Assembly (NCBI GenBank): GCA_043745805.1
Contig: JAYTSD010000032.1
Coordinates: 32,001-96,000 of the forward strand
Direction of reading: 5' to 3'
Source: Fibrobacteria bacterium
GTDB taxonomy: Bacteria > Fibrobacterota > Fibrobacteria > UBA11236
Length of the DNA stretch: 64,000 bases
In this document: in pieces, positions 1-64,000 of the stretch
How positions within the stretch are numbered: the first letter of the stretch is position 1
How the letters are laid out: each line of letters starts with the position of its first letter
Position numbers and translations under genes: made by a program
The notes under the pieces: model-generated
What the model saw: the letters and a program-made list of their open reading frames with translations, nothing else
Databases searched by the model: none
Told to the model about the DNA's origin: nothing

Positions 1-650
1 AGTTTAGCATTTGCCTCCACATCTTCATTTGAAGGTTTTTCATTTGCAAAAGCTTTTTCTACACGCTTTGCTAAGATATTTTTTGCTTCGCTGCCGTCTG
101 CCGTATTCATGACTTGTTGAATATCATAGGACAAGCCTGCCAATAAAAGTCCGGTTTGTCCGCCAACACTATGACCGATAAAATAAATTTTACTCGTATC
201 CACAATGGGTTGAAATGAAGATTTTCTAGCAATAGTCCAATCTATTACTTCTGTTACTACTAATGCGCGTTTCCAAAATCGAAAAAGTTCACCTTCTTTA
301 AAATCTTCTTTTGCTTGATGATCATGATGTGGCGCGATGACGATATATCCCTTTTGAGCTAAAGCTACGGCCAACCAAGGATAAGAAGTTTCTGTTCCTA
401 ATATTCCATGAGACAAAATTATTAGGGGGAATTTTTTTTGATCAGGTAATATCGCGTTTTCAATTAAGCTTACTTTTTTCGTAAAAGGTAAGGGGACATA
501 GCGAACTTCGGTTAAGCCTTGCTGTTGTTTTGTTGGATACCAAGCATGTGCGGAAAATTCATCCGTTTTTATTTTAATATGACCTGCTTCGTAAGCATGG
601 GAAAAGATGACGAAAAAAAACAAAAAAATAATAGTAGGGGAGAATTTCAT
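1..650 (-). CDS. Secreted alpha/beta hydrolase (dienelactone hydrolase/PAF-acetylhydrolase-like), runs off the window start
   Basis: Not in the ORF track. Manual translation from ATG at 650 gives MKFSPTIIFLFFFVIFSHA (signal peptide), AWYP, FPLIILSHG, LAQKGYIVIAP and nucleophile elbow IGHSVGG. Starts 2 bp after the TetR stop. Confidence 0.8.
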   Translation of the reverse strand, partial: MKFSPTIIFLFFFVIFSHAYEAGHIKIKTDEFSAHAWYPTKQQQGLTEVRYVPLPFTKKVSLIENAILPDQKKFPLIILSHGILGTETSYPWLAVALAQKGYIVIAPHHDHQAKEDFKEGELFRFWKRALVVTEVIDWTIARKSSFQPIVDTSKIYFIGHSVGGQTGLLLAGLSYDIQQVMNTADGSEAKNILAKRVEKAFANEKPSNEDVEANAK

Positions 651-652
651 TT

Positions 653-1258
653 TCATTTTTCCTTGGTTTTAATAAAAGTGTTTAATTGATTATAGCAGCT
701 CATTAAAATATTTTCAGATAAGTCATTTCCTCTTGCGCCACGAGCAAGAATTATTCCTCCTACACAAGTAGACATTAGCGCTGAAAATTCAGGTTCAGTT
801 ATTTTAAAATTTTCGTCAGAAAATATTTTGCAACGATCGGCTGCATATTTATGAAATTCAATAGCAAATAAAGTCTGCATAGCTTTAGAATTTTTCCCCA
901 TTTCCGTGGTCATTGCAGGCAATGGACAACCTTGACCGGTTTTGTCATAATCGCGATGTTGGGTACTTAAATAAATTTTAAGAAAAGCGCGTAACTTAGG
1001 AGCTCCACTTAAATTAGAGGGGATTGCTGCTAAGGTTTGTTTCCCTGCCTCTGCAATAGCATATTGAAATGTTTCTGCAACCAAAGCTTCTTTAGATTTG
1101 AAATGCGCATAGAATCCGCCTACCGTGAGGCCCGCTTCTTGCATGACTTTAGCCACACTCCCTGCTTTAATCCCATTTTTCCGCAATAGTTTAGCGCTCG
1201 CGGCTAAAATTTTTTCATGAGTTTCTTGTTTTTGTAGAATCGACATTTGGTTTTCCAT
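653..1258 (-). CDS. TetR/AcrR family transcriptional regulator
   Basis: N-terminal HTH SVAKVMQEAGLTVGGFYAHFKSKEAL and C-terminal GCPLPA motif typical of this TetR subfamily. The true start may be the second Met. Confidence 0.92.
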   Translation of the reverse strand: MENQMSILQKQETHEKILAASAKLLRKNGIKAGSVAKVMQEAGLTVGGFYAHFKSKEALVAETFQYAIAEAGKQTLAAIPSNLSGAPKLRAFLKIYLSTQHRDYDKTGQGCPLPAMTTEMGKNSKAMQTLFAIEFHKYAADRCKIFSDENFKITEPEFSALMSTCVGGIILARGARGNDLSENILMSCYNQLNTFIKTKEK

Positions 1259-1290
1259 ATATTATAACTATAATATTATAGTTATAATAT
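1259..1290. promoter_or_regulatory. Perfect 32-bp palindrome, probable TetR operator
   Basis: ATATTATAACTATAAT|ATTATAGTTATAATAT lies immediately upstream of the TetR gene, between it and divergent msrA. Confidence 0.7.
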
Positions 1291-1359
1291 TAAATGATTG
1301 GGTGGGAAAAGATGATTTTTATTTCCTTTACTTTTTATCTTAAATTCTAGGGGTACTTT

Positions 1360-1830
1360 ATGCAAAAAGCAACATTTGGCGCAGGCTGTTTTTGGGGAGT
1401 AGAATTAACCTTTCAAAAAACTCCGGGAGTTTTATCTACGCAAGTGGGTTATACGGGCGGTTGGAAAGAAAGTCCTACCTACAAAGATGTTTGCTATGAA
1501 GACACCGGCCATGCTGAAGTTGTAGAAGTTACTTTTGATCCCTCACAAGTGGATTATAAAACATTATTGGAAATTTTTTGGGAGAATCATAATCCCACCA
1601 CTTTAAATCGCCAAGGCCCTGATACAGGAACGCAATATCGTTCCGCGATATTTTTCCATGATGAAATGCAGAAAAATATTGCTACGGAATCTAAAAATCA
1701 AAAACAGACTTCTGGGAAATACCGTAACCCCATTGTCACTGAAATTGTACCTGCGGTAACTTTTTATCGAGCAGAAGAATATCATCAGCAATATTTGGAA
1801 AAACGTGGTTTAGGTAATTGTCATATTTGA
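1360..1830 (+). CDS. msrA: Peptide methionine sulfoxide reductase A
   Basis: GAGCFWG active site, [22 protein letters not shown]. Confidence 0.97.
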
Positions 1831-1840
1831 TCCAATAAAA

Positions 1841-1868
1841 AGGGTGTAGCTAAATTGAGCTTCACCCT
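1841..1868. terminator. Probable intrinsic terminator between convergent genes
   Basis: AGGGTGTAGCT-loop-AGCTTCACCCT stem preceded by an A-run (U-tract on the minus strand). Confidence 0.55.
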
Positions 1869-1898
1869 AAAAATTAAATTTTATTCAAGTTTTTAAAC

Positions 1899-3602
1899 TT
1901 AATGCGTAAAGTTCGAGGGCGTAAATGATAATTGCGAAATCGTTGGAGACGAAACCAAACTATTTAAATCAATTGCGCGGCGATCTAAATCATTGAATGT
2001 GCGTGTTACCGTAGGAACAACTGGGTCTTGAACGGTTTCTCCTGTTAAAAATCCCGCTAAAACTGCAACTGAAGCGCGAGCTCTAGGATTTACTTGCAAA
2101 AAAGTTGTTCTCACTTCGCGACCATGGCAACCATTGCAAGTATTTAAGGACACTAAGTGACGGGCTTCGTTATTTACAATTCCGGGAGCACTCCAAAAGT
2201 CAATTTGATTTGTGGAGTGGCCGCCACGGAAGGGGACACTATCAAAAACAAGCGGAACAATATTGGTACCAGCTAAGATTTGCGCTTCATTTTGGTTTAC
2301 GTATTTGGCAAATGTAGTACTGTGATTGAATTTATTGGCCGGTGTTTGTTTGGTGTCTACTTGAAAAAATAACCCCGCATCGGCTCTTGGTGCTTTGGCA
2401 ATATTAAATTCACGTAACTCCCAAGGTCCGGCTAAGGCAATTTCATTGGTGCGCATGCGTATGATTTCGCTTCCATTGGCTCTGCCAAAAGCTAATCCAG
2501 CATCGGCTTTCACAACACTTTCGGTAATTTTTTGTAAAGAATCACGGTAAGCGCCAGAATTTAAGGTCATGGTATTAAGATCGACCCACTTTTGTGCATA
2601 GGCTTTAGCCGAAGCAGCATTAGAGCGGTCTACCGCATATTCCATGATAAAAGTGAAATTAGGAATTATTTGACAGGAGCCATCTGCAACTTTAGTATCT
2701 AAGTCAAGCACTCCCCAAACAAACCGTAATTCACCCGCCAAGCCTTCGCCAAAAAATAAATTTTGTCTTAAATCCACACGATTAACAATACCTAATAAGC
2801 GAAAGGGTGCTTTGTTCATTGCCAAGCGGCCAGTATTTCCGCTCGCCCGCAACCAAGGATCAGTAACCCTTGTTCGAATAGCGGCGCGTGCTGGAACGAT
2901 ATCCCCATTTACCGTTAATGAAGTTTCCCATTTAGAGAGAATCGACATGGCTAAGTCATGCGGTGACTTTCCGGTTTTGGAAGTGTTCGCCATTTGAGTT
3001 AATAAATAACCAAAAGTCCATTTTTTTGTTGAGTCCTTTACACTAGTACTTTTACAAGGATCGGAAGTGCGAAAGCTATTATTCACCACGGAAAGATCAC
3101 GGATGAAAAGCGTTTTTTCCGCGTCCAAATTGGTACTCGCGGTTAATGCCGCAGCCGTAAGTTCCGTTGGCGAAGTCGTTGCCAAAGCTTGTACTGAGCT
3201 AGGAGTACCCGATGATTTCAGTTGAACCTGATGATTAACTAATTCATTTAAATCAATATTGATAAGCGCTGAATAAATTCCATCTTTGGCGGCATCATCA
3301 CCTAAACCATCATCATGTAAGGTGACAATTCCTTCTTGATAAATAATATCCAATGCTTTGGGAAGATTCACCTCTTCAAATTGAACCTTGAGCAAGCCCT
3401 TTTCAAGGCCTGATTGAATACCCATTGGGGTTACGGTAACCGAAGATGTCTTGGGAGGGTTTGTCCGTAAATCGCGACCTGGGATTTGTGTGGCTACGGA
3501 TTTTTCTAAAGTAGGAGAGGCGGCCAGCGTATTTAGAGGTAATGAGGATAAGGTACATGCTAAAAGACTGTACTGGAACAAAGATTTTTTTTTGCTAAAC
3601 AT
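1899..3602 (-). CDS. Secreted protein with choice-of-anchor X-like motif and C-terminal CxxCH (possible c-type heme) domain
   Basis: Signal peptide; LHDDGLGDDAAKDGIYSA; APFRLLGIVNRVDL...GELRFVW; SLNTCNGCHG. Confidence 0.6.
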   Translation of the reverse strand: MFSKKKSLFQYSLLACTLSSLPLNTLAASPTLEKSVATQIPGRDLRTNPPKTSSVTVTPMGIQSGLEKGLLKVQFEEVNLPKALDIIYQEGIVTLHDDGLGDDAAKDGIYSALINIDLNELVNHQVQLKSSGTPSSVQALATTSPTELTAAALTASTNLDAEKTLFIRDLSVVNNSFRTSDPCKSTSVKDSTKKWTFGYLLTQMANTSKTGKSPHDLAMSILSKWETSLTVNGDIVPARAAIRTRVTDPWLRASGNTGRLAMNKAPFRLLGIVNRVDLRQNLFFGEGLAGELRFVWGVLDLDTKVADGSCQIIPNFTFIMEYAVDRSNAASAKAYAQKWVDLNTMTLNSGAYRDSLQKITESVVKADAGLAFGRANGSEIIRMRTNEIALAGPWELREFNIAKAPRADAGLFFQVDTKQTPANKFNHSTTFAKYVNQNEAQILAGTNIVPLVFDSVPFRGGHSTNQIDFWSAPGIVNNEARHLVSLNTCNGCHGREVRTTFLQVNPRARASVAVLAGFLTGETVQDPVVPTVTRTFNDLDRRAIDLNSLVSSPTISQLSFTPSNFTH

Positions 3603-4083
3603 ATTTTTCCTTGGTGTTAGTTATTTTTAATAAAGAATTTCGAATCCAATGCTTTTAGATAACAGAATCCCCCTCTCTTTTTAGAGATGTTCAAATTAAG
3701 GACAAACAAATTTCTAGCGCATACAACGATTAAGTGTTGTATTAAAAACGGAAATTATTTTTAGGCAATCGATTAATGCGAAAGTCTTTTCTTTTTTCAG
3801 TAACCGCGTCAATAATTATTAAGACGAATATCGTTTAGGCTAAGGTAACCAAAAAATATTTATGTTACGGTACCCTAAATTATCAATGTTCGACTTAACT
3901 AACATTAAGATACATCGGTTTTTTAGTTTCGCCACGTTTTTTTTAAATATCACAAAAATTTTTAATTAAAGTCGAGGACAAAAAATCCTCAATTTAGATT
4001 AACTATAATGTTTTTAACGGTAACATATAGGTTAATAAGGTTAAAGTAGGGAATGAATTAACACAGGTGAATAACATGACAAT

Positions 4084-4117
4084 AAAAAAGCGAAGTTCTG
4101 TAAAGAACCTCGCTTTT
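4084..4117 (-). terminator. Intrinsic terminator of ssb
   Basis: Minus strand AAAAGCGAGGTTCT-TTAC-AGAACTTCGCTTTTTT, about 20 bp after the ssb stop. Confidence 0.75.
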
Positions 4118-4138
4118 GGCAAACAAAAATATGTTTGA

Positions 4139-4642
4139 TTAAAATGGCAAATCGTCTTCAGCCATGGGAGGTACACTCGAAGGAGCATAGCTATCCGATT
4201 TTCCGCCACGCGAATAACCGCCGCCATTACCACCATTATTTCCGCCACCATTACTACTAGTGTTGTCATTAGAGCGGAAACTTTCGCCGCCTTGTCCTGC
4301 ACCAGCACCGCCAGGGCGACCTAATAACACCATAGAATCGCCAATGATTTCCGTGGTATAACGTTTTTGTTGATTGGCATCTTCCCAAGAACGGGTTTGC
4401 AAACGCCCTTCAATATAGACTTGGCCGCCTTTATGCAAATATTTTTCGGCGACTTCCGCCAAGCCGCGCCAAAGCACAATATTATGCCATTCGGTTTTGT
4501 CGACTTTTTGTCCATTTTTGTCGGTATAACTTTCGGTTGTAGCGATAGAAAAGTTCGCCACCTTCGCACCAGAGGGGATAGCGCGCACTTCAGGGTCTTT
4601 TCCCAAATTGCCAATAAGCATGACTTTATTTAATGATCCCAT
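4139..4642 (-). CDS. ssb: Single-stranded DNA-binding protein
   Basis: [34 protein letters not shown], Gly-rich linker, acidic tip EDDLPF. Confidence 0.98.
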
Positions 4643-4790
4643 TTTTCATTCCTTCTCCCCGGTTTTCACGCAGGGGCAAATTGATTTCGTTTAACAAGTA
4701 TCTCTATTACATAATAAGAGTTTTTGGCCTTCGATTTCCGAGCAGGGTATTTATCTTTGCAGAAACTATCCTTCGAGGAAATTTAACCGT

Positions 4791-5894
4791 ATGAAAAAGT
4801 ACAAAAGTCCGGTCAGCCTCCCCATCGATAGGCTAGATAAAATTTGGCCTGTCGAATTAAAAATGGCGCGTATCGGGGCGGTTTTGCATCCGGCCTCAAT
4901 TTCTGCAAATTTAACGCATAGCGCGGATATTTTAAAAAGCTGGGATGGTAAACTTTTTCATTTGCACGCTTTATTTGGACCGCAACATGGCTATCTCGGT
5001 CAAACGCAAGATAATATGATCGAATGGCGCAGCTATAATCATCCCCAGTGGAATATTCCCGTGCATAGTCTTTATGGCGAGTATCGCGAACCGAGTCCCG
5101 AAATGTTGGCAGGTCTTGATGCTTTAGTGGTCGATATGCAGGATGTTGGCGCACGCTATTACACTTTCATTTGGACTTTATACTTATGCATGAAAGCTTG
5201 TGAAAAGGCCGGCATTCCGGTTGTGGTTTTAGATAGACCTAATCCATTAGGGGTAACTCGTGAAGGACCTCTATTAAATCCGGAGTATCGCTCTTTTGTG
5301 GGATTGCATCCCATTCCCGTGCGTCATGGCAAAACCATTGGTGAACTCGCTTGGCAATTTAAAGCCGAAGCCTTTCCTAAATGCGAAGTGAAAGTACTCA
5401 CAATGGACAATTGGGAAGCGGAAATGTGGTTCGATGAAACGGGTTTACCTTGGGTGTTACCTTCTCCTAATATGCCCACTTTGGATACGGCCATAGTTTA
5501 TCCGGGCATGTGTTTATTTGAGGCGACCAATATTAGTGAAGGACGCGGTACCACCAAGCCTTTCGAATTATTCGGCGCACCTTTTATTGAAGCTAATGTT
5601 TTCGCTAAAAAAATGAATGCTTTAGATTTACCCGGCACTTATTTTCGGGAGGCATATTTTCAACCGACTTTTCACAAATTTAAAGGCGAGCTTTGTGACG
5701 GTTTACAAATTCACGTTTTAGATCGCGATACTTATTTGCCTTATCAAACGGCGATTGAAATTATAAAAATGTTACGTCAGGAATATGGCGAACAATTTCA
5801 ATGGAAACAGCCACCTTATGAATATGAGTATACGCATCTTCCCATAGAAGTTTTAATCGGTGGCCCGGTTCAGGAGGTATTTCCCAATGGCTAA
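4791..5894 (+). CDS. namZ: DUF1343 family exo-beta-N-acetylmuramidase (NamZ-like)
   Basis: LFGPQHG, HSLYG, DMQDVGARYYTFIWT, VLDRPNP, PSPNMPT, SEGRGTTKPFE. No obvious signal peptide. Confidence 0.88.
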   Translation: MKKYKSPVSLPIDRLDKIWPVELKMARIGAVLHPASISANLTHSADILKSWDGKLFHLHALFGPQHGYLGQTQDNMIEWRSYNHPQWNIPVHSLYGEYREPSPEMLAGLDALVVDMQDVGARYYTFIWTLYLCMKACEKAGIPVVVLDRPNPLGVTREGPLLNPEYRSFVGLHPIPVRHGKTIGELAWQFKAEAFPKCEVKVLTMDNWEAEMWFDETGLPWVLPSPNMPTLDTAIVYPGMCLFEATNISEGRGTTKPFELFGAPFIEANVFAKKMNALDLPGTYFREAYFQPTFHKFKGELCDGLQIHVLDRDTYLPYQTAIEIIKMLRQEYGEQFQWKQPPYEYEYTHLPIEVLIGGPVQEVFPNG

Positions 5895-6783
5895 ATCCTT
5901 AACTGCTTATTTACTTTGTGCTGGACATGGCATGCGGCTGCGGCCATTTACCAATCGAACACCTAAGCCCTTGGTTACTTTTTTAGGCAAAACGGCTTTG
6001 GAATTAAATACCTGGACGGTGAAAAATCTTTATCCTTCACGATTAATTTGCAATGTGCATCATCAATGGGAATTGGTGGAGCGCGAGGCACGCCGTTTAG
6101 GCGTTGATGTAATTTATGAAAATGATATTTTAGGCACGGGTGGCTGCTTATGGAATGCCCTGCATATTTTAGAATCTACAGATCATTTTTTAATTCACAA
6201 TGGTGATATACTTCACGATATTGATGTTTATGCATTGCTTGCGCAACATGAGGCGAGCGGTAATATTGCTACGTTGGCAGGTGCATTTCGTCCTTCACAT
6301 AATACTTTGAGTTGCAGCGAGGGAAGTGAATTGCTCGGCATACATGGTTATGAATCCTTTAATTATAGTGATGAAATGACGCGCCGTACCTTTTCTGGAA
6401 TTGCAGTTTATAATCGTGAATTTTTACGCTATGTCAAAGCCGGTGAGCAAGATATTAAACGTTACTGGATGGATGCTTTGAACGCAGGCGAGCATATTGG
6501 TATTTATAATATTTCTCAAGAGTCCATGTGGTTTGATTTCGGTACACCACAAGGTTTATGGAATGCGGCCAAATGGGTGATGGATAATGCCGGCGAATTT
6601 AGTTACCGTTACAATCCCAGTATGCGTGAGAATCGTCCTTATGTCAGCAATGAAGTAGGCCAAGATGATTTACCGGATTTTATGCGCAATGTTTTGATCT
6701 ATGAAGAAACTCGTTTACCTATTCCTCAAGACACGAACAATTGCATTTTGGGAATGGATTTCAAATGGAATATTGAACCTTAA
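5887..6783 (+). CDS. Sugar-phosphate nucleotidyltransferase, MurU-like
   Basis: LCAGHGMRLRPFT...PKPL, LGTGG, HNGDILHD, WFDFGTP. ATG at 5887 overlaps the namZ stop (ATGGCTAA) and is preferred over the ORF-track start at 5860. Confidence 0.8.
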   Translation: MAKSLTAYLLCAGHGMRLRPFTNRTPKPLVTFLGKTALELNTWTVKNLYPSRLICNVHHQWELVEREARRLGVDVIYENDILGTGGCLWNALHILESTDHFLIHNGDILHDIDVYALLAQHEASGNIATLAGAFRPSHNTLSCSEGSELLGIHGYESFNYSDEMTRRTFSGIAVYNREFLRYVKAGEQDIKRYWMDALNAGEHIGIYNISQESMWFDFGTPQGLWNAAKWVMDNAGEFSYRYNPSMRENRPYVSNEVGQDDLPDFMRNVLIYEETRLPIPQDTNNCILGMDFKWNIEP

Positions 6784-8597
6784 AAATTATTTTTCCCCAA
6801 CGCATCGAATGATTTAATAGGATTCGTTTCTCCCGAAAGAAAATTAAATTTCACCACTCCATCCACTAAACTAAAACGTGAGAACTTTTTTTTTCCAAAA
6901 TCCAATTTTGCCCTTTTTACTTCTGTAGTAATAGAATACTCATAAGCCCCAATATCATATCCATTGGCCTCTGGACGGGCAAGTAAGATATCAAAATCAT
7001 TATTCACCAAAGAAGAGACGGCGGAAGATCCGGCATTAACCGCTGGGCTACTGGAATGAATATGAAAGTCACCGCTATTATTTAAAAATAAAGGATCACC
7101 GGTAATGGGGCTCGCATCAAAGGTAAAGGTTCCCTTGCCCCCATTCCATAAATTATTGGAAATGATTCCCATGTCCGACCCAATGCCATTGGAGCCGCCA
7201 TTATACGGTGTTCCAGAATGTGGCGAAAAAATATTGTTTTGCATATTAAGTGCATTAATCCCTAAACTCCAGTCATTCATGACTGCGCCATAATTAGCAT
7301 TGCCCGTAGTATCGGTATTATTAAAAGTATTATTCCAAACTTTGCAGCCAAGTAAGGTATTGGTATTAAAACGAATTCCCGCTACCGAAGTATTATAAAC
7401 CACATTATTAAATATACTAACGCTATTTCGCGAACCATCGGCAATATTTATACCATGCTTACTCACATCATGAATCATATTGTGATGAAAATTCACGCTA
7501 TCACAAAAGTCCGAACCATTACCGCCATTGACATAAATCTGAAAACCATTCCCACTTTTAATATGATGAATATGATTATAGGCGATTTCATAACTTCCTT
7601 TTCCATCAATATAAATGCCATGGCTAAGTTGATCACCGCCTTGAATATCATGAATATTATTTCCCAGCCAATTTGAATTCGCTCCATTCCCCGTAATACC
7701 AGCCATGCGCGAGGCACTTGCGCCAGCAGTTACTCCGGTATAGGCGGTTAATTCATTATTGACAATGCGCCAATTATCCCCAAATACTTCTTGGCTAATC
7801 GGACCATCATATCCGCCCCCTTCAATGCGTAAATCTGCTATGGTAATCCATTTGCCTGCATTCGGATAATTTTGTCCATTCAGTCCCGATAGACAGCCGC
7901 CGCTATGTCCTGCGGCATCGCCATTAATAAACGCATCTTCTCCAGGATACCCCATGAGGGTAATTGGTCCGTTACCCTCAACTCCATTAGGTGACGTTCC
8001 CGAACCTCCATCTGATTTTTTAAAGCGCAAAAAATATTTTTCAAATCCAATTGAGGAAAAAGTTCCGGCACGGAAAACGAAAAAATCTCCCGGCTTCACG
8101 AGTCCCCAAGCCCCTTTGGATAAATCTGCAAACTGCGGTGTTAAATAAGGATTGTTAAAGCTGCCTGTTGTTGCTGCACTATCATCACCCTTAGGAGTAA
8201 AGAAAAAGATACGTCCAGGATTCACCATAAAAGTTTTATCGACATTTGAGAGAATGTCATTTACAGTTACTTTAATAGGAAGTTTGGTTCCCGGAGTTGG
8301 GTTCCCGATAGCGCCAAGTTGTACGGCTAATTGCTGAATATCATTACGTCCTTTGGAGGCTCGCAGGAAACGATAATTATCCACTTCTACATTATTGAGA
8401 TAAACTTTTACTATGGTTCCAGCGCCTTTTAGCCCAAAGTTTTTTCCGAAAATGGATAAGTAAATACCTTTATTATTTTCTCCACCTGTGATAGGTCCAG
8501 AAATGATATCCGTATAAAGGATAATGGGTGCAGTTTGAGCGAATAATAATACGGGGATTAATGCTATTGCTAATAAGCATAATCGGCAAAGTGACAT
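6780..8597 (-). CDS. Secreted right-handed parallel beta-helix protein with N-terminal Ig-like region and choice-of-anchor Q-like C-terminus
   Basis: Signal peptide; Asn/Ile/His-rich beta-helix repeats (NNIHD, HGIYID, YNHIHH, HNMIHD); DFHIHSSSPAVNAG...DIGAYE; basic tail ending FDALGK. Confidence 0.75.
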   Translation of the reverse strand: MSLCRLCLLAIALIPVLLFAQTAPIILYTDIISGPITGGENNKGIYLSIFGKNFGLKGAGTIVKVYLNNVEVDNYRFLRASKGRNDIQQLAVQLGAIGNPTPGTKLPIKVTVNDILSNVDKTFMVNPGRIFFFTPKGDDSAATTGSFNNPYLTPQFADLSKGAWGLVKPGDFFVFRAGTFSSIGFEKYFLRFKKSDGGSGTSPNGVEGNGPITLMGYPGEDAFINGDAAGHSGGCLSGLNGQNYPNAGKWITIADLRIEGGGYDGPISQEVFGDNWRIVNNELTAYTGVTAGASASRMAGITGNGANSNWLGNNIHDIQGGDQLSHGIYIDGKGSYEIAYNHIHHIKSGNGFQIYVNGGNGSDFCDSVNFHHNMIHDVSKHGINIADGSRNSVSIFNNVVYNTSVAGIRFNTNTLLGCKVWNNTFNNTDTTGNANYGAVMNDWSLGINALNMQNNIFSPHSGTPYNGGSNGIGSDMGIISNNLWNGGKGTFTFDASPITGDPLFLNNSGDFHIHSSSPAVNAGSSAVSSLVNNDFDILLARPEANGYDIGAYEYSITTEVKRAKLDFGKKKFSRFSLVDGVVKFNFLSGETNPIKSFDALGKNNF

Positions 8598-8670
8598 AAA
8601 ATACTCCTTAGAATAAAAGGGAAGAAATAATTTGTAATTTTTCTTTAAAAAGAAGACTTATAGAGATATT

Positions 8671-17119: not shown

Positions 17120-18793
17120 TTATTCAAAATGAGCCAATAAAATACCTCGTGAGCCGAGGTATTTTAATTCGGCATAATAAATATTTCCACGATGGCGCAG
17201 GGTAAAGGGAATGACTTTGCCCTTTAAATCAATTAAAGTGGGAGCAAAAAGAGGATTGGTTAAGGAGGGGAGAAATAAAATCCCCAAGCCATTATAAGCT
17301 AAGCTATGCCAATTATTGGGTGAATGGGGAGGAATGGGCTGATTTTGCTTTAAATATTTCCATGCTGCATTGACATCAATTAGCCCGTAACCAATACTAT
17401 CATTTGGATGATCCGCTAAATTGGAAGTGTTTTTTAAAGCTGCACGAATTTCGCTTGCAGTGGCTTGAGGATAGTATTGACGTAACAAAGCGGCTACCCC
17501 TGCTACTACTGGGGCCGCAAAGCTTGTTCCCGTTGCGGGATTAAAGCCATTTAAACTGGAAACATTAGCGACTGGCACGGCACAGTTTGAACCCATACCC
17601 ATGGATACCAAATCCGGTTTTATGCGTCCATCAAATGAGGGGCCTGTTGAGGAATAAGAACAGCGTTTTCTTTGGGTATTGGCTATCCCCACGGCCAATA
17701 TACTGTCGGCATCTGCAGGTGAGCTTATATTAGGCGAAGCATGGGTAGTGCCTTCATTGCCCATCGCTATCGTAAGTACCACATCGCGCTCTGCGGCTTT
17801 AGTCGCGGCAATCGAAGCGGGTAAAGTTTTTCCATCCAATTGAGAATAAGGAAAATTTGCACTGGTATCAAAGTCATAGCGATAACCTAAGCTAATGCTC
17901 ATCACCTGTGCGCCATGCAGAGTGGCTCGTTCAATGGCGGAGGCCACATAATCTTCTTCGACATAGCTTTCGGTTTCATCTACTTCGGCATGATAAAGTA
18001 AAAGTTGTACGCTTGGCGACACCCCCACCATTTTTCCTGGTGAATTTCCCGCTATGAGCGATAAACAGTTGGCTCCATGACTATCGCCTAAGGAATCTAA
18101 ATGTACTGAGTTGGTATCATTCTGCGTGAAATCCCATTGATCGATAATTTGCTTTTTGATTTTTAAGCTATCGAAAACATGATTTCCTAAATTAAATTGC
18201 ACATCGATCACTGCTAATTTTACACCATCGCCTGGAAGTAAATTTTCTTGCGCAAATATTTGTTGTAAATAAGTAATGCGTAGCGAATCAAAGAGGGCTT
18301 GCGTTTGTCCCAAATTTAGGGAGCCTGTGGACGACTCGGTAAAAGGTTCGGCCGCCCAAGCCTTTTTCTCCAAATTTTCTCGCACAAGGAGTTTATGAGG
18401 GAATTCTTTCACTGAAGCAATGCCGGGTAATTTTTTTAATTCCTCCAACTGATCGGGACGAATAAATGCCGAAATTTGGTTTTGCCAAAGCAGCTTTACT
18501 AAAGGATGAATTCCCAAATTCTCCAAACTATTTAAATAAGGAGCATAGAGCGGAAAGTCTTCCCAGGCTCTTTTGTTCTTGAATATTTGATCGCTAGACA
18601 TTTTAGCGACCATTGATGCCATTGATACCTTAGGCGCGAGTGGACCTTTGTCTTGCAATGCGATCCATACTTTTATTTTTGCCGCAGGCTCGGGTTGGAA
18701 TTCACTTGCAAAAAGCCATCCTAAATTTAAAGTTAAACATAGGCCTAAGCGAATCAGCCAAAAAAATGAGGGAAGAAAAACCTTATAATTCAT
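17120..18793 (-). CDS. Secreted S8 (subtilisin-family) serine peptidase
   Basis: Catalytic triad LAVID / SHGANC / GTSFAAPVVAG, oxyanion AMGNEG, IKPDL, GYGLID; signal peptide and propeptide. Confidence 0.92.
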   Translation of the reverse strand: MNYKVFLPSFFWLIRLGLCLTLNLGWLFASEFQPEPAAKIKVWIALQDKGPLAPKVSMASMVAKMSSDQIFKNKRAWEDFPLYAPYLNSLENLGIHPLVKLLWQNQISAFIRPDQLEELKKLPGIASVKEFPHKLLVRENLEKKAWAAEPFTESSTGSLNLGQTQALFDSLRITYLQQIFAQENLLPGDGVKLAVIDVQFNLGNHVFDSLKIKKQIIDQWDFTQNDTNSVHLDSLGDSHGANCLSLIAGNSPGKMVGVSPSVQLLLYHAEVDETESYVEEDYVASAIERATLHGAQVMSISLGYRYDFDTSANFPYSQLDGKTLPASIAATKAAERDVVLTIAMGNEGTTHASPNISSPADADSILAVGIANTQRKRCSYSSTGPSFDGRIKPDLVSMGMGSNCAVPVANVSSLNGFNPATGTSFAAPVVAGVAALLRQYYPQATASEIRAALKNTSNLADHPNDSIGYGLIDVNAAWKYLKQNQPIPPHSPNNWHSLAYNGLGILFLPSLTNPLFAPTLIDLKGKVIPFTLRHRGNIYYAELKYLGSRGILLAHFE

Positions 18794-18831
18794 CAATGAA
18801 TATCATATCCCATTTATGTTTAAAGTCCAAG

Positions 18832-18870
18832 TTATAGCCGAACATAGCTGAATATAGCCAATATAGCTAG
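18832..18870. repeat. Four tandem ATAGC-core repeats with 9-10 bp period
   Basis: TTATAGCCGA ACATAGCTGA ATATAGCCA ATATAGCTAG in the divergent S8/trpE intergenic region. Confidence 0.6.
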
Positions 18871-18940
18871 AAGTACTTTTACTAGATTATACCTCAATAA
18901 TAAAAAGAAGGATTGCGCCATTTGGCTGCGCCCAAAAGTT

Positions 18941-20407
18941 ATGCTAAGAACCTTAGATGAAGTTCGGAAACTTACGGCTGCGGGCAATGTAATTCCGATT
19001 TACAAAGAATTTCCCGCAGATTTAGATACACCTATCACGGCTTTGCTCAAATTAAAAAGACAAGGGCAAGGGGTATTTCTTTTAGAAAGTATTGAAGTGG
19101 GTGAAAAGCTTGCGCGCTTTTCTTTTTTGGGAAGAAATCCACGGACGGTTTTTCAATCTAAAGATGAAAATATTTTTATTTCCGGCGAAGGTGAAAAATC
19201 CTACGTAGGCAAGCCTTTAGTAGAATTACAGGAATTTATGAATCGCTTTCGTGGCGTACAGGATGCTGCTTTACCCGCTTTTTCTGGTGGAGCTGTGGGA
19301 TTTGTATGTTACGATGCTGTGCGCTTAGTGGAAAAAATTCCCGCGACCGGAAAAGATGATTATCAATTACCGGATTTGCATTTTGGTTTTTATCCTGCCT
19401 TTATCGTTTTCGATCATTTACAACATAAATTACGCATTGTCGCGAATGTATTAGTGGATGAATATGCTAGCTTGGAGGCCGCCTATACGGTTGCTTTGGC
19501 GCAAATTGAAGCTTTGGAAGCCGAAATCAATGAGCCTTTATTGCTTCCTAAAAAAGAAAATAAAACCATACCCTCTCCAGTATGGGCATCCAACTATACC
19601 GCTGAAGGGTATTTAAAAGGCGTTCAGGATTGCAAAGAATACATTAAGGCGGGCGATGCTTTTCAAATCGTTTTGGCTCAGCGCTTTACCTGTAAACCTG
19701 AGGTTACGGCCTTGCAAATTTATCGGGCTCTGCGGGGAATTAATCCTTCGCCGTATATGTATTATCTCGACTATGGCGATTTTGAAATTGTCGGTGCTTC
19801 TCCCGAAACTTTAGTGAAGGTGCAAGATGGTCTTGCGGAAACCAAGCCTATTGCGGGTACCCGCCGCCGCGGAAAAAATGCAGCGGAAGATTTAGCCTTA
19901 GAAAAAGAATTATTGGCGGATGCTAAAGAACGTGCGGAGCATTTAATGCTTGTCGATTTAGGCCGTAATGATATTGGCCGCGTTTCGGAATACGGTAGCG
20001 TAGAAGTGACGCAATTTATGGACGTCGAACGCCATAGCCATGTCATGCATATTGAATCGGTAGTGCGCGGGAAATTAAAACCCGAATATACCGCTTTGCA
20101 AGCCTTGATGTCTTGCTTTCCGGCGGGGACATTATCGGGAGCACCCAAGATTCGTGCGATGGAAATTATCGATAGCTTAGAGCCTACACGCCGTGGGCTT
20201 TATGGCGGAGCTATTTGTTATATGGATTTTCGTGGCAACTTAGATTCTTGCATTGCTATTCGCACCTTGATGTTAAAAGATGGTGTGGCTTATGTGCAAG
20301 CGGGAGCAGGCATTGTAGCCGATTCGGATCCGCAAGCGGAATTCGAAGAAACCGGACATAAAGCACAAGCCGTGATGAATGCTGTGGCAGAGGCGAGGAA
20401 AATATGA
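18941..20407 (+). CDS. trpE: Anthranilate synthase component I
   Basis: FLLES, GDAFQIV, NPSPYMY, PIAGTR, KERAEHLMLVDLGRND, GTLSGAPKIRAM. Confidence 0.96.
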   Translation: MLRTLDEVRKLTAAGNVIPIYKEFPADLDTPITALLKLKRQGQGVFLLESIEVGEKLARFSFLGRNPRTVFQSKDENIFISGEGEKSYVGKPLVELQEFMNRFRGVQDAALPAFSGGAVGFVCYDAVRLVEKIPATGKDDYQLPDLHFGFYPAFIVFDHLQHKLRIVANVLVDEYASLEAAYTVALAQIEALEAEINEPLLLPKKENKTIPSPVWASNYTAEGYLKGVQDCKEYIKAGDAFQIVLAQRFTCKPEVTALQIYRALRGINPSPYMYYLDYGDFEIVGASPETLVKVQDGLAETKPIAGTRRRGKNAAEDLALEKELLADAKERAEHLMLVDLGRNDIGRVSEYGSVEVTQFMDVERHSHVMHIESVVRGKLKPEYTALQALMSCFPAGTLSGAPKIRAMEIIDSLEPTRRGLYGGAICYMDFRGNLDSCIAIRTLMLKDGVAYVQAGAGIVADSDPQAEFEETGHKAQAVMNAVAEARKI

Positions 20408-20979
20408 TTCTCATACTCGACAATTATGATTCCTTTACTTTTAATTTGGTGCAATATATTGGCGAACAAAATCCCAATTTAAAAGTAATACGCAATGATC
20501 AGCATGCGGTAGCCGAAGTATTAGCGATGCGTCCTTCGCATATAGTGATTTCACCTGGGCCTTGTACGCCTAAAGAAGCTGGCATTTCTATTGAGTTAAT
20601 TAAAAATACTCCGGCCTCCATTCCTTTGTTGGGAGTTTGTTTGGGGCATCAAAGTTTAGGCGAAGCTTTTGGTGGTAAGGTTATTCGTGCCCCCTTTCCT
20701 ATGCATGGCAAAACCGATGGTATACAATGTCAAAGTATAGGCTTATTCCAAGGTTTACCTGAAACCTTTACAGCCACACGTTACCATTCCCTAATTGTAG
20801 AACGCGAAAGCTTGCCGAGTACCTTGGAAGTTACGGCTACGAATAAAGACAATATTATTATGGGACTTAAACATAAAACCCTGCCTTTATTTGGTTTACA
20901 ATTTCATCCCGAATCTATTTTAACCGAACATGGTAAAATCATGATCGCTAATTTTCTTGCCATGAAAGGGTCGGTATGA
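20404..20979 (+). CDS. trpG: Anthranilate synthase component II (glutamine amidotransferase)
   Basis: DNYDSFTFNL, SPGP, GVCLGHQ, RYHSL, QFHPES; ATGA overlap with trpE. Confidence 0.95.
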   Translation: MILILDNYDSFTFNLVQYIGEQNPNLKVIRNDQHAVAEVLAMRPSHIVISPGPCTPKEAGISIELIKNTPASIPLLGVCLGHQSLGEAFGGKVIRAPFPMHGKTDGIQCQSIGLFQGLPETFTATRYHSLIVERESLPSTLEVTATNKDNIIMGLKHKTLPLFGLQFHPESILTEHGKIMIANFLAMKGSV

Positions 20980-22004
20980 GTTTTTCGCTTTGGCTCGGTA
21001 AACTAATCAAAAAAGAAAATCTCACTGCGCCGGAAATGGGCGAAGCGATGGCTGGTCTTATGGACGGGCAATGGACGCAAGCGCAAATAGGTGCATTCTT
21101 AATTGCCTTGCGTATAAAAGGCGAATCGCCAGCGGAAATTGGTGCGGCGGTAAAAGTGTTACGCGAAAAAGCAACGCGTGTACCTACTACCCGCAAACCC
21201 TTGGTGGATACTTGCGGAACAGGTGGTGATCATAGTGGCACCTTTAATGTGTCTACGGCAAGTGCCATTGTAGCCGCAGGGGCAGGTGTGGCTATTGCGA
21301 AACATGGCAATCGTGCGATTAGTAGTCGCTGTGGAAGTGCCAATGTATTGCAAGAATTAGGGGTTAACTTAGAGATGACAGCGGAACAGGTAGGGGCTTG
21401 TGTCGATGCCGTGGGTATTGGTTTTCTGTTCGCTCCTAAATTGCATTCGGCGATGAAGCATGTGGCGGGCCCTCGTCAAGAGTTGGGACAACGCACCATA
21501 TTTAATTTAATGGGACCTATGCTGAATCCTGCGCATGCCAAAAGACAAGTCATAGGCGTTTACGATATGAATTTAACCCGTGTCTTTGCGGAAGTATTAA
21601 GCGACTTACAATCCGAGCATGTGCTAGTGGTGGCCGGTACGGATGGACTCGATGAAATTACTCTTACGGCGCCTAGCAAAATCGCCGAACTTAAAAACGG
21701 GGAAATCAAAGAATATATTTTGAATCCGCAAGACTTAGGTTTTTCGCTTTGTGAAAAAAATGATTTGGTTGGTGGCGATGCACCCGAAAATGCGGCGATA
21801 CTTCGCTCCATATTCCAAGGTAAAAAGGGTGCGCCACGCGATATTGTAGTTTTGAATGCCGCTGCGGCCATTTATGTTTCGGGCGAAGCGAATTCCTTAA
21901 AAGAAGGGGTAACCTTGGCCATACGCACAATTGATTCGGGTGCTGCGCAAGCCACCCTAGAGAAATTTGTGGCTTTTTCAAAAACCTGTTTGCCAACCTC
22001 TTAG
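20976..22004 (+). CDS. trpD: Anthranilate phosphoribosyltransferase
   Basis: DTCGTGGD, FNVST, AKHGNRAISS, GLDEI. Confidence 0.97.
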   Translation: MSFSLWLGKLIKKENLTAPEMGEAMAGLMDGQWTQAQIGAFLIALRIKGESPAEIGAAVKVLREKATRVPTTRKPLVDTCGTGGDHSGTFNVSTASAIVAAGAGVAIAKHGNRAISSRCGSANVLQELGVNLEMTAEQVGACVDAVGIGFLFAPKLHSAMKHVAGPRQELGQRTIFNLMGPMLNPAHAKRQVIGVYDMNLTRVFAEVLSDLQSEHVLVVAGTDGLDEITLTAPSKIAELKNGEIKEYILNPQDLGFSLCEKNDLVGGDAPENAAILRSIFQGKKGAPRDIVVLNAAAAIYVSGEANSLKEGVTLAIRTIDSGAAQATLEKFVAFSKTCLPTS

Positions 22005-22016
22005 AATTATTTCATT

Positions 22017-22820
22017 ATGCCCCACGATATACTTACAAAAATTATTACCGCTAAAAAAATACGTTTAGAAAAACGTAAACAAGAAAGGCCTTTGTCGCTT
22101 GTAGAGCAAGTAGCTAGGGCTTTGCCAGCCCCGCAAAAGAATTTTTTAAAAATTTTACGAGCTAAATCCACTTCACCCATTCCTCTGCATATTATTGCCG
22201 AAGTGAAAAAAGCTTCACCCTCCAAAGGCGTGATTCGCGAAGATTTTAAACCTTTGGAAATTGCCCAAGCTTATGCGCGTGGTGGTGCGAGTGCCGTATC
22301 GGTACTTACAGAAGAAGATTTTTTCCAAGGGCAGGACGTTTATTTGCAACAAATCGCGAGCTCCGTGGCGATACCGGCTTTACGCAAAGATTTTATTATC
22401 GATCCCTATCAAATTTTTGAAGCCAAATGTTTAGGCGCTTCAGCTTTTTTGCTACTCGTGAATTGTTTATCGCCAGAAATGTTAAAGAATTTTATTGCTT
22501 TGGGTCAAGAACTGGGATTGACGCCTTTGGTAGAAACACATACGGCCGAAGAAATTCAAATTGCTTTGGATGCGGGCGCGAATTTGATTGGCATCAATAA
22601 TCGGGATCTGAAAACTTTTAATATTTCCTTAGAGGTAACCTTCAAGTTAAGAACTTTAATTCCCGTATCCATCCCGGTTATTTCGGAATCGGGAATTTTT
22701 ACTGCTCAAAATATGCAACGCTTGGTGGATGCCGGTGTGAATGCTGCCTTAATTGGTGAAAGCCTTATGCGGGAGACGAACATGGAAAAAAAACTAAGGG
22801 AATTGCTCGGTTTTGATTAA
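22017..22820 (+). CDS. trpC: Indole-3-glycerol phosphate synthase
   Basis: IIAEVKKASPSKG, SVLTE, LRKDFI, GINNRDL, ISESGI, LIGESLM. Confidence 0.97.
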   Translation: MPHDILTKIITAKKIRLEKRKQERPLSLVEQVARALPAPQKNFLKILRAKSTSPIPLHIIAEVKKASPSKGVIREDFKPLEIAQAYARGGASAVSVLTEEDFFQGQDVYLQQIASSVAIPALRKDFIIDPYQIFEAKCLGASAFLLLVNCLSPEMLKNFIALGQELGLTPLVETHTAEEIQIALDAGANLIGINNRDLKTFNISLEVTFKLRTLIPVSIPVISESGIFTAQNMQRLVDAGVNAALIGESLMRETNMEKKLRELLGFD

Positions 22821-23277
22821 GGTACTATTTGTTTGCTTGGGTAATATTTGCCGTTCGCCTCTGGCTGAAGGAGTGTTTTTGCATTTGCTGCAACAAAAAG
22901 ATTTACTACAAAATTTTAGTGTTGATTCTGCGGGCACAGGGGATTGGCATGTAGGTCATGGAGCGGATAAACGTTCGCAAGCTGTGGCAAAGCAAAATGG
23001 TTTCGAATTGTACAGCAAAGCAAGACAAGTAAAAATCAGTGACTTCACTGAATTCGATTGGATTATTGCAATGGACGATAATAATCGCGAAGATTTAAAA
23101 CGACTCTGCCTTCCTGCTTTGCAAAGCAAAATTATTTTAATGCGCGACTTTGATATTCCCGAATTTAAAGGGGAAGATGTTCCCGATCCCTATTATGGGG
23201 GAGATGAAGGCTTTATCCATGTGTATCTTATGCTGGAACGCTCTTGCGCGAATTTTTTAGAGCATATTAAAACTTAG
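22813..23277 (+). CDS. Low molecular weight protein-tyrosine phosphatase
   Basis: VCLGNICRSP P-loop, DSAGT, DVPDPYYG; TTG start overlapping trpC. Confidence 0.93.
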   Translation: MIKVLFVCLGNICRSPLAEGVFLHLLQQKDLLQNFSVDSAGTGDWHVGHGADKRSQAVAKQNGFELYSKARQVKISDFTEFDWIIAMDDNNREDLKRLCLPALQSKIILMRDFDIPEFKGEDVPDPYYGGDEGFIHVYLMLERSCANFLEHIKT

Positions 23278-23324
23278 AGCATTCAATCCTGCACAAAGGA
23301 ATGTACTTTTGGTAACATTCTAGT

Positions 23325-24554
23325 ATGAAAACTAAAGGATTTACCACTTCGATTTTACATGCGGATCGGCTCGATCATCCTGAGCATGGTTCATTACACA
23401 AACCCATTCACACTTCTATTGCTTATGGCTATACGCGTGCCGAGGATTTGGCTGCGGTATTTCAGGGACGTACCAAAGGTTATGCCTATGCTCGTCAAGC
23501 GAATCCTACGGTAGCGGCTTTAGAATATAAAATCACGCAAATGGAACAAGGGGTAGGCTCGCTTTGTTTTTCAACCGGCATGGCGGCTTTAGGGGCCTTG
23601 TTTATTGCTTTACTGCGCAAAGGTGATCATATTGTTTCTAGTGCGTATTTGTTTGGAAATACTAATAGTCTATTACAAACATTAATCGCTATTGGCATTG
23701 ATGTGACTTTTGTGGATGCCACGCAAGCGGCCAATGTGGAAAAAGCTCTGACTTCGCAAACTAAAATGGTGTTGGTGGAAACCATTGCTAATCCAGTGAC
23801 GCAGGTTGCAGATATGAAAAATATCGGAAAACTGTGTGCGGAAAAAGGTTTGATTTATATCATAGACAATACTTTAACTTCGCCTTATTTATTTAAGCCC
23901 AAAGATGTGCAAGCCACTTTTAGCGTCAATTCTTTATCTAAATATATTGGTGGTCATGGCAACGCTTTAGGCGGTAGCCTCACGGATACGGGTTTATTTG
24001 ATTGGACTAAATTTTCGGGATTATATGATATTTATAAAACCGGCGATGCCAAACTATGGGCCATGTTGCAATTGCGAAAAAAAGGTTTGCGCGATTTTGG
24101 CGGCACACTAGCACCTGAACCCGCTCATGTTATTTCCGTAGGCGCCGAAACGCTTTCTTTACGCATGGAAAAATCTTGTGAGAATGCAATGGCTTTAGCC
24201 CAGCTTTTGAAAAAAAATCCCAAGGTGAAAAAAACTAATTATCCGGGTTTAGCTTCGCATCCTCAGCATGCTTTGGCGCAGGAATTATTTCATCGTCCGG
24301 CGGCTTTAATCAGCTTTGAATTAGGGGAAAGTGAAGATTGCTTTGCCTTTTTAAATCGTTTACAGTTGGCTATTTGCTCTAGTAACATTGGGGATACCCG
24401 TACCTTGGTTATTCCGGTAGCGCATACGATTTTCTTTGAAATGGGTCCCGAAAGACGGGCGAGTATGGGCATTTCCGAAAACTTAATTCGTTTGTCGGTG
24501 GGAATTGAAGATACGCAAGATTTATTAGAGGATTTTGCTCAAGCTTTAGGTTGA
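23325..24554 (+). CDS. PLP-dependent Cys/Met metabolism enzyme (cystathionine gamma-synthase / O-acylhomoserine sulfhydrylase family)
   Basis: YARQANPT, STGMAA, ETIANP, DNT, NSLSKYIGGHG (PLP Lys), NIGDTRTL, RLSVGIED. Confidence 0.9.
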   Translation: MKTKGFTTSILHADRLDHPEHGSLHKPIHTSIAYGYTRAEDLAAVFQGRTKGYAYARQANPTVAALEYKITQMEQGVGSLCFSTGMAALGALFIALLRKGDHIVSSAYLFGNTNSLLQTLIAIGIDVTFVDATQAANVEKALTSQTKMVLVETIANPVTQVADMKNIGKLCAEKGLIYIIDNTLTSPYLFKPKDVQATFSVNSLSKYIGGHGNALGGSLTDTGLFDWTKFSGLYDIYKTGDAKLWAMLQLRKKGLRDFGGTLAPEPAHVISVGAETLSLRMEKSCENAMALAQLLKKNPKVKKTNYPGLASHPQHALAQELFHRPAALISFELGESEDCFAFLNRLQLAICSSNIGDTRTLVIPVAHTIFFEMGPERRASMGISENLIRLSVGIEDTQDLLEDFAQALG

Positions 24555-24581
24555 AATGTCGTAAAAAAGTGGAGAGGTAAA

Positions 24582-25790
24582 TTAATTTATCTCCGGCCAT
24601 CGACAAATTATGCGTTTAACAATTTCATCGGCAATAGCTAATGATGCTGTGGCGGCGGGAGATGGAGCATTGAGCACATGCAAGCTTCGCTCCCCTTCTT
24701 GAAAATAAAAATCATCCACTAATGAACCGTCTGTATGTAATGCTTGGGCTCGCACACCGGCTTCGGCGGATGTAAGCATATCGGCTTGGATTGCCGGAAC
24801 CAATTTTTGCAGCGCTTTGACAAAAGCTGCTTTGGAAAAAGAGCGATGAATTTCTGTTAAGCCCATTTTCCAATAACGTAAAGCTAGTTTGCGAAATCCC
24901 GCATTAAGTAAAACCGCTGTGAGTTCCGAAAAGGAAAAATCCATTTTCCGATACCCTTCACGTTTCATGGCCAAGACCGCATTGGGTCCGCATTCGGTGC
25001 TACCGTCAATCATACGAGTAAAATGCACACCTAAAAATGGAAAGGCGGGATCGGGAACCGGATAAATCAAATTACGAATCAAGCCTTTTTCTTCTGGCTT
25101 TAGCAAAAAATATTCTCCGCGAAAAGGGATAATGGCAATGCTAGGCTTTAATCCATCGAGCTTGGCTAAATGATCACTATAAAGTCCACCGCAATTAATA
25201 ATGAGATTTGCAGTGTATGAATTTTTATGGGTGATAATTTTTTTGCTTTCATTTTCATGGCTAATGCTTAAAACCTTTTCCCCTAAATGAATAGCGCCTC
25301 CCAATTGGAGAATACATTGGGCTAATTTTTCGGAAACCGTAAGGTAATTAACAATTCCTGTTTCGGGCACATGTAAACCGGCGATCCCTGTAGCGGAGGG
25401 CTCTAAGTTTTTTATTTCGTTTTGGGTTAAACGCCGGCAACCCTTTAAGCCATTTGCCTGCGCCTTAGCCCATAATTTATCTAATTCTGGAATTTGTTCG
25501 CTTTCAGTTGCGACAATAATTTTTCCACAAATATCATAGGGAATATTTTGGACTTGGCAAAAAGCAATTAGTTGTCGATACCCTTCTCGACATAATTGGG
25601 CTTTATAACTTCCGGGTTTATAGTAAATACCACTATGAATCACGCCACTATTGCGTCCTGTTTGATGTTGAGCTACACCCTTTTCTTTTTCTAAGAGCAA
25701 AAGTTTGGCCGCGGGAAATTTTTGCAAAAGCTTATAGGCGGTGGCTAATCCAACAATACCTCCGCCTATTACTATAAAGGAATATTTCAT
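24582..25790 (-). CDS. lhgO: L-2-hydroxyglutarate oxidase
   Basis: GGGIVGLA, HQTGRNSGVIHSGIYY, FRGEY, IYPVPDP.FPFLGVHFT, GVRAQA, NAPSPAATASL. Confidence 0.93.
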   Translation of the reverse strand: MKYSFIVIGGGIVGLATAYKLLQKFPAAKLLLLEKEKGVAQHQTGRNSGVIHSGIYYKPGSYKAQLCREGYRQLIAFCQVQNIPYDICGKIIVATESEQIPELDKLWAKAQANGLKGCRRLTQNEIKNLEPSATGIAGLHVPETGIVNYLTVSEKLAQCILQLGGAIHLGEKVLSISHENESKKIITHKNSYTANLIINCGGLYSDHLAKLDGLKPSIAIIPFRGEYFLLKPEEKGLIRNLIYPVPDPAFPFLGVHFTRMIDGSTECGPNAVLAMKREGYRKMDFSFSELTAVLLNAGFRKLALRYWKMGLTEIHRSFSKAAFVKALQKLVPAIQADMLTSAEAGVRAQALHTDGSLVDDFYFQEGERSLHVLNAPSPAATASLAIADEIVKRIICRWPEIN

Positions 25791-25932
25791 TTCTGAAAGA
25801 AAGTATAAATCAAGAAATGATTCGGTTGGAAGGGCAAAATCATGTTATTTTTCAACTGGAATTTTAGTCTTCGAAACTTATACTTTTCTGAGATTTTTTA
25901 TGCGTATGGTTTATTTGTGAACGGGATGGATT

Positions 25933-27843
25933 ATGAAAAAAATAGGAATTGGTGCCCTTATTCTTTTGCTTATCGCAGGAATAGCTTTCGTTATTTATCA
26001 AAATACTCCGCATAAAAAATATGTTCGGCATATCACCAAAGCCCGACTATTTGCCAAAGAAAAAAACTTAACTGCTGCAGAACAAGAATATGAATTAGCC
26101 CTAAAAGCAGTGCATACATTTTCATCGGATATTGCACTAGAATATCTTCGTTTTAAAATCACAAAATTAATTGCAGAAAATAAGTGGCATGAAGCAACTC
26201 TTGCTGCACTTGACTTTGTCAAAGCCTATCCAGAGAATAATGAAGGGCAAGTTTTTTATGCTCAATTGGCTTATCGCACGGGGGATGCGGAAGCAGCCTT
26301 CGAAGCTATTGATAAAGTATTATTGGCTAAGCCTACTCACTTTGAAGCACGTAATTTACTTGCCCAATTACGAGCAAGTCAGGGCAGAGTGGATTTAGCA
26401 GAAGATCAATTGCGTTTGCTCCAAAAAAGCTATCCCGACTCCGTATCGGTATTGTTACCCTTGGTAGAAGCTTTAATCAAACAAGGTAAAGTTGTAGAAT
26501 GTCGTGCGATTTTACAAAAGGTAATTGCAACGCATCCAAATATAGCCCAAGCGCGCTTGTATCTTATGGACACCTATTTATTGGAGCGTCGTCCTGACTC
26601 TGCACAAGGTGTACTTACGGATTGGAAAAATCAAGATTCCAGCTTAATGCAAGAAATTAGTGTACGGCAAGCACGTCTTTATTCATTACTCAATAAATTG
26701 GAAGACGCCGAAAAATGTTTGCAACCTTATTTAAACAAAAGCCCAAAAAATATTGATGCTTTTTCCGAAAAAGCGATTTTGTTAGTGAAGCGGGGTAAAT
26801 ACGATAGTGCAATGCAAGTTTACGAAACCATGGCCGATCTTAAGGCTAATATTCGCGGTCAAACCAGTATGCTAGCCCATTTCATTGCCTTAAAAAATCA
26901 AGAGCCCGCTAAAGCCTTAGGGTATTTGAAGATTTTGCAAGTGGGTGATAAATCAGATCGTTTATCACAATTTCTAGTGGCTTGTTATATAGCAATGGGT
27001 TTAGAAAATAAAGCTCAAGAATTGGTCGATACGCAAAAAAAATCCTCTCAAAATTTAAGTGAATTACTCAAGCAACTCTCCCTTGGAAAAGAATTCATTG
27101 GGGAATGGGCGCTGGTACAATATTTTCAATTGACCAAACAAGATTATTGGGCTTTAGCCACGGCTGCGAGTTGGCAAAAAAAATGGCCCAAAAGCCAATT
27201 GGCAGCTGGGATGTTCGCTACTCAGCTGATTGCCTTAAAACAATATAAGGTTGCCTTAAGCATTTTAGAAAAACAGCAGTTTACTTTGCCTGCTCAAAGG
27301 ATAGGATTAATCGATTTATATATTCAAACTAATCAAATTGATAAAGCTTTAATCTTAGCGAATGAATTAACAAATGGCCCAGCGAAAATGCAGGGCTTAA
27401 ATACACTATTGGCCGATTTATATATTCGTAAAGGACAAAAAGAAAAAGCTATGGAGATTTTCAAATTACAATTTGAACAAGATCCAAAAAATTTAGTGTG
27501 TGCAAATAATTTGGCATGGGAATATGGCGTTGTACAAAAAGATTATAGCAAAGCAAAAGTCTATATTGAAGCATTAAAGAATGCTAAGCATAATGATCCA
27601 CGACTTTATGATACCATAGGCTGGGTGCTTGCAATGGCAGAGAAATGGGATGAAGCCGAAACAAATTTACATAAGGCAACTTTATTAATCCCTGACTTTC
27701 CTCCAGTCATGTATCACTTTGGTTATGTTAAAGTGCAACAAGGTAAAAAGGCTGAAGGAAAAAAATGGGTAGACCAAGCTTTAAGTTCAACGGCTGCATT
27801 TGAAGAAAGAGCCGAAGCAAAAGCTTTTGCGGCAGGCATTTAG
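25933..27843 (+). CDS. Membrane-anchored tetratricopeptide repeat protein
   Basis: N-terminal TM helix, many TPR-like helical repeats, C-terminal ANNLAW / DTIGWV / YHFG pattern seen in PrsT-like TPR proteins. Confidence 0.75.
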   Translation: MKKIGIGALILLLIAGIAFVIYQNTPHKKYVRHITKARLFAKEKNLTAAEQEYELALKAVHTFSSDIALEYLRFKITKLIAENKWHEATLAALDFVKAYPENNEGQVFYAQLAYRTGDAEAAFEAIDKVLLAKPTHFEARNLLAQLRASQGRVDLAEDQLRLLQKSYPDSVSVLLPLVEALIKQGKVVECRAILQKVIATHPNIAQARLYLMDTYLLERRPDSAQGVLTDWKNQDSSLMQEISVRQARLYSLLNKLEDAEKCLQPYLNKSPKNIDAFSEKAILLVKRGKYDSAMQVYETMADLKANIRGQTSMLAHFIALKNQEPAKALGYLKILQVGDKSDRLSQFLVACYIAMGLENKAQELVDTQKKSSQNLSELLKQLSLGKEFIGEWALVQYFQLTKQDYWALATAASWQKKWPKSQLAAGMFATQLIALKQYKVALSILEKQQFTLPAQRIGLIDLYIQTNQIDKALILANELTNGPAKMQGLNTLLADLYIRKGQKEKAMEIFKLQFEQDPKNLVCANNLAWEYGVVQKDYSKAKVYIEALKNAKHNDPRLYDTIGWVLAMAEKWDEAETNLHKATLLIPDFPPVMYHFGYVKVQQGKKAEGKKWVDQALSSTAAFEERAEAKAFAAGI

Positions 27844-29645
27844 GGACCGAAGAGCAGGAGGGAATGGGCTTGGTTTTTGAAAACCTTGACACTTCCAAAT
27901 CCATAAGTCGCTTCCAAATTTAAGGGCGACTTTAACACATGATACAGCACCACAGGATAACCATTTTTCTTTGCCGCAAACAAAACAGAATCCATACGTA
28001 TAAATTCAAGCTTCGAGATTTCAATTAATTGTTGTTCTGGCCACCCTTGTTTATGCAGATAAAATTCGGTGTAATAGGGATAATAAAGGCCCGTAAAGAG
28101 AACTTTTTCTTTGGGATAATGTATTTCCAAATACTTTAATGCTTCTCGATAAGGATAGGATTGATCACCTACATCGACTCCATAAATACCCCAGTCCTGA
28201 ACTCTCGTTCCATCCTTATGTACGGGAGAGTAATAACTTTGTACTCCTATTGCGAATGCTAAAAATCCCAGCGCATACGGCAGATATTTCTTTGTCACCA
28301 GCCTTAAAAATTCCACAGCAAAAACGAGAAGACTGGGTAATAAAAAAAGATTAAAGCGACTGTATCCATTGTATTGTCGATTATCAAGAAAATGGAAAGT
28401 GGAATCTACTAGCAAAATTAAAGCAAGAAAAAATAATAGCTGCCATTTGCGGCGGACGAGTAGTAATACGAATCCTGCAATAGCTATAGGCAGTAAAAGG
28501 CCAAAGCTATCCCAGAGTGAATGCAACTGAATCCAATACAAGTGGGCATCCTGGATATATTCAAAGTGAGGTGAATAGAAGCGTGTGGGTCCAATGCGTA
28601 ATCGATAAAGCAGGTAAAGGCATATTGGGAAGCATATAGCAAAGCTGATTTTTAATTCCGCCAGCATCGGCTTCCATCCGAGTGATTGGTTTTTGATTAA
28701 ATGCGAAAGTCTAAAGATTATTCGACAACATAAAAAGACAAACAGAAAGGGTATGGTCGTTTCTTTCATAAATCCAAGGAGCAATAAGGCTATCCAACTG
28801 GGCATAGCTAATAATCGCTCTGGATCGCCACGCAGCAAGCGTATTGCCTGCAAACAAACCAAAGTCATACAGAACACGGCAGGCATCTCTAAATAGAAAA
28901 GTGAATCAAAATTTCGGATTACCGGAAGTGTGGCTAATAAAAAGAATAGTCCTAGCCTTAGAAAAATGGAATGCCGGCGTAGGCTATAGAAGCCCAATCC
29001 CGCCAAGCATGCGGCGGAAAGTAAGGGGAGTAGGCGATAAGGGATTTCGGGATAGGGATTATGCCGAATAAGGTTGGCGAAGTAAGCAAGGGTAGCCGCG
29101 ACATAATGCAGAAAAATAGGATAGCGTAAAGCATGATAGAGATCGATATGGGCACGATGTCCTACCCATGTTACCCCTAAAAAAAAGACCGCAGCAATGA
29201 ATATCAAGAGTCCATCCAAGGATGGACGTAAAAAGGCAAAGATTAAAAAAAGTGCCAAAGCTAAGAAATACATTTTATGCAAAGCGAGTGAATGGGTAAT
29301 TTGCACGGCACAAAAAATATGATAATCCTCATCGCCACGCCAAGGTATGGAGACGGAAAGGCAGCGAAATTCCATCAAGAAAAATATTATGAAGAATAAG
29401 CAAAAGCAGAGAAGCTGGCGGAGCGAAAAAATCCGAAAATCCCCACTACAAATCCAAGCCCAATAGAATCCAGCCAGAGCGGAGATTATCCATGCAAACC
29501 CTTTTAAAGGCAAGCCCGGTAGGCTATTCCAAAGCGGAGTTAATATAAAGCATAATAGGTATAGGCTAAAAAGCAAAGCAAAACCCAGCGGTCTGGAGAT
29601 TTTCAGGCGTTTGGAAAAATTCATCACAATTATTTTAGCATGCAA
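27840..29645 (-). CDS. Polytopic membrane protein, probable GT-C fold glycosyltransferase (ArnT/PMT-like)
   Basis: More than 10 hydrophobic segments; luminal WRGDEDYH acidic motif after the first TMs; YLEMP, MKET, YSRF motifs. Confidence 0.55.
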   Translation of the reverse strand: MHAKIIVMNFSKRLKISRPLGFALLFSLYLLCFILTPLWNSLPGLPLKGFAWIISALAGFYWAWICSGDFRIFSLRQLLCFCLFFIIFFLMEFRCLSVSIPWRGDEDYHIFCAVQITHSLALHKMYFLALALFLIFAFLRPSLDGLLIFIAAVFFLGVTWVGHRAHIDLYHALRYPIFLHYVAATLAYFANLIRHNPYPEIPYRLLPLLSAACLAGLGFYSLRRHSIFLRLGLFFLLATLPVIRNFDSLFYLEMPAVFCMTLVCLQAIRLLRGDPERLLAMPSWIALLLLGFMKETTIPFLFVFLCCRIIFRLSHLIKNQSLGWKPMLAELKISFAICFPICLYLLYRLRIGPTRFYSPHFEYIQDAHLYWIQLHSLWDSFGLLLPIAIAGFVLLLVRRKWQLLFFLALILLVDSTFHFLDNRQYNGYSRFNLFLLPSLLVFAVEFLRLVTKKYLPYALGFLAFAIGVQSYYSPVHKDGTRVQDWGIYGVDVGDQSYPYREALKYLEIHYPKEKVLFTGLYYPYYTEFYLHKQGWPEQQLIEISKLEFIRMDSVLFAAKKNGYPVVLYHVLKSPLNLEATYGFGSVKVFKNQAHSLLLFGP

Positions 29646-29700
29646 ATGACTTTACATCACCCTTGCAATTTAATTCTTTGCAGTTAATAGCGAATGAAGC

Positions 29701-30963
29701 TTAATATGAGTAGAATATTTGATGCACAGGATTTTTTCCCATACTGCACTTTCCCATTCCATTAAATAAATTTTGGTTTAATGATTTTGCTTTTGTCTTA
29801 TAAGGTGAAAAAATACTGACTTGATTTCCAAACTCATAAGCGCCAATATCAATAGTTCCCACCGATTGCCTCGATTCACTGGAAAGTGGATGTACATATT
29901 GAAATGCGGGCATTAAACTAAATCCATGCGCAGTACCCGGATTGGCACCTTGATTTATCGCGGCAGAGTTAGCTAATAAATGAAAATCAAAAATAGCGAT
30001 ATTAACTAAGCCGGCATTGGCGGTTTCTAAATTATTGGATGTATCCGAGGGACCTTCTACGGCTCTTCCTCCCCCAATAAAAAGATTATTCATCACTTTT
30101 GCTTTGCCCATTCCGTTCGTAATGGATACAAAAACATCGGATGATCCGGCTCGGTTATTAATAATGGTATTATTAATAACATATAAATCTTTTCCGCGTA
30201 TTTTAGTCAATGGTTCTTCGCCATAAGCAATGATTGCAGGGTTATCGGTATTAGGACTTTGCCGAATTAAATTTCCGATAATATAAGAAGTGCCAGCTTC
30301 GGGAATATCAATCTCATAACTGGCCGTGCCAGTTACTTCATCCATTATGCGATTGTAAAGTATATAACTCGTATCGGCACGGGTTTTAACGAGATGGCCA
30401 ATTTTTGCATCATGACTATAGCTATTGCGCAAGGTGAAGCTTTTTGCATAGCCGATATATATGTTATGGCTTTGACCATCTCCAAATCCATTGCGCGCGA
30501 ATTCACTGTTTTCAATTAAAACAGTTCCACCATCACCACCTAAAATTCCATTTTCATTGTCATGAAAAAAACAATGACGAATAATGACATTGGGACCTTC
30601 TTGACGAATACCTGCACCATTTTGATCGGGAACTGAGGCGCCAGAAAATTCAATATTTTCTACGACAGTATTTTTTCCACCGATTACCCAAATTGCTTTT
30701 CCACCTTCATTTTTGCCATTGGCCGCTAAATGTGCATATTTAGAAGAGCCCCGTAACACCAAATTATCGGCACGCCAACTTGTAACATCGCCATTATAAA
30801 GTCCAGCTGCAATTTCAACGGTATCGCCATTCTGTGCATCAACTGAGGCTAAGCTCGGCTTAGCATATTTTTTTCCTGGTCCCACCTCTAATTTTCGCGC
30901 CTCGAGCTGCATAGTCAATAAAACGCTTAGAGCTAAAAATAGTCGATCGAATTTATGGAGCAT
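29701..30963 (-). CDS. Secreted right-handed beta-helix protein with choice-of-anchor Q-like C-terminus
   Basis: VGPGKKY, GDTVEIAAG, VPDQNGAGIRQEG, HDNENGIL, SHNIYIG, GHLVKTRA, DFHLLANSAAINQG...DIGAYE. Confidence 0.75.
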   Translation of the reverse strand: MLHKFDRLFLALSVLLTMQLEARKLEVGPGKKYAKPSLASVDAQNGDTVEIAAGLYNGDVTSWRADNLVLRGSSKYAHLAANGKNEGGKAIWVIGGKNTVVENIEFSGASVPDQNGAGIRQEGPNVIIRHCFFHDNENGILGGDGGTVLIENSEFARNGFGDGQSHNIYIGYAKSFTLRNSYSHDAKIGHLVKTRADTSYILYNRIMDEVTGTASYEIDIPEAGTSYIIGNLIRQSPNTDNPAIIAYGEEPLTKIRGKDLYVINNTIINNRAGSSDVFVSITNGMGKAKVMNNLFIGGGRAVEGPSDTSNNLETANAGLVNIAIFDFHLLANSAAINQGANPGTAHGFSLMPAFQYVHPLSSESRQSVGTIDIGAYEFGNQVSIFSPYKTKAKSLNQNLFNGMGKCSMGKNPVHQIFYSY

Positions 30964-31035
30964 ACTTTTCTTTCCTCAGTAATTACATGAGATCGCTATT
31001 TGCTTGGCCGTTAAAATAGCATATTGCAGAGTAAA

Positions 31036-31860
31036 TTATAATTGCCTGCGAAAGTTAATCGCAGCTTGCAAATGTTGACGATGATAACCATCTCCCGAAT
31101 ATTTTCCATCGGTAAGCAAGGTTCTAGCGGATATTTGAATCAGAATACGTTGCAGGGTATCTAAATCATCCGGAAAAATGGAGGTGGTGCATTGTGCAGA
31201 ACTTATAAATCGAAAATTTAATGAATCAATACCTTCGGCTAAATTCAAAGTATCAGGTTGTAAATCATTTCGTAAACCGGGAATTAAATGTATGCGAAAA
31301 TGCCCCTGTCCATCGGTTTTTAAAATCTGCCTTGCTACGGGATATAAATTTACATAGGCAGGTGCATTAGGGAAATTAGCCGCATTAATACCCACTACTA
31401 ATAAGGTATCAGTACTAGTGATTTGGATACTTATAATCGCGGTATCTTGTGTAATACCTTCAGCCCAAACATAAAATTTAAAAAGGGAATCGGAATGCGC
31501 AGGAATACGAAAAGTGGTTTGTGAGAAAGAATTTCCACTGCTAAATTTCTGAGCACGAATCTTGGTTTGGGTAGGATTCATTTTGAATCCTAATCCATTT
31601 ACATCAGGAAAAATCGCATGGCTATGACTGGGTAATCCTGCTCCAGCTTGGGTGAGATAGTATTGCGATTCTTGTAATGTGTATTGTCCATTCATTCGCA
31701 TTTCAGCAATTCCACTTTGTACCAACATACCCTTATGTTGAATATGATAGATGTAGAGAATACCTGCAATAGCGATAGTAGCAATACAAGATGCGACTAA
31801 AACTTCTAATAAGGAAATTCCTTTTGGTGAGGAAATTAAGCGCTTACCTAAAATTTTCAT
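31036..31860 (-). CDS. Type IV minor pilin, PilW-like
   Basis: Prepilin cleavage KG|ISLLEVLV; C-terminal LAEGIDSLNFRF...ILIQISART. ATG at 31860 preferred over the ORF-track start. Confidence 0.75.
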   Translation of the reverse strand: MKILGKRLISSPKGISLLEVLVASCIATIAIAGILYIYHIQHKGMLVQSGIAEMRMNGQYTLQESQYYLTQAGAGLPSHSHAIFPDVNGLGFKMNPTQTKIRAQKFSSGNSFSQTTFRIPAHSDSLFKFYVWAEGITQDTAIISIQITSTDTLLVVGINAANFPNAPAYVNLYPVARQILKTDGQGHFRIHLIPGLRNDLQPDTLNLAEGIDSLNFRFISSAQCTTSIFPDDLDTLQRILIQISARTLLTDGKYSGDGYHRQHLQAAINFRRQL

Positions 31861-31888
31861 AAAACCTTCGCACAAAAATAAACCTTTT

Positions 31889-32350
31889 TTATCTGGGTCG
31901 ATACACCACAAAGCCATAAGTTTTGGTGACTAAATTACCAGCTTGATTTTTAAAATCAGCCATTAGGGTAACATAACGTAAGGTAGTGGTATCTTGTTGA
32001 TTAATATTTTTCATATCAGCGGAAGTTACCCCACGCGAGCTGGCTTTAATGGTTACTCCCGATCCCTGTGAATGCTGTAAAATGGTATTACTTAATCCTT
32101 TGAGTGAATCAAGAGGCAAGAGTACAACGTTTTCTAATGCCTCTTGCGTGGCCAATGCCACGGCACCATAGGTTTTGGAGCGTTGATTGCCGATTAAAGA
32201 ATTATGCGAAGTCCCTACAAAAATCGATCCCGCTACACCGATTAAAACAATAGCAATCAGCACTTCAATTAAAGTAAAACCGTATTTGGCTGTAGCAATG
32301 ATTTTCTTTTGTGGGCTATTCAATTTGATCATAAAAAATAAATTTTTCAT
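31889..32350 (-). CDS. Type IV minor pilin, PilV/GspI-like
   Basis: YG|FTLIEVLIAIVLI; ALATQEALE; ATGA overlap with the upstream gene. Confidence 0.78.
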   Translation of the reverse strand: MKNLFFMIKLNSPQKKIIATAKYGFTLIEVLIAIVLIGVAGSIFVGTSHNSLIGNQRSKTYGAVALATQEALENVVLLPLDSLKGLSNTILQHSQGSGVTIKASSRGVTSADMKNINQQDTTTLRYVTLMADFKNQAGNLVTKTYGFVVYRPR

Positions 32351-32847
32351 AATACCTTTGCCGTCCCCGTAGCCGGTAAGAGTTGAATTTTTTGTTGAAA
32401 AAGGGAATCGGAACCAATTATCGCCAATAAGGGAGAATTCGCCGTTCCGATTAAGTTAATACCTAATCCACCAAAACAAACACTGTGCGTGGAGGTTTTC
32501 CCTCCTTGTACATTTTGAAAACTTAAGCCCTGTGGTAAAGTAAACGTGGCCATAATAGAATCGTCGGAATTATATCCGGCAGGGGCGCTTCGATCATTAA
32601 ATATGCGATAGGTGACATTATCGGGAAGAAATTCAATACAAGGTCCAGCCATACCCATAACTCCTAAGGAACGTAACTTCCAAAGTTGATCTACTAATTT
32701 ATTTGCCTCCGCTTTGGCTTTTTCTCTTTGGGAAAAATGCGATAAGCCTAAATATCCTGAGGCTCCTAAAATGGAAATCAAGACTAATACCGTTACTACT
32801 TCAATAAGACTAAATCCTTTATGATAAATAAGCGTGTTGGTTTTCAT
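32347..32847 (-). CDS. Type IV minor pilin, FimT/FimU/GspH-like
   Basis: KG|FSLIEVVTVLVLISIL; ATG at 32847 overlaps the pilX-like stop. Confidence 0.78.
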   Translation of the reverse strand: MKTNTLIYHKGFSLIEVVTVLVLISILGASGYLGLSHFSQREKAKAEANKLVDQLWKLRSLGVMGMAGPCIEFLPDNVTYRIFNDRSAPAGYNSDDSIMATFTLPQGLSFQNVQGGKTSTHSVCFGGLGINLIGTANSPLLAIIGSDSLFQQKIQLLPATGTAKVL

Positions 32848-34589
32848 CGCCGTACTAGCTCCCAATCGGTTAAAACAGGTAAGACCATGCGTGGAGTGCC
32901 AGGAGGCATATTGATCATCGCGTTATACATGGGATCAAAATTGTATACGCGAATAGGAGGTGTAAAATAAACACCATTAATATTATTGTTACCCCACGAA
33001 TGCCGACTGTCCCATATACAAACGCTCGAACCAGTTTTTTCATACGGTACATTATCCCAGTTTTCCAAAAAGCGAACTAGATTTTGATACCCTCCTTGTC
33101 CCGCATGACTTCCATTTTGAGCAATCATACCTGTCATGATACAGGCATTCACTGTTACCCGAGCCTTATTATTGCGCCCAATAATGCTACTCCCGGGACC
33201 CATTCCCAAAGAATGCTCATTCGGTAAAAAATCATAACTGAGTTGTGTCATATTATCGCTCACGAGAGAGCTGGGCCAAGCTGACTTTAACCCATTGACT
33301 GCATAACCCGAGTCGGTATTATAACTACCCAAAAGGACCATACGACTATTGGTGACTAAGGTGAGTGGACGTAAAAGTTTTTTAGCATTATAAATTAAAA
33401 AACCACCCACTATTTGATTACTCTGACTCGGATCTTTTAATTCGTCATACAAATAAATAATACTGTCTGTACGATTCCTGACCAACAAATCAAAATTTAT
33501 AGGCAGTAGCTTTAAAGTTACCTTATCGCGTTTATCATAAAATGTAATCCGATTACCTAAAGAATCAAAAAGCGGACTGGTGGGTTTTATCAGTGGGTCG
33601 GTTCCCAAACTAAAGGGGGCTGGGGCTAATGATTTATCAAGCCAAACGCCATTATAAATGAGCGTGGCCTTCCAGGCAAACTTTGCCATTTGCGTATTAG
33701 CATCATCCCCTATATCACGCCAATCAAGTACCACATTGGGATCTACGGACTTTTTTAACGGCAAGGATAATTTTTGCACTTTTCCACAACCATTTTCATT
33801 ATCGCCATAAGCGGCGCGGTGGTCTTTTTTCCATCCGCTCCAGCTGCTCACTAATTTTTTCAATTCTTCGGGAGCGACATTGCTGGGTTTTATGGGAGCG
33901 CTTAAATCAGGACCGCTTCCGTCCATCAGTGGAAAATAAATTTTACTTTTCCCAAAACCTTTCTTTAAAAGTATGGGTCCTGGTGTGGTGATCCAATCAT
34001 AGAGATAAAGTTCATTTCCGGGATAAAGTAAAATGGTGTCATTGCAATGAATTTTTCCGTTCAAATTCATTTGTGGCCCAGGATGAATTTCCAATAGCTT
34101 GTCGAAAAATACCGCGAATTGAAAAACCGGTAATTCTTCGAAGGAGGCTTTTTCATTTAAGGCACTATGCCGAGCAGGTCCTTCTTCACAAGTAGCCAGC
34201 AAAGAGATATCTGTACTTTTTAAAATTTGTCCAAAACAATTCGATTGCGAGCTTTGTGTGGGTGTGGATATATCGGTGGTGCAAGCCATTGCCGTATGAT
34301 TAATCGGTTCACAGGTACAAGCCTCATGACTTGCCGTGGGTAATGAATTGTTTTCAATAGTATGTGCAGCGGAATTCACGCCGAGAGACGCGCATTGTTG
34401 TACACATAATCGGGTTTGTAAAACATTCATTTCTGCCGCGGCAATAGCCATAGTGACTTGGGAGCGACTCAGCATACGCGAGGCGATGAGTAATATAGCG
34501 ACAAGGATTATCGGAACTAAAATTAAAACGTAACCGCTCTGTTTCTGGATGGAGTGCCGTTCAGACTGAGGATTATTTGCTAGTGGCAT
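32844..34589 (-). CDS. PilX/GspK-like pilin with large C-terminal beta-rich domain
   Basis: SG|YVLILV without Glu5 (PilX type); PVFQFAVFF...LEIHPGPQM..NGKIHCN; GGYQNLVRFLENW; FTPPIRVYNFD; MPPGTP. Confidence 0.72.
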   Translation of the reverse strand: MPLANNPQSERHSIQKQSGYVLILVPIILVAILLIASRMLSRSQVTMAIAAAEMNVLQTRLCVQQCASLGVNSAAHTIENNSLPTASHEACTCEPINHTAMACTTDISTPTQSSQSNCFGQILKSTDISLLATCEEGPARHSALNEKASFEELPVFQFAVFFDKLLEIHPGPQMNLNGKIHCNDTILLYPGNELYLYDWITTPGPILLKKGFGKSKIYFPLMDGSGPDLSAPIKPSNVAPEELKKLVSSWSGWKKDHRAAYGDNENGCGKVQKLSLPLKKSVDPNVVLDWRDIGDDANTQMAKFAWKATLIYNGVWLDKSLAPAPFSLGTDPLIKPTSPLFDSLGNRITFYDKRDKVTLKLLPINFDLLVRNRTDSIIYLYDELKDPSQSNQIVGGFLIYNAKKLLRPLTLVTNSRMVLLGSYNTDSGYAVNGLKSAWPSSLVSDNMTQLSYDFLPNEHSLGMGPGSSIIGRNNKARVTVNACIMTGMIAQNGSHAGQGGYQNLVRFLENWDNVPYEKTGSSVCIWDSRHSWGNNNINGVYFTPPIRVYNFDPMYNAMINMPPGTPRMVLPVLTDWELVRR

Positions 34590-34787
34590 AATACTCCTTT
34601 CACCGATTTATTTTGGGTTTCGGTGATTACTTGTTCTTATTGTACACTTTTGTAAAGTTGGGAAATCAAGGTTAACTACGAAGATTATTCGGGGTTTTGA
34701 ACTTATTGCGAAACTTGTGATTGATGCGAAAAGCATTGGTCTTCTGGGTAAAAAAAGGCATTTTTATATTTCCATTGGGAGACTTTT

Positions 34788-37700
34788 ATGCATTTTCAAA
34801 ATCTGGTTTTAAGCTTGCAAAAATTTTGGAGTGAACAAGGATGTTTACTGGCACAATCCTATGATCTTGAAAAAGGAGCTGCGACATTTAATCCCTCCAC
34901 CTTTTTGCGGTCCCTAGGGCCAGAGCCTTTTAACGCTGCATTCATTGAGCCCTGTCGTCGACCTAAGGACGGCCGTTATGGTGAAAACCCAAATCGTATG
35001 CAACACTATTATCAATTCCAAGTGGTAATGAAACCTAATCCGGCGAACATTTTAGAACTGTATTTAAGCTCCTTAAAAGCCATAGGTATTAATCCTTTAG
35101 AACATGATATTCGTTTTGTGCATGACGATTGGGAATCGCCAACTTTAGGAGCTTGGGGTTTGGGTTGGGAAGTATGGTTAGATGGAATGGAGATCACACA
35201 GTTCACTTATTTTCAACAAGTGGGCGGTATCGATTTATCTCCCGTAACCGGCGAGATAACCTACGGCTTAGAACGAATTTGCATGTATTTGCAAAAAAAG
35301 AATAATGTTTTTCAACTTAGCTATAATGATCAATTTACTTATGGCGATATTTTCCATCTTAATGAAGTGCAATATTCGCAGCATAATTTTGAATTCGCGG
35401 ATACCGATTTACATTTTGATCTATTCAATAAATACGAAGCCGAATGTAAGCGACTCATGGCGCTTGGCGTGGTGCTTCCCGCTTATGATTACTGTATTAA
35501 GGCGAGCCATGCTTTTAATTTGTTAGATGCACGAGGCGCTATTTCGGTCAATGAACGTCAAGGTTATATCTTACGCGTACGCGCTTTAGCCAAGCTGGCT
35601 GCTGAAGCCTGGATCAAAACTCGTGAATCCATGGGCTATCCTTTAATGGCACGCTCTAAGCCATTAGTGGCCCCGCTAGGCGCGTCAATTGAGGGGTTCA
35701 AACCTTTAACCGCGAATGTTACTGCGGAACGCGCCCCTTTATTAATTGAATTAGGCGTGGAAGAAATGCCGGCTCGGGTTTTTGGACCTTTGCATCGCGA
35801 ACTTCCTGCATTAGTGCAAAAACATTTTGCTGACTCACAACTAGACTTACAAGACATTAAAATTTTTGCTAGTCCTCGGCGCATTACTATTTCGGTGAGT
35901 TCATTGCGATTATCGCAACCGGATCTGGCTTTGGATCTTAAAGGCCCTCCTGCACAAATTGCTAAGAATGAAGCCGGCTGGACAAAAGCCGCACTGGCTT
36001 TTGCACAGAAAAATCAAATTGATTTGGCGACATTAGAAATCCGCAAACACGAAGGTGGCGAATATGTTTTCGCTAAGGTAGAGCGCAAAGGGCGTTCGGC
36101 GGTTGACCTATTGGCGGAAATTATTCCCAAAATCTTGGGAGAAATCCATTGGTATAAAACTATGCGTTGGGGAGAAGCCAAGGAAATGGCCTTTGTCCGT
36201 CCTGTTCAATGGTTGGTGGGAATATTAGGCAATGATATATTGCCGCTCCAATTTGCTGGTTTAAAAGCAGGAGCGGTTTCTTTTGGCCACCGTTTTTTAC
36301 ATGCTGGCCCTGTTGCCGTTTCCTCGGATCGGGAAAAATATTTAAAGGCATTACGCAACGCGAAAGTAATTGTTGATCAAGAAGAAAGAAAATCTATCAT
36401 TCGCGCCTCCTGTAAAAAAACAGCAGAGGAAAAAAACTGGTTATGGAAAGAAGATGAAGAATTATTAGAACAAGTGGCTTATCTGGTAGAATTCCCTGTT
36501 CCGGTTTTGGGTTCTTTCGAAAAAAATCTTTTAGCTATTCCTGCCGAAGTTTTAATTTCAGAAATGCGCGAACATCAAAAGTATTTTGCGGTAACCGATA
36601 TGCAAGGTGATTTGGTAAATGCTTTTATCACATTATCCAATATGGTCTGTGAGGACTATGCCTTAATTCGTGAAGGTAATGAAAAAGTTATTCGCGCACG
36701 CTTTGCCGACGCAGAGTTTTTTCTTAAAGAAGATAAACAAAGAACTTTGCAATCCCGCCTCATCGACTTAGATAAAATAACTTTCTTAGCGGATCTAGGC
36801 AGCAAAGGCAGTATTGGTGAAAAGGTAAAGCGCGTGCAAGTGCTTGCCGAATTTATCGGCGAAAAATTAGGACTTGATGCCGAGGCCCTTGGCCGCATCA
36901 AACAAATCGCTATACTCTGTAAATGCGATCTCACGACCCAGATGGTAGGTGAATTTCCTGAATTGCAAGGCATCGTAGGTCGATATTATGCTTTGGCCGA
37001 AGGATTAGACACTAGTGTTGCTAACGGCATTCGCGATCATTATCTACCCCGTAATGCTAATGATACCTATCCTGAAAATGACGAAGGCGCTATTGTCGGC
37101 ATTGCTGATCGTATCGACACCTTAATGAGTATGTTTTCCAAAGGTAAAGTGCCTACGGGCTCTGCGGATCCTTATGCTTTACGCCGAGCATGCTGGTCTT
37201 GCGTGGCCATTATGTTACATCGCAAATTTGATTTAAATATTTTAGACATTTTAAAATATGCTTTGGTAGAAGTGTATCGCGAAGAATTTCAATTTCAGCA
37301 ATTTAGCATTGAGAAAAAAGGTAACCTAGAACTTTTCCATGATTTACAGGAATTCTTTTTTGCACGAACGAAATTTCTTTTACAAGAAATCCCGAGAGCG
37401 GATTTGCCGGGCGGTTTTGCTAAGGATATTGTGGAGGCTGCGGCTCAGAGCACTTTGGGTTGGCATGATTTATTAGACTTTGTCGCTCGCACTAAAGCCT
37501 TACAAGAATTCCGTCAACATCCCGATTTTATGGCTATTGCCGAAACGTTTAAACGCGTCAATAATATTCTTAAAGGTGAAGTGATGGGTGTTTTAAATCC
37601 AGAGACTTTCCAATTGGATGTGGAAAAAAATTTATATAAAACTTTAGCACAAATTAAATTAGAGATGGATAAGTTTTTAGAGAAAAAAGATTATCTGCAT

Positions 37701-37868
37701 GCTTTTACAGCTTTAGTTTCTTTGCGTGCCGATGTACAGGCTTTATTCGAAGGCGCTATGATCAATGATCCTGCTGAGGCTGTACGTTTAAATCGGCAAT
37801 TATTATTACAAGAAGTGCGTGGCTTGGTCATGCGCATGGCTGATTTTTCTGCCATTACCATAGGATAA
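34788..37868 (+). CDS. glyQS: Glycine--tRNA ligase, fused alpha and beta subunits
   Basis: Alpha motifs [48 protein letters not shown]. After a linker, beta motifs [40 protein letters not shown] follow in the same frame. Confidence 0.96.
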
Positions 37869-37885
37869 AAATCCGAGCATAAAAA

Positions 37886-37916
37886 AGGAGAGGCGTAATA
37901 TTTATATACCTCTCCT
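37886..37916. terminator. Probable terminator between convergent glyQS and cpoB
   Basis: AGGAGAGG-N15-CCTCTCCT preceded by an A-run. Confidence 0.55.
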
Positions 37917-37940
37917 GTAATTTGTTTCAGTTATAAAAGC

Positions 37941-38744
37941 TTATTCTTTAATAAGTTCCTGAGCTCTTTGCGCTTCATTACTGGTAGGGCACTCCGCGAT
38001 TAAAGCTTTCCATTCTTCATTACGTTTGGCTTTATCCTTTTTCTGATCATAAATCAATCCTATTTTAAAACGTGCCGAGCAAACTTTGTTTCCCTTGGGA
38101 AACTCTTTAATGACACGCTGATACATTTCTGAAGCTTTATCTAGCTTATCGCTCTTTAAATAACATTCACCCATCCAGTAAAGCGTATTGTCCTTATAGC
38201 TTCCGCCTGCGTCTTTATCGAATACGGTTTTAAAACCTTGAAAGGCTAATTCGTATTTTCCTCTTACATAATCTTCGCGAGCTTGATTATAAACATTTTC
38301 TAAATCAAGGCCTTCCACGACTTTCACCGGAGCTTCGGATGCTGCGGTAGTATTGAGATTGGCAGTGTTAGCGGAAGTGTTTCCAGGTATTGGTGTAGCA
38401 GAGTTAGCAACCCCACTTACAATTATTTTTCGTTGATCCAGTTTATCGATTTTAGTGCTGAGTTGCGTTAAGCGATATTGGGTTTCATCGATTTGTGCTT
38501 GCAAGCGGGTGATTTGACCAGCTAATTCACCCAAGGTACTGGTTAAATCAGCTTTCATTTTACTAGTTAATCCACCTTGATTGATATTCAAATCATCAAT
38601 GGATTTTTGTAATTCCGCAACTTGTCCATGTACGCCCTTCACTTCTTGTGAAACCGTACGTAATTCTTCTGTTCGGAGTAGGGTGATTTTTGAACACCCA
38701 ACCCAAAACAAAAGGGAGCTAACTAAAAGTAGGCGATCAAGCAT
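37941..38744 (-). CDS. cpoB: Tol-Pal associated CpoB/YbgF (coiled coil + TPR)
   Basis: Directly after pal; coiled coil; YNQA...GKYELA; YWMGECY; EFPKGNK. Start at 38744 gives a lipobox-like FWVGC. Confidence 0.85.
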   Translation of the reverse strand: MLDRLLLVSSLLFWVGCSKITLLRTEELRTVSQEVKGVHGQVAELQKSIDDLNINQGGLTSKMKADLTSTLGELAGQITRLQAQIDETQYRLTQLSTKIDKLDQRKIIVSGVANSATPIPGNTSANTANLNTTAASEAPVKVVEGLDLENVYNQAREDYVRGKYELAFQGFKTVFDKDAGGSYKDNTLYWMGECYLKSDKLDKASEMYQRVIKEFPKGNKVCSARFKIGLIYDQKKDKAKRNEEWKALIAECPTSNEAQRAQELIKE

Positions 38745-38745
38745 T

Positions 38746-39288
38746 CTAGAAAGTAGTGGTAAATTCCGCTCTTCTATTTTTGCCCCATGCTGCATCATCA
38801 TGTGCATCGGAAGCAGGCTTTTCTTCACCATAACTAATGGTGCTTAGACGAGTGGCTTCCACTCCATAGCTGCTTAAATAGTCTTGTACGGCTTTAGCGC
38901 GACGTTCACCCAAAGCTAAATTGTATTCATTAGTTCCGCGTTCATCGGCATGACCTTCAACACGAGAAGTGATTTCTTTAACTTCCTTCATCAATTGACC
39001 AATGGCTTCCAAAGTCTTTTTGGACTCGGGGCTTAATGCACTTTGATCATAATTGAAATAAATTGGCTTGAAGGTTTCGGCAATGCGTGCTTGAATGCGT
39101 TGACGACGCAATTCTTCTTCACTCGGTCCGGAAGGTGTAGGAGTTGAAGTTGGCTCTTTGGTTGCTTCCATTTTTGGGGGTTCAGGTTCCTTGTCAGCTA
39201 TTGGAGCAGGCTTCTTAGAGCAACCAATAACGAGGATTAAGATAGCCCCAAGTAAGGACAAATATTTGAGTCTGGAAGTGTATTGCAT
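38746..39288 (-). CDS. pal: Peptidoglycan-associated lipoprotein
   Basis: Lipobox LVIGC; IYFNYD; EGHADERGTNEYNLALGERRA; ISYGEEKP; NRRAE; SD CAGGAG before ATG 39288. Confidence 0.96.
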   Translation of the reverse strand: MQYTSRLKYLSLLGAILILVIGCSKKPAPIADKEPEPPKMEATKEPTSTPTPSGPSEEELRRQRIQARIAETFKPIYFNYDQSALSPESKKTLEAIGQLMKEVKEITSRVEGHADERGTNEYNLALGERRAKAVQDYLSSYGVEATRLSTISYGEEKPASDAHDDAAWGKNRRAEFTTTF

Positions 39289-39399
39289 AATTTTCTCCTG
39301 AATGAGCGAATTCAATAAATGTTCGAAGCAAAAGTTAAATATTTCACTCTTTAATGGGGGATAATAACCAAAAAAAACTACTCCAAACGGTTCTTTTTC

Positions 39400-40686
39400 T
39401 TAAAAATCAGACCATACCGGCATAGAGTTCCCACCCGAAAAACTTAAGCGCTTTGTTTGTGACCCATCTGTGGACATCAGGTATAACTCTGGATTACCCG
39501 TGCGTGTAGACATAAAGACAATATGGCGTGCATCAGGACTCCAAGATGGGCTTTCATTACTCCCTGTGCCAGAAGTGAGCTTCACCATGTCTTTGCCATC
39601 AGGAGTGATGGTGGCGATATTCATATTATTGCCATCATCCATAATGGAAAATACGATGCGATCTCCTTTGGGAGACCAAGCCGGAGAGCCAAAATAACTG
39701 CCTTCATAAGTAATGCGGCGCACATTAGATCCATCTCTATCCATAATGTATAACATCGGCTGCCCGCTTCTGTCCGAGATAAAAACAATTTCATAACCAT
39801 TAGGCGACCAGCTGGGCGAAGTATCAATGGAGCCGGAAAATGTGAGCCGCGTGGGCTTGCCATCGGGTAACGTTTTGCGATAAATTTCGGAGTTACCGTC
39901 CACGGTGGAAGCATAAACAATTTCTTTGTCTATTTTATTGTAATTCGCAGCGGTATTCATGCCTTTGCTATAAAGAAAAAGTCCATTTTTCCCACTGTTT
40001 AAATCTTTCAAATGAAATTGCGGAAAGCCATCGGCATAGGTGGTATAAAGAATTTTGTTTTTCCCCTCTATCCAACAGGGTGTGAGATTGATGCTTTTGT
40101 TTTTTGTGATTTCAATCACATTTTCGCCATCATAATCCATCAGGTAGATTTCTTTGTTCCCCTGGCGCTTGGAAACGTAGGCGATTTTGCTTTGGGCAAT
40201 GCCTTTTTCCCCAAAAAGCTGATAAACCAATTCATCAGCATATTGATGTGCAATTCGGCGCAAATCATTTTTTTTACCGGAGTATTTTTTGCCAATAATT
40301 AATTCACCACTATTTACATCCATAAGTTCAAGCTGTGCCGTAAAATTGTCCCCCTCTAAGCTGTATTCTCCGCGAACATAAGCTGTAGCTTGATTTTGCA
40401 AAAAACTTTTTTTGCTACTACTATCAAATTGCGGTGCTGGAAAAACTTTAAAGCGTCGGCTAAAATTTAAATCATCGGATAATACAGTACCTGGATTGCT
40501 GGCCGATTTGGTATCCCCTTTTTTGCAATGGATTTCGGTAAAGCCAATAGCTATGGCCTCATCACTTTTTTGTTCCAAGGTGATTAAAACATCTTCGGCC
40601 ATCGACAAAGGCGATAGAACAAATAATGTTACTGTTACACAAAGAATACTTAGATGCCTTAAAACGACAAAATGCAAAAGGCGCAC
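39400..40686 (-). CDS. tolB: TolB protein
   Basis: DDLNFS, AHQYADE, KIAYVS, MDYDG, repeated PSWSP.G PD40 blades. GTG at 40686 gives a signal peptide without overlapping tolA, but the start is uncertain. Confidence 0.93.
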   Translation of the reverse strand: MRLLHFVVLRHLSILCVTVTLFVLSPLSMAEDVLITLEQKSDEAIAIGFTEIHCKKGDTKSASNPGTVLSDDLNFSRRFKVFPAPQFDSSSKKSFLQNQATAYVRGEYSLEGDNFTAQLELMDVNSGELIIGKKYSGKKNDLRRIAHQYADELVYQLFGEKGIAQSKIAYVSKRQGNKEIYLMDYDGENVIEITKNKSINLTPCWIEGKNKILYTTYADGFPQFHLKDLNSGKNGLFLYSKGMNTAANYNKIDKEIVYASTVDGNSEIYRKTLPDGKPTRLTFSGSIDTSPSWSPNGYEIVFISDRSGQPMLYIMDRDGSNVRRITYEGSYFGSPAWSPKGDRIVFSIMDDGNNMNIATITPDGKDMVKLTSGTGSNESPSWSPDARHIVFMSTRTGNPELYLMSTDGSQTKRLSFSGGNSMPVWSDF

Positions 40687-40696
40687 ATAGTATGAA

Positions 40697-41392
40697 CTAC
40701 TGCGCTTGATAAGGGAATTCAATACCAACATCGATTTGATCCTCAGGATAATTGGGGGGAATAGGCGGTACATGATCTAAACGGATAACCGTATTTAAAG
40801 CATTTTCATCTAATAAGCTATTGTTAGAGCTTGCGGCAATTTTTGCATTCTCAACTAAACCATCACGCTGTACGGTGAAGCTTACTTTCACTTTGGTGGC
40901 GGCAGGAACTTCTAATCCTGCAGGAGGATTCCATAATAAATCTGCTTTTTTTTTCACCCGATTAATCCATTGCGATAGACGCGGATCTGTGCTTGTGCTC
41001 ACGGTTAATTGTTGCGGCATGTCGGGTTGTGCTTCGGCTGTGTTTTTCACCTTCAAAGTGGAATCTACATCACGTTTAACAACCTTGGGATCAGGTTTTT
41101 TTGAATCGGGTTTAGTGGGAGCCGGCGTTAGCTTGGGAGCTTCTTCTGGGCGTGTTGGCTCGGGCTCTGGAGCGGGGAGTTCCGGCGTTTTAACCTTAGG
41201 TTGTAAAGGCCGGATGCGAGGAGCTTCTAATTGCACTAATTCAATGAGAGGCACTTCGGAAGAGTGATGATTGGATAAGGTCGCCGCTAAAATGAAAAAA
41301 GCAAATATTGCGGCATGGGCCACAAAAGAAAAGCCCATCGCTAAGCGCATTTTCGAATGGTCTTCGGCAGGAGCTGAAATAGTATTGGCCAT
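40697..41392 (-). CDS. tolA: TolA/TonB family energy transducer
   Basis: TM with SxxxH (SFVAH), Pro/Glu/Lys-rich spacer, TonB_C-like domain (WNPP, FTVQRDG, SNNSLLD); tol cluster context. Confidence 0.82.
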   Translation of the reverse strand: MANTISAPAEDHSKMRLAMGFSFVAHAAIFAFFILAATLSNHHSSEVPLIELVQLEAPRIRPLQPKVKTPELPAPEPEPTRPEEAPKLTPAPTKPDSKKPDPKVVKRDVDSTLKVKNTAEAQPDMPQQLTVSTSTDPRLSQWINRVKKKADLLWNPPAGLEVPAATKVKVSFTVQRDGLVENAKIAASSNNSLLDENALNTVIRLDHVPPIPPNYPEDQIDVGIEFPYQAQ

Positions 41393-41393
41393 A

Positions 41394-41816
41394 CTAGCGG
41401 CGATGCGGCCTTTGCAATACAGGAGTGGGGTCGGTTAAAAAACCTAGTCGTTTGCCGCCTTGCCTTTGAATGGAGGCCACTAGCTCCATGACAAAGCCAT
41501 AAGGGACGCTTTGATCGCTGTTAACAATAATGGCGGTTTCTTCATCGCCGGTCCATACCCTACGAAAATCTTTTTCAAAACTACGCGCATCCGAAGGTGC
41601 ATCATTAATAAGGATTTCACGCTCTCTGGTTACCGTAACCTGTATCGCTTTTTTTTCTTCTAATGAGGAGGCCTTGGCTTTAGGTAAATCCACTTTAATG
41701 CCTTGGCTCATGAGGGGAGCGGTAATCATAAATACCACCAAAATAGCGAAAATAATATCGATCAGATTGGTGAGATTAATCTCTGGGGATAAGCGTAAGG
41801 ATTCTCGTTTGCGCAC
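41394..41816 (-). CDS. tolR: TolR/ExbD family protein
   Basis: EINLTNLIDIIFAILVVFMITAP, VDLPKA, DQSVPYG. Confidence 0.9.
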   Translation of the reverse strand: MRKRESLRLSPEINLTNLIDIIFAILVVFMITAPLMSQGIKVDLPKAKASSLEEKKAIQVTVTREREILINDAPSDARSFEKDFRRVWTGDEETAIIVNSDQSVPYGFVMELVASIQRQGGKRLGFLTDPTPVLQRPHRR

Positions 41817-41826
41817 AGAGCCTCGC

Positions 41827-42546
41827 TTATTTCGCGTTCTTTTCTAAAACACCCAAATCGACTCGCTTGAACATACTCACTAATTCGGATCCAAACGAAA
41901 ACATGGAGGATTCCGCATTGCGATTAAAAGAAACAAAAAAGTTGTAGCCAATAGATCCTGGAATTGCCACGAATAAACCACCGAGAGTCGCGACGAGAGC
42001 TTCCGCAATACCAGGCGCAACCACAGTGATATTCGCCGATCCTTGTTGGCCTATTTCATAAAAGGCATTGATAATACCCCAAACTGTTCCGAGCAAACCT
42101 AATAGCGGGCCGGTTGCCGAACAAAAGGCTAAATAGGTTAAAAACTTATCATTGATTTCTTTTTCGGCATCCAAATTTCTCTCTACGGCATCCAAAACCA
42201 ATTGGGCGCGATGTGGGAGCGAATCGTAGGAAACATAAGGCGATAAGCTTTCCATTTCCTTAAGCCCTGCTTGTGCGATGCGACCAAAAGGGGATTCAGG
42301 CATGGCCTTGGTTAGTTTTGCAATTTCTTGTAAAGTAGGCTGAGAACCTAGAGACGATTTCCATTTTTTAAAAAACGCTTTCTTTTTTTTATTCTCATTC
42401 CATTTTTTAAAAAGTATAGCCCAAATGCCTACTGATAATAAGGCCATAACAAAAAGTGTTGCCAAGCTAGTTGGCCCACTTTTGCCAAGAATGTGCAGAA
42501 GAGGAATATTTCCGAACATAGAGATCCGTTCTGGTTTAAAGTCCAA
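41827..42546 (-). CDS. tolQ: TolQ/ExbB/MotA family proton channel
   Basis: GPLLGLLGTVWGII, VVAPGIAEALVAT, GLFVAIP. The start may be ATG 42519. Confidence 0.92.
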   Translation of the reverse strand: MDFKPERISMFGNIPLLHILGKSGPTSLATLFVMALLSVGIWAILFKKWNENKKKKAFFKKWKSSLGSQPTLQEIAKLTKAMPESPFGRIAQAGLKEMESLSPYVSYDSLPHRAQLVLDAVERNLDAEKEINDKFLTYLAFCSATGPLLGLLGTVWGIINAFYEIGQQGSANITVVAPGIAEALVATLGGLFVAIPGSIGYNFFVSFNRNAESSMFSFGSELVSMFKRVDLGVLEKNAK

Positions 42547-42639
42547 TCAGAGTATTTCAATTTAAAAAGATTTGGGAAGAAAAGTGTCGTTTAGATACGA
42601 TAGGTCAATTTTTGGGCTTGCTAAATTTATTAGAGCAGT

Positions 42640-43995
42640 TTATCCAAGGGCAAGTAATAGTCGATCGACGCGGGCTTTAAATGCAATTTCCTTTTCCATG
42701 GTCTGTTCCACTTTTTTAATACTGTGAATCACCGTGGAATAATCTCGTCCAAAGGCCAAACCAATAGTATGCAGGGAATTATCGGTGAGCTGACGCGCTA
42801 TATACATAGCGACTTGTCGCGGTTCGGCGACATGCTTTTTACGGGTTTGGGAAGTTAATAAAGGAACCGTGGTTTCGAATTCATGTGAAACCTGCTCCAA
42901 CACCTTTTTAATGGTAATGGGTTGGTTTACATTGCGAATGGTGTCTCCCAAAATTTGCTTGGCAATGGTAACGGTTATCGGCATATGCGTGAAATGAGAA
43001 TACGCGGATAGCTTGATTAAGGTACCTTCGAGTTCACGTACATTGGAAGTTACATGACTAGCTACATAAGATAGGACATCATCATTGACGCAAGAATCGA
43101 GTTGGCCATCGCTTTTCTTTTGTAAAATAGCGAGACGGGTTTCGAGATTAGGCGGTTGTAAATCAGCCAATAATCCATTATCAAAGCGAGACAAAAGGCG
43201 CGTGTGCAGGCCTTTAATTTCGGCAGGCGGCCTATCGGAAGTGATAACGATTTGACGATTAATGCTTTGTAAAACATTAAAAATATTGAAAAATTCATCT
43301 TGGGTACTTTGCTTGCCCGCGAGAAATTGAATATCATCGATTAATAAAATATCAGCATCTTTGTAAACCTGATAAAAAGCGCGTGAGTCTTTGTTTTTTT
43401 GAACGAACTCAATGTACTCGCGGGTGAATTCTTCGGAAGTACGGTAAACAATTTTACGTGCAGTTTCATTATCGAGGCAAAAGTGAGCAATGGCTTGTAA
43501 TAAATGTGTTTTGCCCATACCTGTTCCCCCATATAAAATGAGGGGGTTGAAATTAGTTTGACTAGGTGCTTCGGCAACAGCCATGCAAGCTGCATGGGCG
43601 AGTTGATTACAATCCCCGATTACAAAATTATCAAAGGTGTATTTTAAGTGTAAAGGTACTGTAACATCCAAGATAACCGAGTTGGAATGTTTGGTGGTTT
43701 CTACCGGTGTTGCTGGAGTATAAATTTCCAGTGTAGGCGCTGAAGTTGAAACTGAAAAAATCGCAGAAACCAATCGGCCTAAACGATTTTGCAATGCCGA
43801 TTCGATAATAGCTTTATAGTGATGCGCTACATATTCCAATACAAAGTGATTAGGAACACCTATGGTGGCTTCATTACCGCTAAAAGCCAATAGCTCTAGC
43901 GAGGGAAACCAAGTATGAAAAGCGGACTCAGAAACTTGCACGCTTAAATCATCAAGGCATTCAGACCAAAGGGAACTCTCGTTGCATTGAATCAA
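42640..43995 (-). CDS. dnaA: Chromosomal replication initiator protein
   Basis: YTFDNFVIG, FNPLILYGGTGMGKTHLL, LLIDDIQF, TSDRPP, NVRELEG, PRQVAMY, FGRDYSTVIHS. Confidence 0.96.
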   Translation of the reverse strand: MIQCNESSLWSECLDDLSVQVSESAFHTWFPSLELLAFSGNEATIGVPNHFVLEYVAHHYKAIIESALQNRLGRLVSAIFSVSTSAPTLEIYTPATPVETTKHSNSVILDVTVPLHLKYTFDNFVIGDCNQLAHAACMAVAEAPSQTNFNPLILYGGTGMGKTHLLQAIAHFCLDNETARKIVYRTSEEFTREYIEFVQKNKDSRAFYQVYKDADILLIDDIQFLAGKQSTQDEFFNIFNVLQSINRQIVITSDRPPAEIKGLHTRLLSRFDNGLLADLQPPNLETRLAILQKKSDGQLDSCVNDDVLSYVASHVTSNVRELEGTLIKLSAYSHFTHMPITVTIAKQILGDTIRNVNQPITIKKVLEQVSHEFETTVPLLTSQTRKKHVAEPRQVAMYIARQLTDNSLHTIGLAFGRDYSTVIHSIKKVEQTMEKEIAFKARVDRLLLALG

Positions 43996-44116
43996 AGTTC
44001 TGTCTCCATCCTATTTTGGAAGCGATAAGATAATTTTAATTGGGAGCTTGAGGGAAAATTTTGCAAGACTTAATCATATTTCGTAAAGAAAAAAAATCGT
44101 CATAAATTATCACCAC

Positions 44117-44136
44117 TTGTGAACAGCTATTCACAA
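44117..44136. promoter_or_regulatory. Inverted pair of DnaA-box-like sites upstream of dnaA
   Basis: TTGTGAACAG-CTATTCACAA. CTATTCACA is 1 mismatch and CTGTTCACA (minus strand) 2 mismatches from TTWTNCACA. Confidence 0.5.
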
Positions 44137-44216
44137 ATAAATTGCAACAAATATTTTTTTTTCTTGATCTTTAATTTGAAAGGATATAGAATGCCCAATT
44201 TACTTTAAGTTTAAGT

Positions 44217-44244
44217 TAAAGTTTTTCCTCAATTATCCCGATGT
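44217..44244 (+). promoter_or_regulatory. Putative sigma-28 (FliA/SigD-type) promoter
   Basis: TAAAGTTT...CCCGATGT (TAAA-N16-cCCGAT), about 30 bp upstream of the 44273 start. Confidence 0.45.
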
Positions 44245-44272
44245 TAATGTATACCCAAGGGAGAATTTCAAA

Positions 44273-45040
44273 ATGCTGGATATTAATACACTTTCTGCAG
44301 CAAAAAATTTAATCCCTGCCACCCCGAATAGCTCAACTTATCGATCCGAAAACTCTATCTCTGGCAAAAACCAAGAATCTGAAAAGTTATTGGAACAAAA
44401 TGCGCAGAAAATTTCTTCAACGGGATACAAATTAACCCTAGCTAATCAAAAACCTCTTAAAGCTAAAAACGAAGCTGAAAATGAAGCAGTAATTGAGAAC
44501 AAAACTAAAGATGCCACTGAATTTGAGAATCGCCAAACATGGGTTATTCAAGTTAAGGCACAAATTTTAGAACAACAAAAACAATTATTAATCGCAGGTT
44601 TGAATTTACAAGATTCAGAAACGGCGTCTTTATTTGCTTCATCCAAAGATGCGGATAAGCAAAATTCCGAAATAATAAAGGTTCCCGAGGCCTTGGTAAA
44701 TAATCAAGCCATACCTTTGGACTCAGTAGATTCAGGGTCAAATAGTAATTCTGCCGAATATTGGAATGCAGAAAATACTTCACAAAGAATTGTGAATTTT
44801 GCCACTAACTTTATTAGTTCGGTGGGTGGACAGGATAGTGCCTTCGCACAAACTTTAAGAGATGCCATTGCCGAGGGATTTCGACAAGCACAAGGGATAA
44901 CCGGTGCTCTGCCTGGGGCTGCGGGCAAATTATATGAGGACACCTTTACGGCCACCTTTAACAAGTTTGATAAATGGGTTGAAGAATTTAAGGCCAGCCC
45001 CTATACTCAAAAGACAGGCAATCCGTTAACTGCAAATTAG
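44273..45040 (+). CDS. Hypothetical protein, DUF5610-like C-terminal domain
   Basis: YWNAENTSQRIVNFA...RDAIAEGFRQA...LP...TF...FDKW pattern; SD AAGGGAG. Confidence 0.55.
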   Translation: MLDINTLSAAKNLIPATPNSSTYRSENSISGKNQESEKLLEQNAQKISSTGYKLTLANQKPLKAKNEAENEAVIENKTKDATEFENRQTWVIQVKAQILEQQKQLLIAGLNLQDSETASLFASSKDADKQNSEIIKVPEALVNNQAIPLDSVDSGSNSNSAEYWNAENTSQRIVNFATNFISSVGGQDSAFAQTLRDAIAEGFRQAQGITGALPGAAGKLYEDTFTATFNKFDKWVEEFKASPYTQKTGNPLTAN

Positions 45041-45055
45041 TGTGATGAGGCGAAT

Positions 45056-45493
45056 ATGGAAATTCGAATTAGTAATAGTAATCAAATAGCTCTTTTTATT
45101 GTGAAGGGCAAGATTACTTGGGAAAATTCTCGGGTTTTGGATACACAAATAAACAAAGTTATTGAAAATGCATGCACGCATATCGTTTTCAATTTAGATG
45201 ATGTCACTTTTTTATGTAGTGGTGGAATTGGCGCTTTGATTTACAATATGAAAAAAGTTCAGGACCAAGGTGGAGATATTTTTATTGTGTCGCAAAGCGA
45301 TTATATCCAATATCTATTTGCCACCATCGGATTCAATATTATTTTTAACGGCAAAATATTTCATACTTTTGAAGAGTTCTCGGAAACGGTTTTAGTTCCC
45401 AAAGGACTAAGTCTAAACATCTTGGATTCGCAAACAACCGTTGTGGCAACGGAAGAACATCGCTTTGCCACCAAAACTAAAAATGCCGCTTAA
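45056..45493 (+). CDS. STAS domain anti-sigma factor antagonist
   Basis: VKGKIT, IVFNLDDVTFLCSGGIGAL (phosphorylatable Ser motif). Confidence 0.85.
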   Translation: MEIRISNSNQIALFIVKGKITWENSRVLDTQINKVIENACTHIVFNLDDVTFLCSGGIGALIYNMKKVQDQGGDIFIVSQSDYIQYLFATIGFNIIFNGKIFHTFEEFSETVLVPKGLSLNILDSQTTVVATEEHRFATKTKNAA

Positions 45494-45563
45494 CTCGTTT
45501 TTGTAATAACAACAGATTGAGATTCCTTTTTTTACTTTTTTAGAAGTAAAAAAGGAGCTTTTA

Positions 45564-46640
45564 TTGTTCGATTCTTTTCCTCTTAAACTAAAACCTATTC
45601 TCCAAGAAAAAATTTGGGGCGGTGATGGACTGCATCGTTATTTAGGAAAAGGTCAAGCGACAGATAAAAGCATGGGTGAGTCTTGGGAGTTGTCGGATAG
45701 AGATGGCTTTGCAAGTATCATTGAAGCGGGTACTTATCAAGGAAGAAATTTATATGAACTGCTGCAAGAATTCCCCCAGGAAATTTTGGGGACTCCAAAA
45801 ATTTCGAGTACACATACCACTAATATAAAAGTAGTATTTCCTTTACTTTACAAATTCATTTATGCACGAGATGCCCTTTCAGTACAAGTTCATCCTGGTG
45901 AAAACAATCCCTTGGGCGAGGCCAAAACCGAGGCATGGTATATTGTACATGCTCCCGAAAATGCACAGCTAATTGTGGGATTGCAAGCCGGATTAAGTGC
46001 AGAAGCCACCCTGCAAATTTTGCAATCAAAGGATTGTGAAAAAGCTTTACAAAAAATAAAAGTACAAGCTGGAGATATGCTATTTATCCCTGCGGGTACC
46101 GTACATGCAATTACAGCGGGTTTATTGATTTATGAAGTGCAGCAAAATTCCGACACCACTTTTCGTTTATACGATTGGGGAAGAATGGATGATGCCGGTA
46201 AACCTCGTCAGCTTCATATTCAAGAATCGGCGGCGGTTATTGATTTTACTCCTCACAGAGAACATAAAATCAATCCTTTGAAAATAAAAAAAGTAAGCTA
46301 TAAAGTAGAATATTTAGTAGTCTGTAAATATTTTGCAATTATAAAATACTCGGGTTTAACAGAGATTATGCCTTTTTCAACAAAGAATAGATTTTGTGTA
46401 TTTACTTGCTTAATCGGAAGCTTTATTTTACAAAGCGCTGATAAAACCCTGAAAATGCATAGCGGTGATACATGGCTTATTCCCGCGGCCTGCGAGGATT
46501 TGACAGTTACCGCGCAAGACTTGGGCAGCCAATTTTTATGCAGTTATGTTCCTGATATCGCAGTAGATATTATTGCGCCCTTGCACGCAGCAGGTTTTGC
46601 TAAAGAGGTAATTAATCAATTGGGTATAAATTATGGCTAA
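45564..46640 (+). CDS. manA: Mannose-6-phosphate isomerase, type I
   Basis: KIWGG, GESWELS, FPLLYKFI, LSVQVHP, KTEAWYI, PAGTVHAI, EVQQNSDTTFRLYDWGR; TTG start. Confidence 0.9.
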   Translation: MFDSFPLKLKPILQEKIWGGDGLHRYLGKGQATDKSMGESWELSDRDGFASIIEAGTYQGRNLYELLQEFPQEILGTPKISSTHTTNIKVVFPLLYKFIYARDALSVQVHPGENNPLGEAKTEAWYIVHAPENAQLIVGLQAGLSAEATLQILQSKDCEKALQKIKVQAGDMLFIPAGTVHAITAGLLIYEVQQNSDTTFRLYDWGRMDDAGKPRQLHIQESAAVIDFTPHREHKINPLKIKKVSYKVEYLVVCKYFAIIKYSGLTEIMPFSTKNRFCVFTCLIGSFILQSADKTLKMHSGDTWLIPAACEDLTVTAQDLGSQFLCSYVPDIAVDIIAPLHAAGFAKEVINQLGINYG

Positions 46641-47484
46641 ATCAGTTTCTAAAAGTAAAGCTATTCCTCCATTAGGTTTTGGTTTGGGTTTGCGCATACC
46701 TCATTATGCATATATTTTTGAACATCGCCCCCCTGTTGATTTTTTTGAAATCATCTCGGAGAATTTTATGGTAACTGGCGGGTTTCCTTTGCAAAATCTG
46801 GAAAAGATTTTGGAAAGTTATACTGTGGTGATGCATGGCGTTTGTATGTCTTTAGGATCGGCGGATAAACTGGATTGGGAGTATATGAAAAAGCTCAAAG
46901 CCTTGGCTCGCAAAACCAAGGCACCATGGTTTAGTGACCATCTATGTTGGACTCGCCATAATAGTCATCACTATCATGATTTGCTTCCCTTACCTTATAC
47001 GGATGCGGTAATCAAGCATGTCGCTGAAAAAGCGCGTCAGGCGCAAGATTTTTTAGAAATTCCTTTTGGCATGGAAAACCTTTCCGCCGTCGCGGATTAC
47101 ACCTCATCGCAAATGCCGGAATGGGAGTTTTACCGTAACGTAGTGGAGAAATCTGGATGTTACATGATGCTCGATGCGAATAATATTTACGTCTCCTCTC
47201 GCAATCATCTCTTTAATCCGATAGATTATGTGAATGGATTGGATTTGTCAAGAACTTTGCAAATTCATTTAGCGGGACATACGGATAAAGGCGAATATGT
47301 TTTAGATACGCATGATCAACATGTTCGAGATGAAGTCTGGGAGATTTTCAAAGCGATTTATACAGGTATTAAAAAGTTTGGAAAAGACGTGGCGACCATG
47401 GTAGAATGGGATGATAACTTTTTATCATTTCCCGAAACTCATGCCGAAGTATTAAAAGCTAAATGCATAGTCGAAGCTTTATGA
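46633..47484 (+). CDS. DUF692 family multinuclear non-heme iron oxidative enzyme (MNIO, BufB-like)
   Basis: GLGLR, EIISENFM, HGVCMSLG, WFSDHLCW, DLLPLPYT, MENL, LDANNIYV, QIHLAGH, LDTH, EWD. Confidence 0.93.
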   Translation: MAKSVSKSKAIPPLGFGLGLRIPHYAYIFEHRPPVDFFEIISENFMVTGGFPLQNLEKILESYTVVMHGVCMSLGSADKLDWEYMKKLKALARKTKAPWFSDHLCWTRHNSHHYHDLLPLPYTDAVIKHVAEKARQAQDFLEIPFGMENLSAVADYTSSQMPEWEFYRNVVEKSGCYMMLDANNIYVSSRNHLFNPIDYVNGLDLSRTLQIHLAGHTDKGEYVLDTHDQHVRDEVWEIFKAIYTGIKKFGKDVATMVEWDDNFLSFPETHAEVLKAKCIVEAL

Positions 47485-47524
47485 TTTCGAATTAATGATT
47501 ATTACGGATAAAATAAAGACATAA

Positions 47525-47556
47525 AAAAAGGGCTTACCTTGCAGTAAACCCTTTTT
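47525..47556. terminator. Bidirectional intrinsic terminator between the MNIO gene and the precursor gene
   Basis: AAAAAGGGCTTAC-CTTGCA-GTAAACCCTTTTT. Confidence 0.75.
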
Positions 47557-47574
47557 GAACCTTAAAGGTTACTC

Positions 47575-47973
47575 TTAGGCTTTACAGCCACCCAAGCCTT
47601 TGCATTCATTATGACCTTTACAGCCATGAGCTTTGCCAGCTTTATCCGCAGCCATACCCATTTTTTTGGCGGCTTCAGATAAATCTTTCTCACTCATTTT
47701 GCATCCGCCTTTGCCTTTGCAAGAATTCATGCCTTTGCAGCCATGTTTATCTTCAGCAACAGCGGCCGCAGGGGCAGCAGCACTATCTGTAGCAGGAGCC
47801 ACAGCAGCTTTAGTAGAATCGGCCTTGGCTTTATGAGCTTTTTTAGCAGTATGCATTTTAGCAGCTTTAGGAGCCACAGCTGCTGAATCTTCAGCGGAAA
47901 CTTGTGCAACAGAAAGCATGCCTGCGGCAATACCTGCAACTGCTAATTGAGCGAATAAATTGGACTTTTTCAT
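47575..47973 (-). CDS. Secreted Cys-rich RiPP precursor candidate (bufferin BufA2-like)
   Basis: Signal peptide ending VSA, Ala/Lys-rich linker, two repeats HGCKGMNSCKGKGGC and HGCKGHNECKGLGGC; adjacent DUF692. Confidence 0.78.
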   Translation of the reverse strand: MKKSNLFAQLAVAGIAAGMLSVAQVSAEDSAAVAPKAAKMHTAKKAHKAKADSTKAAVAPATDSAAAPAAAVAEDKHGCKGMNSCKGKGGCKMSEKDLSEAAKKMGMAADKAGKAHGCKGHNECKGLGGCKA

Positions 47974-48022
47974 AATACCCTTTCTATGAGTGAGTGATGA
48001 GTGGAGTTTTGTTAAGATTTTA

Positions 48023-48256
48023 TTATTTGGCTGCAGCAGTGCTATCAGCTACTTCAGCTTTTTTCTCAACTTTAGCTTTCTTAGCCTTCTTAGCTTTTTT
48101 TACTGGCTTGGTGGTGTCCGCAACAGCAGGAGCTTTAGTAGCTTCTACGGCAGGGGCAGCAGCTGGAGCAGCAGCAGCGGTTTCAGCGGCAGAAACAGTG
48201 AGCATGCTGAAAGCGATACCGGTAGCGATCATTTTAACGAGAGTTGACTTGTTCAT
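48023..48256 (-). CDS. Small secreted Ala/Lys-rich low-complexity protein (Cys-free)
   Basis: SD ACAGGA before ATG 48256; MNKSTLVKMIATGIAFSMLTVSAA signal; AAAPAAAPA, KKAKKAKKAK, ADSTAAAK. Confidence 0.7.
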   Translation of the reverse strand: MNKSTLVKMIATGIAFSMLTVSAAETAAAAPAAAPAVEATKAPAVADTTKPVKKAKKAKKAKVEKKAEVADSTAAAK

Positions 48257-48497
48257 TTTTATTCCTGTGTAGAATGTTATTTGTTTCCCAGTTAGCAATG
48301 TAAACTGGTTTTAAGAGTCAGGCCCGTAAATGTATTAAAAAAGGTCAATTACTGTCATTTTTTTGGCAAAATACCAGAGGGATTTTCATTTTTTGCCTCC
48401 AGTTATATTATAAATACCAATCTTTTCAGAAATAAGCTTTATGGAAGTGTAAGTATCTCGAATTAAAAAAATGTTACAAATAAATTTGCAAATAATT

Positions 48498-51400
48498 TCA
48501 ATTCTCATATCCAAGATTAGGTGACAGCCATTTTTCCGTAGTTGCTAAGTCCATATTTTTTCGCAAGGCATATTCTGTAACTTGATCTTTGGCAATTTTT
48601 CCTAAACCAAAATAGCGGCTTTGGGGATGCGCAAAATACCAACCACTCACAGCAGCACCGGGATACATCGCAAAACTTTCGGTTAAAATAATATCGGCGT
48701 TCTTTTGGGCATCTAATATTTGGAATAAAATTTCTTTTTCGGTATGATCGGGGCAAGCAGGATAGCCTGGGGCTGGGCGAATGCCTTGGTATTTTTCGCG
48801 AATTAATTCTTCTTCGCTTAATTGTTCATTAGCGGCATACCCCCAAAATTCAAGCCGCACTCTTTGATGCAAGCGTTCCGCAAAAGCTTCGGCTAATCGG
48901 TCAGCCAAAGCTTTAGCCATGATACTATTATAATCATCATGATCTTTTTCGAATCGATCCGTGATTGCTTCTAAGCCAATACCTGCCGTCACCGCAAAGG
49001 CTCCAAAATAATCGGGAATACCGGTGGTTTTGGGAGCGATAAAATCGGATAGGGCAAAATTATTTTGATCCATGCCTTTATCAGTTTGTTGACGCAAAGA
49101 ATGGACTGTGGCTAAAATATTTTGGTGTGAATCATCGGTATATAGTTCAATATCATCCCCCACACTATTGGCGGGGAAAATTCCAAAAACGGCTTTGGCG
49201 GTTAAGGATTTATCCGTAACAATTTTTGCGAGCAAAGCTTTTGCTTCGTCAAACAATTTTTGCGCTTCCACTCCTACCACTGCATCTTTTAAAATCTTAG
49301 GATATTGCCCCACCAATTCCCAAGTTTGGAAAAAAGGAGTCCAGTCGATATAGTGAGACAATTCTTCTAAAGAATATTCCACGAATGCCTTAACCCCTAA
49401 AAATTTGGGTTTAGGAATCTCTCCTGCGGCAAAGCTTTCTTTCCAATTGATATTGGGTTGGCGTTTACGCGCTTCGGCAATGGGTAACAGTTTTTTATCG
49501 CCATGTTTGTTTTTGTGATCAATACGCACATTTTCATACCGTTCTTGAATTTTTCGCACCAATTCAGTTTTGGTTTCAGGATTGAGTAACCCACTCGCCA
49601 CGGGTACACTACGCGAAGCATCAAGTACATGAATAACCGGATGACTATATACGGGCGCGATTTTCACAGCCGTATGCGCCACTGAAGTTGTCGCGCCACC
49701 AATGAGCAAAGGAATTTTAAATCCCAAGCGTTCCATTTCTTTGGCGACATGCACCATTTCATCGAGCGAAGGGGTAATTAATCCCGACAAACCAATGATA
49801 TCTACGTTTTCTGCAAGTGCGACTTCTAAAATTTTATTGGCGGGTACCATCACGCCTAAATCGATAATTTTAAAATTGTTACAGGCGAGTACCACGCCCA
49901 CAATATTTTTACCAATATCATGCACATCGCCTTTTACCGTGGCCATGAGAATTTTTCCCATTTCGCGTCCGCCATTTTTTTCTTTTTCGGCTTCAATATA
50001 AGGGAATAAATACGCTACTGCTTTTTTCATCACACGCGCACTTTTCACCACTTGTGGTAGAAACATTTGTCCGGTTCCAAACAAATCACCCACCACGCTC
50101 ATACCCGCCATGAGCGGACCTTCAATCACCATTAAAGGTTTGGGAAACATTTGGCGCGCTTCTTCGGTATCCTGATCAATAAAGTCCACAATACCTTTAA
50201 CTAAAGCATGACTTAGGCGCTCTTGTACCGTGCCTTTGCGCCAAGCTAATTCTTCTACTTTTTCTTTACCCACTTTTTTTACGGTTTCGGCAAAGTTCAC
50301 CAATCTCTCGGTAGAATCGGGGCGTCGATTGAGTAAGACATCTTCTACTAATTCTAATAAGTCTTTGGGAATATTTTCATACACTTGTAGCATGCCTGCA
50401 TTAACAATGCCCATGTCTAGGCCTGCTTTTATAGCGTGATAGAGAAAAGCGGAATGCATAGCTTCGCGTACTGGGTTATTTCCGCGAAAAGAAAAAGAAA
50501 TATTGCTTACGCCCCCACTAACATGGCAATGCGGTAAATTTTGTTTAATCCAACGTGCTGCTTCGATAAAATCCACAGCATAATTATTATGCTCTTCCAA
50601 GCCCGTAGCCACTGTAAGAATATTGGGATCGAAAATAATATCTTGCGGAGGAAAGCCAATTTCTTTCGTCAATATGCGATAGCTACGCGAACAAATTTCT
50701 ATGCGACGTGCCAAATTATCCGCTTGACCTTTTTCATCAAAGGCCATGACTACCGCTGCGGCACCGTAACGTCGGAGTAAAGTCGCTTTTTCTTTAAAGG
50801 CGACTTCGCCTTCTTTTAAACTGATAGAGTTCACAATAGCTTTGCCCTGCACGCATTGCAAACCTTTTTCAATCACGGACCATTTGGAAGAATCGATCAT
50901 CACAGGCTTTACCGAAATGTCGGGTTCGCTAGCGACGAGATGCATAAACTTTACCATGGCGGCTTCGGAGTCTAACATGCCTTCGTCCATATTCACGTCG
51001 AAGATTTGCGCGCCACCCTCAATTTGTTGTCTTGCAATAGCCAGACCCGTATCATAATCACCCGAAAGAATAGCTTTGGAAAATTTCGGGGAACCGGTGA
51101 TATTTGTTCTTTCGCCGATATTCACAAAATTACTTTCCGGACGTATTACCAAGGGTTCTAGGCCTGCGAGACGAGTATAAGGCTCGATGGTAGGGATTTT
51201 GCGAGGCGGAAATTTAGCAACGATAGTAGCAATTTTATTAATGTGTTCAGGAGTAGTTCCGCAGCAACCTCCCACAATATTTAAAAAACCACTAGAAGCA
51301 AATTCTTCAATGAGGTTAGACATTTCATCGGCAGTTTGATCATATTGTCCAAACTCATTAGGTAACCCTGCATTGGGATGACAGCTAATATGCACATCCG

Positions 51401-52184
51401 CCAATCGCGATAATTCTTCTACATAAGGACGCATATCTTTCGCACCTAAGGCGCAGTTAATGCCGATACTCATTAAAGGAATATGAGAAATGGAAATTAA
51501 AAAGGCTTCCATGGTTTGACCCGAAAGCGTACGTCCGCTTTTATCCACAATCGTTGCGGATACCATAATCGGGATGCGAATTTGATGCGCCTCAAAATAT
51601 TGTTCAATTGCGAAAAGCGCGGCTTTGCAATTTAAAGTGTCGGTACAGGTTTCAATTAAAAAAAGATCTGCACCCCCATCGATTAAACCAGTTACTTGTT
51701 CTGAGTATGCGCTGACTAATTCATTAAAATGCACCGAGCGAAAACCCGGATCATTTACATCGGGCGACATGGAGGCGGTACGGGTCGTTGGCCCAATAGA
51801 TCCGGCCACAAAACGTGGCTTGTCAGGATTTGTGGCCGTAAATTCCATCGCCACTTTTTTGGCAATACGTGCCCCACACACATTTAAATCATAAACGGCA
51901 CTTTCCATTTTATAATCGGCCATGGAAATGGCATTGGAATTAAACGTATTGGTTTCTAAAATATCTGCACCGGCTTCTAAATAAGCACGATGAATACCTT
52001 CAATCACATGCGGTTGTGTAATGGCCAACATATCATTATTGCCTTTTACATCACAACTATGATTGGCAAATCGCTCACCACGAAAATCCGCTTCATGCAA
52101 AGTATGCTTTTGAATCATGGTGCCCATGGCTCCATCGAGAATAAGAATGCGCTTGGACATTAAGTCATAAATAGGATGGCTCAT
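48498..52184 (-). CDS. metH: Cobalamin-dependent methionine synthase
   Basis: [43 protein letters not shown] (B12-binding), [12 protein letters not shown]. Confidence 0.98.
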
Positions 52185-53131
52185 GTTTTTCCTTTTTCTG
52201 CGGTAATGAGTAAGCTTTCAATTTCGGGAAAGTCTTTAGTACTGCCGGTGATCTCTGAATGAATATTGATATAGCCGCAATCGCGCAGCCAATTTTCTAA
52301 GTCGTTGAGCGCGAAGCCCAACCAAAAATCTCCGAATTTACTTTGCATCCATTCTTCGGAATGCGCAAGTAAATCCAAGATTAAAATTCTTCCGCCGGGT
52401 TTGAGTAAGCGATAGCTTTCAGCAAGCACGGCTTCGGGCTTTGCGGCATGATGTAAAGATTGCGAGAGGAGAGCCACATCAAAACTTTGTGCATTTAGGC
52501 CTGTTTCTTCCATAGTCGCTTGTATGAAGTGTAAATGTTCGGTTTCGCCCCCAACACTTTGTTTGGCGAGTCGAATTTGTTCTTCGCTATTGTCTACGGC
52601 ACTTACAAAGTTACCTGATTTAGCGAGTTGCGCCGCAAGCCGTCCATTACCACAACCTAAATCTACAATGCATTGACCCCGTAACATCTGAATTAACCCC
52701 AAGCTTAAAGCCTTCCAAGTTTGTCCAGGTGAAGGTTTGTTTTGATGCGCTAAGCTATTGAAAAATTGTAGCGAGGCTTCGGCCCGTTCATGTAAAATCT
52801 TTTTGAGTTGGCGTTGATCTCTTTCAAACCATTTGGCAGTTTGCGCACTTTCCAAAGCATTTTGTACGACAGAAAACTTTGCATCGGTTTGAATTTCGCC
52901 TGGCAAGCGATAATAAACTTTTTGACCTTCTTTTTTATTGACGACTAAACCTTCGTCTTTCAATAGTCCCAACTGAGTCGAAAGTGTACTCTGTCCGAGA
53001 TTTAAAATTTTTTGTAATTCACCCACGGCTAACTCATTGCCATTTAAAGCGGAAATAATGCGCAAACGCGTTTCATCGCTGAGTAAGCGAAATATGGCGG
53101 TGAGTACATCGATTTCTAAAAATTTGGACAA
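52181..53131 (-). CDS. sahR: ArsR-HTH + SAM-binding methyltransferase-domain regulator (SahR/SamR type)
   Basis: N-terminal ArsR wHTH ([28 protein letters not shown]), C-terminal [25 protein letters not shown] overlap with metH; TTG start. Confidence 0.8.
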
Positions 53132-53199
53132 GTGACCCTCTAAATAATGAAAGATAAAGACATAATAAAGCCAAAATAAGGAGATGTCTTTTGTATATC

Positions 53200-53225
53200 A
53201 ATATATCATGAAATAAAGATATATT
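53200..53225. promoter_or_regulatory. Putative SahR operator
   Basis: AATATATC-ATGAAATAAA-GATATATT (core ATATC-N10-GATAT), about 70 bp upstream of sahR. Confidence 0.6.
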
Positions 53226-53325
53226 ATTTTAAGCCCTCGGTTCAAGGGTTAGATTCGGTATGATTTTTTAGAGGGTAAAATATTTGTGAGGGCCAGCTGG
53301 GCAGCTTAGGCCCAAAGCTAAGAAA

Positions 53326-54645
53326 TTATTTTTCCCAAGGCGGCGCAAAAACTAATTCTCGGCCTTTTATATTCGTGAAAAATTCGCCTTCGCCATAAAC
53401 CATATTGCCATTGACAAAAGTCATTACTGGCCATCCTTTAGTGGTTAGGCCATGATAAGGACTCCAATTTACCTTGGTTTGTAATTTCCCATTTTCAATG
53501 GTTCTTTTACGTTCCATATCAACCAAAATAAAATCGGCATCATAGCCCGGAGCAATGCGGCCTTTGCCTACCACACCATAAAGTTCTACGGGCTTTTCGC
53601 ACATCCAACGCACTACTTCTTGAATACTACAAAGTCCCAAATTGACTTGATTCAACATCAAAGGCAAAGACGTTTCCACACCTGGCATTCCCGAAGGACT
53701 ATGAGGGTAACCTTTTTCTTTTTCTTCGATGGTATGTGGAGCATGATCGGTAGCAATGCAATCTATTATGCCAGCTCGCAAAGCACGCCATAAGGCCTCA
53801 CCATGGCGTTTTTCACGAATAGGAGGATTCATTTGCCCATAGGTTCCGAGGCGATCATAAACATCTGGCGTATGCATTAAAAAATGTTGTGGACAAACTT
53901 CCACCGAAATTAATCCGGGCACTTTTTCGCGCGCTAAAAATTCGGTTTCCTCTTCGCTAGTTAAATGCAATATGTGTAAACGTCGATTATATTTTTTAGA
54001 TAAATGCACGGCGAGTTGAGTGGCTTTAAGCGCCACTTCCGGACTACGGATTTTATTATGATCGTGTACATCCGTAGAAGCTCCGTAAATTTCCTTATTG
54101 GCGCGAATGGTGTCTTCATCTTCCGCATGCACCGCAATTAAACGACGGCCTTGAGAAAATATATTTTCCAAATCTTCTTTGCGATGAACCAGTAAGGAAC
54201 CTGTAGATGCTCCCATAAAAATTTTTATACCGCATACGTTAGGCGTATTATTGAGCTCTTCCACATTGTTCGGTGTCGCACCAATAAAAAAATTGTAATT
54301 GACTAAACTTTTTTGCGCGGCCATAGCTTTTTTTTGCGCCATGATTTCGGCGGTAATCGTATTAGGCACCGTATTGGGCATGTCTAAAAAGGAGGTTACT
54401 CCACCCGCAGCGGCTGCGCGTGATCCCGATTCTAAATCCTCTTTCCAAGTCATACCCGGATCGCGAAAATGCACTTGCGGATCCATGGCTCCAGGCAAAA
54501 GGAAAAGACCTAATGCATCAATGATTTCGCCTTGCGGAGGAATGCCCGCTTCGACACGGACTATTTTTCCATTTTCAATTAAAACATCGGCTTGCTGTAA
54601 ATTTTCAGAAGAGACAACTATGGCATTTTTAATAAGTAAACTCAT
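53326..54645 (-). CDS. pyrC: Dihydroorotase (multifunctional-complex type)
   Basis: PGAMDPQVHFRDPG, DMPNT, IKIFMG, VHAED, EVCPQH, MNPPIR, ATDHAPH, SGMPGVET. Confidence 0.9.
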   Translation of the reverse strand: MSLLIKNAIVVSSENLQQADVLIENGKIVRVEAGIPPQGEIIDALGLFLLPGAMDPQVHFRDPGMTWKEDLESGSRAAAAGGVTSFLDMPNTVPNTITAEIMAQKKAMAAQKSLVNYNFFIGATPNNVEELNNTPNVCGIKIFMGASTGSLLVHRKEDLENIFSQGRRLIAVHAEDEDTIRANKEIYGASTDVHDHNKIRSPEVALKATQLAVHLSKKYNRRLHILHLTSEEETEFLAREKVPGLISVEVCPQHFLMHTPDVYDRLGTYGQMNPPIREKRHGEALWRALRAGIIDCIATDHAPHTIEEKEKGYPHSPSGMPGVETSLPLMLNQVNLGLCSIQEVVRWMCEKPVELYGVVGKGRIAPGYDADFILVDMERKRTIENGKLQTKVNWSPYHGLTTKGWPVMTFVNGNMVYGEGEFFTNIKGRELVFAPPWEK

Positions 54646-54717
54646 AAGCAAAGAATACAAAAAAACCGATTCGGTGACAGTTTTTTTAGAAGGAAGAAAT
54701 GGGCTTTGCGGTTGCGC

Positions 54718-56523
54718 TTAATCCTTATCCATGCTCAGCACGGCTAAGAACGCTTCTTGGGGAATTTCCACATTACCTACGGCCTTCATACGCTTTTTAC
54801 CTTCTTTTTGCTTATCCAGCAATTTACGTTTACGAGAAATATCCCCACCGTAACATTTGGCGGTTACGTTTTTGCGTAAGGCTTTTACGGTGCTACGTGC
54901 AATGACGCGATTGCCTACGGCAGCTTGAATGGCGACTTCAAACATTTGTTGAGGGATTAAATCTTTTAGTTTATTACAAAGAGCATTGCCCCAATTGAAA
55001 GCTTTGTCTTTGTGAATAATGACTGAGAAGGCATCGACGGATTCCCCATTGAATAAAATATCAAGTTTCACCAAGTGAGAAACACGGTAACCGATAGGTT
55101 CATAGTCAAAAGAGGCATAGCCACGACTTACGGATTTTAATTTGTCGAAATAATCGAACATGATTTCCCCTAAAGGAAATTCATATTGCAGATTTACTTT
55201 TTCAGCATTGATATATTCCATATTCAAATAGGTGCCGCGTTTTTCTTCCGATAATTTCATCACGCCACCCACGTATTCTTTGGGCAAAATGATTTGTGAT
55301 TTTACAAAAGGTTCTTCGATGGCTTCGAACTTTCCCGGATCTGGAAGCTTGCTCGGGTTTTCAATGCTGATAGTTTCGCCATTACTCAATTGTACATGAT
55401 ATTCCACATTGGGTACCGTGGAAATGACATTCATATTAAATTCGCGATCCAGTCTTTCGCGCACTACTTCCATATGCAATAAACCAAGGAAACCTACACG
55501 ATACCCAAAGCCCAAAGCTTGTGAGGTTTCGGGACCCCATGAAAGCGCAGAATCATTGAGTTGCAATTTTTCTAAAGCATCGCGCAAATCTTCATAGTCA
55601 TCCGCATCGACGGGATAAATCCCAGCGAACACCATAGGCAAAATATCCTTATAACCTTTTAAGGCCACGGTAGCAGGATTGCGACGATCGATAATGGTAT
55701 CGCCAATTTTGGTATCAGCCACATTTTTCACATTGCCGATTAAATACCCTACTTCGCCTGCCGCTAAGGAGGCTGTGGGTTCTCGCTGCATGGTAAAAAC
55801 ACCTAGCTCAACTACTTCAAAATCTTTTTCTGTGGCCATGAATTTAATCGGGGCTTTTAAATGTAATTCGCCATCGAATACGCGAATGAAAGCAATAGCT
55901 CCGCGATAAGAATCGAATTTAGAATCAAAAATTAAAGCGCGCGGCGGAGCCGCTCTATCGCCTTTAGGCGCAGGGATTTCTTGAATCACGCGAGCTAATA
56001 CTTCGGCAATGCCTATGCCTTCTTTGGCCGAAACACGGGGAATACGGGCAGGATCATAGCCCAATAATTCGCCGATGCTTTCTGCAATATCATCGGGATG
56101 AGCAGAAGGCAAATCGATTTTATTGATAATAGGCACAATGGTTAAATCATTTTCCATGGCCAAATACAAATTGCTTAAAGTTTGCGCCTCAATGCCTTGG
56201 GTGGCATCAACGACTAATATAGCACCTTCACAAGCGGCGAGGGAGCGTGATACTTCATAAGTAAAATCAACATGCCCAGGTGTGTCGATTAAATTGAGAT
56301 AATATTGTTCGCCTTCAAATTGATAAAGCATGCGAATAGCATGAGACTTAATGGTAATCCCACGTTCGCGTTCCAACTCCATATCATCCAATACTTGGGC
56401 TTGCATGGCTTGTTTACTGACGGTTTTAGTCAATTCGAGCATACGATCGGCCAAGGTCGATTTCCCATGGTCGATGTGGGCGATGATACAAAAATTTCTA
56501 ATTCGATGAATTTCTGGCCGCAT
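54718..56523 (-). CDS. lepA: Elongation factor 4
   Basis: [50 protein letters not shown]. Confidence 0.98.
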
Positions 56524-56691
56524 AGATACTCTAACTAACTCTAAAAAGAGGTTCTAAGGTATGAAAATTGGGGCTTATCCCACAGGGGGCAAGCTAAATG
56601 GATGTAATTCTTGCTTTTATTTTTCTCAGTTTTATCTATGTTATAGGCCATTAAACTTCAACTCTTCACAGATAGAATAGAGCTTTAAGGT

Positions 56692-57258
56692 ATGAAAAAA
56701 TCTCTAAAAATATTTGCATTATTTGCATTAGCTGCATTTTCAAGCATGAGCGCCTTCGCACAATATGACGAGGCTCCTGCGGCACCATCTAACGGCCGTA
56801 AGTTCAATCATGATTTCAGTAAAACCAAGCAAATCATGGCTGAAATCCAAACTCATGAGGGAAATATTCAATTGGAATTGTTTTTTAAAAAAGCTCCTAA
56901 TACCGTGGCAAATTTTATGCATTTGGTAGATAGCGGTTTTTACAAGGGCTTGACCTTTCATAGAATCATCGATGGTTTTATGGTGCAAGGCGGCGATCCT
57001 AAAGGCGATGGAACTGGTGGACCAGGTTATACTATCGATGATGAAATTTCGGATTTAAAGCATGAAGCAGGAACTCTTTCCATGGCTAATGCAGGCCCTA
57101 ATTCTGCTGGCTCACAGTTTTTTATTACCCATATGGTACAGCCTCATTTAGACGGCAAGCATGCCATATTTGGAAAAGTTATTTCTGGTTTTGATGTGGT
57201 GACGCGATTGGAAAGAGGCGATCCTATCCTCGGAATAAAAATTACTGAAAGCAAATAA
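56692..57258 (+). CDS. Exported cyclophilin-type peptidyl-prolyl isomerase
   Basis: Signal peptide; [47 protein letters not shown]. Confidence 0.95.
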
Positions 57259-57312
57259 GCATTTTATTTGAGTATTGTACGACAAGGCTACTAGCCGAAA
57301 TAATAAGGAGCG

Positions 57313-64000: not shown

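Follow-up and report, generated by a model that had tools for sequence, protein, structure and literature searches.

A bufferin-type MNIO behind manA facing a BufA2-like precursor in a Fibrobacteria genome: a candidate rearranged 'Cys-Lys' captophorin locus

Few families of ribosomal peptide natural products are as widespread as the bufferins and captophorins, whose invariant core is taken to be the pair formed by an MNIO (DUF692) and its PME1 partner. In a 64-kb stretch of a Fibrobacteria genome (contig JAYTSD010000032.1; hereafter, the window) an MNIO gene lies tail to tail with a gene for a small Cys-repeat protein, and neither has a partner gene beside it. This arrangement raises the question of whether the two genes form a bufferin-type system and, if so, with which partner the enzyme works. 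Our preferred answer, which we hold with about even confidence, is a lineage-specific, rearranged bufferin-2 or 'Cys-Lys' captophorin system in which the MNIO gene has moved behind manA and the DUF2063/RRE partner most likely lies outside the 64-kb window.

The manA gene (45564..46640, + strand) encodes a 358-aa class I mannose-6-phosphate isomerase that matched TIGR00218 with 142.5 bits (cut-off 116.2) and also PF20511 and PF21621; the motifs SVQVHP, TEAW, and GTVHA can be read in its sequence. The start of the MNIO gene (46633..47484, +) overlaps the manA stop by 8 nt (ATGGCTAA), and the gene is the last of the operon containing manA (DUF5610-STAS-manA). The precursor gene (47575..47973, −) forms a separate, convergent transcription unit that ends 90 nt from the MNIO gene (spacer 47485-47574). 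A terminator scan placed a hairpin with 14 pairs, flanked by an A-run and a T-run, at 47525..47556 on the − strand, and the 90-nt spacer folded on both strands, with −16.4 kcal/mol (z −2.4) on the + strand and −20.7 kcal/mol (z −3.2) on the − strand. This single hairpin, common to the two convergent genes, is likely a bidirectional intrinsic terminator, as a preliminary description of the locus had proposed. The same description had the genes in separate transcription units and the MNIO coupled to mannose-6-phosphate isomerase; both points hold, and the coupling is conserved in the MNIO clade.

The precursor gene is preceded at a distance of 49 nt by orf77 (48023..48256, −), which encodes a secreted-looking, Ala/Lys-rich protein without Cys and has an AGGA ribosome-binding site 8 nt before its ATG at 48256. 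The orf77 N-terminus shares 49% identity with the signal region of the precursor over 35 residues (E 8e-5), the protein has no Pfam or NCBIfam match, and a promoter-like site lies nearby (48358-48329, −). It may be co-transcribed with the precursor gene. An Rfam scan of 43500-53500 returned no match at E≤0.1 and thus no riboswitch, and a DnaA-box scan showed no box cluster beside dnaA.

The MNIO has 283 aa and no fused partner domain. It belongs to the PF05114 (MbnB_TglH_ChrH) superfamily, which it matched with 315.6 bits (E 3.1e-94; cut-off 25) over profile positions 2-261 of 263. Its top NCBIfam match was the BufB equivalog (MNIO_BufB, NF050167) with 302.4 bits, 8 under the cut-off of 310; the HvfB model gave 222.5 bits against a cut-off of 360, and the closest solved structure was 3BWW (E 5.5e-46). 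The ligand and catalytic positions, including the catalytic Asp, align with those of MbnB, TglH, and the 3BWW chains. Residues H68, E148, D181, N184, H212, D225, H227, E258, and D260 were invariant in the 59 members of the enzyme's clade and in the 81 MNIOs of related loci, and H103 was conserved in 58 of the 59 and in all 81. The sequence E258-W-D260-D261 corresponds to the 'Cys-Lys' type motif. According to passages of PMC13097082, the position after the catalytic Asp is occupied by Asp in Cys-Lys-type MNIOs and by Phe in Lys-Cys types, and D261 was indeed Asp in 56/59 clade members and 74/81 locus MNIOs, and Phe in the HvfB-type 3BWW. The enzyme was thus correctly recognised at the outset as a full-length DUF692 protein with its metal-ligand motifs, and its prediction as a bufferin-type enzyme is supported by BufB being the best NCBIfam match, though below cut-off, and by the Cys-Lys signature at D261.

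Phylogenetically the enzyme falls into a separate clade of 59 members (support 0.999) whose named relatives are Fibrobacterota MAGs, and none of 80 partner-linked loci lies inside it. Nine diagnostic substitutions mark the clade (F16, L18, F37, C71, G146, A152, V153, D204, and V257); two of these, S152A and Y153V, adjoin the ligand E148. The nine could reflect a changed interaction or changed chemistry. Identity within the clade is 61-81% for the MNIO but 44-60% for the adjacent manA, and this stronger conservation argues for an active enzyme.

The convergent gene, whose ATG follows a GAAAGGG ribosome-binding site, encodes a BufA2-like protein of 132 aa with a signal-like N-terminus (residues 1 to ~27), an Ala/Lys-rich spacer, half-site 1 (HGCKGMNSCKGKGGC; Cys79/85/91), a 26-residue helical linker, and half-site 2 (HGCKGHNECKGLGGC; Cys118/124/130). 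The two half-sites contain all six Cys in two copies of HGCKGxNxCKGxGGC, with MSEKDLSEAAKKMGMAADKAGKA between the copies, and they are the only matches to this motif in the six frames of the window. The N-terminal hydrophobic segment ends with VSA/ED; its n-, h-, and c-regions were judged from the sequence, and a helix was modelled at residues 6-18. With a Sec signal judged by sequence and model, and six Cys in Cys-Lys motifs, the protein has the features of BUF_6-12Cys precursors.

The NCBIfam BufA2 equivalog (NF050166) matched the precursor with 20.2 bits (E 5.1e-4), short of the cut-off of 60, and 54 of the 57 members of the precursor subfamily matched it at E≤0.01 (best 5.7e-12). By phmmer the precursor is homologous, down to E 3.3e-15, to canonical Buf2 precursors encoded directly upstream of MNIOs elsewhere. 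Across the 57 sequences the six Cys, N83, N122, and H116 show little or no variation, the family has a conserved linker (AAKKMG...KAGKAH), and 51 of the 105 top-ranking library representatives have the same helix-linker architecture. An AF2 model built with the 57 relatives (mean pLDDT 56.8, pTM 0.30) showed a helix at 95-105 with pLDDT ~80-84 and low confidence for the remainder; because only the linker helix was confident, the model was too poor for a fold search. By its sequence, the protein is a diverged BufA2 or 'Cys-Lys' captophorin precursor, homologous to the BufA2 equivalog but outside it. The preliminary description, which had seen a secreted-type 132-aa protein with two HGCKGxNxCKGxGGC repeats, six Cys, and a helical spacer, was accurate in position and content, the spacer being the modelled helix within the 26-residue linker; the bufferin-like nature that it gave to this convergent neighbour agrees with the homology to Buf2 precursors and with the BufA2 matches of the subfamily. 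An Atlas look-up of the precursor gave leads below 0.9 only, to unnamed low-complexity clusters of Acidobacteriota and Verrucomicrobiota. The window's own precursor was absent from the protein collection searched, which makes under-calling of such genes plausible.

We searched the window for the partner. No ORF of at least 75 aa in the 64 kb had a Pfam match to DUF2063, NGO1945_C, or DoxX, and an HMM trained on 73 DUF2063 genes from the related loci found nothing better than E 1 among all window ORFs of at least 40 aa. Comparison by hhalign of the BufC profile with the 255-aa DUF5610 protein, the 336-aa and 293-aa unknowns, and the ManA profile yielded probabilities of at most 0.3%, and in the Atlas look-up the 255-aa protein grouped with clusters of DUF5610 rather than of DUF2063. 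Within the 64-kb window the MNIO has no PME-type 1 gene (DUF2063 plus RRE-like NGO1945_C) beside it, as had been read from the locus before. For the characterised systems, passages of the respective papers describe that Caulobacter requires BufB1 as well as BufC1, the two together being sufficient (PMC11626156), and that FonB pairs with FonC in a stable heterodimer (PMC13097082). Among 864 complete genomes encoding Buf_6-12Cys precursors, a single one possesses an MNIO while lacking PME-type 1 (PMC12452194, Table 3). The 'remote or dispensable partner' of the preliminary description combines two distinct claims, and by these genome counts the remote partner is the default reading. That the partner is 'elsewhere' is an assumption taken from the statistics on canonical systems, and a remote partner would itself be unusual.

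We compared the locus with 80 related genome loci (81 MNIOs) from among the matches listed; the underlying profile search of genome contigs listed 602 stretches, and no MNIO of the window clade was among the matches listed. A DUF2063 gene lies beside the MNIO in 79 of the 80 related loci listed, the single exception being on a 1,652-bp contig. In 66/80 loci the precursor gene directly precedes the MNIO gene in the same orientation, and 71 ORFs in 67/80 match the window precursor at E≤0.01. Passages of PMC12452194 state a 'strict conservation of bufABC' gene order (precursor-MNIO-partner, one strand). In the window the + strand carries manA and then the MNIO, and the − strand a convergent precursor, so that the canonical precursor-MNIO-DUF2063(-DoxX) order, noted before as lacking here, is indeed absent from a locus whose relatives follow it as a rule.

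As an indirect proxy for co-location we used an equal longest-contig value in two match lists. By this proxy manA and clade MNIOs coincided on contigs 18 times, against 1.2 expected; there was no manA coincidence for the 61 MNIOs outside the clade, and no manA-like ORF in the 80 loci. The conservation of the manA-MNIO pair within the enzyme's clade is real. A complex prediction for the MNIO (alignment A3) and ManA (alignment A4), run without controls, scored 0.00 against a mark of 0.32 and counts neither for nor against a complex. The evidence for a conserved MNIO-precursor adjacency is thin. The MNIO, precursor, and manA relatives P0040, P0121, and P0271 are all listed with a 14,467-bp contig of a Fibrobacteria MAG, and P0072 and P0124 with one of 7,972 bp; overall there were 5 MNIO-precursor coincidences, two persuasive and two or three ambiguous, versus a mean of 1.9 and a maximum of 5 in a shifted-length control. 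Of the 16 contigs on which manA apparently lies together with a clade MNIO, a single one also has a linker-type precursor in the match list, and the adjacency may therefore not be general. Judged by homology, the pairing in the window is not chance, because the small protein is homologous to Buf2 precursors that elsewhere stand directly upstream of MNIOs.

If our preferred reading of a rearranged bufferin-2 system is right, the 132-aa precursor would be made with its Sec signal peptide and, before export, the multi-iron, O2-dependent MNIO would turn some or all of the Cys-Lys-Gly cysteines into 5-thiooxazoles, which in published cases lower the mass by 4 Da for each Cys and absorb near 305 nm. 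The modified precursor would be exported and cleaved after VSA, and the periplasmic product would chelate copper, the conserved helical linker drawing the two three-Cys half-sites together; from its homology we infer a metallophore role for this product. The MNIO would still work with a DUF2063/RRE partner (PME-type 1, BufC), encoded most likely outside the 64-kb window, its own gene having been relocated into a housekeeping operon behind manA.

A different and, in our estimate, unlikely explanation is that the MNIO of this clade does not need DUF2063: it might recognise the helix-linker precursor directly, with the conserved linker as the recognition element, or use another helper, for example a product of the DUF5610-STAS-manA operon. 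No DUF2063, NGO1945_C, or DoxX gene in 64 kb, against 79/80 related loci with an adjacent DUF2063 gene, would fit this explanation, as would the strongly supported separate clade free of partner-linked loci, its nine substitutions, and the co-location with manA in this clade only; MovX, reported without a separate partner, is a precedent, but it has a winged-helix domain (passages of PMC12452194), whereas the window enzyme is of ordinary length and has no extra domain. Moreover, the tested window proteins did not resemble the BufC profile, ManA retains genuine isomerase hallmarks, and our view covers 64 kb of the genome. We are likewise doubtful of the bolder proposal that a whole clade of bufferin-type MNIOs from uncultured Fibrobacterota-like bacteria, each fixed behind manA, has no DUF2063/RRE partner and acts, alone or with a helper of unknown type, on a tail-to-tail, helix-split 3+3-Cys precursor; if true, this would be the first partner-free thiooxazole-forming MNIO on a Sec-signal substrate.

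There is also a small chance that the two genes, although adjacent, do not work together, the Cys protein being an unmodified, thiol-based metal binder of the periplasm or the substrate of another MNIO/BufC, or the MNIO having another substrate. Passages of PMC12452194 report that 'sizeable proportions' of Buf1 and Buf2 precursor genes lie away from MNIO genes and that some genomes have several MNIO and precursor genes, and here the two genes are transcribed separately and convergently, and the MNIO-precursor coincidences do not rise above the shifted-length control. Yet a Cys-Lys-type MNIO with D261 sits 90 nt from a Cys-Lys-Gly repeat protein, the clade defined by precursor-linked MNIOs is exactly that of the window enzyme, three relatives coincide on the 14,467-bp contig, and the window holds no further Cys-motif ORF. 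It is very improbable that the MNIO is a relic, inactive or decaying after loss of bufC: the partner gene required in characterised systems (passages of PMC11626156) is missing at the locus, but the ORF is full length and translationally coupled to manA, no ligand or catalytic position varies among the 59 clade members except for H103 in one, and the clade conserves its MNIO better than its manA.

Our literature search found no paper on DUF692 together with mannose-6-phosphate isomerase and, among the papers listed on MNIOs acting standalone or on their partners, nothing on the present arrangement. Published surveys search ahead of the MNIO for precursors and after it for partners (passages of PMC12452194); they would miss a manA-fronted clade with a convergent precursor, or assign it no substrate, and published pipelines probably would not have recognised the precursor subfamily. 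The main text of PMC12452194 does not use the words 'opposite', 'convergent', or 'orientation'; in the portions of its supplements covered, 'mannose' is absent and 'fibrobacter' appears 12 times, including a Fibrobacter succinogenes row with zero counts. The locus adds a sizeable unnamed precursor subfamily and a distinct MNIO clade with a conserved, unexplained manA link. It also offers a natural test case for which MNIOs work without a partner and for how a signal-peptide substrate stays unexported until modified. If the partner is merely elsewhere in the genome, the locus is a modest extension of a known family.

Three known systems bear comparison with the locus. MovX, the second MNIO of Vibrio methanobactin-like clusters, cleaves an N-C-alpha bond, has its own winged helix-turn-helix domain, and belongs to a different MNIO cluster. 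It is reported to be active without a separate partner and is the sole precedent found for a partner-less MNIO (passages of PMC12452194). The oxazolin, fontiphorin, and gonophorin systems (HvfABC, FonABC, and NgoABC; 'Lys-Cys' EGKCG captophorins) share with the window the enzyme superfamily, signal-peptide precursors with repeated Cys motifs, and a role in copper handling, and 3BWW, the closest match of known structure, comes from this group. They differ in their EGKCG motif, with Lys before Cys, in the Phe at the position of D261, and in their adjacent PME1 partner; the HvfB model gives the window enzyme a score below its cut-off (222.5 vs 360).

The closest system is bufferin 2 (BufA2/BufB2/BufC2 of Caulobacter vibrioides; BUF_6/12Cys; 'Cys-Lys' captophorins). 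The window departs from it in a conserved, 26-residue, helix-forming linker in place of ~6 residues between the three-Cys halves, in a precursor gene that is convergent rather than upstream on the same strand, in the lack of a DUF2063 gene after an MNIO that ends a manA-containing operon, and in missing both NCBIfam equivalog cut-offs. What it shares with bufferin 2 is a Sec-signal precursor, six Cys in a repeated C-K-G-x-N-x-C-K-G-x-G-G-C context, and an MNIO of the same large sequence group with Asp after the catalytic Asp; by analogy with what passages of PMC11626156, PMC12452194, and PMC13097082 describe, the expected product would be a small, periplasmic, copper-binding protein with 5-thiooxazoles.

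The enzyme at this locus is a 283-residue MNIO encoded at 46633-47484 on the plus strand, which Pfam PF05114 (MbnB_TglH_ChrH) covers end to end (E 3.1e-94, 315.6 bits). Its top NCBI curated model is that of the bufferin maturase BufB, with 302.4 bits against a curated equivalog cut-off of 310, which it misses by 8 bits; HvfB is second (222.5 bits, cut-off 360), with the ApyH, ChrH and MbnB models a long way behind. Among solved structures the best match is 3BWW, a DUF692 protein of Histophilus (E 5.5e-46), ahead of TglH and MbnB. Aligned to the solved structures, the enzyme keeps H68, H103, E148, D181, N184, H212, D225, H227 and E258, which from the MbnB literature we take to be the iron ligands, and also D260. 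All ligand-aligned residues of the full-length DUF692 enzyme of the preliminary description are thus present. Across the MNIOs of related loci and of the 59-member clade that contains the window's enzyme, these residues and D260 are invariant, except that H103 is His in 58 of the 59 clade members. D261, following the catalytic D260, is retained in the clade, and the window's MNIO has E-W-D-D at the site where 3BWW has E-R-D-F. According to PMC13097082, the residue after the catalytic Asp is Asp in 'Cys-Lys' MNIOs, with a modelled contact to the substrate Lys, and Phe in 'Lys-Cys' MNIOs. Because D261 and E-W-D-D follow the 'Cys-Lys' pattern, the enzyme seems adapted to precisely the C-K-G motif that its neighbour carries.

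That neighbour, a 132-residue protein encoded at 47575-47973 on the minus strand, has a hydrophobic N-terminus up to VSA/ED, an Ala/Lys-rich spacer, the half-site HGCKGMNSCKGKGGC, a 26-residue linker (KMSEKDLSEAAKKMGMAADKAGKAHG context) and the half-site HGCKGHNECKGLGGC. The motif HGCKGxNxCKGxGGC has exactly two matches in all six frames of the whole window, both in this protein, in agreement with its earlier portrayal as a secreted protein with two Cys repeats. An AlphaFold2 model is confident for linker helix residues 95-105 only. The closest relatives, all labelled hypothetical, have the whole architecture in common (40-66% identity); two of them carry names from Fibrobacteria or Fibrobacteres MAGs. 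Alignment of 57 sequences shows the six Cys, the two Asn, the Gly positions and H116 to be (near-)invariant, as is much of the linker (A102, K111-A115). Remoter matches are Buf2 proteins of the ordinary six-Cys or twelve-Cys kind, with halves about 6 residues apart. The NCBI BufA2 model matches 54 of the 57 family members at E<=0.01 (best 5.7e-12), and the window's precursor, at 20.2 bits, misses its equivalog cut-off of 60. Searching 1.84 billion cluster representatives with a profile brought up 1,028 proteins at E<=1e-3, of which 105 reach E<=1e-10. The helix-linker architecture, with two half-sites joined by the helical linker, is present in 51 of these 105; the chain stops right after the second repeat in 22 of the 51, as in the window, and 29 carry an extra C-terminal helix-like tail. 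Given this conserved architecture, the BufA2 matches and the 51 representatives, the precursor belongs, judged by sequence, to an unnamed sub-branch of considerable size among the Buf2 or 'Cys-Lys' captophorin precursors.

On the same strand, 49 nt upstream of the precursor, orf77 (48023-48256) encodes a secreted-looking, Ala/Lys-rich protein of 77 residues without Cys. It resembles the N-terminal half of the precursor minus the Cys domain, with 49% identity over 35 residues to the signal region, and may represent a truncated paralogue or else a periplasmic protein in its own right. Also upstream on this strand lies a metal-regulator-like gene (52181-53131), an ArsR/SmtB-type HTH fused to a SAM-dependent methyltransferase domain, whose stop overlaps by 4 nt the start of metH (48498-52184, minus strand), encoding cobalamin-dependent methionine synthase.

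The MNIO and precursor genes are convergent, with a stop-to-stop spacer of 90 nt holding a single hairpin (47525-47556) that lies between an A-run and a T-run and folds on either strand. The MNIO gene closes an apparent four-gene operon on the plus strand (44273-47484) of a DUF5610-like protein (255 aa), a STAS-domain anti-sigma-factor antagonist, manA and the MNIO, with gaps of 15, 70 and -8 nt. The coupling to a mannose-6-phosphate isomerase holds up: the MNIO start codon overlaps the manA stop codon by 8 nt, and the product is a class I enzyme (TIGR00218, 142.5 bits, cut-off 116.2). Elsewhere in the window, the glycyl-tRNA synthetase alpha and beta chains are fused in one 1,026-aa ORF (34788-37868, plus strand; PF02091 plus PF02092). 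A tol-pal type cluster (37941-43995, minus strand), with a TPR protein, an OmpA-family protein, TolB, a TonB_C-domain protein and ExbD/TolR and TolQ/ExbB homologues, directly adjoins dnaA, next to which a DnaA-box scan revealed no box cluster. A small ORF (11314-11565, minus strand) matches the BrnA antitoxin family (PF14384, E 5.6e-9).

Scanning species-representative genomes with an MNIO alignment yielded at least 80 loci, with MNIOs 49-62% identical to the window's. A homologue of the usual partner, a DUF2063 protein, stands beside the MNIO in 79 of the 80 loci listed, the exception being a 1,652-bp contig. Adjacency is strict in 74; the other five differ by start-codon choice only or, in locus L035, by an inserted gene. 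ORFs matching the window's precursor at E<=0.01 (best 3.3e-15) occur in 67 of the 80 and in 66 of these immediately precede the MNIO on its own strand, so that the precursor-MNIO-DUF2063 order assumed earlier as normal is indeed the rule, in agreement with the bufABC conservation reported in PMC12452194. None of the 80 loci listed has a manA-like gene or a helix-linker precursor. The 13 loci without a precursor match include six (L004-L009) from Chlamydiota-labelled and other top-ranked MAGs; in L004, L005, L006 and L008 other Cys-rich secreted ORFs lie upstream, and a DoxX gene stands close by, on the other strand, in L004 and L007. Another precursor subtype, in which six Cys follow a helical N-terminal domain (...LSPEAKKKF..., ...LDPAGKKLA...), occurs in L001-L003 (Parachlamydiaceae, Chlamydiales and uncultured bacterium labels), and in L001, L003 and L006 the MNIO is preceded by two or three Cys-rich secreted ORFs in tandem.

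We searched the window for the partner in three ways. A Pfam scan of all ORFs of at least 75 aa (48 and 51 more, eleven of the 48 re-scanned at E<=0.1) gave no match to DUF2063, NGO1945_C or DoxX. A DUF2063 HMM, built from 73 ORFs 3' of the MNIO in related loci (five checked were DUF2063 plus NGO1945_C) and regaining 72 of these 73, reached a best E of 1 against all window ORFs of at least 40 aa. When a 53-sequence BufC alignment was compared, profile to profile, with the 255-aa first operon gene, two unannotated partner-sized window proteins and the ManA profile, no probability exceeded 0.3%. The earlier statement that the window lacks DUF2063 and DoxX therefore stands, for these 64 kb.

We placed the enzyme in a midpoint-rooted FastTree tree of 201 MNIOs (120 best database matches and 81 from the loci). 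The smallest clade containing it and three MNIOs whose contigs also seem to hold a helix-linker precursor has 59 members (support 0.999) and none of the 80 partner-linked loci listed. As a proxy for co-location we counted equal 'longest contig' values among the MNIO, manA and precursor hit tables, with shifted lengths as control. MNIO and manA coincided 18 times (control mean 1.2, maximum 4), including the window's own contig and a 1,651-bp contig too short for both whole genes; all 18 fall inside the clade, and the 61 other MNIO matches show no such coincidence. Of the 35 clade members with contigs of at least 2.5 kb, 16 have a manA match, and several of the shared contigs measure merely 2.8-4.7 kb, so the two genes must stand close together there. 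Those ManA relatives that carry a name come from Fibrobacteria or Fibrobacterota MAGs. By this proxy the manA-MNIO link is conserved in the clade, and the MNIO gene would be kept behind manA across this deep clade.

For MNIO and precursor the proxy gave five coincidences (control mean 1.9, maximum 5), a count not significant by itself. A 14,467-bp contig matching all three proteins, each labelled Fibrobacteria bacterium, and a 7,972-bp contig are persuasive; those of 2,637 and 2,092 bp are ambiguous, and one of 1,026 bp lies outside the clade. The helix-linker precursor is listed for just one of the 16 manA-plus-MNIO contigs, which counts against general adjacency. This is mitigated by the window's own precursor being missing from the protein collection searched, which does hold the window's MNIO and ManA: small low-complexity precursor genes are evidently under-called. 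That the two are neighbours and not a working pair seems to us unlikely, given the apparent fit of the enzyme to the C-K-G motif.

By homology, the precursor would be modified by the MNIO and then exported via Sec. Characterised bufferins and captophorins have Cys converted to 5-thiooxazole (-4 Da per Cys, absorbance near 305 nm), yielding a periplasmic binder of Cu(I)/Cu(II) (PMC11626156; PMC13097082; PMC12452194). According to the same papers, characterised bufferin systems require the partner (PMC11626156), FonB and FonC form a stable heterodimer (PMC13097082), and of 864 complete genomes that have Buf_6-12Cys precursors, every one has an MNIO and all but one a PME-type-1 gene (PMC12452194). 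Given the partner's requirement and this single exception, the default is that the partner gene would lie outside the window; for the whole chain, with modification before Sec export, we see about even chances. Alternatively, the clade MNIO might work without a DUF2063 partner. Nine positions (16, 18, 37, 71, 146, 152, 153, 204 and 257) set the clade apart from the 142 other bufferin-type MNIOs, and S152A and Y153V adjoin the ligand pair E148/N149; we consider independence from the partner rather improbable. That the MNIO, standing without a partner in the window, is a relic is far less credible still, because its conservation is strong: within the clade, MNIOs share 61-81% identity, more than the 44-60% of the adjacent manA.

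The literature searched, including the supplements of PMC12452194 (one in part), yielded no description of this arrangement. The mining described in that paper took precursors from genes preceding the MNIO and partners from genes after it, so the window's MNIO and precursor would not be paired. The locus differs from the canonical bufferin cluster in falling below the BufB and BufA2 cut-offs, in having no adjacent PME1 gene and in departing from the bufABC order; by homology, it would work like bufferin-2 or a Cys-Lys captophorin.
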